Positions 1 through 43,501 of a stretch of DNA of 43,501 bases are shown piece after piece (positions within the stretch are counted from its first letter, which is position 1; each line of letters starts with the position of its first letter). The translations under genes and the position numbers were made by a program. Source of the stretch: a virus. The notes beneath the pieces were generated by a model, which was not told the origin of the DNA, made no database searches, and saw nothing but the letters and a program-made list of their open reading frames with translations. The DNA lies in IMG/VR virus record IMGVR_UViG_3300008050_000097; one strand, 5' to 3'.

Positions 1-8963: not shown

Positions 8964-9207
8964 GCTTAAGCCAGCAACTGTGTTTGCTGCAGCAAAGCGC
9001 GACGGCGAGGCGCACATTATAAATGAAGCCGGTGAAATTCGAATGAAAATATTTCCGCCGGCCGACGCGTCACCAGAGCTGCGGGCAGATGTATATGACG
9101 AAGCCGCTGGACTTTTACGGAAATATTACAATACACCTCAAGCGCATAACTGCATTGATCTGCTGGAAACACGAGCGGAAGCACTGCGCAAGGCTTCAAG
9201 GGAGTGA
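8923..9207 (+). CDS. hypothetical protein (start uncertain, alternative ATG at 9043)
   Basis: 94-aa ORF overlapping upstream gene by 40 nt; weak resemblance to Phd/YefM-like antitoxin pattern. Confidence 0.3.
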   Translation: MSVSVKRFTLIDIKLKPATVFAAAKRDGEAHIINEAGEIRMKIFPPADASPELRADVYDEAAGLLRKYYNTPQAHNCIDLLETRAEALRKASRE

Positions 9208-9211
9208 GTAA

Positions 9212-9682
9212 ATGATCATCGGCTTTACAGGTACACAACGGGGCATGTCAGAACAGCAGCTTGCTGCCGTTGATGTTCTCTTTGGACTAATTAGTGAAAC
9301 AGAATCAGCTCCCACGCTTGTTCAGGGTGATTGCATCGGGGCAGATGAGCAAGCGTATATCATTGCGTCAGCCCATACCTTTGCAACATTTTCGCGCCCA
9401 TGCACCATTGAGAACAAGAGGGCGTACACAGAATGTGATGTGGTCTTCGAGCCGAAAGACCCAATCAAACGCAATCACGATATTGTTGACGAAGCTGACG
9501 TCATGCTTGTAACGCCAGGTGAACAGCTTGAAGTACTTCGCTCTGGAACGTGGGCAACCATTCGATATGCAAGAAAAACTGAAACACCATTGATAGTAGT
9601 TTATCCTGACGGCAGTGTTGTGGTACGAAATGCCCGCGGACAGCTTAAGGAATTATTGCTTCAGGTTGCCTGTATTGTTTAG
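9212..9682 (+). CDS. SLOG/DUF2493-like Rossmann-fold protein
   Basis: IIGFTGTQRG...LVQGDCIGADEQAY resembles the DUF2493 GxR...HGxxxGAD pattern (from memory). Confidence 0.4.
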   Translation: MIIGFTGTQRGMSEQQLAAVDVLFGLISETESAPTLVQGDCIGADEQAYIIASAHTFATFSRPCTIENKRAYTECDVVFEPKDPIKRNHDIVDEADVMLVTPGEQLEVLRSGTWATIRYARKTETPLIVVYPDGSVVVRNARGQLKELLLQVACIV

Positions 9683-9717
9683 TGGAAATGACCATGTAGA
9701 TGCATTGGTCACCTTAT

Positions 9718-9747
9718 GTTTCCGTGTTAAAAATAGTGAAGTATAAT
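9718..9747 (+). promoter_or_regulatory. promoter-like GTTTCCGTGTT...TGTTAAAAATAG / GTATAAT
   Basis: Upstream of 9765 gene. Confidence 0.4.
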
Positions 9748-9764
9748 GGTATTAGGAGGCTGGA

Positions 9765-10070
9765 ATGCTTGCAATTTGGGATTACAACACGAACTCTGTA
9801 ATTGCTCAATTCGGTGACTTGGCAGGGTTGATTGCTTGGCTTGAAGAAAAGTTTGAAATTGCAATGGGTGAAACCCGTGAGCAGTTCGGCGTTACATGCG
9901 CCTTTGATTTTGCCGGTGATGAAGGAATTACAACTGGCGAATATATCGCAACCTATGGTAACCCAATGGACGACGATGGCTATTGGGGCCCACTTGCTCT
10001 GCAGCATCTAAGTCTTGATGCCGGCACTGTTCGTGGCTATGAGATGCGTATTCATAATGTGTTTAAGTAA
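9765..10070 (+). CDS. hypothetical protein
   Basis: 101 aa, strong RBS AGGAGG. Confidence 0.5.
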   Translation: MLAIWDYNTNSVIAQFGDLAGLIAWLEEKFEIAMGETREQFGVTCAFDFAGDEGITTGEYIATYGNPMDDDGYWGPLALQHLSLDAGTVRGYEMRIHNVFK

Positions 10071-10079
10071 GGAGCTGAG

Positions 10080-10253
10080 ATGATTCGACGATTTCTATTT
10101 GGTCGCTCAATTAAGCAGACCACCAAGGAAATTCTTAAGGAGAAGGCGCTAACGCTGACTGTTGCTGTAATCGTTTATGGTGGCATGCACCTATATGAGC
10201 GCAGGCAGGAGCGGAAGCGAAAAGAGAAGGAAGAGAGATCTTCTGTAGGTTAA
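10080..10253 (+). CDS. small membrane protein (57 aa)
   Basis: RBS AGGAGCTGAG; one TM helix; basic tail. Confidence 0.3.
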   Translation: MIRRFLFGRSIKQTTKEILKEKALTLTVAVIVYGGMHLYERRQERKRKEKEERSSVG

Positions 10254-10266
10254 TTGACATAATTGG

Positions 10267-10340
10267 CATCCCAATCGTCTAATTTGGCAGGACACCGGCA
10301 AGAGATGTCGGAAATGCAGGTTCGAGACCTGCTGGGATGT
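10267..10340 (+). tRNA. tRNA-like gene with non-canonical anticodon loop (possible pseudo-tRNA)
   Basis: Acceptor CATCCCA/TGGGATG and T-arm GCAGG-TTCGAGA-CCTGC are good; anticodon stem CCGGC/GTCGG closes loop AAGAGAT lacking U33. Confidence 0.4.
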
Positions 10341-10346
10341 TTTCCT

Positions 10347-10418
10347 GAAAGTGTAGCTCAGTGGTAGAGCACTGGCATTTGGCGCCAGGTGTCGTAGGTT
10401 CAATTCCTACCATTTTAC
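10347..10418 (+). tRNA. tRNA-Gln(TTG)
   Basis: Cloverleaf: D-arm GCTC..GAGC, anticodon stem CTGGC/GCCAG loop ATTTGGC, T-arm GTAGG-TTCAATT-CCTAC; CCA not encoded. Confidence 0.8.
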
Positions 10419-10793
10419 TAAACAGGAACGCCTGCACCTGCGTTAAGGTTGCGCGGGCTGGCCGGAACCCGTAAAGCAAGAGAAGGCAAACAAACAGGCT
10501 TATGCGGCTCCAGGGTGAGTAAGCATACATGACCGTAACGTGAAGAACCAACCCTATGGGGCGGACACGAGTCGGAAGGTCACGGGCAGAGTGGTGAGGT
10601 AGTCGCTGCTGAGATTACTCAGCTTAATTTGCTGTTGCACATTGCTCTGCCCAAATTTCAAGAAGGAGAAAGATTGTGCAAGCAATTGTTAGGCATATTG
10701 AAACAAAGAGCATGTACGTATGCTTTTCATGCGGGCAACCCGGATATCGACTTCCAGGCTTTGGACGAATGGAACCACACTGTAAGGAGCACC

Positions 10794-10994
10794 ATGATGA
10801 GCAAGCAGACTGATTTTCAACTTCCAGAAGCTTTGCAGGGTGTAATTGCAAATCATCTTCTTTACAGCTTTGAACCTGTAACAGATTATCAGTTTTTGAC
10901 TGATGATGAAAAGCGCATTTTTACACGTTCGCAGTATGAAGAACTACTGGCTTTCCTTGACAGTATCAAGGAAATTGATGAATTTGAATCGTGA
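10794..10994 (+). CDS. hypothetical protein
   Basis: ATG with RBS AGGAGCA inside longer listed ORF. Confidence 0.3.
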   Translation: MMSKQTDFQLPEALQGVIANHLLYSFEPVTDYQFLTDDEKRIFTRSQYEELLAFLDSIKEIDEFES

Positions 10995-11086
10995 GATATG
11001 GCTTTTGATATCTTTTGGTTGTAACAGCACACAGCTGAATACTTAAATGAACCAAAGGATCATTGATAGTTGAATAGATAAATTTT

Positions 11087-11162
11087 TCCTGGGTAGCTCA
11101 ATTGGTCGAGCGCCGTGCTGTTAACACGGTGGTTGGGGGTTCAAGTCCCTCCCCGGGAGCCA
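11087..11162 (+). tRNA. tRNA-Asn(GTT)
   Basis: Anticodon arm CCGTG-CTGTTAA-CACGG, T-loop TTCAAGT, encoded CCA. Confidence 0.85.
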
Positions 11163-11169
11163 AATAAAT

Positions 11170-11239
11170 GGTACTATAGCTTAAAGTAAAGCCCTTGTTT
11201 GTAACAAGGAAGATTCGGATTAACGCCCCGATAGTACCA
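11170..11239 (+). tRNA. tRNA-Thr(TGT)-like, organelle-like reduced structure
   Basis: 70 nt, AT-rich; acceptor GGTACTA/TAGTACC, perfect anticodon arm CCTTG-TTTGTAA-CAAGG, but 4-bp T-stem with 9-nt non-GTTC loop and no CCA. Confidence 0.45.
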
Positions 11240-11248
11240 AACTTTTAA

Positions 11249-11324
11249 TGCGGAGTGGAGAAGTGGTTATCTCGCTGGCCTCATAAGCCGGAAATCGGTG
11301 GTTCGAATCCACCCTCCGCAACCA
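11249..11324 (+). tRNA. tRNA-Met(CAT) (elongator or Ile2-type)
   Basis: Anticodon arm CTGGC-CTCATAA-GCCGG, T-arm GGTGG-TTCGAAT-CCACC, CCA encoded; paired 1-72 so not initiator-like. Confidence 0.85.
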
Positions 11325-11329
11325 ATCAT

Positions 11330-11409
11330 TGGGTTGTATCCCCTCCGCCTGATAAGCAGTTGAAAGGGTAGCCGGTTGCACGATGGTTCAAATCCATCCA
11401 ACCCAACCA
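11330..11409 (+). tRNA. degenerate tRNA-like element (3' half canonical, no recognisable D/anticodon arms)
   Basis: Acceptor TGGGTTG/CAACCCA + ACCA, T-arm GATGG-TTCAAAT-CCATC; interior holds CTGATAA (Ile-GAT-like loop) but without proper stems. Confidence 0.35.
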
Positions 11410-11430
11410 AATCAAGATGCACGAGAAACA

Positions 11431-11658
11431 ATGAAGAAGCTTTTTATCACACTCACTATGCTCCTACTTTTGTCAGGGTGTGCTCATCTTCCAGATACAA
11501 AGGGCCATTGTACAAAGGAGTTTCCCATCAAGGGAAACTTTGAATCTATGGTGTATCATACAACGGAAAGTGGTTACTACTGGCAGACAGTTGCAGAATG
11601 GTGTTTTGAAACTGAGAAGAATGCAAGGACTGCTGGCTATCGATCTGTGAAGAACTAA
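11431..11658 (+). CDS. lipoprotein
   Basis: MKKLFITLTMLLLLSGC: signal peptide with lipobox LSGC. Confidence 0.55.
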   Translation: MKKLFITLTMLLLLSGCAHLPDTKGHCTKEFPIKGNFESMVYHTTESGYYWQTVAEWCFETEKNARTAGYRSVKN

Positions 11659-11675
11659 AGAGCTTGCCAGAGAGC

Positions 11676-11707
11676 ATCTCCGTGAAAGAAATGTAGTTGT
11701 ATAATAG
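11676..11707 (+). promoter_or_regulatory. conserved promoter-like motif ATCTCCGTGA-N11-TTGTATAATAG
   Basis: Upstream of lipoprotein gene 11743. Confidence 0.45.
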
Positions 11708-11742
11708 AGATAGGCAATCAAACCGCAAAAACTGGAGTAACC

Positions 11743-12102
11743 ATGAAGCGTGCATTTCAACTGAGCTTGGCACTTGCTTCCATTGTTTTTCTTGCTGGAT
11801 GTCCGCTTCCACCGAGTAATGATGACGATTCAGCAGTAGTTTCTGAAATCGTCATGGAAATTCATGATGACGCGTACGCAATTACAATTTGCGAAATTCC
11901 AGCGTGGTTTGATAACGAAGTGCGGAGCAACATGCGCTGTAAGGACTTCTCTGCTGTAAAGATTTGGCCGAACGGTCTTGATGATGATCCAGCGTATGAC
12001 ATTATTGCAATTGATTGCTCCATGCCAATTCTTGGTGAAGGAGTTTCATGCGATATTAAAATGTGGAACGCACCTCCTTTGACTGGAGAAGAGCAGGAAT
12101 GA
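11743..12102 (+). CDS. lipoprotein
   Basis: MKRAFQLSLALASIVFLAGC lipobox LAGC; RBS GGAG. Confidence 0.55.
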   Translation: MKRAFQLSLALASIVFLAGCPLPPSNDDDSAVVSEIVMEIHDDAYAITICEIPAWFDNEVRSNMRCKDFSAVKIWPNGLDDDPAYDIIAIDCSMPILGEGVSCDIKMWNAPPLTGEEQE

Positions 12103-12368
12103 AAAAGCAATCGTGGTGGGCGAAATACAAAGAAGGGCGAAATGCCAAAAGATCTGCCAGGCTATGCGCCCGCGACATTCATAGCGTTGTTAGTTGGGAT
12201 GGCACAGCTTACGGTAGAAATGGTTACTTTAATGGGACCGAGGAATTTGTCTGGGCATGCGGTGTCTGCGATTTTGTGCATGATCCGTTGAGCAGTATCA
12301 GAACTGCAAGAGCACGTGAAAAAGAAATTGCATTGTGCCTGGAAGCGCTTCGCGCGCAGAACCTATAA
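12099..12368 (+). CDS. hypothetical protein
   Basis: ATGA overlap with upstream lipoprotein gene; 89 aa basic N-terminus. Confidence 0.4.
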   Translation: MKKQSWWAKYKEGRNAKRSARLCARDIHSVVSWDGTAYGRNGYFNGTEEFVWACGVCDFVHDPLSSIRTARAREKEIALCLEALRAQNL

Positions 12369-12374
12369 AGAATT

Positions 12375-12461
12375 GGGGATGTGGCGGAATTGGTATACGC
12401 AGCGGACTCAAAATCCGTGGGCTCAACGGCCGTGTGGGTTCGAGTCCCACCTTCCCCACCA
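12375..12461 (+). tRNA. tRNA-Leu(CAA)
   Basis: Type II tRNA: anticodon loop CTCAAAA, long variable arm, T-arm GTGGG-TTCGAGT-CCCAC, CCA encoded. Confidence 0.85.
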
Positions 12462-12468
12462 AATATTT

Positions 12469-12544
12469 GCGCGGATAGCTCAGTTGGTAGAGCAGGAGCT
12501 TTACAAGCTTCATGTCGCAGGTTCGAGCCCTGCTTCGCGCACCA
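12469..12544 (+). tRNA. tRNA-Val(TAC)
   Basis: Anticodon arm GGAGC-TTTACAA-GCTTC, T-arm GCAGG-TTCGAGC-CCTGC, CCA. Confidence 0.85.
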
Positions 12545-12556
12545 AATAGGATAATC

Positions 12557-12646
12557 ATGAGATTGAAGAAGAGCAAGCAGCGTTGCAGGTATTGCGGAGG
12601 CCCAATATGGGTGCCAAATCAACCCTGCGCAACTTGTTTCAAATAG
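12557..12646 (+). CDS. 29-aa zinc-ribbon-like peptide
   Basis: MRLKKSKQRCRYCGGPIWVPNQPCATCFK; CxxC-x12-CxxC; RBS AGGATAA. Confidence 0.25.
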   Translation: MRLKKSKQRCRYCGGPIWVPNQPCATCFK

Positions 12647-12656
12647 ATAGAATACT

Positions 12657-12745
12657 GGAAGGTCGCCAGAGGCTGGTGAGCTGGAGTCGCCTGCTAAGCG
12701 ATGGGTGTAACTGCCCCAAAGGTTCGATTCCTTTACCTTCCGCCA
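12657..12745 (+). tRNA. tRNA-Ser(GCT)
   Basis: Type II; anticodon arm GTCGC-CTGCTAA-GCGAT; T-arm AAAGG-TTCGATT-CCTTT; CCA. Confidence 0.85.
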
Positions 12746-12759
12746 AATAAGGAACAGAA

Positions 12760-13002
12760 ATGATTGATTACGCAAAACTTGCAAGCGAAATTCGTGAACT
12801 GGTGCCCCGTAACCGCCCAGGTGATAGAGCGCTGCTCGCGTCACGGGAAAGCAGCATTAGATATTCTGCACCAGAGATTGCCGGGCTTCATGTGACTGAA
12901 TTGGTTGATACAATTATGAGTATTTGTGGAGCTGGGCCTGAGTTTGAAGAAGAGTGGCAGCTTTCTATTTTCAACACATGGAACGCAGCACACGATCGAT
13001 AA
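12760..13002 (+). CDS. hypothetical protein
   Basis: 80 aa; RBS AAGGAAC. Confidence 0.45.
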   Translation: MIDYAKLASEIRELVPRNRPGDRALLASRESSIRYSAPEIAGLHVTELVDTIMSICGAGPEFEEEWQLSIFNTWNAAHDR

Positions 13003-13004
13003 AT

Positions 13005-13101
13005 GGAGAGGTAAGTCGAAAGATTCTGGGTATCGACTGCAGTCTTGAAAACTGTTAGGGGCTAACGCCCTGTCAGGGTTCGAATCCCTGTCTCTCCGCC
13101 A
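13005..13101 (+). tRNA. tRNA-Ser(TGA) with enlarged D-loop
   Basis: 97 nt; anticodon arm GCAGT-CTTGAAA-ACTGT; variable arm; T-arm CAGGG-TTCGAAT-CCCTG; D-stem AGTC/GACT encloses 17-nt loop. Confidence 0.7.
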
Positions 13102-13149
13102 TTTCACTGAAGGACCTAGTCATGAGCATTTTAACTGACAGAGTAGAAG

Positions 13150-13419
13150 ATGGCTGAGTACACTGAGAAATGGACAGTTGAATATTACGTCACCAGCGGG
13201 CTTGACCCTGAGATTGCAGGCATACTCTTTAAGAAGGGCTGGACGATCGTAGGACCAGCCAAGGCCATCAAGGTACTTGAAATTCCAGACAGGACTGCCA
13301 TCTGCGATCTTAACTACATTGCCCGCACAGCTTTCTTAAATGACGCAGAACTGTACAGCACAGCAGCTACCATGAGTGCGTTCGCAAGAATTCGAATTTT
13401 CAAGACAGAGTGGTATTGA
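13150..13419 (+). CDS. hypothetical protein
   Basis: 89-aa ORF. Confidence 0.45.
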   Translation: MAEYTEKWTVEYYVTSGLDPEIAGILFKKGWTIVGPAKAIKVLEIPDRTAICDLNYIARTAFLNDAELYSTAATMSAFARIRIFKTEWY

Positions 13420-13423
13420 TTGC

Positions 13424-13648
13424 ATGAGCGCATCGATGGAGCGTATAGGTTGTGATGAGTGTCGTGTCTGGTTCGATATTGAAGAAGACGCAGTTTTACC
13501 AGAGCATAAACGCTGGGTAGAAATTGATGGCTACAATACTGCTGGCGAAGAACATTGCCCGGGCAGTTGCACGCCAGGGCGGCGGACATTTAACGCGCGA
13601 AGCGAAGAAGTGACACAAAATGCAGCAAGCCAGCCTGGACTTGAATAA
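13424..13648 (+). CDS. hypothetical Cys-containing protein
   Basis: ATG 5 nt after upstream stop; CDEC...CPGSC. Confidence 0.4.
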   Translation: MSASMERIGCDECRVWFDIEEDAVLPEHKRWVEIDGYNTAGEEHCPGSCTPGRRTFNARSEEVTQNAASQPGLE

Positions 13649-13658
13649 AGCGCCGGTT

Positions 13659-13690
13659 TTTTCCGTTTAACACCCAACGTGTTATAATAG
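13659..13690 (+). promoter_or_regulatory. conserved promoter-like motif TTTTCCGTTT-N12-TGTTATAATAG
   Basis: Upstream of 13739 gene. Confidence 0.5.
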
Positions 13691-13738
13691 TAACAGGAAT
13701 AGAAAACCCGTAAAACGGTTTGAATAACGGAGATTAGA

Positions 13739-14149
13739 ATGTCTTACATAACTGTATATCCAATCCTTGATTTGGAGGCTTCGCCTACCAACCAGGAGGT
13801 GTTTGACAACGCTGCGTCATTTATCCTAGGCCAGGGTCCATGCATTACTTCCGACGTGACCCCCCGCTATAAGTATCGCAGTGGAGGAAAGGCTTGCGCC
13901 ATGGGTGCATTCATGACTGATTACGAAGCTGCCGTGGCTGACGAAGAGGGTTGGGGTGCTAGCTCAGTAGTTTCGAAAGCTACAAGGTTTAGCCAGTATG
14001 GAGAGCTATTTTCACACCTGGTGATTGCTCATGATCTTGCTGCTGACTGCGATCCAATTGATTTTCAAGCAAAATTTAGAGATGAAATGAGAAGGGTGGC
14101 CGAGGTTTTTTCTCTTGACGCAAGCAAGCTTGAGGAAGCCAATATTTGA
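13739..14149 (+). CDS. hypothetical protein
   Basis: 136 aa; preceded by TGTTATAATAG promoter-like motif and RBS GGAGA. Confidence 0.5.
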   Translation: MSYITVYPILDLEASPTNQEVFDNAASFILGQGPCITSDVTPRYKYRSGGKACAMGAFMTDYEAAVADEEGWGASSVVSKATRFSQYGELFSHLVIAHDLAADCDPIDFQAKFRDEMRRVAEVFSLDASKLEEANI

Positions 14150-14154
14150 TTTAT

Positions 14155-14230
14155 GCCCCCGTAGCTCAGTGGCCAGAGCGTTCCCCTTGTAAGGGAAGGG
14201 TCACCCGTTCGACTCGGGTCGGGGGCTCCA
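14155..14230 (+). tRNA. tRNA-Thr(TGT)
   Basis: Anticodon arm TTCCC-CTTGTAA-GGGAA; T-loop TTCGACT; CCA. Confidence 0.85.
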
Positions 14231-14245
14231 CTTTTAGGAACTACG

Positions 14246-14440
14246 ATGAGTTGTGATACAGAAAGAAAGCATCCGCACGGACATTGTACTGAGCATTGCG
14301 GAGAGTGCGGTGAAACTGCCAAGGGTGTGATCTGCGGCGTTTGTGCGCAGGTTCTGCAATCAGAGTTTTGCATTCGCTGCCACCAAGGCAAGGTGATCCC
14401 TGGAACAACGATGTGTGAAGATTGCTGGAAGGCTCGGTAG
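14246..14440 (+). CDS. Cys-rich zinc-binding small protein
   Basis: 64 aa with >=5 CxxC pairs. Confidence 0.45.
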   Translation: MSCDTERKHPHGHCTEHCGECGETAKGVICGVCAQVLQSEFCIRCHQGKVIPGTTMCEDCWKAR

Positions 14441-14542
14441 TAATTGTGGTACCGCTCTGGGTCCTAGAAGTGGGAATGATTCTGGCGCTAATTGCCGGCA
14501 TGCTAATTGGCTGGGGCTTTAGAGGCATAAAGGAAAATTGAT

Positions 14543-14618
14543 TCGCGGGTAGTTCAGTTGGTTAGAACATCGGGTTGTGATCCCGAAGACGCGGGTTCAA
14601 GTCCCGTCCTACGATCCA
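14543..14618 (+). tRNA. tRNA-His(GTG)
   Basis: Anticodon arm TCGGG-TTGTGAT-CCCGA; T-arm GCGGG-TTCAAGT-CCCGT; acceptor with one C-A mismatch; CCA. Confidence 0.75.
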
Positions 14619-14634
14619 TTAACTGAGGATGAAG

Positions 14635-14928
14635 ATGAGCATTGCAGAGAAGGTTGCTGAGCAAATCAGGGAGGCAATGGCGCAGCGCGCTGCCATTGAT
14701 AGAAATATTTCGCGACTTGTTGCGTATGCTTCGCTTCCTGAGAATCCGCAAAAGGCTGAGATTGTGTTCGACAATAGCACCTCTGTTGTTCTTCGTTCAA
14801 GCGCATATCGTGGCGCCAGTGAAGAAGAACGTGAACTTTATGAATTTGCAAAGCCAGAATTGACAGCACTTCTTAAGAAGATTCGTGCTTTCTCTGCTGG
14901 ACAACTTGCGCTTGAGGAGATTGAGTAA
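14635..14928 (+). CDS. hypothetical protein
   Basis: RBS GAGGA 8 nt upstream of ATG. Confidence 0.45.
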   Translation: MSIAEKVAEQIREAMAQRAAIDRNISRLVAYASLPENPQKAEIVFDNSTSVVLRSSAYRGASEEERELYEFAKPELTALLKKIRAFSAGQLALEEIE

Positions 14929-15086
14929 TGTTTGAGACTGTTGCCACGATCGTTTTTCTGTTTATGACAACCATCTGGTCAAGGGATGGTTGGACAAACT
15001 TGATTATCAAGGTTGCATTTGCACTGATGACAGCCTGGGCCTTCGCAGAAGCGATGATTGAATCAGGCTTCGTCATCGCAGCTTAA
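14928..15086 (+). CDS. small membrane protein (52 aa)
   Basis: TAATG overlap with upstream gene; two hydrophobic segments. Confidence 0.3.
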   Translation: MFETVATIVFLFMTTIWSRDGWTNLIIKVAFALMTAWAFAEAMIESGFVIAA

Positions 15087-15094
15087 CTGAAATT

Positions 15095-15182
15095 GGGGCG
15101 GTAGACCCGTAGGGGGCGGGTGGGGATTGTAAATCCCTTCTGTGTATGCAGCCCGGAAGTTCGACTCTTCCCTGCCCCACCA
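15095..15182 (+). tRNA. tRNA-Tyr(GTA)
   Basis: Bacterial type II Tyr: anticodon arm GGGGA-TTGTAAA-TCCCT, long variable arm, T-arm GGAAG-TTCGACT-CTTCC, CCA. Confidence 0.8.
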
Positions 15183-15199
15183 TTAACTAAGGAGAAATC

Positions 15200-15448
15200 A
15201 TGAATGATAGTGTAACACTACTGAGCGGCAAAAAGAACAAGCCAAGTCTTGTAGTTGCTCAGAAGCTTGTCGGTGGATACGTTCAATTGATTGAGCTTGC
15301 ACCAGTTGATGGTGATAAGACACAGATGCTTATTGATGAAGAAGGTCTTCTGAAGGGATTGCCGGGAAATCCTGAGGCTTCGTTCATTGCTGGGCAGCCA
15401 ATCGTTGGCCCTGCTGTTGTGTTGGTCGGCGACGCCTGCTGGGATTAA
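15200..15448 (+). CDS. hypothetical protein
   Basis: RBS AAGGAGAAATC. Confidence 0.45.
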   Translation: MNDSVTLLSGKKNKPSLVVAQKLVGGYVQLIELAPVDGDKTQMLIDEEGLLKGLPGNPEASFIAGQPIVGPAVVLVGDACWD

Positions 15449-15455
15449 AGCTTAT

Positions 15456-15611
15456 AGGACCATAGTTCAAGTGGTAGAATACGGCCGGGAATGATGCTCA
15501 TGCTTGCGCTAGAAACCATGTGCTGCAAGGTGAATTTGGTTGTTTGCATTGCAACACAAGCGTAGTGAGAAATCACTGGCTGGGATGCAGGTTCGAATCC
15601 TGCTGGCCCTT
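15456..15611 (+). tRNA. tRNA-like gene interrupted by ~91-nt insertion in anticodon arm
   Basis: 5' acceptor AGGACCA + D-arm GTTC-AAGTGGTA-GAAT and 3' T-arm GCAGG-TTCGAAT-CCTGC + acceptor TGGCCCT are canonical. Anticodon stems CGGCC/GGCTG flank an insert with an AGTGA-GAAA-TCACT tetraloop hairpin. Confidence 0.45.
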
Positions 15612-15621
15612 CATTTAAAAT

Positions 15622-15698
15622 ACGCCCGTAGCTCAGCTGGATAGAGCAGCGGATTCCTAATCCGCAGGTCGCAGGTTCGAGTCCTGCCGGGCGTACCA
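15622..15698 (+). tRNA. tRNA-Arg(CCT)
   Basis: Anticodon arm GCGGA-TTCCTAA-TCCGC; T-arm GCAGG-TTCGAGT-CCTGC; CCA. Confidence 0.85.
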
Positions 15699-15734
15699 TT
15701 CATAGGTGCTGATAACAATACTGGAGAAGAGAAC

Positions 15735-15950
15735 ATGGCTGAATTTAGCGTAAAGATTAAAAGAGTTCTTGAACAAGAAAGTGAAGTAACGCTTTCAATT
15801 AAGGGCATGTCACAGTGGGCTGTCGGGGAAGTGGCTAGCTCGCTGGAGGAAGTGCTTCGTGAAATTGTTGAAAGTGATGCTGATTCTGTCACTTGGGGCT
15901 CTGAAGACGAAGAGATCACAATCGAGAGTGTCAGGTACACTGGAGAGTAA
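15735..15950 (+). CDS. hypothetical acidic protein
   Basis: RBS GGAGAAGAG. Confidence 0.45.
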   Translation: MAEFSVKIKRVLEQESEVTLSIKGMSQWAVGEVASSLEEVLREIVESDADSVTWGSEDEEITIESVRYTGE

Positions 15951-15951
15951 G

Positions 15952-16212
15952 ATGTATAAGTTTGTAATTTTGATTGCCGCGATGTTCATGCTCAGCGGCT
16001 GTGTTAGCTCTGACGCAGCTACCAGTTATGCCGCGAGGGCGTACCCTGACTGCACAAACCACCAGTCACTGGGTCACCACTATGGTGGCGAAAATGGCGC
16101 TTCGCAGACAGAAGTCCGCATGACCTGTGACGGGGTGAATAAATCAATCACAGTCAAGTGTGTATTTGGGTTTGGAATCATCAGCGATACAACCTGCCAC
16201 GAGAATAACTGA
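15952..16212 (+). CDS. lipoprotein
   Basis: MYKFVILIAAMFMLSGC lipobox LSGC. Confidence 0.5.
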   Translation: MYKFVILIAAMFMLSGCVSSDAATSYAARAYPDCTNHQSLGHHYGGENGASQTEVRMTCDGVNKSITVKCVFGFGIISDTTCHENN

Positions 16213-16218
16213 GCAGTT

Positions 16219-16584
16219 ATGTTCAAGTGGGTACCTGGCCGGCAAGGTGGCGATTATTTCAAGGTGGAGCTGCTCAACTCAAAACGCCTGCGCATGCACT
16301 TAGTTCTACTTAAGCTCCCAAAGGGTGTGCACATTGCATATCACAAAGACCCAGCGCCTGATGGATTCAAGCATTGGCGCGTTAACTTTGTTTTCTGGCG
16401 GGGAGCGACAGGTTCGAGACTTGTGCAGGGGCAGTCACTATTTGCTCGTGCACGTGCGGCCTATGGAGGCTTTTTCGCCAATAGGCTGAACATCTTCAGG
16501 CCTGATGAGGTTATCCATGGCGTATCACGTGCCAGTGAGACAAGCTACGCACTCAGCTTTGGTTGGTTGCAGAGAAAGAAGTGA
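16219..16584 (+). CDS. 2OG-Fe(II) oxygenase superfamily protein (small)
   Basis: HKD (HxD) ... H ... RAS (RxS) spacing consistent with a double-stranded beta-helix oxygenase. Confidence 0.45.
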   Translation: MFKWVPGRQGGDYFKVELLNSKRLRMHLVLLKLPKGVHIAYHKDPAPDGFKHWRVNFVFWRGATGSRLVQGQSLFARARAAYGGFFANRLNIFRPDEVIHGVSRASETSYALSFGWLQRKK

Positions 16585-16586
16585 TT

Positions 16587-17999
16587 ATGCGTGAATTTCG
16601 ACAAAAGGGCAGGACAGCTGCGCTTCTTTGGACAATTGAGCTCCATGGAGCAACAGAGACAGTTCGTTACGGCCAGCTCGGTGGGCAGATGCAGGAGGCA
16701 TCCCATACTTACGCTGGTGTCAACATTGGTAAGTCAAATGAGCTAAGCCCAGAGGAATTTGCCCAGACACGGGTCGATAAGAAGATTGAAGAGCAGCGCA
16801 GGGCAGGCTACATTGAATATGTTGATGGTGTTGCCACAGAAGTGCGAGTTGAAGCTGTAAGCGCCGACGAGCCATTGCCAACAAATCTCTGCTTCTACAA
16901 GCCGAACAACAAGCCTGGCGGCAAGATGCTCAAGCTGATTGAGGATGGGAAAGCCATCTTCGGCCGCAAGCGTGACGGCATGATGCACGTGATTCGCGTT
17001 ACTGCTGACAGCACTGAAGTGTACTCCCGCCGAATGCTTCAGTCGATGGACAAGGAACCTGGGAAACCGTGGGCACTTCGTTACCCGAAGATTGTAGAAG
17101 AATTTGAAGCGATGGCTGAGGTCGAAATCTTCCCACCCAATACTGTGTTCCTTGGTGAGATGGTCATGGACCGCGGTGGTGTCGATGACTTCACGCACGT
17201 CGCTCGTGTTACAAAGTCACTGACTCATGAATCACTTGCCATCCAAGCAGCGGACGGTTGGGTGTCGTATTATATCTGGGATGTTGCCATTTGGGGCGGT
17301 GTTGAAGTTGCCAAGACGATGTCTTTCGCCGAAAGGCAAAAGCTCCTTGAGCCAATGAACAGGGAGTGGCTTAAACTAGAGAACTGGTGGGTGCTCGGAC
17401 ATACACCAATTCTGCCTCTGGATGTTTGGACACCGAGTGATTTGCAGCTTGCAACTGATCTTGAAGATGAGTTTGCGGATTTTCCGCCTGTGCTTACAAT
17501 GGCAACTGATCTGGCGAAGGAGTTGGATTGGGAAGGCTTCGTGGTTGTTGATCCGACAGCTGTCTATGGTGAGAAGGCGTTCAACTTCAGGGGTAAGCCC
17601 GACAGGCCTCGTGGCATGTGTGCCAAGGTAAAGCCCTCCTATGAGGATGACTTCATCGCTCGCTGGGATCCTGAAGACGACATCGGCGAGTACGGCAAGG
17701 GCAAGCACCAGGGCATGTGCGGCAGTGTCGGGCTTTACCAGCTGAATGAGGCTGGGGAAGAGGTATGGATCTGTAAGGCTGGCGGCGGCATCAAGGATAA
17801 GTTCACAAAGGAATATCCCGATGGTCTGCTGCGGGTAGATCTAAGTGACAAAAGCATCTACCCGCTTGTTGTAGAAGTTGAATACGATTCACGCACGTAC
17901 AGGTCTGATGGTGATAAAACTGACGCACTTCGTTTCCCACGAATTGTTCGTTGGCGTGATGATAAGGCGTACGAAGAGTGTGTGAATTCTAGATTGTAA
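16587..17999 (+). CDS. ATP-dependent DNA ligase
   Basis: Motif I FGRKRDGMMHV (KxDG), motif IV DWEGFVVVDP, motif V CAKVKP; ATG with purine-rich RBS. Confidence 0.7.
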   Translation: MREFRQKGRTAALLWTIELHGATETVRYGQLGGQMQEASHTYAGVNIGKSNELSPEEFAQTRVDKKIEEQRRAGYIEYVDGVATEVRVEAVSADEPLPTNLCFYKPNNKPGGKMLKLIEDGKAIFGRKRDGMMHVIRVTADSTEVYSRRMLQSMDKEPGKPWALRYPKIVEEFEAMAEVEIFPPNTVFLGEMVMDRGGVDDFTHVARVTKSLTHESLAIQAADGWVSYYIWDVAIWGGVEVAKTMSFAERQKLLEPMNREWLKLENWWVLGHTPILPLDVWTPSDLQLATDLEDEFADFPPVLTMATDLAKELDWEGFVVVDPTAVYGEKAFNFRGKPDRPRGMCAKVKPSYEDDFIARWDPEDDIGEYGKGKHQGMCGSVGLYQLNEAGEEVWICKAGGGIKDKFTKEYPDGLLRVDLSDKSIYPLVVEVEYDSRTYRSDGDKTDALRFPRIVRWRDDKAYEECVNSRL

Positions 18000-18061
18000 A
18001 TAACAGCGCCAGTGTCATTGGCGATGATCCTAAGTGTATGCCAAAATTACTACTCACTCAT

Positions 18062-18138
18062 AGGAGGGTGGCCAAGTGGTAAAGGCAGCGATCTTATGAG
18101 TCGATGATGCGTGGGTTCAATCCCCACCCCTCCTACCA
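18062..18138 (+). tRNA. tRNA with anticodon TAT (Ile, AUA-decoding)
   Basis: Acceptor AGGAGGG/CCCTCCT, 3-bp D-stem, anticodon loop CTTATGA (U33, R37), T-arm GTGGG-TTCAATC-CCCAC, CCA. Confidence 0.55.
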
Positions 18139-18294
18139 TTTCAGTGGAGCAAAATGTCTGTAACACATGTGCAGGGCGATTACTTAAATCAGATTGTGAT
18201 ATTATTGGTCACGGCTGCAATTGCATGACAACTTAGGCAGACTTGGCCACATGTTTACGATGCCGATAGGCTCAACACCAAGCGTAGTGATCCG

Positions 18295-18606
18295 ATGAAG
18301 CTTGGTACGTTTGCAGTTGCAGTTGCATCGAATCGTGATGAAGAGCCAATGCACGTCTACAACCTCTATACACAATACGGTTATGGCCATGGCCGACATG
18401 CTGAGTACGCAGCAATTCGTTTTGCAATGGAGGCAATGCGAGCTGACGTTCTTGAAGGGTGTAATTTGAGTGCGTGGGGTGAAAGAGATCCAAAGATCGG
18501 ATTTCCAAAAATCGGAGCTGGTCTTGGTGGCGGTGACTGGGACATTATTGAAACGATCATTGATACAGTCTGGCATGACTTTGATGTGTTTGTGTACAGT
18601 CTTTGA
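18295..18606 (+). CDS. hypothetical protein
   Basis: 103 aa; internal repeat HVY(D/N). Confidence 0.4.
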   Translation: MKLGTFAVAVASNRDEEPMHVYNLYTQYGYGHGRHAEYAAIRFAMEAMRADVLEGCNLSAWGERDPKIGFPKIGAGLGGGDWDIIETIIDTVWHDFDVFVYSL

Positions 18607-18613
18607 ATTGCAT

Positions 18614-18646
18614 GTTTCCGCGCTGGAAACTACATTGTACAATATA
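18614..18646 (+). promoter_or_regulatory. conserved promoter-like motif GTTTCCGCGC-N12-TGTACAATATAA
   Basis: Upstream of 18664 peptide and tRNA-Ala. Confidence 0.45.
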
Positions 18647-18663
18647 AACAGGAATGAAAGGAA

Positions 18664-18798
18664 ATGAACATGGATAACGACGACGATTTCTTTGGCACCT
18701 TCTTCAAGGGAGGCGCTGTTCTTATTGTAGTTGGCATCATTGCAAATTTGGTTTTGTTTGGTGGCGCAGCTCTGATCATTAAGGCACTGTTCTTTTAA
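18664..18798 (+). CDS. small membrane peptide (44 aa)
   Basis: RBS AAAGGAAATG; acidic N-term plus one TM helix. Confidence 0.3.
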   Translation: MNMDNDDDFFGTFFKGGAVLIVVGIIANLVLFGGAALIIKALFF

Positions 18799-18805
18799 AG
18801 CTTTT

Positions 18806-18881
18806 GGGGACATAGCTCAGTTGGGAGAGCGGTTGCTTTGCAAGCAGCAGGTCAGGGGTTCGATCCCCCTTGTCTCCACCA
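18806..18881 (+). tRNA. tRNA-Ala(TGC)
   Basis: G3:U70 identity pair; anticodon arm GTTGC-TTTGCAA-GCAGC; T-loop TTCGATC; CCA. Confidence 0.85.
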
Positions 18882-18904
18882 AATTCGAAATAGAAACATA
18901 GATA

Positions 18905-19483
18905 ATGGATAGAATTAGCAAAGCTTGGAAGCATGCAGAAGACAAATTCGATGGTGTGCTGTATGGAGATTTTTCATATTTGAAGCACCTTCGTGATGCG
19001 CATGATGTGCTTGTCTCTGTTGGGATCATGGAAAAGACGCTGAGAATTGCAGTAATTCTCCATGACAACATTGAAGACACAAGCGATACTGTGCAGGATA
19101 TCGAAGAGTTGTTTGGTTGGCAAATTGCCCAGCTTGTCTGGGCAGTCTCTGACGGCCCGGGTGAAACTCGAAAAGAGCGGCACCAGAACACGTATCCAAA
19201 AACAGCAAGTGTTGAAAATGCTGTGATTGTAAAGCTGGCTGACAGAATTGCAAATGTCAAGGCCAGTGTTGGGTCAATTCTTAAGCGTGGAAAGGTTGAC
19301 AAATTTTCCATGTATTTGGGTGAGAGAGAATCGTTTATGCTCGCCTTGAATGCTTCGAAGCATTCACCTTCGTACGATACGAATGTTGACTCTTTGTGGC
19401 GCATGTATGAGGCTCAATACGATCTTGGGCTTGAGCACCTTGCGCAGCTAGATAGAGAGAATGCTCGGGCTTGGCGAACTTGA
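18905..19483 (+). CDS. HD-domain metal-dependent phosphohydrolase
   Basis: H...HD...D motifs: HLRDAHDVL, ILHDNIEDT, KLADRIAN. Confidence 0.6.
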   Translation: MDRISKAWKHAEDKFDGVLYGDFSYLKHLRDAHDVLVSVGIMEKTLRIAVILHDNIEDTSDTVQDIEELFGWQIAQLVWAVSDGPGETRKERHQNTYPKTASVENAVIVKLADRIANVKASVGSILKRGKVDKFSMYLGERESFMLALNASKHSPSYDTNVDSLWRMYEAQYDLGLEHLAQLDRENARAWRT

Positions 19484-19505
19484 TGAAGAACTTGAAGGAA
19501 AATAA

Positions 19506-19582
19506 CAGGGTGTAGCTCAGTTGGTAGAGCGCCGGTCTTGGGGTCCGGAGGTTCGCAGGTTCGAGACCTGCCACCCTGACCA
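19506..19582 (+). tRNA. tRNA-Pro(TGG)
   Basis: Acceptor CAGGGTG/CACCCTG; anticodon loop CTTGGGG; T-arm GCAGG-TTCGAGA-CCTGC; CCA. Confidence 0.8.
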
Positions 19583-19600
19583 TTTAAAATGAGGAAGATA

Positions 19601-19828
19601 ATGAAGAACATGGAAATTGTGACAAAGGCAGGAACCCACTTCAGGCTGACACGAGCTGGGTTTTTGTACCGTGAAGGACAGCGCCTGGGCAAGGTTTTGG
19701 CACCTAGCATCGATGATGTAGTGGCTTCCATGAAGGGCGAGCCTCGACGAGGAAACAATTTTCGACTCATTCGCTACGTTGTTGATGGAAGTCACGCTGG
19801 TTTCCATACACAGTACATTAGCTGCTAG
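19601..19828 (+). CDS. hypothetical protein
   Basis: ATG with RBS GAGGAAG. Confidence 0.4.
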   Translation: MKNMEIVTKAGTHFRLTRAGFLYREGQRLGKVLAPSIDDVVASMKGEPRRGNNFRLIRYVVDGSHAGFHTQYISC

Positions 19829-19838
19829 GGAGAGTAAG

Positions 19839-20084
19839 ATGCGACCGATTTGGAAAATTACTGAAGAGATTCTAACTGACTGGCAGAATGTTTCTCCTCA
19901 CGCCCAACCGTATTTGAATGCAATGCTTTATTTGGATGACTTTACATCACAGTACGGTCTGGACGATGGCGAATCTGTTGTGTTGTATTTTCTCTCAAAC
20001 GCAACGACTTGGCGGGGAGAAACTGCACGAAGGATCAAGGCAGAGCTCCGCAAGGATCTCAAAGAATACAGGAGGCGCATATGA
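19839..20084 (+). CDS. hypothetical protein
   Basis: RBS AGGGAGAG. Confidence 0.4.
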   Translation: MRPIWKITEEILTDWQNVSPHAQPYLNAMLYLDDFTSQYGLDDGESVVLYFLSNATTWRGETARRIKAELRKDLKEYRRRI

Positions 20085-20272
20085 CACGCACACAACGCCC
20101 ATCAATTCTCGGTGAATACGAAATTGTAGCTGAGCCACCTGATAAGATTCTGGTCGAAGTTGAAACTAAGCTGCCTGACGGAAAGATCGCGATCTCGTAT
20201 CAGAAGTACGTGTTGGCAGAAGATGCAGTTCCGGCAGCTCCGGGCAGCCAACCTCTCTTCTTCAAAAAGTAA
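20081..20272 (+). CDS. hypothetical protein
   Basis: RBS AGGAGG; ATGA overlap. Confidence 0.35.
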   Translation: MTRTQRPSILGEYEIVAEPPDKILVEVETKLPDGKIAISYQKYVLAEDAVPAAPGSQPLFFKK

Positions 20273-20281
20273 AAAGTATCT

Positions 20282-20357
20282 GGGCCATTAGTTCAGCTGG
20301 TAGAACAAGGGACTCTTAATCCCCACGTCCCGGGTTCAAATCCCGGATGGCCCTCCA
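20282..20357 (+). tRNA. tRNA-Lys(CTT)
   Basis: Acceptor GGGCCAT/ATGGCCC; anticodon loop CTCTTAA; T-arm CCGGG-TTCAAAT-CCCGG; CCA. Confidence 0.8.
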
Positions 20358-20378
20358 AATCTTCAGTCGGAGTTTAGA

Positions 20379-20624
20379 ATGACGTTTAGAGCGTTTCGAA
20401 GTTTGTTGACAAGACAGATTTATCTCTTTCTTGTCATCATTGTGTGCTACATCATGGGTGATGACCCTGTCACACTTGTAAAGCTGTGGGGAGGCGGTGC
20501 AATTGCTATAGCAGTCGTGACTGAATTTCTTACTGCATCGCGTCGAAGAAACAATCTCCTTCAGGAAATTGCAGACAATGACCATGCATGGTTCAGGCCT
20601 GCTGTATTCGAAGATGATGAATGA
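20379..20624 (+). CDS. hypothetical membrane protein
   Basis: 81 aa, two TM segments. Confidence 0.45.
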   Translation: MTFRAFRSLLTRQIYLFLVIIVCYIMGDDPVTLVKLWGGGAIAIAVVTEFLTASRRRNNLLQEIADNDHAWFRPAVFEDDE

Positions 20625-20797
20625 GTATACTTTCCCATTTCCTTTATTTCGCTGGTGCCATTGTTATCTGCGCCCTTTCATGGCGCATTCATGGCAACTC
20701 AGCGAGTGGATGGGGAAGATTTTGGCGTGTGGCTACAATTACGTACGGACTTAGTGCTGTAATATTGTTTGTTGCAGGATTGACAGGTGAATTCTGA
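20621..20797 (+). CDS. small membrane protein (58 aa)
   Basis: ATGA overlap; two hydrophobic helices. Confidence 0.3.
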   Translation: MSILSHFLYFAGAIVICALSWRIHGNSASGWGRFWRVATITYGLSAVILFVAGLTGEF

Positions 20798-21006
20798 TGG
20801 GAAAACAATCTGATAGAAAGGTCGTGTGGACTGATCTTCCATTTCTTGAACTGGGGGATGACCCTATGACGAAGGGTCCATTGCGTGAGGTTCTTCTTGT
20901 AGAAGTTCGAACTGACGGGACTTCGTCAATCCAGTTGCCCACGGGCAGCATTGCTGTTGTTAGAAACGACAGGCTGCATCTAACGCCTACTGGGCTCTAT
21001 AATTAA
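20797..21006 (+). CDS. hypothetical protein
   Basis: TGATG overlap with upstream gene. Confidence 0.4.
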   Translation: MGKQSDRKVVWTDLPFLELGDDPMTKGPLREVLLVEVRTDGTSSIQLPTGSIAVVRNDRLHLTPTGLYN

Positions 21007-21110
21007 TGGCTATGGCCACAGGAGTGATTGGCAAGCAGCGCGCTCTGCTCGTAAAAAGATTGAAGTGGCAGTGCAACAAGATAGAATCATGCGAACAGTA
21101 GGGAAGTAAG

Positions 21111-21968
21111 ATGCCGGAACCTGTAGCAATTATTGGTGACATTCACGGTTGCTTTGATGAGCTCCTTGCACTGGAAGCAGAGCTCGACAGGCAGTTCCCA
21201 GGTGGCATCCGCCGTGTCTTTGTCGGGGATCTTCTTGACAAGGGGCCGAAGCAGATTGAACTGCTTGACTATGTCATTGAGAAGGGCTATGACGTTGTCA
21301 TGGGCAACCATGAAGACAAGCACCGGCGCTTCAAGAAGCATGACATTGAAAAGGGTCCCAAGAACAATCCGATGCGGAAGTCCAGGCGCGGAAGTCCAGT
21401 GTCTGGTACAGGCGGGTTTGTTGAAATCAACGAGCTCCTGACTGCGGATCACTATGCATTCCTTTGCAGTCTTCCTCTCGCCATCAGGATTCCTGAGTGG
21501 GAATTGATCGTCATTCACGCCGGCATTCCAGCAGCAATGCAGAACATCGGTACAGAAGTCACTGCACCATTCATTACACTTGCAGGAAAAACCAAGAAGT
21601 TCTTTGGAACGCTCTGTTGGACGCGTTTCATCAGCGGAAGCAAGGGTATGCCCGTGATGCTTGGAAAAGAAGGGCCTGAAGATTCCTACTGGGCAGAAGT
21701 GTACGACGGGCGGTTCGGAACTGCAGTCTTTGGACACCAGCCATTCAAGGGACCAGCAGTGTTTCCATTCGCCAGAGGCGTGGATACAGGCTGCGTTTTC
21801 GGAGATCAGTTGTCGTGTATTGTATACACTGACGATGACCCTGATGGTTGCTTCATCAGTGTGGAGGCCTTGGCTGCGCATGCAGAACCATGGGGTCCCC
21901 GTGATGGCTACTGCATTGATGGTAAGTTTGTTCGAGTTGAGCGTAAGATTAAAGAAATCATCGGTTGA
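21111..21968 (+). CDS. PPP-family Ser/Thr protein phosphatase (lambda PPase/ApaH-like)
   Basis: IGDIHG, GDLLDKG, GNHE metallophosphatase signature in PPP order. Confidence 0.7.
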   Translation: MPEPVAIIGDIHGCFDELLALEAELDRQFPGGIRRVFVGDLLDKGPKQIELLDYVIEKGYDVVMGNHEDKHRRFKKHDIEKGPKNNPMRKSRRGSPVSGTGGFVEINELLTADHYAFLCSLPLAIRIPEWELIVIHAGIPAAMQNIGTEVTAPFITLAGKTKKFFGTLCWTRFISGSKGMPVMLGKEGPEDSYWAEVYDGRFGTAVFGHQPFKGPAVFPFARGVDTGCVFGDQLSCIVYTDDDPDGCFISVEALAAHAEPWGPRDGYCIDGKFVRVERKIKEIIG

Positions 21969-22015
21969 CGTATTCATTTGCTGGGCGCCGAAAGTCCCAG
22001 TCATGGAGGTGAGAA

Positions 22016-22357
22016 GTGTACTACCCAATTATTTGGATTTTTGACGGCAGTGGCTACGTGCCTGTGCGGGAGGTTATTTCAAACACTGAAGTAATTGCTG
22101 GGCTGGCATATCACGGCGAACATGAAGATATCAAGATCACTGCACATCCAGGCAGGGGATCCAGGCCTGGGGGTCGAGAAATGGCCCTGACGCCAGAAGG
22201 TGAGTTTGTCTTCTTTGTTCACGACAACCTCTGGAGCTGGGTGCAATTTATTTCTTGGAATGCCGTGAACATGAAAATTACCGTGATTAGGGAAGGCATT
22301 CCAGACCGCATCGTGCTCAGCAATGCGCTCAACACACGCGACAATCCAGACATCTAG
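22016..22357 (+). CDS. hypothetical protein (GTG start)
   Basis: RBS GGAGGTGAGAA. Confidence 0.4.
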   Translation: MYYPIIWIFDGSGYVPVREVISNTEVIAGLAYHGEHEDIKITAHPGRGSRPGGREMALTPEGEFVFFVHDNLWSWVQFISWNAVNMKITVIREGIPDRIVLSNALNTRDNPDI

Positions 22358-22358
22358 A

Positions 22359-22390
22359 ATTTCCGTGTAAGGACCTCTGTGTTATAATAG
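22359..22390 (+). promoter_or_regulatory. conserved promoter-like motif ATTTCCGTGT-N11-TGTTATAATAG
   Basis: Upstream of 22404 gene. Confidence 0.5.
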
Positions 22391-22403
22391 AGGTAGGAAA
22401 CAA

Positions 22404-22664
22404 ATGATTAATTTTGCGCAAGCATACCAGGATGCCGTCGAAGAAACAGCAGAGCTGGCTGTTAGGGCTGGCTTTGAAATTGCTTCCTCTGATTCTTTTC
22501 TGCTACCACTGCGCGAGAAAATCGAAACTGCAGGCTTCAACTTCATTGAGTTCGTTAATAGTGTGCATGAAGAAATGCTTATCATTCTACCCATCTGGAA
22601 GAGTGAGAGCATGTCCAGGGCGTTCAAAAGCGCTTCAAATGTACCAGGTGCCAATACCCAATAG
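22404..22664 (+). CDS. hypothetical protein
   Basis: Downstream of TGTTATAATAG motif, RBS AGGTAGGAAA. Confidence 0.45.
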   Translation: MINFAQAYQDAVEETAELAVRAGFEIASSDSFLLPLREKIETAGFNFIEFVNSVHEEMLIILPIWKSESMSRAFKSASNVPGANTQ

Positions 22665-22699
22665 GTAACGTAGCTGGTTAAACAAACTAGGATGAATAG

Positions 22700-23014
22700 A
22701 TGGAATACCAGGCTGAATTTCCCAATTACAATTTCAAGTATCTTACTGCTGAATTTATGCAGCAGTTCATGGTTATCACCGACGAATCCGTTGCAGCAAC
22801 GGATGGCGCAGGCGATAAGTTGCATGAGTTCATTACAGAGAACCAGCTGCAGTTTGATCCTGAGTACTGGTGTGAAGCCTGCTTGCAGTGCACAGAGTAC
22901 GAAGCTCTTTGGGCACTGATGGGCACAGCACAGGGTTATGGCATTGAGGCTGTGCAGGCGCTGCAGGCTGGCGTTGAGCTTGCCCGGGATTACGTCGCGA
23001 CTGTTGAAGAGTAA
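22700..23014 (+). CDS. hypothetical protein
   Basis: 104 aa; RBS AGGATGAA. Confidence 0.5.
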   Translation: MEYQAEFPNYNFKYLTAEFMQQFMVITDESVAATDGAGDKLHEFITENQLQFDPEYWCEACLQCTEYEALWALMGTAQGYGIEAVQALQAGVELARDYVATVEE

Positions 23015-23215
23015 ATGAGCGACGCTCTCACTGAGACAACAAGTCGCAATCGTGAGATCTGCGCTTCATGCCGCTGGTGGAATGGAACCCGCTTGCAGAA
23101 CGCTTTCAACATCAACTATCAAAACAGTCCTGGGCGGTGCGGCAACCGTGCCAGTCCAACTGGGATGAGCAGCAAGCAGCCGCGGCAAAGCTGTCGTGCT
23201 TGGGAGTCAATGTGA
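23015..23215 (+). CDS. hypothetical Cys-containing protein
   Basis: ATG directly after upstream stop. Confidence 0.35.
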   Translation: MSDALTETTSRNREICASCRWWNGTRLQNAFNINYQNSPGRCGNRASPTGMSSKQPRQSCRAWESM

Positions 23216-23565
23216 CGCAGTCACCAAAAACAGTTCCTGTTATTTTTGTGTCGCCAAGGCCCATCCACGAGGCCATCGCGCCGACGGTATTTTATCCAGT
23301 AAGGCGCTTTCTGCCTAGTGGCGTATGGGTACGCATAGGTGAAATTTCACATTGGCTGTCCCACTCTTTGCTTGTGCAGACTGCCGAGGGCACACCGCAG
23401 TGGTTTGTTTGGTACAAAGCTGCGAACACGTACGTTCGCTTTATCTCGCATAACGGTGTTGCAGTGAAGGTTGCAAGCTGGCGCTTTCAAGATGAATCGC
23501 CATATGTTCGGGGCATCAACCAATTTATGCGTGTAATTGAGGAGGTGCCAAGTGCGACTGAGTGA
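23212..23565 (+). CDS. hypothetical protein (GTG start inferred)
   Basis: Long ORF in second frame overlapping previous gene; GTG with RBS GGGAG. Confidence 0.3.
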   Translation: MTQSPKTVPVIFVSPRPIHEAIAPTVFYPVRRFLPSGVWVRIGEISHWLSHSLLVQTAEGTPQWFVWYKAANTYVRFISHNGVAVKVASWRFQDESPYVRGINQFMRVIEEVPSATE

Positions 23566-23794
23566 TGTGCCTGATGACCAACTCCTTCAGGAGCTTGAAA
23601 AGCGAGGACTGCTAAACAGTGAGCCAAAGGTGTGGTCTGATATTCAGTGGGGCATGGACGCTGATCGTGCAGCAGAAGACCGCATGACAGCTGACTATGC
23701 TGCAAGTGTTCGGCATGATTCGCGCTATGAGGATGAGCCTCGGTGGATGGAGCCTGGATACGATCCCGGCCCTGATGAAGAGCCTGATGAGTAA
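23552..23794 (+). CDS. hypothetical acidic protein (GTG start)
   Basis: RBS GAGGAGG 6 nt upstream of GTG; Asp/Glu-rich C-terminus. Confidence 0.35.
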   Translation: MRLSDVPDDQLLQELEKRGLLNSEPKVWSDIQWGMDADRAAEDRMTADYAASVRHDSRYEDEPRWMEPGYDPGPDEEPDE

Positions 23795-23804
23795 GGCGAC
23801 TGTC

Positions 23805-24005
23805 ATGGACGATAGCTACCGAAAGCTCAAGGAGCACAGGCCGGACTTGCACCGAAAGGTTGTCGAGGTTGGCCTGTGCGTTACGTGCAGCAATGGGTAC
23901 CGACTGGTGAAGGATGACCTGGTCAAGAACGAGCTACACAAGGCTGCAGCCGCAGCGGAGAACAGGACTGTAGAGCTTCTGTTGGAAGCGCTGGGTATTG
24001 AGTGA
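23805..24005 (+). CDS. hypothetical protein
   Basis: Internal ATG of longer listed ORF. Confidence 0.3.
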   Translation: MDDSYRKLKEHRPDLHRKVVEVGLCVTCSNGYRLVKDDLVKNELHKAAAAAENRTVELLLEALGIE

Positions 24006-24226
24006 TGGTCCAACAAACGCTCACGTGGGCTGTTCCGTGTACACCGTTCGGTGCGGTGATGCACGGTACTGAGTCTGAGTTCACGAATCTACTGGAACAC
24101 TGGAGGGCGTCGCATCCGGTTGAATGCGGGTGCCAAAGACCCTCCAACATTTCCTTCGATGAGCGGGCAAAAGCCTGCGCGGAGTTGGAGTCCCAAGAGC
24201 AGATGCTGCGGGAGTCTCAAACTTAA
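24005..24226 (+). CDS. hypothetical protein
   Basis: ATGA overlap with upstream. Confidence 0.4.
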   Translation: MVQQTLTWAVPCTPFGAVMHGTESEFTNLLEHWRASHPVECGCQRPSNISFDERAKACAELESQEQMLRESQT

Positions 24227-24819
24227 TGAATAACGTAACAGCGGTCACGGCAGAAGAGACAGCACGCACACAGACAAGCGTGGCCTTGGCACGTGCATAC
24301 CGACTTGCTTCTATCGGTGTTGAAGGTGTTGTCGAAGCATGCGTTGGTCCATCGTATGAGCTTCTTGCTGATGCATACGCGGCCTTCTTTATTGACTGTG
24401 ATGGTCTTGACATCGATCCCAAGTGGGAGCGAACGGGTGTACGAATTGCCGATGCCCTAACAATTGATTACAGTACTGTTTATCCAGAGTGGCATGTGGT
24501 TTTTGCGCCGCCACTGTCAGCAGGATGCACAGGCAGACGTGAAGACTCTCTTTCAGTTGATTGGGTGGTTCCGCGCTATGTGGATCACTTGAACCACATG
24601 ATGGAGTTGGGGCAACCCTTCAGTACAACACTTGTGCTTCCTGGCCGGACATTCTCTGTCAAGGGTGACCGAGCTCAATTCCATAAGCTTATGGCAGACA
24701 TCTGGAGCTTTAGTCATGACTGGGACCATGTCGGTGTGACACGCATGATGGACCAACGTAATCGTGTAGTAAAGTATGTTGAAATTGATCTGTTTCATAG
24801 ACTAGGACATGAAGAGTAA
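24226..24819 (+). CDS. hypothetical protein
   Basis: 197 aa; TAATG overlap; last gene of + block. Confidence 0.5.
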   Translation: MNNVTAVTAEETARTQTSVALARAYRLASIGVEGVVEACVGPSYELLADAYAAFFIDCDGLDIDPKWERTGVRIADALTIDYSTVYPEWHVVFAPPLSAGCTGRREDSLSVDWVVPRYVDHLNHMMELGQPFSTTLVLPGRTFSVKGDRAQFHKLMADIWSFSHDWDHVGVTRMMDQRNRVVKYVEIDLFHRLGHEE

Positions 24820-24824
24820 GCTCA

Positions 24825-24850
24825 GCGCCAAACAGGGCGCCGGGTCTTTC
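24825..24850. terminator. weak hairpin at gene-convergence point
   Basis: GCGCC-AAACAG-GGCGC then CGGGTCTTTC. Confidence 0.25.
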
Positions 24851-24957
24851 AGCGCGATGAAGCAGACTGCAAACTGAGTTGATTAATTTAGCTGAATGCT
24901 CAACGCAGAGAATGTGCGGAGCTGGCGCAGTGTGCGCTGACGACAGTGCAGAGCTAT

Positions 24958-25608
24958 TTAAGCTTCCAGGGCAACGATGTAGTCTTCGCCGTACAGTTTT
25001 ATTGCAGCGTCGCGACGCCAAGCTGGGTTGGGTTGCTCAGCAATCTTTTTTCCTGCTGGGACTGTGTTCATGACACGCTGGGCTTTTGCAATATGCTTCT
25101 GCAACAGGCCTCCACCAGTCCAGTTAGTTTGAATCAGGTGGGACCGCAATCTTCCCATATCTTTTTCATCGTCCAAGATAATGAGGCGCTGGTCGACAAG
25201 TCCGGCCAGCGAAATGTTTTGCAAAAGCCATTGCTCAATTTCAAGACCACGAATATTGTCGTAGTATGCTGCTGTGTTTGCAAGAGAGAATGTTGGCGTT
25301 CTGCCAATGACATCAGCAGCCAACCCTTTTTCACCAAGCATCTCACGCAACTCGTCCAACTCATGGTGCAATCGCCAAGAAGAGCTGATGACAATATCAG
25401 CGCCTGTTAGCTCAGCGATTCTTTGCACATGATCAACCCTAGCTGGGTCAACCATGTGTGCCCAGGTGTCAATAGAGAAATCTGTCGTTAGCCGAGGATC
25501 GTCATTGCTTAACAGCGCCTGTACGTCAGGGTGTAACTTCGCAGCCTGTGTGTTCCACTTAAGCGTGTTAAGTACGCCGTCGACATCAAGAAAGATGAGC
25601 GGGTTCAT
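24958..25608 (-). CDS. HAD-superfamily phosphatase (polynucleotide 3'-phosphatase-like)
   Basis: N-terminal FLDVDGVLN (DxDGx) motif as in T4 Pnk phosphatase domain. Confidence 0.6.
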   Translation of the reverse strand: MNPLIFLDVDGVLNTLKWNTQAAKLHPDVQALLSNDDPRLTTDFSIDTWAHMVDPARVDHVQRIAELTGADIVISSSWRLHHELDELREMLGEKGLAADVIGRTPTFSLANTAAYYDNIRGLEIEQWLLQNISLAGLVDQRLIILDDEKDMGRLRSHLIQTNWTGGGLLQKHIAKAQRVMNTVPAGKKIAEQPNPAWRRDAAIKLYGEDYIVALEA

Positions 25609-25916
25609 TTTCTCTTAAGGTCATCCCAGTTGATGTGCCGCGGCATGTGACTGAGAATCTCATTAAAGAGATTGTCATCATCACCGGCTGCATCATAAAT
25701 GCGGTCGCCTGCCAAGTCGTGCATCAATCCTTCATCATTGTAGAAGGCATCAGCGAGCGATCCATCACCCCGGCGGGCCAACCGCTGTCGAAGGGGAGGC
25801 AGATCTTCGATACCGTACAAACCAGGCATTGTCTCATAGCCGTGACCCATCTCGCCAACGGCGGTCTGAAGATAATTGGCAACTTCACTGGCGATTTCTT
25901 TTGCTCTATTAATCAT
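25605..25916 (-). CDS. hypothetical protein
   Basis: 103 aa; 4-nt overlap with downstream gene. Confidence 0.45.
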   Translation of the reverse strand: MINRAKEIASEVANYLQTAVGEMGHGYETMPGLYGIEDLPPLRQRLARRGDGSLADAFYNDEGLMHDLAGDRIYDAAGDDDNLFNEILSHMPRHINWDDLKRK

Positions 25917-25919
25917 GCT

Positions 25920-26174
25920 TTATCCAAAGTCTAAAATCCACTCTTCAACCTGCGCAGAAACGCTTGCCAGTGATGAGGCAATACCGTCTGTGCACCAACT
26001 CTCATCTCGCTTAACATCAAAAAGGTAATCATCACCATCGTTGATTGGGACAGATACTGTTACAAGGTACGCAAGGTGTGCTGAGCAACGAAACGTAGCT
26101 TCAAGGAGTTCGCATACTCCATCACCAGTTTCATCAAACCCAGCGGCCTGCCATGGTGTGTGGGTGATATGCAT
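25920..26174 (-). CDS. hypothetical protein
   Basis: Start MHITHTPW coupled (TGATG) to upstream peptide. Confidence 0.4.
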   Translation of the reverse strand: MHITHTPWQAAGFDETGDGVCELLEATFRCSAHLAYLVTVSVPINDGDDYLFDVKRDESWCTDGIASSLASVSAQVEEWILDFG

Positions 26175-26281
26175 CACCGACTTCCGATCAAAATCCCAAG
26201 ACAGAAAGTAATTAGCAGCCAGATAACAACAACATTTTGCTCTGCTGCATTCATCCCTGCCCAAACAATCTGCATATCCAT
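26174..26281 (-). CDS. small membrane peptide (35 aa)
   Basis: RBS GAAGGAG 5 nt upstream; hydrophobic VVVIWLLITFCLGILIG. Confidence 0.3.
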   Translation of the reverse strand: MDMQIVWAGMNAAEQNVVVIWLLITFCLGILIGSR

Positions 26282-26283
26282 GA

Positions 26284-27465
26284 CTACTCCTTCACATCGT
26301 CAGTTACAGGCAATTCCCACGCTCGGGGTGCCTTACCGTTATTGAGCTTTCGAACAACCCACTTCTTGTAGTCAGGATCAGAGTCACTGTAGTATTCCTG
26401 AATTGCGAACTGCCAGTGATTCGGAATGTCACGCTGCGCGTCCAGGACAAACTCACGTCTTTCGAAGCCAGTCCCACCAGTAAACTCTTCAGAGTCGGCC
26501 AGATAATTTTCTACCCAATCCTGCGTGACTGATGTTGCAGTTGCTAGCAATTCATCATACGGCTTGAACGCTTCGGCCAACTGGTTCTTGTGCGGTTCAA
26601 GCAGCATATCAAGAAGTTCATCAGTCACTCCGGCGTACCATGCGTCAGCAACAGACCGTGGGGTCATACCATGAACAACTCGATGCATTGCAATATACTG
26701 CGCACCCTTAATCTTTACGCGAATGTTACGCAGCAGCTTATGGTCGTATGCGCTAACGACCCACCCCTCGTCAGTATACGGCAATAGCAGCGCTTGTTCT
26801 ACAGCCTCTGGAATACTGGGGTTGCTGACATTTGTTGCAATACTATAGCGCTTCTGTGAAAGCGTGAATGCATCTTCGCCGTACAATTCAGCCCCGAAGC
26901 GGTCGATCTTGGCTGCATTATATTCACACCCATTTCGCATGCGAATATTGAGAAGCGACAGTCGTTCATTCTCATGAGGGACAACACTTGAATTGCCGAA
27001 GCGCAGCTGCGGATAGGTGTATTCAAAGCTGAACGTTCCACCACCGAAGCTTACTGGGAAGTGCGCGGCGAGGGCGCTATCAATCCTGTTCTGCTTGATT
27101 AGCTCCCAAGCTCCGTCAATGTATTCGTTGTCGAGACTGCCGCGAGTTGATACATTTAGTACACCATCAAGGTCACACCACAAATTAATCAGCGTGCCGT
27201 CAAGCTTCTTGAGCAGAACTTCTGGTGTGTAGAGCCCGTCAACAAAGTCAGCACCAGGCTCGTGACTATTGAAGAACTTGCGCATCGGGCGGCAAACAAT
27301 CTTGCCACGATGGAACACAACCCCTCGCGCTTCAAGCGTGATTTCATTCCACAGTCGACTATTTGCAGTTTCACTGGTGTAGTTGAATAGCTCGTATTCA
27401 TTCTTTGCAGTGCGCCGGATGCTGCCCTGCTCAGCTGCAGCACGAAAGTCTTCGATGTTGAGCAT
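26284..27465 (-). CDS. RNA ligase (Rnl family nucleotidyltransferase)
   Basis: Motif I KKLDGTL (KxDG) and surrounding ligase/capping-enzyme NTase motifs; ATG with RBS GGAGAG. Confidence 0.7.
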   Translation of the reverse strand: MLNIEDFRAAAEQGSIRRTAKNEYELFNYTSETANSRLWNEITLEARGVVFHRGKIVCRPMRKFFNSHEPGADFVDGLYTPEVLLKKLDGTLINLWCDLDGVLNVSTRGSLDNEYIDGAWELIKQNRIDSALAAHFPVSFGGGTFSFEYTYPQLRFGNSSVVPHENERLSLLNIRMRNGCEYNAAKIDRFGAELYGEDAFTLSQKRYSIATNVSNPSIPEAVEQALLLPYTDEGWVVSAYDHKLLRNIRVKIKGAQYIAMHRVVHGMTPRSVADAWYAGVTDELLDMLLEPHKNQLAEAFKPYDELLATATSVTQDWVENYLADSEEFTGGTGFERREFVLDAQRDIPNHWQFAIQEYYSDSDPDYKKWVVRKLNNGKAPRAWELPVTDDVKE

Positions 27466-27466
27466 C

Positions 27467-28033
27467 TTACTCTCCAATGCACCAGAATGACCGATCACTT
27501 ACGCTAATTTCAATCCATCCCCTGTTGTCACGCGGGTGTGGTTCAACTGTGACAACATCAATGATTGCGCCAAAGCCTTCGTTAACAGTGGGCTTACGCA
27601 GTTGCTTGTCCATGCGTCGGATGACGTCTCCACTGATTGCCTTTCGGCCCCGAGCTGCTTGCCGGGCCAATGAAACCTGCACGTTGCACTGCACATAGAT
27701 TGCAGCTGTTTTGAGCCCAGCGCCGATCGCAACATTGAGCATAGCACTTCGGCGCATTGGCGCGACGTTGGTTGCATCAAAGATGATGGCCGATCTCGGC
27801 GAGGTCGCGTTGCTCGCGTCATACCAGCTGGAGAAGGTGCTCTTCCCGCTCCCGGGCAAACCAACCATAACAATGAATGTGGTGTTCATGGGGTCGCAAG
27901 CAACAAGTGCTGCGCCGAGCTTCTGGTAACTGCGTTGCCAGGCCTCACTAGCTCGCTCAGGTGTCCAGTCGTAAACTCCGCCGGCCAGCTCTTCAATTTC
28001 AGTGTCTGGGCAAATAATCATTCTCGAATCCAT
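27467..28033 (-). CDS. polynucleotide kinase (P-loop 5'-kinase)
   Basis: Walker A VMVGLPGSGKST; small kinase size like the T4 Pnk kinase domain; adjacent to RNA ligase. Confidence 0.65.
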   Translation of the reverse strand: MDSRMIICPDTEIEELAGGVYDWTPERASEAWQRSYQKLGAALVACDPMNTTFIVMVGLPGSGKSTFSSWYDASNATSPRSAIIFDATNVAPMRRSAMLNVAIGAGLKTAAIYVQCNVQVSLARQAARGRKAISGDVIRRMDKQLRKPTVNEGFGAIIDVVTVEPHPRDNRGWIEISVSDRSFWCIGE

Positions 28034-28461
28034 CCCTCATTGCGCGCTCTGAATTCAACAGTGTCAGGCGGCCCATACTTAGCTACAAGCCTGTTAAAGT
28101 CTCTTTGGAAATCTGGATGACGTGCACTAATGAACGACCCAGACTCCCACTCACAGAAAATTCTATTGCAATCATCTGCATTAATGACTGGTGCCAGAGG
28201 ATTTACAGCAAACCACTTGTGACCTTCCGCGCCTGCGTAATCAACGCACCACATCGGCTCCGCACTGTCACCCCAATATGGTGGCCAAGATGATGTATTC
28301 TGCTCGTTGTTATTGTTCCACGCGCATTCAAGAAGCTCCGGCTCCCGGCTCGCTGGCCGGCTAGTCATAACCCAAATTCGTCCAGCCTCAGGGCCAGGAA
28401 GTGGGTCAGTTCGAAGCGAAGGATTAGCCAGTAGCTTCTCCCACTCAATCTTGGTCATCAC
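28018..28461 (-). CDS. hypothetical protein
   Basis: 147 aa, Trp-rich, overlaps Pnk start by 16 nt. Confidence 0.45.
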   Translation of the reverse strand: MMTKIEWEKLLANPSLRTDPLPGPEAGRIWVMTSRPASREPELLECAWNNNNEQNTSSWPPYWGDSAEPMWCVDYAGAEGHKWFAVNPLAPVINADDCNRIFCEWESGSFISARHPDFQRDFNRLVAKYGPPDTVEFRARNEGWIRE

Positions 28462-28592
28462 TTCTTACCTTTCGTCGGCAGTGATTTCGCTGTGCCTCTT
28501 TGCGCTTATTCTTGAAACGAATAGCACGCCCACGCCAGGCGTAAATTCCACCCTCACGAATGGTTACTTCACGCCTGGCGCCGGCGGCGATC

Positions 28593-28958
28593 TTACGCGC
28601 CTGCTTCTTCTTGTCCTTGGCCATCGCGGTTCTTCGCTGCGCTCATGCGACCGAAGAACGCACCGATATCGATGTCGTCATGGTCTGCATGAATGATGAT
28701 GTCCTGTTCGTTCGTGCCATCATCGTTGGTGACATTCACGATCTGAAACGTTTGATGCTGCATGAGCGCAGCTCGCCGCTCCAGCACTTCCATGGCCACA
28801 AACCACGGGCCGCCAGCCTCAGCAAGCTGCACAGCCTCCTCAAGCTCACGATCAAGGTTGGCAACAAAGCGCTTGGACGGATTGGGAGTGAAATCTTCAC
28901 GCCGCGTCTTTGCACGCTTCTGCAACCTCTTCTGCTCTGCCCATTCTGCTGGAGTCAT
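28593..28958 (-). CDS. hypothetical protein
   Basis: 121 aa; RBS GAGAG. Confidence 0.45.
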   Translation of the reverse strand: MTPAEWAEQKRLQKRAKTRREDFTPNPSKRFVANLDRELEEAVQLAEAGGPWFVAMEVLERRAALMQHQTFQIVNVTNDDGTNEQDIIIHADHDDIDIGAFFGRMSAAKNRDGQGQEEAGA

Positions 28959-29131
28959 TTGTATCTCTCAAAGTTGATTGTTTTGAAGGGATGAACGAAT
29001 TTCACGTTCCTGTCCAACGTTCCCGGGTAAGAGGTTCGCTCTTACCACATTCCTTCGCTGGTCTTCTCCAGTACCCTGCGTCTTCCCTGGAGCCCCATAA
29101 CTACCATGCAGTAGTTATTTACGCAGGTTTA

Positions 29132-29557
29132 TTAAGCCTGCAGGCTGGCGTACTGCTCATCATCGAGGGCAGCCTTCGCCTCATCATCGGTAACCACGCC
29201 AGCAGCAATTGCACCCGCGAGGACGTTCGACGAGAACATCTTGCGAATCATGTCAGATCGTGCTTCCGAGCTGGCCGCGGCAGCAACCTCCGCCTTCGAC
29301 TGACGGGAGTTGGTAGCCGTGATGAAGCCGATTGCGCCTTCGGGAAGGAAGTCCCCGAGCGACGAGACAGCAGCCTCGATGTCACCGCCAGCAGCGAGAC
29401 CAAAGCCTTCGCTAACAGCGGTGAAGTACTCAACATCTCCGCCACGCAGCATGTTCTGCAGGTGACTGGTGTTGGTAGCCGAGCGGCCACTCCAACGCGA
29501 CTTGCGCGTGGGGGTGATACTCGGAGCGGACGTGTTCTCACTCTTATCGCCAGACAT
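29132..29557 (-). CDS. hypothetical Ala-rich protein
   Basis: Start MSGDK with RBS AAAGGAAC. Confidence 0.45.
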   Translation of the reverse strand: MSGDKSENTSAPSITPTRKSRWSGRSATNTSHLQNMLRGGDVEYFTAVSEGFGLAAGGDIEAAVSSLGDFLPEGAIGFITATNSRQSKAEVAAAASSEARSDMIRKMFSSNVLAGAIAAGVVTDDEAKAALDDEQYASLQA

Positions 29558-29629
29558 TTGAAGTTCCTTTCGTGTCAGGCCTAGTTTGGATTTCACGGCA
29601 ACAAATTCACCGTAACCCCTGTTCTTTTA

Positions 29630-29660
29630 TATTATAATTCGTTGTATGTTATGCGGAAAT
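29630..29660 (-). promoter_or_regulatory. conserved promoter-like motif (- strand) ATTTCCGCAT-N14-TATAAT
   Basis: Upstream of 29557 start; overlaps 3' end of previous gene. Confidence 0.4.
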
Positions 29661-29867
29661 AATCGCCTTCATTGGCTCAGGACAACCACCGCGAATAAGA
29701 AGCAGCGCTGGGTCCTTCAGTTCGATAGCAAGGATCTTTTCAGCTCGAAGCGTAATTCCCAAATTTGAAAACATCACACCGATGACGACGTCACCACTGT
29801 CTTCAAATCCTTGAACAACAAAACGGGAGCCATCGCTGAGTACCCAAACGTCTCCAATGTTAATCAT
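29649..29867 (-). CDS. hypothetical protein
   Basis: 72-aa ORF. Confidence 0.4.
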   Translation of the reverse strand: MINIGDVWVLSDGSRFVVQGFEDSGDVVIGVMFSNLGITLRAEKILAIELKDPALLLIRGGCPEPMKAIISA

Positions 29868-30586
29868 ACGAACGGACCTTCTTCAATCTCATGAATCTTT
29901 ACTGTTGTTGCTCCGTTGAAGATCTGAACAACAAACGTGTCGACATCTTCCAGACCGCCTAGCTCAGCATACGTAGTTTTTCCACCATGCTCGTGCACAT
30001 GGCCGTGGAAATAGTACTGCACCCAATCAGACTGCCGATAATGGAGCAAGTGTGGCATGGCTCGAATACCATAACCATTATCAAGATACCCAGACAATGG
30101 CGCATGATTGGCAATCAATGTTGGGTGCTGCGCCAGCAATTCTTCACACAATTCAGCGAGTTCTGGCGCTCGTGTTTCATGAGCCCACTCGCCTGCAATC
30201 CAATTGATATTGGGAAAGCCGGTGATTCGATGGCCTAGCAATTCATGCACAATTCCGCGCTTGATGGGATACACATTTTCATACCCCTGCTCAAGCATAA
30301 AGTCGCCCAGGCAGAAGAAATCATGGTTGCCATCAACAACAACAATAGGAACATCACCAAAGGCTTCCATGGCCATACCAAGCCTATGGGTCGCATGCTT
30401 TGGCTTATCTTTTTCAAGAAGCCAGGCTTTCTGCTTATCACCCTCTTTGCCACCCGCAGGTCCCCGGTGCCAATTTGGAAGCATGTCTCCAGTTAGCAGA
30501 ACAAGATCAAAATCTTGTCCAGGAGTTGCCCACAGCTTATTCCAATAGTATCCATGCAAATCGCTTGCATGTAGAACTTTAATCAT
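29864..30586 (-). CDS. calcineurin-like metallophosphoesterase
   Basis: DLHG, GDM, GNHD, GHVHE motifs; start MIKVLHASDLHG chosen to avoid overlap with upstream gene. Confidence 0.65.
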   Translation of the reverse strand: MIKVLHASDLHGYYWNKLWATPGQDFDLVLLTGDMLPNWHRGPAGGKEGDKQKAWLLEKDKPKHATHRLGMAMEAFGDVPIVVVDGNHDFFCLGDFMLEQGYENVYPIKRGIVHELLGHRITGFPNINWIAGEWAHETRAPELAELCEELLAQHPTLIANHAPLSGYLDNGYGIRAMPHLLHYRQSDWVQYYFHGHVHEHGGKTTYAELGGLEDVDTFVVQIFNGATTVKIHEIEEGPFV

Positions 30587-30590
30587 GCGC

Positions 30591-31463
30591 TTAATTCGGC
30601 AGCAGCCGACCTTTCGCTGGCAGTCCAAATGAATCAATTTGTGGCAGAACAGTGAAGATAGTCTGGTTCCCAATTCCCTTGACAGCAGCTTCAAGTGCTG
30701 CTGTCACATTGCTTTCCTGCGGCGCCCATTTTTCTATTGACGTCACTGACGGTGGGGCCGCCGCAGTCACCCGCCCTGCAGCCTTCCGCTCAATAAACAT
30801 AATGATCCCGTCTACCTTCTGCTTTTCGCTTGCCTGCGTTGAACCAAGTACAGTCTCACTCAGGTACTTGTAATCAGCAAAGGAAATCATTTGAGCATGA
30901 ACTGCGTTAATCAGTAGCTTCTTCACCATCGGTATTTCGTCAGGCTCAACCTGAATGTCACTCACAAAAAGCAGGTACCCAGCGTCACCTGCTGGGTTAA
31001 CGCCGCGCTTTGGAGCAGGAATCACAGGGGGTACCCAAGTGCCCTTCGCTGTGTAACCTCCCCCGACTGTTGTGCTTTGAATAACAGCTGCTTGTGCAGC
31101 CTCTACAGCCACGTCCCAATCAAGTCCAGCCTCGGCCAGCTGGCGCTTAACCTCGTTTGTAAAGCCATCACATCCTCGTGCCTTTACAAATTTAACAAGC
31201 ACACCAGCTGGTGTGCCATTGTCAATTTGCGCCACGATCCATTCAAGATCAGCCTTTGCTGCAGTGTCTAGCGACACACCATTACGAAAAGCAACACGAA
31301 GACTGTTGATGAAGTCGCTTAGAAAAACAACATCGTCTGTAGATGGCACGCTCCAAGCAGTGGTATCAATGAGAATATTTGAACTTGCTGCTTCAAGACT
31401 CACACCAGTCAGGAAGTCCTCATAGTTCCCGTTGAAAGTGAAATTTTCAAAAGGGCTTGTCAT
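30591..31463 (-). CDS. hypothetical protein
   Basis: 290 aa; RBS GGAGGAG. Confidence 0.5.
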   Translation of the reverse strand: MTSPFENFTFNGNYEDFLTGVSLEAASSNILIDTTAWSVPSTDDVVFLSDFINSLRVAFRNGVSLDTAAKADLEWIVAQIDNGTPAGVLVKFVKARGCDGFTNEVKRQLAEAGLDWDVAVEAAQAAVIQSTTVGGGYTAKGTWVPPVIPAPKRGVNPAGDAGYLLFVSDIQVEPDEIPMVKKLLINAVHAQMISFADYKYLSETVLGSTQASEKQKVDGIIMFIERKAAGRVTAAAPPSVTSIEKWAPQESNVTAALEAAVKGIGNQTIFTVLPQIDSFGLPAKGRLLPN

Positions 31464-31713
31464 TATCATTCTCCTCCAGCACAACATCTTCTACAAGAAT
31501 ATCCCATAGGTTACCATTGCTCTGCGCAATGACCCACGTTCTTTCTTTCTTCTTTCGAAATCCAACAACAACACCAATTCTTAGAGGCTGACGCTTTGGG
31601 TCACCCCCAGCCTCACACAATCGCGTGGATCGTGGCATCACCACTATGTCATTTAGCGAAATTCTATCGCCTGATGGACTGAGAATTGCATATGCAACAC
31701 GAATGTCTGTCAT
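31447..31713 (-). CDS. hypothetical protein
   Basis: 88 aa; RBS GGAGC. Confidence 0.45.
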   Translation of the reverse strand: MTDIRVAYAILSPSGDRISLNDIVVMPRSTRLCEAGGDPKRQPLRIGVVVGFRKKKERTWVIAQSNGNLWDILVEDVVLEENDNDKPF

Positions 31714-32168
31714 AGTAGCTCCGACAAATCATCCGGGATTCCTGCCAAGTCAACGACATCATCACTGGCCGCCCGCGGCAATGGCAAGATTACCTCACTT
31801 TCACCAATGCACGTCAAACCAATGTAGTCGTTGATTTCTGGCACAGCAGCAATCAGCAAAGCGGCCCATGATCCCTTGAACAAGCGTGTCATCATGATTG
31901 TGCGAGCCAGCTCATTGAGACTTTGCATTAGAGTTGCAGCAGTTCTCGCCTCATCAAGTGTGTTGTCATTCACATAAGGCAGAAGATCTGCCACCATCAA
32001 TTCACCTTCACGCAAAACTCCATAGAGAATACTGAGAACGTGCGTGACATCAACTTCATCTTGCTCAAGTAGTTCGCCAATCTTAAGCGTATACTCACGG
32101 GAGTATTTTGCGAAGTTAGTTACCAACTCCACAGCCAGCCTCTTTCGCTCAGCAGTCCAGTCAACCAT
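31710..32168 (-). CDS. hypothetical protein
   Basis: 152 aa; RBS CAGGAGG. Confidence 0.5.
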   Translation of the reverse strand: MVDWTAERKRLAVELVTNFAKYSREYTLKIGELLEQDEVDVTHVLSILYGVLREGELMVADLLPYVNDNTLDEARTAATLMQSLNELARTIMMTRLFKGSWAALLIAAVPEINDYIGLTCIGESEVILPLPRAASDDVVDLAGIPDDLSELL

Positions 32169-32371
32169 TACGCCTCCTGATTGTCAAGCCTGCGAATAAG
32201 AAAGGGTCCTGCAATCTGCCGAGCAGAATCACTATTACGAACATAGTCTGCTGCTTCACTGCGATTGGAGAAAACGATTCCAGTCCTACGCGGCCATTGC
32301 TTGGCAACAGAGCCAGGCGCATTCTTGGGCGGGTAAGCGGGCATGGTCACAAGATACTTAGGACTATTCAT
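32168..32371 (-). CDS. hypothetical protein
   Basis: 67 aa; purine-rich RBS. Confidence 0.4.
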   Translation of the reverse strand: MNSPKYLVTMPAYPPKNAPGSVAKQWPRRTGIVFSNRSEAADYVRNSDSARQIAGPFLIRRLDNQEA

Positions 32372-32612
32372 TTCTTTCTTTCTTACTCAAGATGAGCATG
32401 CCAGGAGCATGCGGGAAATTTGGGTGTGCCGCCAAAGGCGACAGGGCTGCTGCAAATTCAGGTAATTCGCGCTGCCAATCTGCTGAACCGCTTGCCATAC
32501 ACATGCGCCAATGAAGCTGGCGCGCCAAGAGCATTCTTGCTTCGCTCTGCTCTTGAACCTGCAGTCCAAAAAGCTGATCTAATTCAAGCTTGTATTCTGT
32601 AAATTGGGGCAT
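32364..32612 (-). CDS. hypothetical protein
   Basis: Start MPQFTEYK 1 nt after deaminase stop. Confidence 0.35.
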   Translation of the reverse strand: MPQFTEYKLELDQLFGLQVQEQSEARMLLARQLHWRMCMASGSADWQRELPEFAAALSPLAAHPNFPHAPGMLILSKKERNE

Positions 32613-32613
32613 C

Positions 32614-32940
32614 TTAAAGCTTGACGACAATTCCTTCGCCATTACTGTACCATGTTGAGAGACTATACTTCTTAATGAGCTTCATGCAGTTAACACAAGG
32701 CTTACTGTTTGTCAGGCTATTGTCAGCACGAATACGAACAACAACAAGCTCAGCGTCATAAGCACGAGACCCTGCCTTGATTACAACATGCTTTTCTGCG
32801 TGGGTAAGTCCATGGTTGTAACCACGAAGAACATGTCCATCCTTAAGAAGTAAAACTGCACCATGGTGAGAATGTACATGCGGCGACTTCCTTGCCTCCG
32901 AAATGGCAGTTGCAACAATTTGATTGCTTAGTCGTCCCAC
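32614..32940 (-). CDS. cytidine/deoxycytidylate deaminase-family zinc-binding protein (GTG start)
   Basis: HAEKHVV (HAE) and PCVNCMKLI (PCxxC) with ~30-aa spacing. Confidence 0.55.
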   Translation of the reverse strand: MGRLSNQIVATAISEARKSPHVHSHHGAVLLLKDGHVLRGYNHGLTHAEKHVVIKAGSRAYDAELVVVRIRADNSLTNSKPCVNCMKLIKKYSLSTWYSNGEGIVVKL

Positions 32941-33173
32941 CCGTTTATTTCTCCGTAGTCAGTCTTTTCATCTAGTGTGTCGTACAGTGGATGTTCATCA
33001 ACCCCTACGATCCAATCACTTTCATATTCGAATGTGTTGCTGGGTGGAGTGCGCGCTCGCTTCCATGATGCCTCCGCAGCACTTGCCCCCTCAGGATTTG
33101 CCCTTCGACACCACAGACACCAAGGGTGCTCATTGTGCCGCAGCGAACGGCACCTGCCCTGTAGGCACCGCAT
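32928..33173 (-). CDS. Cys-rich small protein
   Basis: MRCLQGRCRSLRHNEHPWCLWC; TGATG-coupled to upstream gene. Confidence 0.35.
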   Translation of the reverse strand: MRCLQGRCRSLRHNEHPWCLWCRRANPEGASAAEASWKRARTPPSNTFEYESDWIVGVDEHPLYDTLDEKTDYGEINGWDD

Positions 33174-33343
33174 CACCTGCCGCCCACAGAGAAGAATCCT
33201 CCCCACATGAGGAGCGCCAAAATGATAACAGTACTAAAGACTGTAACACCAAAACTGATTTGCTCATATTCACCATCCTTAATGGCGCTACGGTACAAGC
33301 CGAGACACGTGAGAACGATGTAGATAATTGCTGCAGGATGCAT
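33173..33343 (-). CDS. small membrane protein (56 aa)
   Basis: RBS GAGGAG; two hydrophobic segments. Confidence 0.35.
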   Translation of the reverse strand: MHPAAIIYIVLTCLGLYRSAIKDGEYEQISFGVTVFSTVIILALLMWGGFFSVGGR

Positions 33344-33360
33344 TGCTAACTCCTCATTTC

Positions 33361-33393
33361 CTATTTCTATTTTACCACATGTTATCGAGCGCG
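33361..33393 (-). promoter_or_regulatory. conserved promoter-like motif (- strand) GGTTTCCGCGC-N11-TGGTAAAATAG
   Basis: Upstream of 33343 start. Confidence 0.45.
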
Positions 33394-33623
33394 GAAACCT
33401 AAAAGCCTGCTCAAGTCAGCTTTTTATTTAGCACGCCGCCAACACGATTAGTCATTCACCAGTTGCTTTACAGTCTTCAATTTTGATGACTTGACCCGTT
33501 GTCTGGAACCAGAAACCTGTTCTGTCCACACATTTACTGGCCAATTTGGAGAAGCAATTCTTTGCCCCAATCCAAGGTCATAAATGACGCCGCGCTGATC
33601 TTCAGTTTTGGTCGTAAATCTCT

Positions 33624-33947
33624 TCACTCTCTGAGAAACTCAAGCTTGGCAGCCAAATAATCATCCTGGGACAATTGCTTCATCCAATAAGGGGCAATTG
33701 CGCCAGGGTCAGCATGGCGATCAACAGGCGAAACAAACCAGACCTGATGAACGTTGTCATGAAATTCGACCGTCGCGTCTTGCATGGCCAGAATTTCACC
33801 AGGAGATGAAACCTCAGTTCCGACAACATCCCTGGCTGCTCGAACTGCAGCGGAGATAGCAATATCATCTCCTTCTGCTAGAAAAATACGAACGTTTACG
33901 GTATCTTCCATGTCACAGTTCAACAATACCATAGAGGTGAAAGACAA
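33624..33947 (-). CDS. hypothetical protein
   Basis: 107-aa ORF. Confidence 0.4.
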   Translation of the reverse strand: MSFTSMVLLNCDMEDTVNVRIFLAEGDDIAISAAVRAARDVVGTEVSSPGEILAMQDATVEFHDNVHQVWFVSPVDRHADPGAIAPYWMKQLSQDDYLAAKLEFLRE

Positions 33948-33993
33948 CTACCTTGTTGAGGAGCACAAGCTCTGCGCCAAGATCGAGAAGCAT

Positions 33994-34239
33994 TTACCAA
34001 CCCCTCTTGTTCCGACGATTTGATCCACCCATTCCTAGACCAATCACACCAAGTGCGATTGCAATGATGATTCCAAAGAATGCAAGATACGTATAAAGCG
34101 TCCACTTGATTCCCCACCAAACAGCGGGCCGCGGCTCCATCTCAAGGCCAGCCCAAGCGACCAGGCTAAGGATGATAATGAGGCCGAGGCAGCCAAGGCC
34201 TCCGCCAGAAGCTGTCGCAGTACTCTTACTTTCAGACAT
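33994..34239 (-). CDS. membrane protein (2 TM)
   Basis: Start MSESK; GLGCLGLIIILSLVAWAGL and LAFFGIIIAIALGVIGLGMG helices. Confidence 0.45.
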   Translation of the reverse strand: MSESKSTATASGGGLGCLGLIIILSLVAWAGLEMEPRPAVWWGIKWTLYTYLAFFGIIIAIALGVIGLGMGGSNRRNKRGW

Positions 34240-34247
34240 GTTTTTTC

Positions 34248-34412
34248 CTAGTGGTTGTGAGGTGTGTGATCGTGACCGTGCGTGCGGTCCTGGAAGTGGT
34301 CCTTCAGCGAACACAACTTAATTCGCACCCAAGGTCCAATGAATGGTAGCATACCAAGTGCCACAAGCACTCCGGTCCATTCATTGTGACAATTGAAAAG
34401 ATGACTAAGCAT
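34248..34412 (-). CDS. small membrane protein with His-rich C-terminus
   Basis: RBS AGGAG; TM helix then HGHDHTPHNH tail. Confidence 0.35.
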   Translation of the reverse strand: MLSHLFNCHNEWTGVLVALGMLPFIGPWVRIKLCSLKDHFQDRTHGHDHTPHNH

Positions 34413-35062
34413 CAGGCTTCTCCTGCTTCTACTGTTGATGACCATAGTGCACTCAATTCAAGCCCAGTCCTGGCGTCGTCTGACAGATTGTCAATGTCAT
34501 TACTGCCGATTGCTTCCTGCATGGCTGTAACAAGCTTTGCAGTTCCTGCGGGAACAAGCCCCATTTCTTCTTGCATCTCAGTTATAGCACCGAGTGCTCG
34601 TCCACGCAGAACCGTTGTTGCAAACTTGATTGCCTCTGCGGATCCGTGCGCATTGAATTCATCCATAAGCTTTTGACGCTCGTTTGAATTTGGCAAAATG
34701 CAAATGCCACAGTCTGTTCCACAATTCCAGAAGAAAAGAAACATAACGTAATTGGCTTCAAACAGCTTATCATCGACAGGGAGATCATGGGCAGCCATCG
34801 ACTTGCGGAGCTCACTGGGATCAGCATCACCAAGGTATGCGATCAACCAGCCCATCATCATCATGCGCAGAAAGCTCACAATTTTTGCCAAACTATCTTC
34901 CAGCTCGGGGGCACTTGTAATTTTCCCAGTGACCCGGGCGCGTTCAACAACTTCTGTTGCGCCAACAAGGCGCTCCCACATCTCCCACCACTCATCACCA
35001 AGTGAAGAGATGTCAGTCTTACTTGTGAACTTAAATGTGGCGGCATCAAACTTCATAGTCAT
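34412..35062 (-). CDS. hypothetical protein
   Basis: 216-aa ORF. Confidence 0.5.
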   Translation of the reverse strand: MTMKFDAATFKFTSKTDISSLGDEWWEMWERLVGATEVVERARVTGKITSAPELEDSLAKIVSFLRMMMMGWLIAYLGDADPSELRKSMAAHDLPVDDKLFEANYVMFLFFWNCGTDCGICILPNSNERQKLMDEFNAHGSAEAIKFATTVLRGRALGAITEMQEEMGLVPAGTAKLVTAMQEAIGSNDIDNLSDDARTGLELSALWSSTVEAGEA

Positions 35063-35069
35063 TCCAATT

Positions 35070-35107
35070 GTGCACAGGGTCAGTTATATAACTGACCCTG
35101 TGCACAT
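35070..35107. repeat. 18-bp perfect palindrome / stem-loop
   Basis: TGTGCACAGGGTCAGTTATA|TAACTGACCCTGTGCACA between two - strand genes. Confidence 0.6.
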
Positions 35108-35115
35108 GCAGCAAA

Positions 35116-35952
35116 CTAGTTTTCGAAGCTGAACGTTCCGTCAGGGGCCTCGGACAGTCGGAAGTCTGCAGAGGGCGCTCCGGGCGGCTGCAAACCAAAG
35201 AGCTTCTCTGTCACGCCGTAGAACTCTTCCGCAGAGATATTGCTGTTTGCACCTCCGGGATACGTTTCATCACGCAGCGCTGTGTGAACTTCCGCGGGAA
35301 CTGTAATCCCAGTATCCGCTTCCATCCTTGCAATCACAGCATCAAGACTGTTACCAGACTCTTCGGCCACGGCCACAATTGCAGCTGCAGTTGCGTTGTA
35401 CAGCGCCGCTCCCGGCAATGCCAAGTCAATCAGGCTTGACATCATTCCGTCCTTGCTGGACCCGAAGTCAGGTCCACTGGGCGGGATACCGAGAATCCCT
35501 GCAGGGTTTGCTCCGCCGGCAGGATTTGTGCTGTCAAGCACATCATCCATTCCATCGTATGCAAAAGAAATCGCAGCGTTGAGGTCAGCAATCGCAGTTT
35601 CACGATTGAAATCACCATGGAACTTCACACGGCTTGCAATCACACTGGGCGCAGCACATGCAGTGCACCCAAAATCATCACACTTCCAGTGAAGCAAAAA
35701 CAATGCGTAGATGTTCGCAGTAGACACATCCGGAATTCCGGCGTTGAATCCAATCTCAAACACATCGCCGCTCTGCTCAACAAGTCCAATCAATAGGGTA
35801 TTAATAGCATTACGGGCATCGTCAAAAACGATGCCACTATGCTCTTCTGCAAAAGGTGTGACTGCAACAGCAAACGCTCGGCGAAGAAATTCCTCTGGAA
35901 AATCTGTGGCACCAGGCGTGAGGTTAAAGTCAACAAAATCAAAATCACTCAT
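35116..35952 (-). CDS. hypothetical protein
   Basis: 278-aa ORF. Confidence 0.5.
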   Translation of the reverse strand: MSDFDFVDFNLTPGATDFPEEFLRRAFAVAVTPFAEEHSGIVFDDARNAINTLLIGLVEQSGDVFEIGFNAGIPDVSTANIYALFLLHWKCDDFGCTACAAPSVIASRVKFHGDFNRETAIADLNAAISFAYDGMDDVLDSTNPAGGANPAGILGIPPSGPDFGSSKDGMMSSLIDLALPGAALYNATAAAIVAVAEESGNSLDAVIARMEADTGITVPAEVHTALRDETYPGGANSNISAEEFYGVTEKLFGLQPPGAPSADFRLSEAPDGTFSFEN

Positions 35953-36021
35953 GCTTCTTATTCTCTCTTCTCTGTCTGTAGTTTTGTTGCATGAAACACT
36001 TCACACAGCAATCAATTTACT

Positions 36022-36420
36022 CTACGAGCTAGCTGCCTTAAGCAGCTCTCGCCATTCTGCAACAGATTCCTCAGTCACATAAGGCTGGCTTTCATCATCG
36101 ATCAATGACTGAACAGCATCATCGAGGCCGCTCTGCAAGAGGCTAAAGACAAGCTGGCGGGCACCGTTGGCAGCTGCAGCCCGGGCAACTTCAACAGCAG
36201 AGGTGGCACTTCCAGTGACACGTTCGAGGGCATCAAAGGGAAGATATTCCATCTTCTTACCCTGCTCAATTAGCGTTTCAAGTTTCTCAACATCACCCTC
36301 ACTCTTTGCAGCGAAGATTGCTGCAACAAAGGCAATGTAATCTTCATCGCCGCGGGACAGCATCGTTCCCAAGTGCTGACGATTGACACGGCTTCCAGGG
36401 CTCCACTTGCGCTTGGCCAT
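36022..36420 (-). CDS. hypothetical protein
   Basis: 132 aa; downstream of conserved promoter motif. Confidence 0.5.
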   Translation of the reverse strand: MAKRKWSPGSRVNRQHLGTMLSRGDEDYIAFVAAIFAAKSEGDVEKLETLIEQGKKMEYLPFDALERVTGSATSAVEVARAAAANGARQLVFSLLQSGLDDAVQSLIDDESQPYVTEESVAEWRELLKAASS

Positions 36421-36448
36421 TCTAACTCCCTTACCTCAATTGGTAATT

Positions 36449-36480
36449 CTATTTTATCACAACAGCTTGGATGCGGAAAC
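36449..36480 (-). promoter_or_regulatory. conserved promoter-like motif (- strand) GTTTCCGCAT-N11-TGATAAAATAG
   Basis: Upstream of 36420 start. Confidence 0.5.
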
Positions 36481-36765
36481 TTGCTGCGTCCAGGACCTTC
36501 GGCGGTCAGCTAAAGATCACGATTAAGCTGAACAATCATCCAGACAATCGCCCATGTTGCGCCAACGATACAAAATGCATCCGCCCAACTCATAGCTTGG
36601 CAATCCGAATCTGCTCTTCTGTAATCATGCCAGCTGCAAGCATAGCTTCTACCCCTGCTTCCTGCTTGTCCTGAAGGAGTGCGCGGATAACATTCACCTG
36701 CGCATCATGATTTGCTGCCGCAAACACAACCTCAACCTCAGGCTTTTCATCTTCAGTTTTGCGAT

Positions 36766-37056
36766 TCACTTCTTCCCCTCGCCGCGCTTCTTCTTGGGCT
36801 GCCGCTCCTTCTTTGGCTTTTCCTTCGGCAACGCTGCAGCAATCTGTGCTTCAAGCCGAGCACGCTCCTTTGCACTGTTCCCTCGTCGCTTGTCCAACAA
36901 CGCCAGCTGCTGTTCAGGACTGCGCGCATCACGCTCAACCTGGCGTTCGGCAGCTGACTCTTTACGTGCCAACGCATAAGGATGTGTTGGCGTTGAATTG
37001 CGATATCCCGGCGGGTTGTTGGGATTCACTCGGCCGCTTGCAAAAGTACCCTTCAT
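36766..37056 (-). CDS. hypothetical basic protein (Lys-rich C-terminus)
   Basis: RBS GGAGAG; C-terminus PKEKPKKERQPKKKRGEGKK. Confidence 0.45.
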   Translation of the reverse strand: MKGTFASGRVNPNNPPGYRNSTPTHPYALARKESAAERQVERDARSPEQQLALLDKRRGNSAKERARLEAQIAAALPKEKPKKERQPKKKRGEGKK

Positions 37057-37105
37057 CGATCTCTCTCCAGGTTAACGTTTAAACAGGTGATTGCCTGCCT
37101 GTCTT

Positions 37106-37135
37106 TATTATACAACAACAAGTTTTATGCGGAAA
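37106..37135 (-). promoter_or_regulatory. conserved promoter-like motif (- strand) ATTTCCGCAT-N14-TATAAT
   Basis: Upstream of 37056 start. Confidence 0.45.
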
Positions 37136-37241
37136 TACTATGTGATTGTGATCTTCGCACAACGCATCAGATAATGATCACCATCATAATGCACGCCGAT
37201 GCATCCGCTCAGCGCGCAAATCAAAAAAGCTCTAAGCACTG

Positions 37242-37563
37242 TCATGACTGTCCTAGAATTGCAGCGAGGATGGCTTCACCTTCAGTGGCTCCATTATATT
37301 CTGTTCCCTGAATTGGACGTTGTTCCTCAAGGTGGATGAATACACACCACACGTTTAGTCCACAGTGTGGAGGCTCTACAGTGGCGCACCATCCCTCACC
37401 CAATTCCTCACGCGGCGCGCCCATCAGGCCCTTCTTGATCCCGAGGCTCGCGATGACCACCGACGAGTGGACCGAGGCGTCCTTGAACTCCGCCTGGACC
37501 GCATCCATCGCAGCCGAGGCAGACTCCGTGAGAGCGTCTTGGAGGTTCTCGATCAAGCGCCTC
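37242..37563 (-). CDS. hypothetical protein (paralog 2, high-GC island)
   Basis: Start MRRLIENLQDAL preceded by AAGGAGTAGCC. Confidence 0.4.
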
Positions 37564-37849
37564 ATGGCTACTCCTTGACCCACTTCCCACCGGCAAGCCT
37601 GAGTCCGATGTACCAGGCCCCGCCCCGCTCCACGTTCTTCTCGGCTTCGGCCTCAACCTTGTGCGGCTTGGCGAGGGTGTGCTTGGTCACCCGGCGAATC
37701 ACGTCAGCGGCCTGCAAGGGCCAGAACTCGTACTTCTTCTTGTTCCAGGTGAAGACCCCGGTCTCGCCCGACAGGTGGTGGGTCAGGCTGAGGGTTTCCT
37801 GGCCCTCGCAGAGGGCGGTCCCCAGGTCTTCAATCAGGTGCCTCATGGC
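37548..37849 (-). repeat. tandem duplicated RBS-start module ((G)GAGTAGCCATGAGGC) heading two paralogous small genes
   Basis: AAGGAGTAGCCATGAGGCGC at ~37560 and GGAAGTAGCCATGAGGCAC at ~37843; encoded N-termini MRRLIENLQDAL / MRHLIEDLGTAL. Confidence 0.5.
37568..37846 (-). CDS. hypothetical protein (paralog 1, high-GC island)
   Basis: Start MRHLIEDLGTAL preceded by GGAGGAAGTAGCC. Confidence 0.4.
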   Translation of the reverse strand: MRHLIEDLGTALCEGQETLSLTHHLSGETGVFTWNKKKYEFWPLQAADVIRRVTKHTLAKPHKVEAEAEKNVERGGAWYIGLRLAGGKWVKE

Positions 37850-38016
37850 TACTTCCTCCCCGGCAACAGCTCGTGGTCGGGGCAGCTCTTATCTTCAAGG
37901 TCGTAATCCATTATCAGCTTCCTCGCATTCCCTCGGCTTCACGGACAGCAACAAAGCGGTGCCACTCTTCTACGGGTACGCCAGCCGGAGGCTGAGGTTG
38001 CAGTCGCTATCCGCCG

Positions 38017-38559
38017 TCAGATTCGCTCTCCAATAAAGATCAGCTCAGTCCAAGGATGCCCGATAGCATGGCCGCGGAGGTGAGTTCGGCGCTGCATCTT
38101 GTTATGGCGATTTGTGCTAAGCACGAAATCATCTGCTCCACAGCGCGGGCACATGTAGCGCCACTTGCGCTGCTTGACCTTCTGTTGCGTTTCGCTGGTA
38201 TCGTAGTTGTGGTAGCGTGCGTTGGCACGCGTGCACCCCAGGCTTCGTGCAACTGACAACCAGAATGTGTTATGCTTGCAGCGCTTACCAGCAATGCGGT
38301 CAGCAACAAGGTGGGCAACTTCGTGCGGAATCGTTTCACCGAGAAAGTCAGCAATATTGCCGTGATACAACGCTTCGTTGATGTTAATTACCCATGTGGC
38401 TGAGTTTGCAGTTGCTGCTGTCCGACCACGCTTGGCAAAATCAACAGTAGGCGTCTCAAACGTACGCCCGTAAATCTCTTCTGCCTTGTTAAGGCATCCG
38501 CGGATTGCAGCCTTTGCACCTTCACGAAGAATATCACGCTCAACAAGACCGAGTGCCAT
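38017..38559 (-). CDS. SprT-like zinc metallopeptidase
   Basis: HEVAHLV (HExxH) plus C-terminal CPRCG zinc ribbon; start MALGL with own promoter and RBS AGGTAGG. Confidence 0.6.
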   Translation of the reverse strand: MALGLVERDILREGAKAAIRGCLNKAEEIYGRTFETPTVDFAKRGRTAATANSATWVININEALYHGNIADFLGETIPHEVAHLVADRIAGKRCKHNTFWLSVARSLGCTRANARYHNYDTSETQQKVKQRKWRYMCPRCGADDFVLSTNRHNKMQRRTHLRGHAIGHPWTELIFIGERI

Positions 38560-38583
38560 TGGGGTTCCTACCTTTCCTACCTC

Positions 38584-38612
38584 AATTATACCATCGCGGT
38601 AGTCCCGCGGAA
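38584..38612 (-). promoter_or_regulatory. conserved promoter-like motif (- strand) TTTCCGCGG-N14-TATAAT
   Basis: Upstream of SprT-like gene real start; lies inside the longer listed ORF. Confidence 0.45.
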
Positions 38613-38651
38613 ACATGCGCATCTACCGCCGAGGACTTTCGGCTAGCAGCA

Positions 38652-38954
38652 TCATTCACAACGATCGCAATCGGGGAAAATACAGCTTTCGTCATGCGCG
38701 TTGTTACTGCAGCCGTTGTACTCATCTTTGTTGTAGTCCCAAGCTTTGCAGTGTGCGCACTGGCCGCGATAGGTGAAGTGGTGTTCAGCAGGCTGCTGGG
38801 CTTCAAGCTGGCGCTTGGCCCTGGCAACTTCGCGGTCCATGTCACTCAAGGCGCGCTCATAGAACTGAGCGCCAGGCCAGCCGAGGACGACCGCGAGGAG
38901 TGTAATTCCTTCTTCCATCTTCTCAATATCAAGTGCTGTCAGCTTATCAAACAT
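38652..38954 (-). CDS. Cys-rich hypothetical protein
   Basis: Start MFDKL with RBS GGGGG; C-terminal CAHC...CxxxxxxxC...CDRC. Confidence 0.4.
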   Translation of the reverse strand: MFDKLTALDIEKMEEGITLLAVVLGWPGAQFYERALSDMDREVARAKRQLEAQQPAEHHFTYRGQCAHCKAWDYNKDEYNGCSNNAHDESCIFPDCDRCE

Positions 38955-39104
38955 ATCACCCCCAGCAGTATCTACAATTGGGATCGTCGCAGAAGTCCCA
39001 GTCCCAATCATCAAGATCGTCGAAGTAGTCTTCCTCGGGAAACCAATCTTCCTCGTCGAGCCAGCATGGACCATCGCAGATGTAACAGTAGAGCAATTTC
39101 GGCA

Positions 39105-39299
39105 TCACAGCTGATACCTGTCAGGACTGTTATAGATGTTGAGCCAATCGAGATTCTTCTGTGACGGGCAGATGAAGTCATACCACTCATCACCAACCCC
39201 GCCAACAAAGCTTGCCATTGCTTCCCACAGCGTCCACCTGCTAGACAGGGCAACAAGCTTAAAGCGATTGAAGGTGATGAGAATCAATTCGGACTGCAT
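39105..39299 (-). CDS. hypothetical protein
   Basis: 64 aa downstream of conserved promoter motif; RBS AGGAACT. Confidence 0.4.
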   Translation of the reverse strand: MQSELILITFNRFKLVALSSRWTLWEAMASFVGGVGDEWYDFICPSQKNLDWLNIYNSPDRYQL

Positions 39300-39337
39300 G
39301 TTTCAGTTCCTTGGTTGGATTTTAGGAGTTCCTACTA

Positions 39338-39369
39338 CTATTTTATCACGATGAAGTAACTGCGGAAAT
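39338..39369 (-). promoter_or_regulatory. conserved promoter-like motif (- strand) ATTTCCGCAG-N11-TGATAAAATAG
   Basis: Upstream of 39299 start. Confidence 0.5.
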
Positions 39370-39382
39370 CCCTGCCAGTTTG

Positions 39383-39763
39383 TCATCCTGCCAATCGAGG
39401 TTGGGCGCCACTGTTGTAATAGTCCTTGATAGTTTCGCTATTGGCAGCAAATGCAGTCGCAAATCCTGAAACATGCGAAAGCTTAATCGGCGCGACCTTT
39501 CCATCTTCATGCTCAACGATCTCAAGCAGCTCATCCATCCCACTGATCTCAATGACCCGTGGGTTGAAGAACATGTAGTGGATTGCTGCAGACATACTGC
39601 GCTCAAATCCGCTGCCGTGCGCAGAGCCGTACATCCTCTCCCAGCGCCTGATCTCCTCAGCTTGTGTCATGCTAATTGACACAGCAGGAACTTCTTCCTG
39701 TGTTGCGTTGATGAAGTATTGATCGTCAGACTTGAAGACTGTAATGAAAAACGGTCCCTGCAT
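39383..39763 (-). CDS. hypothetical protein
   Basis: 126 aa; RBS GAGGATAA. Confidence 0.45.
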   Translation of the reverse strand: MQGPFFITVFKSDDQYFINATQEEVPAVSISMTQAEEIRRWERMYGSAHGSGFERSMSAAIHYMFFNPRVIEISGMDELLEIVEHEDGKVAPIKLSHVSGFATAFAANSETIKDYYNSGAQPRLAG

Positions 39764-39779
39764 TTAGTTATCCTCACTA

Positions 39780-40387
39780 GAATCCGTAGAGGTTCGCGAG
39801 CAGCTCGGACAGCTGGCGGACGTTGACGGTGAGGCTGTCCACGGTGACGCTCCAGCACTCGGCCGTGGGGTCGCGGTGGGCCGCATGGCGGTGTCGGAGA
39901 GGTCGAGCCAGCCGTCTTCGCCGGGGTCCACGTCGATGCCCTCACGGGCCGAGGCTCCGGGCGCGAAGTAGGTGATGGTGGTTTCCTGCTGGCCTTGCTC
40001 CGTGACGCGGGCCGCGAGCCCTCGGGCCTCGCCGGGGGTGGAAAGCCAGCGGAGCACGCCGCCTCGGGCTTTGGAGACGGCCCACAGCTCGGTGTCCTCG
40101 ACGGTGTGCGGCTCGGACAGCTCGGCCAAGGGGGCCTTGGCGTAGGCCGAGAGCGCGAGCACGACTTCGCTGGCTCCGGCGTAGCGGGCCTCCGCGAACA
40201 GGAACGTCTCAGCGGCCTTGCGCGCAGCGGAGAGTCCGCTGTCGTTGAGGGCCAGGGCCTCGGGAGTCAGGGTGGCGACCAGGGCCTCGCGGGCCGCGTT
40301 CAGCGCAACCCCGGCGACGGTGCGGCGCTGGACGGCGAGGGAGAAGATGGCGGCGCGGTCGAGACGGGGGGAGGGGGCGGGGGGCAT
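39780..40387 (-). pseudogene. high-GC gene with apparent frameshift near 3' end
   Basis: Listed frame ends in low-complexity read-through; alternative frame ends VTVDSLTVNVRQLSELLANLYGF* at ~39780. Confidence 0.3.
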
Positions 40388-40511
40388 GGGTCAGTTCCTT
40401 AGTCCGTGCCGGGTCTGCACCGCGCGGTGCAGCTTCGGGGCGTATCGGGCGCTGAGTTCGAGGGCGCGGAGGCGGTGGTCGGTCATGGTCGTTTGCTCCG
40501 GTGCGGGTTGC

Positions 40512-40745
40512 TCAATGACGCTCAGCTTCAAGCAGGGGGAGGGGGGTGTCCATGTAGGACACGGTGTACGCGACATCGGGCGGGAGTCGGGCCATCTCCA
40601 ACGCCGCCTCGAGGCGGATCCGGTCCTGGCCGTCGTCCTTCCCGGCGACGCCTTCGTCGATTCGATGCCAGCCGACGATCACGGTAGACGGGTCATCCCC
40701 GTCTACGTAGGACAGGACACAGACACGAGAAACCGGCTTTGCCAT
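40512..40745 (-). CDS. hypothetical protein (high-GC island)
   Basis: RBS AAGGAGG; 77 aa. Confidence 0.4.
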   Translation of the reverse strand: MAKPVSRVCVLSYVDGDDPSTVIVGWHRIDEGVAGKDDGQDRIRLEAALEMARLPPDVAYTVSYMDTPLPLLEAERH

Positions 40746-40990
40746 CACTTCGCCTCCTTCGTCGTCCTCAAGGCGACTGCCTCTTCTGCGAGTTCTTCAG
40801 CAATCCAAGCATACAGTTCTGGCAATCTTGCATCTTGGTAGAAGGGATCAAGTTCTGTCGTTCTGATCTCGTCAGCGAGTTCAGGGTGTAGGCTGTGAAG
40901 TGCATTGAAGACAGCCTGGCCTTCACGCCAGCTTGGATAAGCTGCACGCCACTTCCGCAAGCGCTCGTAAAAGACTTGAAGCTTTATCAC
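40745..40990 (-). CDS. hypothetical protein
   Basis: 81-aa ORF. Confidence 0.45.
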   Translation of the reverse strand: MIKLQVFYERLRKWRAAYPSWREGQAVFNALHSLHPELADEIRTTELDPFYQDARLPELYAWIAEELAEEAVALRTTKEAK

Positions 40991-41157
40991 TTGGTGATCT
41001 GTGTATGCAGACTATTCGCGAAGCCGAAGATTGCCAGCCCAATGATGAACAAAGGCAGATCGGTACCCTCATCCATCGCACCTGACTGATGAATCACCAG
41101 GCCCGCAATCGCGGTCAGCAGAATCAGCAGCCAGTACTTTTCAAGAAACTTCTTCAT
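40987..41157 (-). CDS. small membrane protein
   Basis: Start MKKFLEKYW; two TM helices. Confidence 0.4.
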   Translation of the reverse strand: MKKFLEKYWLLILLTAIAGLVIHQSGAMDEGTDLPLFIIGLAIFGFANSLHTQITK

Positions 41158-41158
41158 T

Positions 41159-41362
41159 TCACTCTTTCTCATGTGGGCACCGCGATGACGGGCACTTATT
41201 CTTTACACGACGAGCCGCAGCACGCCACTGCAGATCCCAGCCATCTGCCCACCACACAGACAGCGGGTATTTGCCATAAGGGTTCAAGGCACGAGGCTCA
41301 GCATCAATATAAGCCTGCTGGCCCTCTGTGTGTGGTTGGTTGAATCCGCCAATGATCTTCAC
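41159..41362 (-). CDS. hypothetical protein
   Basis: 67-aa Trp-rich ORF. Confidence 0.4.
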   Translation of the reverse strand: MKIIGGFNQPHTEGQQAYIDAEPRALNPYGKYPLSVWWADGWDLQWRAAARRVKNKCPSSRCPHEKE

Positions 41363-41613
41363 AGCAGTTCATCCTTCCCACTACGCATCTCTTCTTCCCA
41401 TGCAAGACGATCTTCGAGATCGCATTCGCCACAGTGCTTATTTCGCGGGTTGATATCATGATGGCAGCACATGCAAATGTCGCTGTAGTAATCGAATGAT
41501 CCGCTGAACTCACCTCCATCGAACTGCTGGTCAGCAGTGATGTGGAGCTCGAGGTTTTCATGCTCTTTGTCTGTCAGGATGTGCTTCTCACAATTTCGAC
41601 ACTGAGTGCTCAT
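41359..41613 (-). CDS. Cys/His-rich zinc-binding protein
   Basis: Start MSTQCRNCEKH ATGA-coupled; CxxC...CMCCHH...CGEC. Confidence 0.4.
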   Translation of the reverse strand: MSTQCRNCEKHILTDKEHENLELHITADQQFDGGEFSGSFDYYSDICMCCHHDINPRNKHCGECDLEDRLAWEEEMRSGKDELL

Positions 41614-41957
41614 GCTGTGACTTCCATTCCGATGAAGGGGGCAATAACGTACATTACAAACCAAACTGTATGGCCTACGCAGACAGCAGCGTATAGCAAA
41701 CTAACTGTGCTGCTAGACCAAATGACTGTAGTCTTATACTCACTTTGCCATGCATAGAGAAACGCGAGGATTGCGACGGCAACAAGCGCAAGCTTAGCAG
41801 CCATGAAAACCAGTGGGCTAATCTCCCAGGCTGCAGCCATAATGGGATTTGTCTCAGTCATTAGCCCTGCAGTCAACCAAAAGGAGGTCATCACAGCATC
41901 GTAGACATTCATGCCTAGGAGAACGACCATCAACTTTTCAAAGGTCTTTCGGCGCAT
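41610..41957 (-). CDS. membrane protein (3-4 TM)
   Basis: Start MRRKTFEK with RBS AAGGAG. Confidence 0.45.
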   Translation of the reverse strand: MRRKTFEKLMVVLLGMNVYDAVMTSFWLTAGLMTETNPIMAAAWEISPLVFMAAKLALVAVAILAFLYAWQSEYKTTVIWSSSTVSLLYAAVCVGHTVWFVMYVIAPFIGMEVTA

Positions 41958-41967
41958 GGCTAACTCC

Positions 41968-42165
41968 TTAGATGCTGGGTGCATCCTGTCGCAGCCGCTG
42001 GCCGCTCATGTTGTAGCGCTCGCCACAGTTGCAATCATTCTGATTGAAGTGGCAGATCAGCTCAGCACCGCAGTCACAGCGGATCTTGAGGCGCTCCTGT
42101 GGGACGTTGCGATTGAACATCGTCGACCAGCGGGTGCCAACAGAAACTTTCCCAATCTTTTCCAT
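41968..42165 (-). CDS. zinc-ribbon small protein
   Basis: Start MEKIGK downstream of conserved promoter; CDCG...CNCG. Confidence 0.45.
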   Translation of the reverse strand: MEKIGKVSVGTRWSTMFNRNVPQERLKIRCDCGAELICHFNQNDCNCGERYNMSGQRLRQDAPSI

Positions 42166-42203
42166 GGTCTCAATGCTCCCTGGTTTAAAAACTCTTCCTA
42201 TAT

Positions 42204-43501: not shown

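What the first reader, a model, noticed from the sequence alone, without database searches (positions are those of the whole stretch)
10267..20357. Dense array of ~19 tRNA/tRNA-like genes interleaved with small ORFs
The canonical tRNAs are Gln(TTG), Asn(GTT), Met(CAT), Leu(CAA), Val(TAC), Ser(GCT), Ser(TGA), Thr(TGT), His(GTG), Tyr(GTA), Arg(CCT), Ala(TGC), Pro(TGG) and Lys(CTT), plus an Ile(TAT)-like tRNA and four aberrant tRNA-like genes. All are on the + strand. Most anticodons have U/C at the wobble position, so they decode A/G-ending codons, typical of phage tRNA sets that complement host codon usage or replace host tRNAs depleted by defence nucleases.
Basis: seen in the sequence. Interest (0 to 1): 0.5.

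Follow-up and report, generated by a model that had tools for sequence, protein, structure and literature searches.

The report
Phage tRNA island hiding a rewired tRNA
The region is a real cluster of 19 tRNA and tRNA-like genes in a large uncultured phage, ordinary in itself, but one "aberrant" member belongs to a widespread, unannotated, phage-only family of isoleucine and arginine tRNAs whose D-arm segment sits after the anticodon arm.

Summary
Window 10266-20357 holds 19 co-oriented tRNA or tRNA-like genes among about 25 small ORFs. Fifteen are cloverleaf tRNAs for 14 amino acids, and 15 of the 19 encode CCA. The window is part of a 175.7-kb metagenomic contig, most likely a large phage. 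It also encodes RlaP, a T4 Rnl1-like RNA ligase, a PNK-like kinase and several phosphoesterases. That makes it a known kind of locus: a jumbo-phage tRNA island with RNA repair genes.

The surprise is 11330-11409, which ARAGORN misses and Rfam scores at 28.2 bits. It belongs to a fixed-length 77-nt family found in more than 120 IMG/VR loci and 115 cultured-phage records. Only 2 matches, both probably viral, occur among 185,579 species genomes. In this family a 3-bp D-stem encloses the anticodon arm, and the D-loop follows it (ARYYGG-N-YA). Covariation is strong, with 94% of cells paired against 36-46% in slid controls. Anticodons are only Ile or Arg. The A20-like base is present in 47 of 47 Arg members and in no Ile member. 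The genes fill the anticodon slot that the surrounding arrays lack (pooled P = 2e-8). I found no published description.

Three other oddities (10266, 11170, 15456) remain orphans.

The parts
10266..10341 (+). E1: aberrant tRNA-like gene. It has an 8-bp acceptor helix, normal D and T arms, and the loop AAGAGAU without U33 (or a 6-bp stem with a 5-nt loop). No CCA is encoded.
   Evidence: ARAGORN calls it 'Leu(gag)' with score 107.9 and the anticodon at position 37. Rfam gives 31.6 bits. The fold z-score is -3.46. No relatives were found.
10347..10418 (+). tRNA-Gln(TTG), without encoded CCA
   Evidence: (56.4 bits)
11087..11162 (+). tRNA-Asn(GTT), with CCA
   Evidence: 62.6 bits
11170..11239 (+). 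E2: tRNA-Thr(TGT)-like gene. The acceptor, D and anticodon stems are perfect. The D-loop has no GG, and the T arm is 4 bp with a 9-nt loop and no TTC. No CCA is encoded.
   Evidence: Rfam gives 45.1 bits. ARAGORN misses it at default settings. The fold z-score is -4.47. No relatives were found.
11249..11324 (+). tRNA(CAT), with CCA. It is not an initiator type (U1-A72). Elongator Met versus Ile2 is not resolved.
   Evidence: (65.8 bits)
11330..11409 (+). E3: segment-swapped tRNA-Ile(GAT), with CCA. Layout: acceptor 11330-11336 / 11399-11405; U8 A9; helix 11340-11342 with 11366-11368 enclosing the anticodon arm (loop CUGAUAA, 11349-11355); D-loop-like AGCCGGUUG, then CAC, together 11370-11381; T arm 11382-11398.
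   Evidence: Rfam tRNA gives 28.2 bits and ARAGORN misses it. The family model R1 gives 86.2 bits, E = 1e-21, against at most 32 bits for every cloverleaf tRNA in the window.
12375..12461 (+). tRNA-Leu(CAA), class II, with CCA
   Evidence: 58.7 bits
12469..12544 (+). tRNA-Val(TAC), with CCA
   Evidence: 68.6 bits
12657..12745 (+). tRNA-Ser(GCT), class II, with CCA
   Evidence: ARAGORN score 108.4. In Rfam only a sub-threshold tRNA-Sec match appears.
13005..13101 (+). tRNA-Ser(TGA) variant with a long D stem and a 13-nt D-loop (AAGAUUCUGGGUA), with CCA
   Evidence: Rfam gives 37 bits. ARAGORN finds it only at a lowered threshold. It is 75-79% identical over its full length to tRNA-Ser genes of T5-like and T4-like Vibrio phages, with a compensatory change in the D stem.
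14155..14230 (+). tRNA-Thr(TGT), with CCA
   Evidence: 65 bits
14543..14618 (+). tRNA-His(GTG), with CCA
   Evidence: 64.4 bits
15095..15182 (+). tRNA-Tyr(GTA), class II (bacterial type), with CCA
   Evidence: ARAGORN score 104.3. The MFE fold is a cloverleaf.
15456..15612 (+). E5: a tRNA body with normal acceptor, D and T arms. Its anticodon stem continues into an imperfect hairpin of about 100 nt (an 86-nt insert). No CCA is encoded.
   Evidence: ARAGORN with introns allowed scores it 104.6. The fold is (z = -1.47). There is no Rfam intron or ribozyme match, no repeat copy and no relatives.
15622..15698 (+). tRNA-Arg(CCT), with CCA; D-loop AGCUGGAUA
   Evidence: (71.6 bits)
18062..18138 (+). 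tRNA-Ile(TAT), with CCA
   Evidence: (57.7 bits)
18806..18881 (+). tRNA-Ala(TGC), with CCA
   Evidence: 67 bits
19506..19582 (+). tRNA-Pro(TGG), with CCA
   Evidence: 60.5 bits
20282..20357 (+). tRNA-Lys(CTT), with CCA
   Evidence: 65.6 bits
2068..3042 (+). Context: RlaP-family nucleotidyltransferase (RNA-ligase-associated Pol beta)
   Evidence: PF10127, E = 3.7e-12; PMC7824862 and PMC12776372
26284..27465 (-). Context: T4 Rnl1-like RNA ligase
   Evidence: PF09511, E = 1.2e-8. tblastn matches 859 phage records annotated as RNA ligase, at 25-30% identity.
27467..28021 (-). Context: P-loop kinase (AAA_33), candidate polynucleotide kinase, next to the RNA ligase
   Evidence: PF13671, E = 5.2e-12
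24958..25608 (-). Context: HAD-family phosphatase in the same minus-strand cluster
   Evidence: PF18143 HAD_SAK_2; phrog_1818, E = 1.5e-22
16587..17999 (+). ATP-dependent DNA ligase lying inside the island; used as an anchor to find relatives

Best explanation
Window 10266-20357 is the tRNA island of a large uncultured phage (contig of at least 175 kb). It encodes 15 cloverleaf tRNAs for 14 amino acids and 4 non-canonical tRNA-like RNAs, probably transcribed as polycistronic precursors together with small ORFan genes. The island lies in a variable region: in a distant relative the flanking MVP-like gene and the DNA ligase are separated by a single 207-aa gene.

Inferred: the island gives the phage its own decoding capacity late in infection or when host tRNAs are cleaved, working alongside the nearby heal-and-seal RNA repair genes (Rnl1-like ligase, kinase, phosphoesterases, RlaP).

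Shown: the 'aberrant' gene at 11330-11409 is not a decayed copy. It belongs to a conserved, phage-restricted family of 77-nt tRNAs in which a 3-bp D-stem closes around the anticodon arm and the D-loop comes after it. Compared with a cloverleaf, the segment 10-21 (5' strand of the D stem plus D-loop) has swapped places with the segment 22-47, which is a non-circular permutation. The nucleotides that build the tRNA core are retained: U8, A14, the R15-Y48 pair, G18 G19, A21, the G10-C25 pair, and G53 T54 Psi55 C56 A58 C61.

Inferred: it folds into the usual L shape, is charged by IleRS, and serves as this array's tRNA-Ile(GAU). It would read AUU and AUC, which are 481 of the 502 Ile codons counted and which no cloverleaf tRNA in the window can read.
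For: Array.

Phage context and repair genes: with the review PMC7824862.

Variable-region placement: in L008 an MVP-like gene, a 207-aa gene and the ligase follow one another with no tRNAs.

Family distribution:
- Full-length blastn matches lie in unannotated gaps of tRNA arrays of Streptomyces, Microbacterium, Rhodococcus and crAss-like phages.
- A pattern with 23 fixed bases matches 53 IMG/VR loci.
- The strict pattern matches only 2 contigs among 185,579 species genomes, both probably viral.
- 115 GenBank phage records hold a member.

Structure, on 87 distinct sequences:
- 94% of cells are paired, against 36-46% when partners are slid.
- The covariation score is 0.845, against 0.21 in shuffles.
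- Helix 11-13/37-39 is 100% paired, with CG, AU, UA and GC all present.
- All four unconstrained anticodon-stem pairs covary.
- The position 42-52 pair (R15-Y48-like) is AU 62, GC 17, GU 2, other 6.

Identity signals:
- Anticodons are only GAT, TAT and CAT (Ile) or ACG, TCT, CCT and TCG (Arg).
- The base after GG is A in 47/47 Arg-type members and T or C in 49/49 Ile-type members. The discriminator is A in all Ile-type members.
- In cloverleaf tRNAs of the same loci, the base after G18 G19 is A in 78 of the 83 Arg tRNAs that have a GG in the D-loop, and rarely in any other family. Their D-loops (AAYUGGAUA) equal the swapped segment.

Slot-filling: a cloverleaf tRNA with the same anticodon is present in 2/36 loci that have a swapped GAT, against 13/23 loci without one (P = 2e-5). 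Pooled over anticodons it is 3/69 against 82/226 (P = 2e-8).

Window copy: 86.2 bits with model R1, CCA encoded, 5 nt downstream of tRNA(CAT).
Against: - There are no expression, processing or charging data for any family member.
- The L-shaped fold and the segment mapping are inferences from conserved nucleotides. The alternative mapping, with the anticodon arm inserted into the D-loop, cannot be excluded from sequence.
- Family members were collected with sequence patterns, so invariance at the pattern positions is by construction. The loci are phylogenetically related, so the Fisher tests overstate independence.
- The window copy has a C-A mismatch in its anticodon stem, one of only 4 non-standard cells among 87 at that pair.
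- The anti-defence role of the island is circumstantial. The host is unknown, and the tRNA set covers only about 53-58% of the element's codons.
- The window contains no structural hallmark gene, so the phage assignment rests on relatives and homologies.
- The literature search covered only open-access papers and bioRxiv.
Confidence: 0.7

Rival explanations
1. The island is only a codon-usage adaptation. The tRNAs supply codons that the phage uses more than its host does, with no link to defence or RNA repair.
For: Several tRNAs match the element's preferred codons: AAG (RSCU 1.57), ACA (1.55), GCA (1.37), CCA (1.32) and AGC (1.41).
Against: Other tRNAs read codons the element avoids: ATA (0.13), GTA (0.60), CAA (0.65) and AGG (0.68). 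The top codons CTT, GTT, ATT and CGC have no cloverleaf tRNA in the window. Heal-and-seal RNA repair genes sit in the same window. The host's codon usage is unknown, so the hypothesis could not be tested properly.
Confidence: 0.2
2. The swapped Ile/Arg RNAs are not decoders. They are tRNA mimics, for example decoys for anticodon nucleases or binders of IleRS and ArgRS.
For: They keep intact anticodon loops and aaRS identity nucleotides, which a decoy would also need. Known tRNA mimics such as the TYMV TLS and YrlA have permuted connectivity (PMC11472068).
Against: They occur exactly where the array lacks the cloverleaf isoacceptor, which a decoy would not require. The acceptor stem, discriminator, T arm and, in many lineages, an encoded CCA are maintained. 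The anticodon varies among five Ile/Arg codon classes, as in a decoding family.
Confidence: 0.15
3. The three orphan oddities (E1 at 10266, E2 at 11170 and E5 at 15456) are decaying pseudogenes or insertion-damaged tRNA genes with no function.
For: No relatives were found in any collection. None encodes CCA, whereas 15 of the other 16 genes do. E1 lacks U33. The fold of E5 is not better than shuffles (z = -1.47).
Against: E1 and E2 have perfect or near-perfect stems, with fold z-scores of -3.5 and -4.5. E2 has lost both partners of the D-loop/T-loop contact, which looks like a coherent design. All three are packed 5-10 nt from neighbouring tRNAs, as in a co-processed precursor. T4 keeps two stable tRNA-like RNAs of unknown function, rnaC and rnaD, in its tRNA cluster.
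Confidence: 0.45
4. E5 is an intron-containing tRNA. The long hairpin is cut out, for example by RNase III or another endonuclease, and the halves are rejoined by the phage Rnl1-like ligase.
For: The insert sits in the anticodon loop and extends the anticodon stem. The window encodes a ligase of the family that seals anticodon-loop breaks.
Against: The 86-nt insert is too short for a group I intron, and no Rfam intron or ribozyme matches it. No junction gives a canonical loop with both U33 and a purine at 37: ARAGORN's best reading, CAC, has U37. No homologues are known.
Confidence: 0.07
5. The window is not viral. The array is a tRNA array unit of a plasmid or a bacterial chromosome.
For: No virion gene lies in the window. 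tRNA array units do exist on mycobacterial plasmids (PMC12803027).
Against: The closest homologues of several proteins are in jumbo and huge phages. Loci of ligase relatives carry a T4 rIIB-like gene, phage lysozyme and M15/M23 peptidase domains on proteins of about 1100 aa. The window has dense ORFan genes in two strand blocks. The swapped tRNA family is essentially phage-only.
Confidence: 0.05

Closest known systems
tRNA clusters of T4, T5 and jumbo phages combined with RNA repair genes (Rnl1/Pnkp, RlaP)
   Same: The tRNA genes are co-oriented and interleaved with small ORFs. An Rnl1-family ligase, a kinase, phosphoesterases and RlaP are encoded in the same genome. The proposed role is to replace or repair tRNAs attacked by host nucleases (PMC7824862, PMC10264068).
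   Different: There is no sequence relationship to any cultured phage. The heal-and-seal proteins are only 25-30% identical to the T4 family. The kinase and phosphatase are separate genes. Function is untested.
Natural non-circular permutations of ribozymes (hammerhead and hairpin; Eckert et al., NAR 2023, PMC10085705)
   Same: Two adjacent segments of a structured RNA change order while the helices and conserved nucleotides are kept.
   Different: Those cases are self-cleaving ribozymes. That paper states that no non-circular permutation of a natural RNA was known before it. Here the RNA is a tRNA.
tRNA mimics with altered connectivity: TYMV tRNA-like structure and the bacterial Y RNA YrlA
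   Same: They adopt a tRNA-like L shape with a different strand path (PMC11472068).
   Different: Those are not encoded in tRNA arrays and have no anticodon family. YrlA is circularly permuted. The Rfam YrlA model scores only 23-26 bits here against a gathering score of 69.
Circularly permuted tRNA genes of Cyanidioschyzon and other algae
   Same: The gene order of tRNA segments differs from that of the mature cloverleaf.
   Different: In those genes the 3' half precedes the 5' half, and circularisation restores a normal tRNA. Here the acceptor strands are terminal, and no circularisation could restore the canonical order.
D-arm-lacking mitochondrial tRNAs and allo-tRNAs (PMC7609411, PMC5389517)
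   Same: They are functional tRNAs that depart from the cloverleaf and are missed by standard finders.
   Different: Mitochondrial forms lose the D-arm and the elbow contacts. The swapped family keeps the D-stem, the D-loop G18 G19 and the T-loop. Allo-tRNAs change the acceptor/T lengths (8/4, 9/3), not the order of segments.
T4 stable RNAs species 1 and 2 (rnaC, rnaD)
   Same: They are tRNA-like RNAs of unknown function lying in a phage tRNA cluster. rnaC has a canonical T arm plus long extra hairpins, much like E5.
   Different: There is no detectable sequence similarity, and the arrangement of the extra hairpins differs.

Membership tests
Canonical tRNA (Rfam RF00005, cloverleaf) | Covariance-model score at or above the gathering score of 29 bits | tested here: met
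   13 genes pass at default settings, and 2 more in sensitive mode (37 and 31.6 bits). It is not met for 11330 (28.2 bits). There is no RF00005 match for Ser(GCT), Tyr or E5, which ARAGORN calls.
Canonical tRNA (Rfam RF00005, cloverleaf) | Seven-nt anticodon loop with U33 and a purine at 37; D-loop G18 G19 and T-loop T54 Psi55 C56 | tested here: met
   Met for the 15 cloverleaf genes. Not met for E1 (A33), E2 (no GG, no TTC) or E5 (loop replaced by a hairpin).
Segment-swapped tRNA-Ile/Arg family (defined here, model R1) | Fixed 77-nt layout: 7-bp acceptor, U8 A9, a 3-bp helix enclosing a 5-bp anticodon stem and 7-nt loop, UGAAA, then ARYYGG-N-YA-CAY, T arm, acceptor | tested here: met
   Window 11330-11406 aligns end to end without gaps and scores 86.2 bits (family range about 78-95 bits). 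The best cloverleaf tRNA in the window scores 32 bits. The window copy is in the seed alignment, so the score is partly by construction. It was first found independently by blastn.
Segment-swapped tRNA-Ile/Arg family (defined here, model R1) | Ile or Arg anticodon with the matching base after GG (U/C for Ile, A for Arg) and A73 for Ile | tested here: met
   The window copy has anticodon GAT, GGU and discriminator A.
Segment-swapped tRNA-Ile/Arg family (defined here, model R1) | Aminoacylation and use in translation | not testable with these tools
   The evidence is indirect only: identity nucleotides and slot-filling in the arrays.
T4-type tRNA heal-and-seal repair (Pnkp + Rnl1) | Rnl1-family RNA ligase | tested here: met
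   PF09511, E = 1.2e-8; tblastn matches annotated phage RNA ligases.
T4-type tRNA heal-and-seal repair (Pnkp + Rnl1) | Polynucleotide 5'-kinase / 3'-phosphatase | tested here: inconclusive
   An AAA_33 P-loop kinase lies next to the ligase, and HAD and metallophosphoesterase genes lie nearby. There is no specific Pnkp match, and the domains are not fused.
tRNA with a group I intron in the anticodon loop | Intron of about 200 nt or more with a group I core (Rfam Intron_gpI) | tested here: not met
   The E5 insert is 86 nt, and no Rfam intron or ribozyme match appears up to E = 5.
tRNA-Sec / allo-tRNA (considered for E1) | 13-bp or 12-bp acceptor/T branch with a long variable arm; UCA anticodon for Sec | tested here: not met
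   E1 has an 8+5 bp branch, but a 4-nt variable loop, no UCA anticodon and no RF01852 match.
Y RNA-like (YrlA, RF02553) | Covariance-model score at or above 69 bits | tested here: not met
   The best matches are 23-26.5 bits and overlap ordinary tRNAs.
Circularly permuted tRNA gene | The 3' half lies upstream of the 5' half, with the acceptor strands adjacent in the gene | tested here: not met
   The acceptor strands are at the two ends of the gene and covary there (helix 1-7/70-76, 97% paired).

The most novel reading that the evidence does not exclude
Phages of Actinomycetota, Bacteroidota, Vibrio and uncultured hosts carry functional tRNA-Ile and tRNA-Arg whose core is wired in a different order: the 5' strand of the D stem and the D-loop are moved behind the anticodon arm. 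This would be the first natural non-circular permutation of a tRNA. These tRNAs would be charged by host IleRS and ArgRS and used on host ribosomes. The rewiring may have been selected because it escapes a host factor, such as a nuclease or modification enzyme, that reads the canonical D-arm or variable-loop path.
Probability: 0.5. Interest if true: 0.9.

Novelty: new variant of a known kind. Interest (0 to 1): 0.78.

Why it matters
The island itself adds one more example to a known pattern, in which large phages bring their own tRNAs together with RNA repair enzymes.

The swapped Ile/Arg tRNAs matter more, for four reasons.
- If they decode, they show that the tRNA L shape can be reached by a different strand order in nature. 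[quoted passage not shown]
- They show that standard finders systematically miss the Ile(GAU) or Arg(ACG) slot in many phage arrays. ARAGORN overlaps 1 of 154 copies, Rfam misses 5 of 7 tested, and more than 100 GenBank phage genomes leave them unannotated. This distorts every analysis of phage tRNA repertoires and codon compensation.
- Cultured systems exist in which the question is directly testable: Streptomyces BE-cluster phages, Vibrio crassostreae phages and a Bacteroides crAss-like phage.
- A naturally rewired tRNA that is still charged would also be a useful scaffold for orthogonal translation.

Tried and rejected
Searching for relatives of the whole locus:
- Megablast of the island against GenBank phages found nothing.
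- A ligase-based scan of IMG/VR found nothing.
- The closest ligase homologues are at most 48% identical, and five of their loci have no tRNA array.
- The two huge-phage loci with an MVP homologue have no tRNAs nearby.

Searching for relatives of E1, E2, E5 and the noncoding stretch 10419-10676:
- blastn against phages and against 1.4 Mb of held phage arrays found nothing.
- Four exact-pattern scans of IMG/VR returned either nothing or chance hits in coding DNA.
- A gapped pattern designed for E5 returned only tandem tRNA pairs.

Other checks that led nowhere:
- Group I intron or ribozyme in E5: no Rfam match.
- E5 insert as a repeated mobile hairpin: no second copy exists.
- Structured RNA at 10419-10632: fold z = -0.47.
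- Sigma-70 promoter and terminator scan of the island: not above shuffles.
- Suppressor tRNA or stop-codon recoding: no CTA, TCA or TTA anticodon, and ordinary stop-codon usage.
- Most island ORFs have no Pfam or PHROG match.

Ten literature searches found no description of the swapped tRNA family. The metagenome scan was not used, because no close relative of this phage exists in the larger protein database.

Full report
**Observation.** ARAGORN at default settings finds 15 tRNA genes in the 43.5-kb window. All are on the + strand between 10266 and 20357, with none elsewhere. Rfam's tRNA model passes its gathering score for 13 genes at 45-72 bits. In sensitive mode it also passes for 13005-13098 (37 bits) and 10267-10340 (31.6 bits), and 11330-11406 falls just below at 28.2 bits. 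Ser(GCT) and Tyr(GTA) are class II tRNAs that only ARAGORN calls. Allowing introns adds 15456-15612. CCA is encoded in 15 of 19 genes; the exceptions are Gln and three of the odd genes. Spacers within sub-clusters are 5-10 nt, and elsewhere small ORFs with ribosome-binding sites fill the gaps.

**What the element is.** The window is part of a 175,726-bp metagenomic contig that was recovered independently in other assemblies. It has no near relative among GenBank phages or in IMG/VR. Its proteins point to a large phage:
- An 880-aa major-vault-protein-like gene has 37-39% identical homologues in the 462-kb and 735-kb 'huge phage' genomes.
- A 121-aa protein is shared with jumbo phages of Pseudomonas, Ralstonia and Burkholderia.
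- Loci around the closest DNA-ligase homologues (at most 48% identity) carry a T4 rIIB-like gene and lysozyme or peptidase domains on proteins of about 1100 aa.

Those relatives have no tRNAs at this position. In one of them only a single 207-aa gene separates the MVP-like gene from the ligase. In the window, these two genes are separated by about 9 kb of tRNAs and ORFans. The island therefore occupies a variable region.

The window also encodes the following:
- an RlaP nucleotidyltransferase;
- an Rnl1-like RNA ligase next to a P-loop kinase;
- HAD and metallophosphoesterase genes;
- an HD protein;
- a damaged macro-domain gene.

This is the 'tRNA provisioning plus RNA repair' package described for jumbo phages (PMC7824862). 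It fits the proposal that phage tRNAs counter host anticodon nucleases (PMC10264068).

**Codon usage.** I counted 8,879 codons from 59 genes.
- The set serves some favoured codons: AAG, ACA, GCA and CCA.
- It also serves codons the element avoids: ATA (RSCU 0.13), GTA, CAA and AGG.
- The most used Ile, Leu and Val codons (ATT, CTT, GTT) have no cloverleaf tRNA in the window.

With generous wobble rules the 15 cloverleaf tRNAs read 53% of codons. The host is unknown, so host complementation could not be tested.

**The aberrant genes.** I queried the odd elements against GenBank phages with sensitive blastn.

The Ser(TGA) gene has an enlarged D-arm. It is a conserved tRNA-Ser variant of T5-like and T4-like Vibrio phages, 75-79% identical over its full length, with a compensatory change in the D stem. 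It is annotated as tRNA-Ser in some records and left blank in others.

Unexpectedly, 11330-11409 matched unannotated DNA in about 80 Streptomyces phages, two other actinophages and a crAss-like Bacteroides phage. In each case inspected, the match lies in a gap inside a tRNA array.

**The family.**
- A pattern with 23 fixed bases, taken from the four-way alignment, has 53 matches in IMG/VR.
- The same pattern has only 2 matches among one genome per 185,579 bacterial and archaeal species. Both are MAG contigs, and one has exactly the length (362,763 bp) of an IMG/VR viral contig that also matched.
- That scan, together with the loci already held, gave 98 distinct 77-nt sequences, of which 96 pass a simple fold filter.
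- 115 GenBank phage records hold a member: Streptomyces 84, Vibrio 24, Microbacterium 4, and others. Nearly all are unannotated.
- ARAGORN overlaps 1 of 154 copies.
- Rfam misses 5 of 7 tested copies, and the other two score 29.8 and 31.7 bits.

**Structure.** All members have the same length and layout:
- a 7-bp acceptor stem;
- U8 A9;
- U-N-N-C, then C;
- a 5-bp anticodon stem whose top pair is usually U-U;
- a 7-nt loop (Y-U-NNN-A-N);
- UGAAA;
- G-N-N-U;
- A-R-Y-Y-G-G-N-Y-A, then C-A-Y;
- a canonical T arm (G-TTCRA-C);
- the acceptor 3' strand and the discriminator.

On 87 distinct sequences:
- 94% of cells form standard pairs, against 36-46% when the partners are slid by 1-3 columns.
- No shuffle out of 500 reaches the observed covariation score (0.845 against 0.21).
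- The short helix N-N-C/G-N-N, which encloses the anticodon arm, is 100% paired with CG, AU, UA and GC all present.
- The four anticodon-stem pairs, which the pattern left free, all covary.
- The R after the invariant A pairs with the Y just before the T stem: AU 62, GC 17, GU 2, other 6.

A smaller set gave the same picture. The model R1, built from this alignment, scores the window copy at 86.2 bits and every cloverleaf tRNA in the window at 32 bits or less. In 100 loci it finds second copies that the patterns had missed.

**Reading of the structure (inference).** The stretch A-R-Y-Y-G-G-N-Y-A is a D-loop (A14 R15 Y16 Y17 G18 G19 N20 Y20a A21). Cloverleaf tRNA-Arg genes of the same loci have AAYUGGAUA at that place, and the window's own tRNA-Arg has AGCUGGAUA. 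The covarying R-Y pair then corresponds to the R15-Y48 Levitt pair, and U8 and A14 are invariant.

The helix end that touches the anticodon stem is an invariant G-C pair, like G10-C25. The end facing the core is followed by A14. The most economical mapping is therefore 1-9, [22-25], 26, [27-43], [44-47 plus one], [10-13], [14-21], 48, 49-76. In other words, the blocks 10-21 and 22-47 have swapped places. This needs three breakpoints and is reachable by an internal tandem duplication followed by two deletions.

An alternative mapping, in which the anticodon arm sits inside the D-loop, needs four breakpoints and reverses the D-stem relative to the anticodon stem. Sequence alone cannot exclude it.

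**Evidence that these RNAs decode.**
1. Anticodons are only Ile (GAT, TAT, one CAT) or Arg (ACG, TCT, CCT, TCG), both in the free-arm set and among the additional copies found by the model.
2. The base after GG is A in 47/47 Arg-type members and U or C in 49/49 Ile-type members. The discriminator is A in all Ile-type members. Among cloverleaf tRNAs of the same loci, A after G18 G19 occurs in 78 of the 83 Arg tRNAs that have a GG in the D-loop, and in a small minority of every other family. A20 is the classical ArgRS identity element; that point rests on established knowledge, not on a test made here.
3. The genes fill a hole. In 59 non-redundant loci with at least 10 cloverleaf tRNAs, a cloverleaf Ile(GAT) is present in 2 of 36 loci that have a swapped GAT and in 13 of 23 that do not (P = 2e-5). 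For TAT the figures are 0/13 against 17/46, for ACG 1/11 against 15/48, and for TCT 0/4 against 30/55. Pooled, P = 2e-8. The loci are related, so these P values are optimistic.
4. The window repeats the common crAss-like combination of a TAT-anticodon tRNA-Ile with a swapped Ile(GAT); in the window the TAT tRNA is a cloverleaf. The swapped gene carries CCA like the functional neighbours. It would read 481 of the 502 Ile codons counted.

**What is not shown.** There are no data on expression, processing, charging or the 3D fold. Why only Ile and Arg are involved is unknown, and so is why phages keep this form. Escape from a host nuclease or modification enzyme that reads the canonical backbone path is a guess.

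**Literature.** Ten full-text searches of the held library found no description of such tRNAs.
- A 2020 review of non-canonical tRNAs does not mention phages or permutations.
- The 2023 paper on non-circular permutations of ribozymes says none was known in natural RNAs before it.
- tRNA mimics with permuted connectivity, the TYMV TLS and YrlA, are the nearest structural precedent.

The library lacks most subscription journals, so prior description cannot be ruled out.

**The other oddities.**
- E1 (10266-10341) has an 8-bp acceptor helix and a loop without U33.
- E2 (11170-11239) is a Thr(UGU) look-alike that has lost both the D-loop GG and the T-loop TTC. A normal tRNA-Thr(TGT) also exists at 14155.
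- E5 (15456-15612) is a tRNA body whose anticodon stem runs on into a hairpin of about 100 nt.

None of the three encodes CCA, and none has a detectable relative. E5 is not a group I intron, ribozyme or repeat. The stable RNAs rnaC and rnaD in the T4 tRNA cluster are the closest precedent for such passengers. Whether these three are functional or decaying is open.

**Verdict.** The tRNA island is real and of a known kind. The value of the region lies in one of the 'aberrant' genes, which led to a large, phage-restricted and apparently undescribed family of segment-swapped tRNA-Ile and tRNA-Arg.

Noticed in passing
window 4716-7358 (+): An 880-aa protein carries major-vault-protein shoulder and repeat domains and an SPFH/Band-7 domain. 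It has 37-39% identical homologues in the 462-kb and 735-kb huge-phage genomes LR756500 and LR756501. In relative L008 its homologue lies one small gene upstream of the DNA ligase.
   Followed up: partly
window 18155-18606 (+): A macro/phosphatase-like gene looks broken. The called 103-aa ORF (18295-18606) matches only positions 116-202 of phrog_335. The N-terminal part is readable upstream in two frames (MSVTHVQGDYLNQ, then DCDIIGHGCNCMTT), interrupted by stops. It lies directly downstream of tRNA-Ile(TAT).
   Followed up: partly
window 10419-10676 (+): A 258-nt stretch without an ORF lies after tRNA-Gln and ends in a terminator-like hairpin (10608-10623). There is no Rfam match, no homologue, and a fold no better than shuffles (z = -0.47).
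   Followed up: yes
window 24958-28458 (-), 2068-3632 (+), 21111-21968 (+) and 29864-30694 (-): RNA repair and nucleotide genes lie outside the finding's coordinates: a HAD phosphatase, an Rnl1-like ligase and an AAA_33 kinase in one minus-strand cluster; RlaP and an NT5C 5'-nucleotidase; and two metallophosphoesterases.
   Followed up: partly
window 11431-11658, 11743-12102 and 15952-16212 (+): Three small island ORFs start with lipoprotein-type signal peptides (for example ...LLLSGC and ...FLAGC). One has a weak match to a Cor superinfection-exclusion PHROG.
   Followed up: no
window 13005-13101; L070-L073: The tRNA-Ser(UGA) variant with the D-region TAAGYCGAAAGATTCTGGGTA is shared by T5-like and T4-like Vibrio phages. 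It is unannotated in several GenBank records, including Pontus, PG07 and nt-1.
   Followed up: yes
L018, L027, L030, L048, L050, L055, L062, L065 (IMG/VR contigs of about 60-100 kb): These contigs, which share an identical swapped Ile(GAT) gene, carry a second swapped tRNA, Ile(TAT), about 250 nt away. Other loci carry swapped Arg pairs (L031 and L041: ACG + TCG).
   Followed up: partly
L021 1744-1827 (-), IMG/VR contig of 142 kb: A match to the Rfam selenocysteine tRNA model above its gathering score (50.2 bits against 47) lies inside a viral array of 33 tRNAs.
   Followed up: no
window, about 25 kb: Cumulative GC skew peaks near 24-26 kb, where gene orientation switches from + to -.
   Followed up: no
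L069 1409-1547 (-), phage T4 rnaC: T4 species 1 RNA folds with a canonical T arm (CCGGG-UUCGAAU-CCCGG), an acceptor-like closing stem and two long extra hairpins (z = -4.57). It is thus a tRNA-like RNA with large expansions.
   Followed up: partly

Follow-up and report, generated by a model that had tools for sequence, protein, structure and literature searches.

A tRNA-derived gene at positions 15456-15611 (+ strand) of the window, which is the whole 43,501-nt stretch of viral DNA analysed here, has a complete tRNA body in which the anticodon loop is replaced by 91 nt of other sequence. The reading that we prefer, with a probability of roughly 0.4, is by analogy that of an unspliced, non-decoding tRNA-shaped RNA like the T4 species 1 RNA. 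At present the element is a single-lineage oddity with an unusual anatomy and a candidate function only.

To survive the attack of hosts on tRNA, large phages are equipped with tRNA arrays and RNA-repair enzymes, and several reports, like the scan described below, show that over-long, interrupted tRNA-like genes also occur in them. The T4 species 1 RNA has been an orphan for 50 years. The element provides a clean case in which the tRNA body is intact yet no excision recovers a decoding loop, and this separates the question of whether the insert is an intron from the question of whether the gene specifies a tRNA mimic. A stable, unspliced RNA would join T4 species 1 RNA as evidence for a phage tRNA-mimic class, and a spliced one would demonstrate that protein-dependent tRNA splicing takes place in a bacterial virus. 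Either a decoy or a splicing substrate, if true, would be a new player in the arms race of tRNA cleavage and repair.

In a table of conserved tRNA positions, the element has all 11 of 11 core bases (U8, A14, G18, G19, A21, G53, U54, U55, C56, A58 and C61) and 20 of 21 stem pairs, and the R15-Y48 pair is also present. The numbering runs from A1 (15456) to the discriminator U73 (15611), exactly the limits given by the first-pass annotation, which had been made from the letters alone and had described near-perfect pairing of the two halves. The sole mismatch is A4.C69 in the acceptor stem (AGGACCA/UGGCCCU). The spacing of about 91 nt that had been claimed between CGGCC and GGCUG is exactly 91 nt. 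CCA is not encoded 3' of the element, where CAU comes next. The halves were delimited by direct sequence reading, the ARAGORN intron-mode drawing and the table of conserved positions (and, for the 5' half, of pairs), with the following parts.

15456..15486, + strand: tRNA 5' half
15456-62, + strand: acceptor 5' strand AGGACCA, followed by U8 and A9
15465-80, + strand: D-arm GUUC-AAGUGGUA-GAAU, canonical
15481, + strand: A26, directly 5' of the anticodon stem
15482-86, + strand: anticodon-stem 5' strand CGGCC, canonical positions 27-31
15487..15577, + strand: insert of 91 nt replacing the anticodon loop
15578..15611, + strand: tRNA 3' half
15578-82, + strand: anticodon-stem 3' strand GGCUG, canonical positions 39-43
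15583-86, + strand: variable loop GGAU (4 nt), canonical
15587-15603, + strand: T-arm GCAGG-UUCGAAU-CCUGC, canonical
15604-10, + strand: acceptor 3' strand UGGCCCU
15611, + strand: discriminator U

Run in intron mode, ARAGORN calls a tRNA at the element, while 0 of 3000 dinucleotide shuffles of the region give a call. This call, together with the canonical placing of the anticodon stem (positions 27-31/39-43), bears out the original description, a tRNA gene whose anticodon region is interrupted. Neither standard ARAGORN nor the Rfam tRNA model (RF00005, gathering score 29 bits) detects the element, and at a permissive threshold the Rfam tRNA model matches its T-arm alone (15.2 bits). The exons allow no isotype assignment, the best matches being ~69% identical and scattered across many isotypes. 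A split or permuted tRNA, also proposed at first, is ruled out by the arrangement of the halves, which are colinear, in normal order and on one strand, 91 nt apart.

The window sequence is also present on a 175,726-bp ENA contig, and the phage is marine with a genome of ~176 kb. The element lies within a tRNA array; a DUF3846 ORF has its stop codon 8 nt upstream of it, and tRNA-Arg(CCU) (15622-15698) starts 10 nt after it. Two further degenerate tRNA-like genes are found within the array. No promoter-like or terminator-like site is present on the + strand between 14900 and 16000, so the element is probably co-transcribed with the array. The surrounding features are listed below, the five protein-coding ones being assigned with Pfam, PHROGs and NCBIfam.

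10266..20357, + strand: tRNA array of 15-16 genes with small ORFs interleaved
2068-3042, + strand: RlaP nucleotidyltransferase
21111-21968, + strand: Pnkp-like metallophosphatase
24958-25608, - strand: HAD 'Swiss army knife' repair domain
26284-27498, - strand: T4 Rnl1-type RNA ligase
27467-28033, - strand: Pnkp-like P-loop kinase

Judged from these family assignments, the Rnl1, the Pnkp-like kinase and phosphatase, the HAD domain and RlaP are a putative full RNA heal-and-seal kit within the window. Its link to the element is suggestive and not specific, since such repair kits are common in large phages with tRNA arrays, where they counter host anticodon nucleases (PMC7824862). The host is probably bacterial, as indicated by the peptidoglycan hydrolases (lysozyme and M15/M23 peptidases) that are encoded in relatives of the phage.

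Whether excision could restore a decoding tRNA was addressed by enumeration, with canonical geometry defined as a 17-nt arm straight after A26 followed by a variable loop of 3-5 nt. Among all 54 constructions of this kind, only the CGGCC/GGCUG register pairs, and it allows seven rejoined loops (AAUCACU, GAUCACU, GGUCACU, GGGCACU, GGGAACU, GGGAAUU and GGGAAUG). Both U33 and a purine at position 37 are missing from 7 of 7 of these paired-stem loops, so that simple excision cannot turn the element into a standard decoding tRNA. The ARAGORN solution ('Val-CAC', loop CUCACUG) comes at the cost of a stem shift that brings in an A.G pair, a shorter variable loop and a U at position 37. The 7 nt abutting the 3' strand (AAUCACU) would give the anticodon UCA, and a UGA-suppressor reading of this loop is ruled out by the use of TGA as the stop of 21 of the 51 genes (41%) of the window; with TGA a working stop codon, a tRNA with the anticodon UCA would be harmful. 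In a search for a canonical anticodon arm hidden within the insert, only 4-bp candidates were obtained, at chance level and misplaced.

The insert is predicted to extend the anticodon stem into a long rod, in which the minimum free energy (MFE) and centroid structures are the same, with the following elements.

15482..15582, + strand: extended anticodon arm, a predicted unbranched imperfect hairpin of 37 bp
15482-88 / 15576-82, + strand: helix of 7 bp
15489-91, + strand: bulge GAA
15492-95 / 15572-75, + strand: helix of 4 bp
G15496 / A15570-71, + strand: 1x2 internal loop
15497-501 / 15565-69, + strand: helix of 5 bp
15502-04, + strand: bulge GCU
15505-10 / 15559-64, + strand: helix of 6 bp
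15511-18, + strand: 8-nt bulge
Distal part of the rod: helices of 4, 5 and 6 bp with two 1x1 loops between them
15536-41, + strand: hexaloop UUGGUU
15564..15577, + strand: local hairpin AGUGA-GAAA-UCACU, a disfavoured alternative with a pair probability of at most 0.001

The ends of the insert add further pairs to the anticodon stem, on which the predicted rod stacks coaxially, with an MFE of -37.0 kcal/mol and pair probabilities of 0.66-1.0. When stem and insert are shuffled together, z = -3.06 and 1 of 200 shuffles is as good. When only the insert is shuffled and the exon stem is kept fixed, z = -2.1, with the same energy reached by 14 of 500 shuffles (2.8%) and an unbranched fold adopted by 21%. 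Random genomic 91-mers placed in the stem fold as stably in 53 of 498 cases (~11%), and the insert folded alone is not significantly structured (z = -1.3). These figures lend modest support to a selected fold of the insert, and suggest a structure. Of the GAAA-tetraloop hairpin reported earlier, the words AGTGA-GAAA-TCACT are indeed present at 15564-15577, but the hairpin itself is not expected to form: when enforced it gives -30.9 vs -37.0 kcal/mol, a cost of 6 kcal/mol, and its bases pair long-range with 15487-15505 in the predicted rod.

In a permissive Rfam search (positions 15400-15640, E<=10), the insert was matched by no family of introns, ribozymes or other RNAs, and besides the T-arm there were only matches at chance level. 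A group I or II intron was rejected in the absence of Intron_gpI (RF00028) or group II matches at E<=10 and of a P3-P9 core, and hammerhead, twister, twister-sister, pistol, hatchet, HDV-like and hairpin ribozymes likewise gave no match at this threshold over 15400-15640. Even the smallest group I introns are more than twice as long as the insert of 91 nt. Size and the lack of any Rfam match together exclude group I and group II introns and the known small self-cleaving ribozymes, in accordance with the initial view that about 91 nt is too little for a group I or II intron.

The anticodon-intron pairing rule places one bulge on the 3' strand next to the anticodon stem and the other on the 5' strand beyond a 4-bp helix. 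BHB introns are defined by 2-3-nt bulges, or a bulge and a loop, 4 bp apart (PMC8707768), and the base of the rod (GAA bulge, 4-bp helix, 1x2 loop) agrees with this verbal definition. In the MFE fold the bulge of each strand is located 5' of the 4-bp helix, an arrangement that mirrors a BHB. When relaxed BHBs in the correct orientation were scanned for exhaustively, there were 22 candidates, against 23.8 +/- 6.6 in shuffles, and 0 of these candidates use the anticodon stem as the outer helix. Among the 78 ORFs of the window, no splicing endonuclease (EndA), RtcB, Ro/TROVE protein or RNase family was found. The self-spliced or protein-spliced intron suggested by the first-pass annotation is weakened by these results, there being neither a ribozyme family nor a correctly oriented BHB, neither an endonuclease nor RtcB among the 78 ORFs, and no loop with U33 and R37.

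Several other identities were considered and rejected. For tmRNA, there is no ARAGORN tmRNA call, pair 3-70 is G-C and not G3.U70, and the D and anticodon stems are intact; as a tag reading frame, the 24-codon ORF at 15491-15565 in the insert lacks an ...AA end. A box C/D or kink-turn reading of AUGAUGC...GUGA is contradicted by pairing misfits, the sR19 match scoring 8.8 bits (E = 8.3). The match to Y RNA/YrlA (15.2 bits against a threshold of 69) merely spans the T-arm of the element and the D-arm of the next tRNA.

The element is carried by five metagenome contigs of independent origin (ENA, Logan and JGI; L001-L005), which are identical there save for one SNP at T-loop position 59. Genome-wide, the five contigs are ~99.95% identical, differing from the window by ~0.05%. 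The presence of the same sequence in five independent contigs excludes an assembly artefact, while the near-clonality of the lineage precludes a covariation test of the fold. The adjacent WGR-DNA ligase has 343 homologues, the nearest non-identical one at 48% identity, and no homologous interrupted tRNA was found in 24 IMG/VR loci and 4 contigs chosen through this ligase. In the closest relatives, the ligase adjoins a vault-like gene, without a tRNA array in between. A major-vault-protein-like gene is also encoded in the window. The ARAGORN intron calls in three relatives (L008, L020 and L021) are artefacts fusing neighbouring tRNAs, and that in a fourth (L010) is an ordinary tRNA-Glu.

Exact and gapped patterns representing the exons, the ends of the insert and an allele that is uninterrupted or has a short insert were searched in IMG/VR, a metagenome collection and GTDB, and returned nothing or chance matches in coding sequence; the negatives from the metagenome collection are weak, as JGI contigs carrying the sequence of the element were not returned there. 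In blastn against GenBank phages (E<=10), the whole region gave generic tRNA matches only and the insert alone gave nothing. The insert was also considered as a repeat or mobile element, and neither the window nor any fetched locus contains a second copy.

Interrupted tRNA-like genes are found in other phages. A generic scan of IMG/VR for over-long spacing between D-arm and T-arm gave at least 120 matches, and at least 25 distinct tRNA-like genes in IMG/VR are called by ARAGORN only when an insert of 30-57 nt is allowed. Among the matches listed, several such genes recur across diverged contigs, and excision restores a canonical anticodon arm in 8 of 25 genes and not in the other 17. Among the restorable genes are a tRNA-Gly(GCC) with its insert at position 37/38 (L086) and a set in which the insert follows position 28 (L079, L103/L153 and L154). 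The element belongs with the non-restorable majority of the matches listed and is homologous to none of them. Interrupted tRNA-like genes are a recurrent, heterogeneous and unexplained phage feature, of which the element is another variant.

The T4 species 1 RNA (rnaC; NC_000866, 70908-71046, minus strand, 139 nt) shares with the element its location inside a phage tRNA cluster, a canonical T-arm, paired 5' and 3' ends and extra hairpins. Both are about twice the length of a tRNA, are non-decoding and match no Rfam family, and the function of rnaC is unknown. The T4 RNA has no recognisable D-arm or anticodon stem, whereas the element keeps the whole cloverleaf save for the loop, and the fold of rnaC is much more significant (z = -4.6). 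The only sequence in common is an 11-nt T-loop word, GGTTCGAATCC, and the resemblance is thus architectural and not one of homology. By its cluster, T-arm, paired termini and length, though not by homology, the element may be placed by analogy in an informal T4 species-1-type class.

Group I introns of 200 nt or more occupy the anticodon loops of bacterial tRNAs (in cyanobacteria, Azoarcus and Patescibacteria). They have in common with the insert a position in the anticodon region of a bacterial-type tRNA gene, but the insert lacks their arrangement of a U at -1 and a terminal G that restores the loop. In the BHB introns of archaea and eukaryotes, removed by EndA and a ligase, the protein-based logic of cutting and sealing would suit the ligase and kinase-phosphatase of the phage; against this likeness, the element has bulges of the wrong handedness, no endonuclease gene in its window and a probable bacterial host. 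The Ro/Rsr-bound YrlA, like the element, joins a tRNA-like elbow to a long helical stem and has RNA-repair genes as its context. Its topology is the opposite, the ends forming the long stem and the acceptor being closed, and no Ro/TROVE gene is present in the window of the element.

The 'enigmatic' introns reported in tRNAs of the Lak megaphages (bioRxiv 10.1101/356790) are, like the element, over-long for bacterial tRNA finders and consist of tens of nt in the anticodon region. They too match no intron family and are unexplained in mechanism (bioRxiv 10.1101/356790). Unlike the element, for which no excision gives a standard loop and only near-identical copies were found, the Lak inserts are described as yielding typed tRNAs on excision, and their conservation extends across cohorts. 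The element has no sequence similarity to any interrupted tRNA example retrieved.

In the preferred reading, an unspliced tRNA-shaped RNA, 91 nt have taken the place of the anticodon loop and prolong the anticodon stem as a long imperfect hairpin. The gene would be transcribed together with the surrounding tRNA array, and RNase P and the 3'-end machinery would release a tRNA-shaped RNA of ~156 nt, as with its neighbours. Such processing is suggested by the intact stack of acceptor and T-arm and the intact D/T elbow. The insert would most likely be retained, leaving an RNA unable to read codons. If functional, the product could be a tRNA mimic, a stable tRNA-like RNA akin to T4 species 1 RNA. 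The most plausible role, which is speculative, would be that of a ligand of enzymes binding to the tRNA body, or of a decoy for them, and this would fit the conflict over tRNA cleavage and repair in which the phage invests heavily. The decoy tRNA suggested by the first-pass annotation would agree with the anatomy.

This reading is favoured by the complete tRNA body, the canonical placing of the anticodon stem and the rod that continues it; by the lack of an intron or ribozyme match, of a correct BHB and of a decoding loop, with TGA serving as a stop; and by the rnaC precedent and the context of a tRNA array with Rnl1, Pnkp, HAD and RlaP. A recent simple insertion would have left a recoverable loop and a long decay would have damaged the body, and since neither is seen, an unspliced tRNA-shaped RNA is preferred. 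Counted against it are the lack of any sign of conservation (all copies found being ~99.95% identical), a rod only modestly above chance, the A.C mismatch in the acceptor stem, a likeness to rnaC that is architectural only, and the two other degenerate members of the array, which fit decay.

The same facts are explained almost as well by a dead gene, in which one event of illegitimate recombination replaced the anticodon loop by unrelated DNA and the product, transcribed and perhaps processed, is functionless. We regard this as possible, though doubtful. It would account for the restriction of the element to one near-clonal lineage, for an insert that alone is not significantly structured and whose rod is matched in stability by 11% of random genomic 91-mers, and for the acceptor mismatch A4.C69, the unrecoverable decoding loop and the two other degenerate tRNA-like genes of the same array. 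The remaining tRNA body is flawless, however, and the paired insert ends prolong the stem without branching, whereas shuffled inserts take an unbranched form in only 21% of cases and attain the same energy in 2.8%. Large lytic phages tend to shed useless DNA, which also speaks against a dead gene, as does the conservation of interrupted tRNA-like genes across diverged contigs in other phage lineages. Alternatively, the insert could be a protein-spliced intron, cut on either side of the rod by a host or phage nuclease, with the phage kinase-phosphatase and Rnl1 sealing the halves into a tRNA with a non-standard loop, which we consider unlikely. In yeast tRNA splicing, T4 Pnkp and Rnl1 can take over healing and sealing; this competence, the complete heal-and-seal kit in the same window, and the rod base with its 3-nt bulge, 4-bp helix and internal loop all speak for it. 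The perfect anticodon arms restored in other viral interrupted tRNAs (L086, L079, L103/L153 and L154) and the enigmatic Lak megaphage introns (bioRxiv 10.1101/356790) point the same way. Set against this are the absence of U33 and R37 after every excision, bulges that mirror those of a BHB, BHB-like motifs at shuffle frequency, the lack of a recognised endonuclease among the 78 window ORFs, and the unspecific co-occurrence of the kit (PMC7824862).

A new small self-cleaving or self-splicing ribozyme within the tRNA is very improbable. A structured RNA of ~90 nt at a site where bacterial self-splicing introns occur, matching no known family, would be in keeping with it, but a known catalytic core motif and conservation are both absent, the predicted rod is plain and lacks the junctions and pseudoknots typical of small ribozymes, and the product would have no canonical loop. 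The least credible explanation is a known intron class, whether an archaeal/eukaryal BHB intron with its splicing endonuclease or a group I/II intron, and it is largely refuted. The insertion is in the anticodon region, and introns with a 2-3-nt bulge and 4-bp helix are defined (PMC8707768); the contrary evidence consists of the missing group I/II match at E<=10, the size of 91 nt, which is too small, the lack of a correctly handed BHB on the anticodon stem, the unrestorable loop, the bacterial host indicated by the lysozyme and M15/M23 peptidases of the relatives, and the absence of an EndA homologue from the window.

It is conceivable, if improbable, that the element functions in one of two new ways, as a tRNA-shaped decoy or as a substrate for enzymatic tRNA splicing in a bacterial virus. 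In the decoy version, an uncleavable double-stranded 'anticodon' rod would absorb host anticodon nucleases or other tRNA-targeting defence proteins. In the splicing version, a nuclease would excise the rod, and the phage Rnl1 and Pnkp-type enzymes would reseal the tRNA.

A word, AGUGA...GAAAUCACU, that the element has in common with a family of tRNA-like genes (L213/L221/L235) was judged coincidental; it is the 3' part of the anticodon arms of ordinary tRNA-Ser(UGA), and the rest of the elements of this family is unrelated.

Among the matches listed from a generic spacing scan for over-long tRNA-like genes in IMG/VR (loci designated by L-numbers), three independent phage tRNA genes (L079, L103/L153 and L154) carry inserts of 42-56 nt directly after position 28, immediately downstream of the sequence ...GAGCACG. 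Their identities are Ile-UAU, Asn-GUU (shared by two related contigs) and a third tRNA whose anticodon is AUU, and removal of the insert gives back a canonical loop on a perfectly paired anticodon stem of 5 bp. The inserts look like a genuine class of mini-introns at a non-canonical site. A tRNA-Gly(GCC) in L086 (3300021138_001972, 4098-4187 region) contains a hairpin insert of ~44 nt at the canonical position 37/38, removal of which restores the loop UUGCCAA.

In other IMG/VR tRNA-like genes (L038/L041/L097, L125/L141, L071, L078 and L144), the insert contains a second T-arm-like motif (GGTTCGAxTCC), reminiscent of the 'tRNA within a tRNA intron' of Lak phages, and several of these genes are found again in different contigs. 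A further family of Leu-type tRNA-like genes (L213 ~407-509, L221, L235 and L208) has common D- and T-arms and covarying acceptor stems (GGTCAGG/CCTGACC, AGTCAGG/CCTGACT and AGTCCTG/CAGGACT), with non-tRNA middles of 43-85 nt, and ARAGORN calls no tRNA in its members. Negatives from the metagenome contig collection should be interpreted with caution, as a pattern identical to the window sequence it targets did not retrieve the JGI contigs Ga0098054_1006004 and Ga0208013_1014073, which carry the identical sequence.

The tRNA array of the window includes two other odd genes:

10266-10341, + strand, atypical tRNA-like gene of only 76 nt, called 'Leu(GAG)' by ARAGORN
11170-11239, + strand, tRNA with loop UUUGUAA (anticodon UGU), Rfam 45.1 bits

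The first has an anticodon loop (AAGAGAU) lacking U33, an acceptor of 8 bp according to ARAGORN and an Rfam tRNA score of only 31.6 bits. Over the T-arm and 3' acceptor it shares 91% identity with the interrupted tRNA-derived gene. The second is not called by ARAGORN despite its Rfam match; its D-loop is short and its T-loop (UUCGGAUUAACGCCCCGA) is aberrant.

The 91-nt insert of the interrupted gene itself entirely contains an open frame:

15491-15565, + strand, 24-codon ORF (MMLMLALETMCCKVNLVVCIATQA*)

Chance would produce an open frame this long in about 1 in 3 cases, and no usably spaced Shine-Dalgarno sequence accompanies this one.

An RNA heal-and-seal toolkit is scattered over positions 2068-30694 of the window:

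2068-3042, RlaP nucleotidyltransferase
21111-21968, Pnkp-like metallophosphatase
24958-25608, HAD 'Swiss army knife' repair domain
26284-28033, T4 Rnl1-type RNA ligase and Pnkp-like kinase, in overlapping genes
29864-30694, second metallophosphatase

No RtcB, EndA or Ro/TROVE was found among 78 ORFs of the window.

The window also encodes a vault-like protein:

4716-7358, + strand, 880-aa protein with major-vault-protein shoulder, vault-repeat and Band-7 domains

A vault-protein homologue is uncommon in a phage, and this one is kept in related phage contigs of ~190 kb (L032, 6706-9309; L033, 913-3516), separated by one gene from the WGR-type ATP-dependent DNA ligase.

Follow-up and report, generated by a model that had tools for sequence, protein, structure and literature searches.

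Repair of tRNA is a classic phage counter to anticodon-nuclease defence, and defence systems that target tRNA are now known to be widespread. In bacteriophage T4, Pnkp and Rnl1 counter the nuclease PrrC. The RNA-repair repertoire of jumbo phages, as described in section 3.4.9 of one survey (Iyer et al. 2021, PMC7824862), comprises Rnl1 or Rnl2 ligases, a polynucleotide kinase, a stand-alone 'Swiss-army-knife' HAD phosphatase, occasional calcineurin-like phosphatases, RlaP and many tRNAs. An RNA 3'-phosphatase role of HAD_SAK_2 is a published prediction from gene context, and the biochemistry of the RlaP family has been reported (PMC12776372). The repair strategy is already known in phages; the unusual part of the locus described here is a kinase whose catalytic segment has moved to the front of the protein. 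The locus belongs to an uncultivated phage with a genome of at least 175 kb and lies on a stretch of 43,501 nucleotides (the window; IMG/VR record IMGVR_UViG_3300008050_000097). Among 50,697 phage records, megablast found no match to the region. We read positions 28461 to 24958 of the - strand as a phage RNA healing-and-sealing operon, with a probability of about 0.7. Its most likely function is the repair of tRNAs that nucleases of host defence have cleaved, the presumed target being an anticodon nuclease.

An earlier note on this DNA had proposed a cluster of four RNA-repair enzymes on the - strand, namely a HAD phosphatase, an RNA ligase, a P-loop kinase and a metallophosphoesterase. An ORF check of the window found all four where they had been placed, on that strand and with intact catalytic motifs, and profile searches matched each of them (HAD_SAK_2, RNA_lig_T4_1, AAA_33 and Metallophos, respectively). 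From 28461 to 24958, the block contains a 146/147-aa ORF (28018..28461), the kinase (27467..28021), the ligase (26284..27465), small non-conserved ORFs (25920..26281), the gene of a conserved 103-aa protein (25605..25916) and the HAD phosphatase (24958..25608), all on the - strand. This block is compact and translationally coupled. The junctions, read directly, have ATGA overlaps between the 146-aa ORF and the kinase, where the stop of the former overlaps the start of the latter, and between the 103-aa gene and the HAD gene; the TAA of the kinase is followed by a single nucleotide (g) and then by the ATG of the ligase. The kinase and the HAD phosphatase are encoded by two ORFs, one on either side of the ligase, in agreement with the proposal that kinase and 3'-phosphatase are split into separate polypeptides. 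The 146/147-aa ORF, first in the block, matched no Pfam, PHROG or NCBIfam family and is not conserved in contigs L004 or L001. The small ORFs, called as 84 aa and 35 aa in the near-identical contig L003, likewise had no homolog in L004 or L001 and no Pfam or PHROG match. A promoter scan gave counts close to those of shuffles, a terminator scan placed no terminator-like site at any gene boundary, and an Rfam scan detected tRNAs and nothing else.

The predicted sealing enzyme is a member of the Rnl1 family of ATP-dependent RNA ligases. Its ORF extends over 26284-27498, and the true start at ATG 27465 gives a protein of 393 aa, identical to database protein P0001. It matched Pfam RNA_lig_T4_1 (PF09511, E=1.2e-8), TIGR02308 (E=1e-18), phrog_562 (E=1e-45, residues 30-377) and the T4 Rnl1 structure 2c5u (E=2e-7). 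As to a full-length match that takes in the C-terminal tRNA-specificity domain, the TIGR02308 alignment pairs residues 33-365 with profile positions 29-339 of 373; its score is 67.5 bits, the equivalog cutoff being 242. Motif I, K87-L-D89-G90 (numbering of the 393-aa protein), aligns with T4 K99-E-D-G and is invariant in alignment A5, which includes a T4-like Rnl1. Also invariant in A5 are R47, K63, F65, E148, E233/G234 and K251/K253, equivalent to T4 R54, K75, F77, E159, E227/G228 and K240/K242 (motifs III, IV and V and the Rnl1-specific N-terminal residues); the position of T4 K119 is occupied by Arg. The identification as a KxDG RNA ligase was thus confirmed, all essential Rnl1 residues being kept and the matches being to Rnl1 RNA ligases, with neither a DNA ligase nor a capping enzyme as the best match. 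Isolates in the phage collection are less than 30% identical to it among the 25 best matches listed.

The kinase ORF covers 27467-28033; the true start at ATG 28021 gives 184 aa, identical to database protein P0011. The protein carries the motif GLPGSGKST and matched Pfam AAA_33 (E=5e-12). Sequence matches in the PDB were to PSTK, T4 Pnk, the kinase domain of CthPnkp and mammalian PNKP. Identity to T4 Pnk is 34% across 95 aligned residues. Polynucleotide and tRNA kinases, not NMP kinases, are its closest relatives in sequence and most of its closest ones in structure, as expected for the PNK-type kinase that the earlier note had predicted. GLPGSGKST, IIFDATN and ARQAARGRK align with T4 Pnk at Walker A, D85 and R122/R126, respectively, and in alignment A6 K60 and D82 are invariant and R120/R124 near-invariant. 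The rearranged order of its segments had been missed. The P-loop helix and IIFDATN are only about 15 residues apart, and the canonical order, in which the strand bearing T4 D35 follows the P-loop helix, is absent. The Asp-bearing segment homologous to the canonical one corresponds to residues 2-40, N-terminal to the P-loop (z=17.7), and includes D6, invariant in A6. There is no Arg at +3 from D6, the position of T4 R38.

The swapped order is common to about 100 clusters (50% identity) among the relatives examined, all metagenomic and labelled at best 'predicted kinase'; some 35 clusters have the canonical order. In a neighbour-joining tree, kinases of the swapped and of the canonical order group strongly by order (9 changes, versus about 31 for shuffled labels) without being cleanly monophyletic. 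In one protein (P0077), a swapped-order kinase is joined to HAD_SAK_1. A search of IMG/VR with the kinase alone as query gave no relatives. Judged by title, nothing that a literature search on permuted polynucleotide kinases brought up was relevant, this being weak evidence that none has been described. On the most far-reaching reading, the kinase would represent an undescribed topological variant of the PNK fold, widespread and ordered B-A-C instead of A-B-C, in which the strand of the general-base Asp and the helices following it would be transposed ahead of the P-loop. The kinase would then be a bona fide RNA 5'-kinase in a four-gene operon with Rnl1, HAD_SAK_2 and a new 103-aa accessory; we hold this combined reading tentatively, at slightly less than even odds.

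The HAD protein (216 aa) is a stand-alone enzyme with the motif FLDVDGVL. It matched Pfam HAD_SAK_2 (PF18143) with E=6.3e-27 and 95 bits, against a gathering cutoff of 27.5, and phrog_1818 with E=1.5e-22. Residues D8/D10 (DxDGV, motif I), S75/S76 (motif II) and D146/D147 (motif IV) are invariant in alignment A3. No match to the T4-type HAD_PNKP family was obtained at E≤0.1, and sequence and profile searches against the PDB gave only noise, with no solved relative detectable by sequence. The predicted DxDGV phosphatase is therefore present and stand-alone, within HAD_SAK_2 and not within the T4 Pnkp-type phosphatase family. HAD_SAK_2 is abundant in phages, with at least 469 matches in IMG/VR, and an Rnl1-like ligase or a kinase lies within 8 kb at only 4-5 of the 80 best loci there. 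Across 42 dereplicated viral loci, the genes nearest to HAD_SAK_2 belonged most often, where a family could be identified, to the RNA ligases; further neighbours were Thg1, HAD_PNKP, NADAR and tRNA-binding proteins. The tie of this family to an RNA-repair context is real but partial. Some HAD_SAK_2 genes adjoin complete PNK-HAD fusions, and others have no Rnl1-type ligase or kinase detected around them, so that the 3'-phosphatase role is one that we infer; coexistence with complete fusions indicates that the precise reaction may differ from 3'-dephosphorylation. We propose that the protein heals ends bearing an RNA 3'-phosphate and possibly also a 2',3'-cyclic phosphate. Its neighbour, the 103-aa protein, matched no Pfam, PHROG or NCBIfam family; in L004 its ortholog (43% identity, E=2e-25) immediately precedes the HAD gene. 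It might be a new accessory factor. This conserved gene had gone unnoticed before.

The arrangement was compared with that of relatives. L004 keeps the order kinase (64% identity), ligase (50%), 103-aa protein (43%) and HAD (58%), with different intervening ORFs and with a CCA-adding enzyme after the conserved genes. L004 is a related phage, in which a flanking 71-aa ORF is 72% identical, and some of the synteny is therefore inherited rather than independently selected. Four more distant contigs of a sister lineage keep Rnl1, a metallophosphoesterase, HAD_SAK_2 and cRec. A search for a cRec homolog in the window found none (best E=0.064, on the wrong strand). Three of these four contigs carry an AAA_33 kinase that is not orthologous to that of the window, and none is annotated in the fourth (L092), so that the kinase slot persists with a changed gene in it. 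The recurrence of the order in L004 and of ligase, HAD_SAK_2 and metallophosphoesterase in the four distant contigs indicates clustering beyond chance. Grouping as a repair set is supported by this conserved synteny and by the RNA-repair section of the jumbo-phage survey (PMC7824862).

Two further elements of the window, both claimed before and both confirmed, fit the same repertoire. An array of at least 16 tRNA genes occupies 10266..20357 on the + strand (15 found by ARAGORN and one more, at 11170-11239, by Rfam), interspersed with small ORFs, a DNA-ligase-like gene and an HD_4 gene. An RlaP-family Polβ nucleotidyltransferase of 324 aa is encoded at 2068..3042 (+ strand). It matched Pfam RlaP (PF10127) with E=3.7e-12 and 46.9 bits, against a gathering cutoff of 23, and phrog_388 with E=1.5e-69; it is likely to restore nucleotides lost from damaged RNA 3' ends.

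Other activities could account for parts of the block. Beside a genuine RNA ligase, the kinase and the HAD protein might act on nucleotides or small molecules, in nucleotide salvage or in detoxifying a toxic or signalling nucleotide made by the host, and be neighbours only through the dense packing of early genes. Other swapped-order kinases are fused to GNAT acetyltransferases or to a protein-kinase domain, and the clade may for this reason not have a single substrate. We consider this small-molecule explanation unlikely. It is still less probable that the set repairs DNA ends, with the kinase and phosphatase cleaning nicks with 5'-OH and 3'-phosphate for a DNA ligase, as mammalian PNKP does. 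An ATP-dependent DNA ligase is indeed encoded at 16563-17999; however, it lies 9 kb away and on the other strand, whereas the ligase coupled to the kinase is of the Rnl1 type with the full Rnl1 residue set. The tRNA-related neighbours of relatives also argue against DNA repair: besides the CCA-adding enzyme of L004 and cRec in the sister lineage, RlaP adjoins the canonical relative P0013.

For the metallophosphoesterase of the proposed set (MPE1, 29864..30586, - strand, 240 aa), a place outside RNA repair is as probable as one within it. It might be an Icc/CpdA-like cyclic-nucleotide phosphodiesterase, one that for instance breaks down cyclic-nucleotide signals of host defence, or its gene may be an early one with no relation to repair. 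The enzyme is real: its ATG start at 30586 is the end coordinate given in the earlier note, it matched Pfam Metallophos (E=2.5e-9), and it has all binuclear-metal motifs (DxH, GD, GNH(D/E), H, GHxH) and the αββα sandwich fold of the calcineurin-like superfamily. It is Icc/MPPED2-like and not Pnkp/λ-phosphatase-like, and has neither the GDxHG, GDxxDRG and GNHE pattern nor the similarity to the CthPnkp phosphatase domain that mark the bacterial Pnkp type. A distance of 1.4 kb and four unannotated ORFs separate it from the compact block. The contigs of its closest homologs lack a ligase, kinase or HAD in the vicinity, which had suggested a protein unrelated to the repair set. This view was softened by the finding that an MPE1-family HMM specifically recognises the distantly related metallophosphoesterases of the four sister contigs, with 19-24 bits; these are located between the ligase, which they follow at 0.1-1.4 kb, and the HAD gene. 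Calcineurin-like enzymes are moreover listed as occasional phosphatases in the jumbo-phage RNA-repair section (PMC7824862). A link of MPE1 to the repair set is therefore moderately supported, and it is the weakest member proposed, of uncertain membership; it could possibly serve as a 2',3'-cyclic phosphodiesterase accessory. A second metallophosphoesterase, MPE2 (21111..21968, + strand, 285 aa), lies 3 kb past the operon and on the other strand, outside the region previously noted, and had been missed. MPE2 belongs to the λ-phosphatase/ApaH/bacterial-Pnkp clade and scores −0.7 bits with the MPE1-family HMM. It matched PDB entries 2qjc (E=8e-15), 4j6o, the CthPnkp phosphatase domain (E=5.9e-12, residues 4-260), and 1g5b, λ phosphatase (E=1e-7), as well as phrog_246 (E=1.6e-24), the metallophosphoesterase segment of the multidomain phrog_8238 'RNA ligase' and that domain of a phage kinase-metallophosphoesterase-ligase fusion in L073 (BLASTP E=3e-5). 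Of the two enzymes, it is the one more similar to the bacterial Pnkp phosphatase, and it is an alternative candidate for end healing.

For the healing-and-sealing operon, we infer the following substrates and order of steps. A host ribotoxin, typically an anticodon nuclease, would cut a tRNA, leaving a 2',3'-cyclic phosphate and a 5'-OH. The stand-alone HAD_SAK_2 protein would clear the 3' end to a 3'-OH, MPE1 or MPE2 perhaps opening the cyclic phosphate beforehand. The rearranged kinase, as the proposed RNA 5'-OH kinase, would then phosphorylate the 5'-OH, and the Rnl1-type ligase would seal the nick through Lys-AMP at K87. RlaP could rebuild trimmed 3' ends, and the phage tRNAs, at least 16, would replace what cannot be repaired.

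Such a locus would represent a compact version of tRNA repair built from separate small proteins. It could reveal the actual reaction of HAD_SAK_2, and bears on the question of whether polynucleotide kinase activity survives when the catalytic segments of a P-loop kinase are transposed. If this kinase does not act on RNA, many 'RNA repair' calls made from AAA_33/HAD context need more caution.

Compared with known systems, the locus differs from the fungal and plant tRNA ligase Trl1 (ligase-kinase-CPD) in being made of separate proteins; it also lacks a recognisable 2H cyclic phosphodiesterase, and its predicted 3'-phosphatase speaks against a Trl1-like 2'-phosphate junction pathway. Unlike bacterial Pnkp (Clostridium thermocellum Pnkp/Hen1) and the phage fusions (phrog_8238; L073), it has kinase, metallophosphoesterase and ligase as three separate genes and has an extra HAD phosphatase; no Hen1 methyltransferase was seen among the annotated ORFs. 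With the jumbo-phage sets, as far as their RNA-repair section describes them (Iyer, Anantharaman, Krishnan, Burroughs & Aravind 2021, PMC7824862), it shares the enzyme repertoire; passages and term searches of that survey brought up neither a kinase of swapped order nor a 103-aa partner, and the phage collection has no close isolate. The T4-like healing-and-sealing set that had been claimed is partly supported: the ligase, the PNK-clade kinase, the separate HAD and the kept synteny agree with it, MPE1 and the family of the phosphatase less so. In T4 Pnkp, kinase and phosphatase form one polypeptide, whereas here they are separate genes flanking the ligase; the HAD is HAD_SAK_2, the Asp-bearing segment of the kinase precedes the P-loop, and the HAD gene is preceded by the inserted, conserved 103-aa gene. 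The same three chemistries are nevertheless represented as in T4 Pnkp and Rnl1, with the same ligase family and essential residues, the same kinase clade and, in both, a DxDG-type HAD phosphatase.

The window, a JGI metagenome contig of 43.5 kb, is nearly the same as one section of L003, an ENA contig of 175.7 kb: each ORF compared showed 99.4–100% protein identity. This points to a large uncultivated phage as its source; no close DNA-level relative was found in a collection of 50,697 phage genomes. Gene direction changes from + to - at about 24.9 kb, where the sign of the GC skew flips as well. The convergent switch (about 24820-24958), with + genes to its left and - genes to its right, is also the maximum of the cumulative GC skew.

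The HAD phosphatase, RNA ligase, P-loop kinase and metallophosphoesterase that an earlier note had placed on the - strand were all recovered when the ORFs were checked, and profile searches gave HAD_SAK_2, Rnl1, AAA_33 and Metallophos matches, respectively. The HAD (24958-25608, -; 216 aa, N-terminus MNPLIFLDVDGVL) matched Pfam HAD_SAK_2 with E=6.3e-27. The ligase (ORF 26284-27498, -) was of the Rnl1 type at all levels: PF09511 (E=1.2e-8), TIGR02308 (E=1e-18), phrog_562 (E=1e-45, almost the entire length covered) and the sequence of the T4 Rnl1 crystal structure (E=2e-7). The kinase (ORF 27467-28033, -), with the motif GLPGSGKST, matched AAA_33 (E=5e-12) and, among PDB sequences, PSTK, T4 polynucleotide kinase, the Clostridium thermocellum Pnkp kinase domain and mammalian PNKP. 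The metallophosphoesterase (MPE1, ORF 29864-30586, -) matched Metallophos with E=2.5e-9. The true starts, 27465 for the ligase and 28021 for the kinase, follow from their database copies (P0001, 393 aa; P0011, 184 aa) and are consistent with the N-termini of their families.

Catalytic residues were well preserved. Aligned with eight relatives and with the T4-like Rnl1 from phage Moon, the ligase was invariant at the equivalents of R54, K75, F77, K99/D101/G102, E159, E227/G228 and K240/K242, the essential residues known for T4 Rnl1; the K119 equivalent is a conservative Arg. The HAD retains its DxDGV, Ser/Thr and DD motifs, and MPE1 all binuclear-metal motifs in a comparison with 20 homologs. 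Direct reading of the junctions revealed that the kinase TAA stop is separated by one base from the ligase ATG, and that a 146-aa ORF upstream of the kinase and a 103-aa ORF upstream of the HAD overlap these genes via ATGA. These three tight junctions indicate that 28461->24958 (-) forms a single compact block. MPE1 is set apart from it, 1.4 kb upstream, with four unannotated ORFs in between and gaps of 52-173 nt.

The same order is kept in a related 5.4-kb ENA contig (L004), with 64% identity for the kinase, 50% for the ligase, 43% for the 103-aa protein and 58% for the HAD; there, a non-homologous 102-aa ORF lies between kinase and ligase, and a CCA-adding enzyme follows the HAD. The ligase is 48-53% identical in four more distant contigs of a sister lineage (the P0007 contig, L001, L092 from Tara Oceans and L093). 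All four carry an MPE 0.1-1.4 kb downstream of the ligase, together with HAD_SAK_2 and a cRec-domain protein, and a second MPE-like gene is frequent among them. In three of the four (the exception being L092) an AAA_33 kinase is found 2-3 kb upstream of the ligase; it is canonical (P-loop, then AADDYF) and non-orthologous to that of the window. The kinase slot near the ligase is thus kept though its occupant differs, a pattern that speaks for function more than for inheritance alone. The cRec (cREC_REC) protein always follows the HAD_SAK_2 gene in this lineage (L001 15252-15623, L092 13053-13424, L093 8280-8657 and the P0007 contig); none was detectable in the window. According to Iyer et al., cRec is a predicted 2',3'-cyclic phosphodiesterase (PMC7824862).

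The kinase turned out to be rearranged. In T4 Pnk the D35/R38 segment lies between the P-loop helix and the strand corresponding to IIFDATN, whereas in the window's kinase it is absent from this place, only about 15 residues separating the P-loop helix from the IIFDATN strand. Its N-terminal residues 2-40 (IICPDTEIEELAGGVYDWTPERASEAWQRSYQKLGAALV) aligned instead to residues 28-64 (VISPDTYLEEKFGYDWTPVNAAKAWASCYQALGRALM) of a canonical-order relative, P0013, where they come after the P-loop (score 105, z=17.7; 0 of 500 shuffles as high). A HMMER scan of 1.84 billion representatives yielded 808 relatives. Segment order was assigned with three segment HMMs for the best 150 of these plus earlier matches: 100 were swapped (Asp-bearing segment, P-loop, remainder), 35 canonical (P-loop first) and 36 had a divergent middle segment. 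Among 32 swapped members, D6, K60, D82 and R91 were invariant and R120 and R124 nearly so; counterparts of T4 K15, D35, D85, R122 and R126 are therefore retained. On a neighbour-joining tree the two orders clustered strongly, if not cleanly (9 changes versus about 31 with shuffled labels), which suggests that the swap had few origins. Relatives are named "predicted kinase" at best, and a literature search by title found no description of the rearrangement. Fusion of swapped-order kinases to HAD_SAK_1 fits RNA repair; other partners are GNAT acetyltransferases and a protein-kinase domain, so that the clade may not share a single substrate. P0013, the closest canonical-order relative, has a Macro-domain gene on one side and an RlaP gene on the other (L005 8037-10703, on a 19.7-kb contig); this context, too, resembles RNA repair, with no ligase annotated in it.

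Viral contigs contain HAD_SAK_2 in abundance (at least 469 matches), and only 4-5 of the best 80 loci had an Rnl1-like ligase or kinase no more than 8 kb away. Among the 120 nearest neighbours at 42 dereplicated loci, most of them unannotated, RNA ligase (PF09414) led the families that could be identified, others being Thg1, HAD_PNKP, NADAR and tRNA-binding proteins. At two loci HAD_SAK_2 coexists with a complete PNK-HAD fusion and an Rnl1-like ligase, so that it may have a function distinct from that of the Pnkp phosphatase. No related solved structure was detectable by sequence.

The metallophosphoesterase had been proposed as a second end-healing enzyme. The gene and its motifs stand, and the repair role is less secure: the nearest MPE1 homologs (33-39% identity) are in phage contigs, and no ligase, kinase or HAD was found within 8 kb of them. 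The MPE1-family HMM gave 19-24 bits for the ligase-adjacent MPEs of the sister lineage, indicating that an MPE1-related phosphodiesterase recurs in ligase neighbourhoods, and −0.7 for a second metallophosphoesterase of the window (MPE2, 21111-21968, +). The odds that MPE1 takes part in repair appear roughly even. MPE2, just beyond the tRNA array, belongs to the λ-phosphatase/ApaH/bacterial-Pnkp clade. It matched the CthPnkp phosphatase domain over its full length (4j6o, E=5.9e-12), ApaH-like enzymes, λ phosphatase, NinI-like phrog_246 (E=1.6e-24) and the MPE domain of a phage kinase-MPE-ligase fusion. Of the two metallophosphoesterases it is the closer in sequence to a known enzyme of RNA end healing, but it is only loosely linked to the operon. 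The 735-aa phage protein on L073 (1913-4120) joins a canonical PNK kinase, a λ-phosphatase-like MPE and an Rnl-type ligase domain, an architecture matching bacterial Pnkp, and lies less than 4 kb from a HAD_SAK_2 gene. A further small MPE-like family (HLGD…WGNHD…HGHCH) recurrently adjoins HAD_SAK_2 genes in viral contigs, at L001 13315-13887, L093 6607-7197 and about 10 of 80 HAD_SAK_2 loci (for example L076 11475-12107); it had no match among precomputed Pfam annotations.

Both accompanying features named earlier, RlaP and a large tRNA array, are present. ARAGORN and Rfam found at least 16 tRNA genes, including a tRNA-Ile (anticodon TAT, 18062-18138, +); Rfam counted one more than ARAGORN (11170-11239, +, 45 bits). 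Enzymes of the RlaP family extend damaged RNA 3' ends by one or two nucleotides (PMC12776372). The RlaP gene (2068-3042, +) overlaps an NT5C-like HAD 5'-nucleotidase gene (3039-3632, +; Pfam E=8e-13), itself overlapping a small GIY-YIG nuclease-domain gene (3629-3946, +; E=1.4e-12), and the trio (2068-3946) possibly forms another module for processing RNA or nucleotide ends. Just downstream lies an 880-aa homolog of the eukaryotic Major Vault Protein (4716-7358, +; MVP_shoulder E=1e-21, Vault_3 E=2.4e-8, Vault repeat E=7e-4, SPFH E=1e-6). Since vaults are ribonucleoproteins, its nearness to RNA-repair genes is possibly of interest. Phage MVPs appear in one report, a 2023 preprint (10.1101/2023.11.10.566534). 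Inside the tRNA array, a 478-aa ATP-dependent DNA-ligase-like gene (16563-17999, +) matched phrog_114 (E=2.6e-14), with both Pfam DNA-ligase domains under gathering scores, and an HD_4 (RelA/SpoT-type HD hydrolase) protein between tRNA genes (18905-19483, +; Pfam E=2.7e-8) might be an alarmone or nucleotide hydrolase.

Judged from sequence, the block is most plausibly a split healing-and-sealing RNA-repair set that would counter tRNA-cleaving host defence. This reading, already put forward in the earlier note, holds in its core and is weaker for the metallophosphoesterase. Healing-and-sealing RNA repair is a known kind of system, and the variant encoded here is distinguished by a transposed-segment kinase of a large uncharacterised clade, a conserved gene for a 103-aa protein that is coupled to the HAD gene, and Pnkp-like modules dispersed over separate genes. 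The enzyme repertoire of the window and its relatives agrees with that given for jumbo-phage RNA repair by Iyer et al. 2021, in which stand-alone "Swiss-army-knife" HADs, occasional calcineurin-like phosphatases, RlaP, cRec and large sets of tRNAs figure (PMC7824862).
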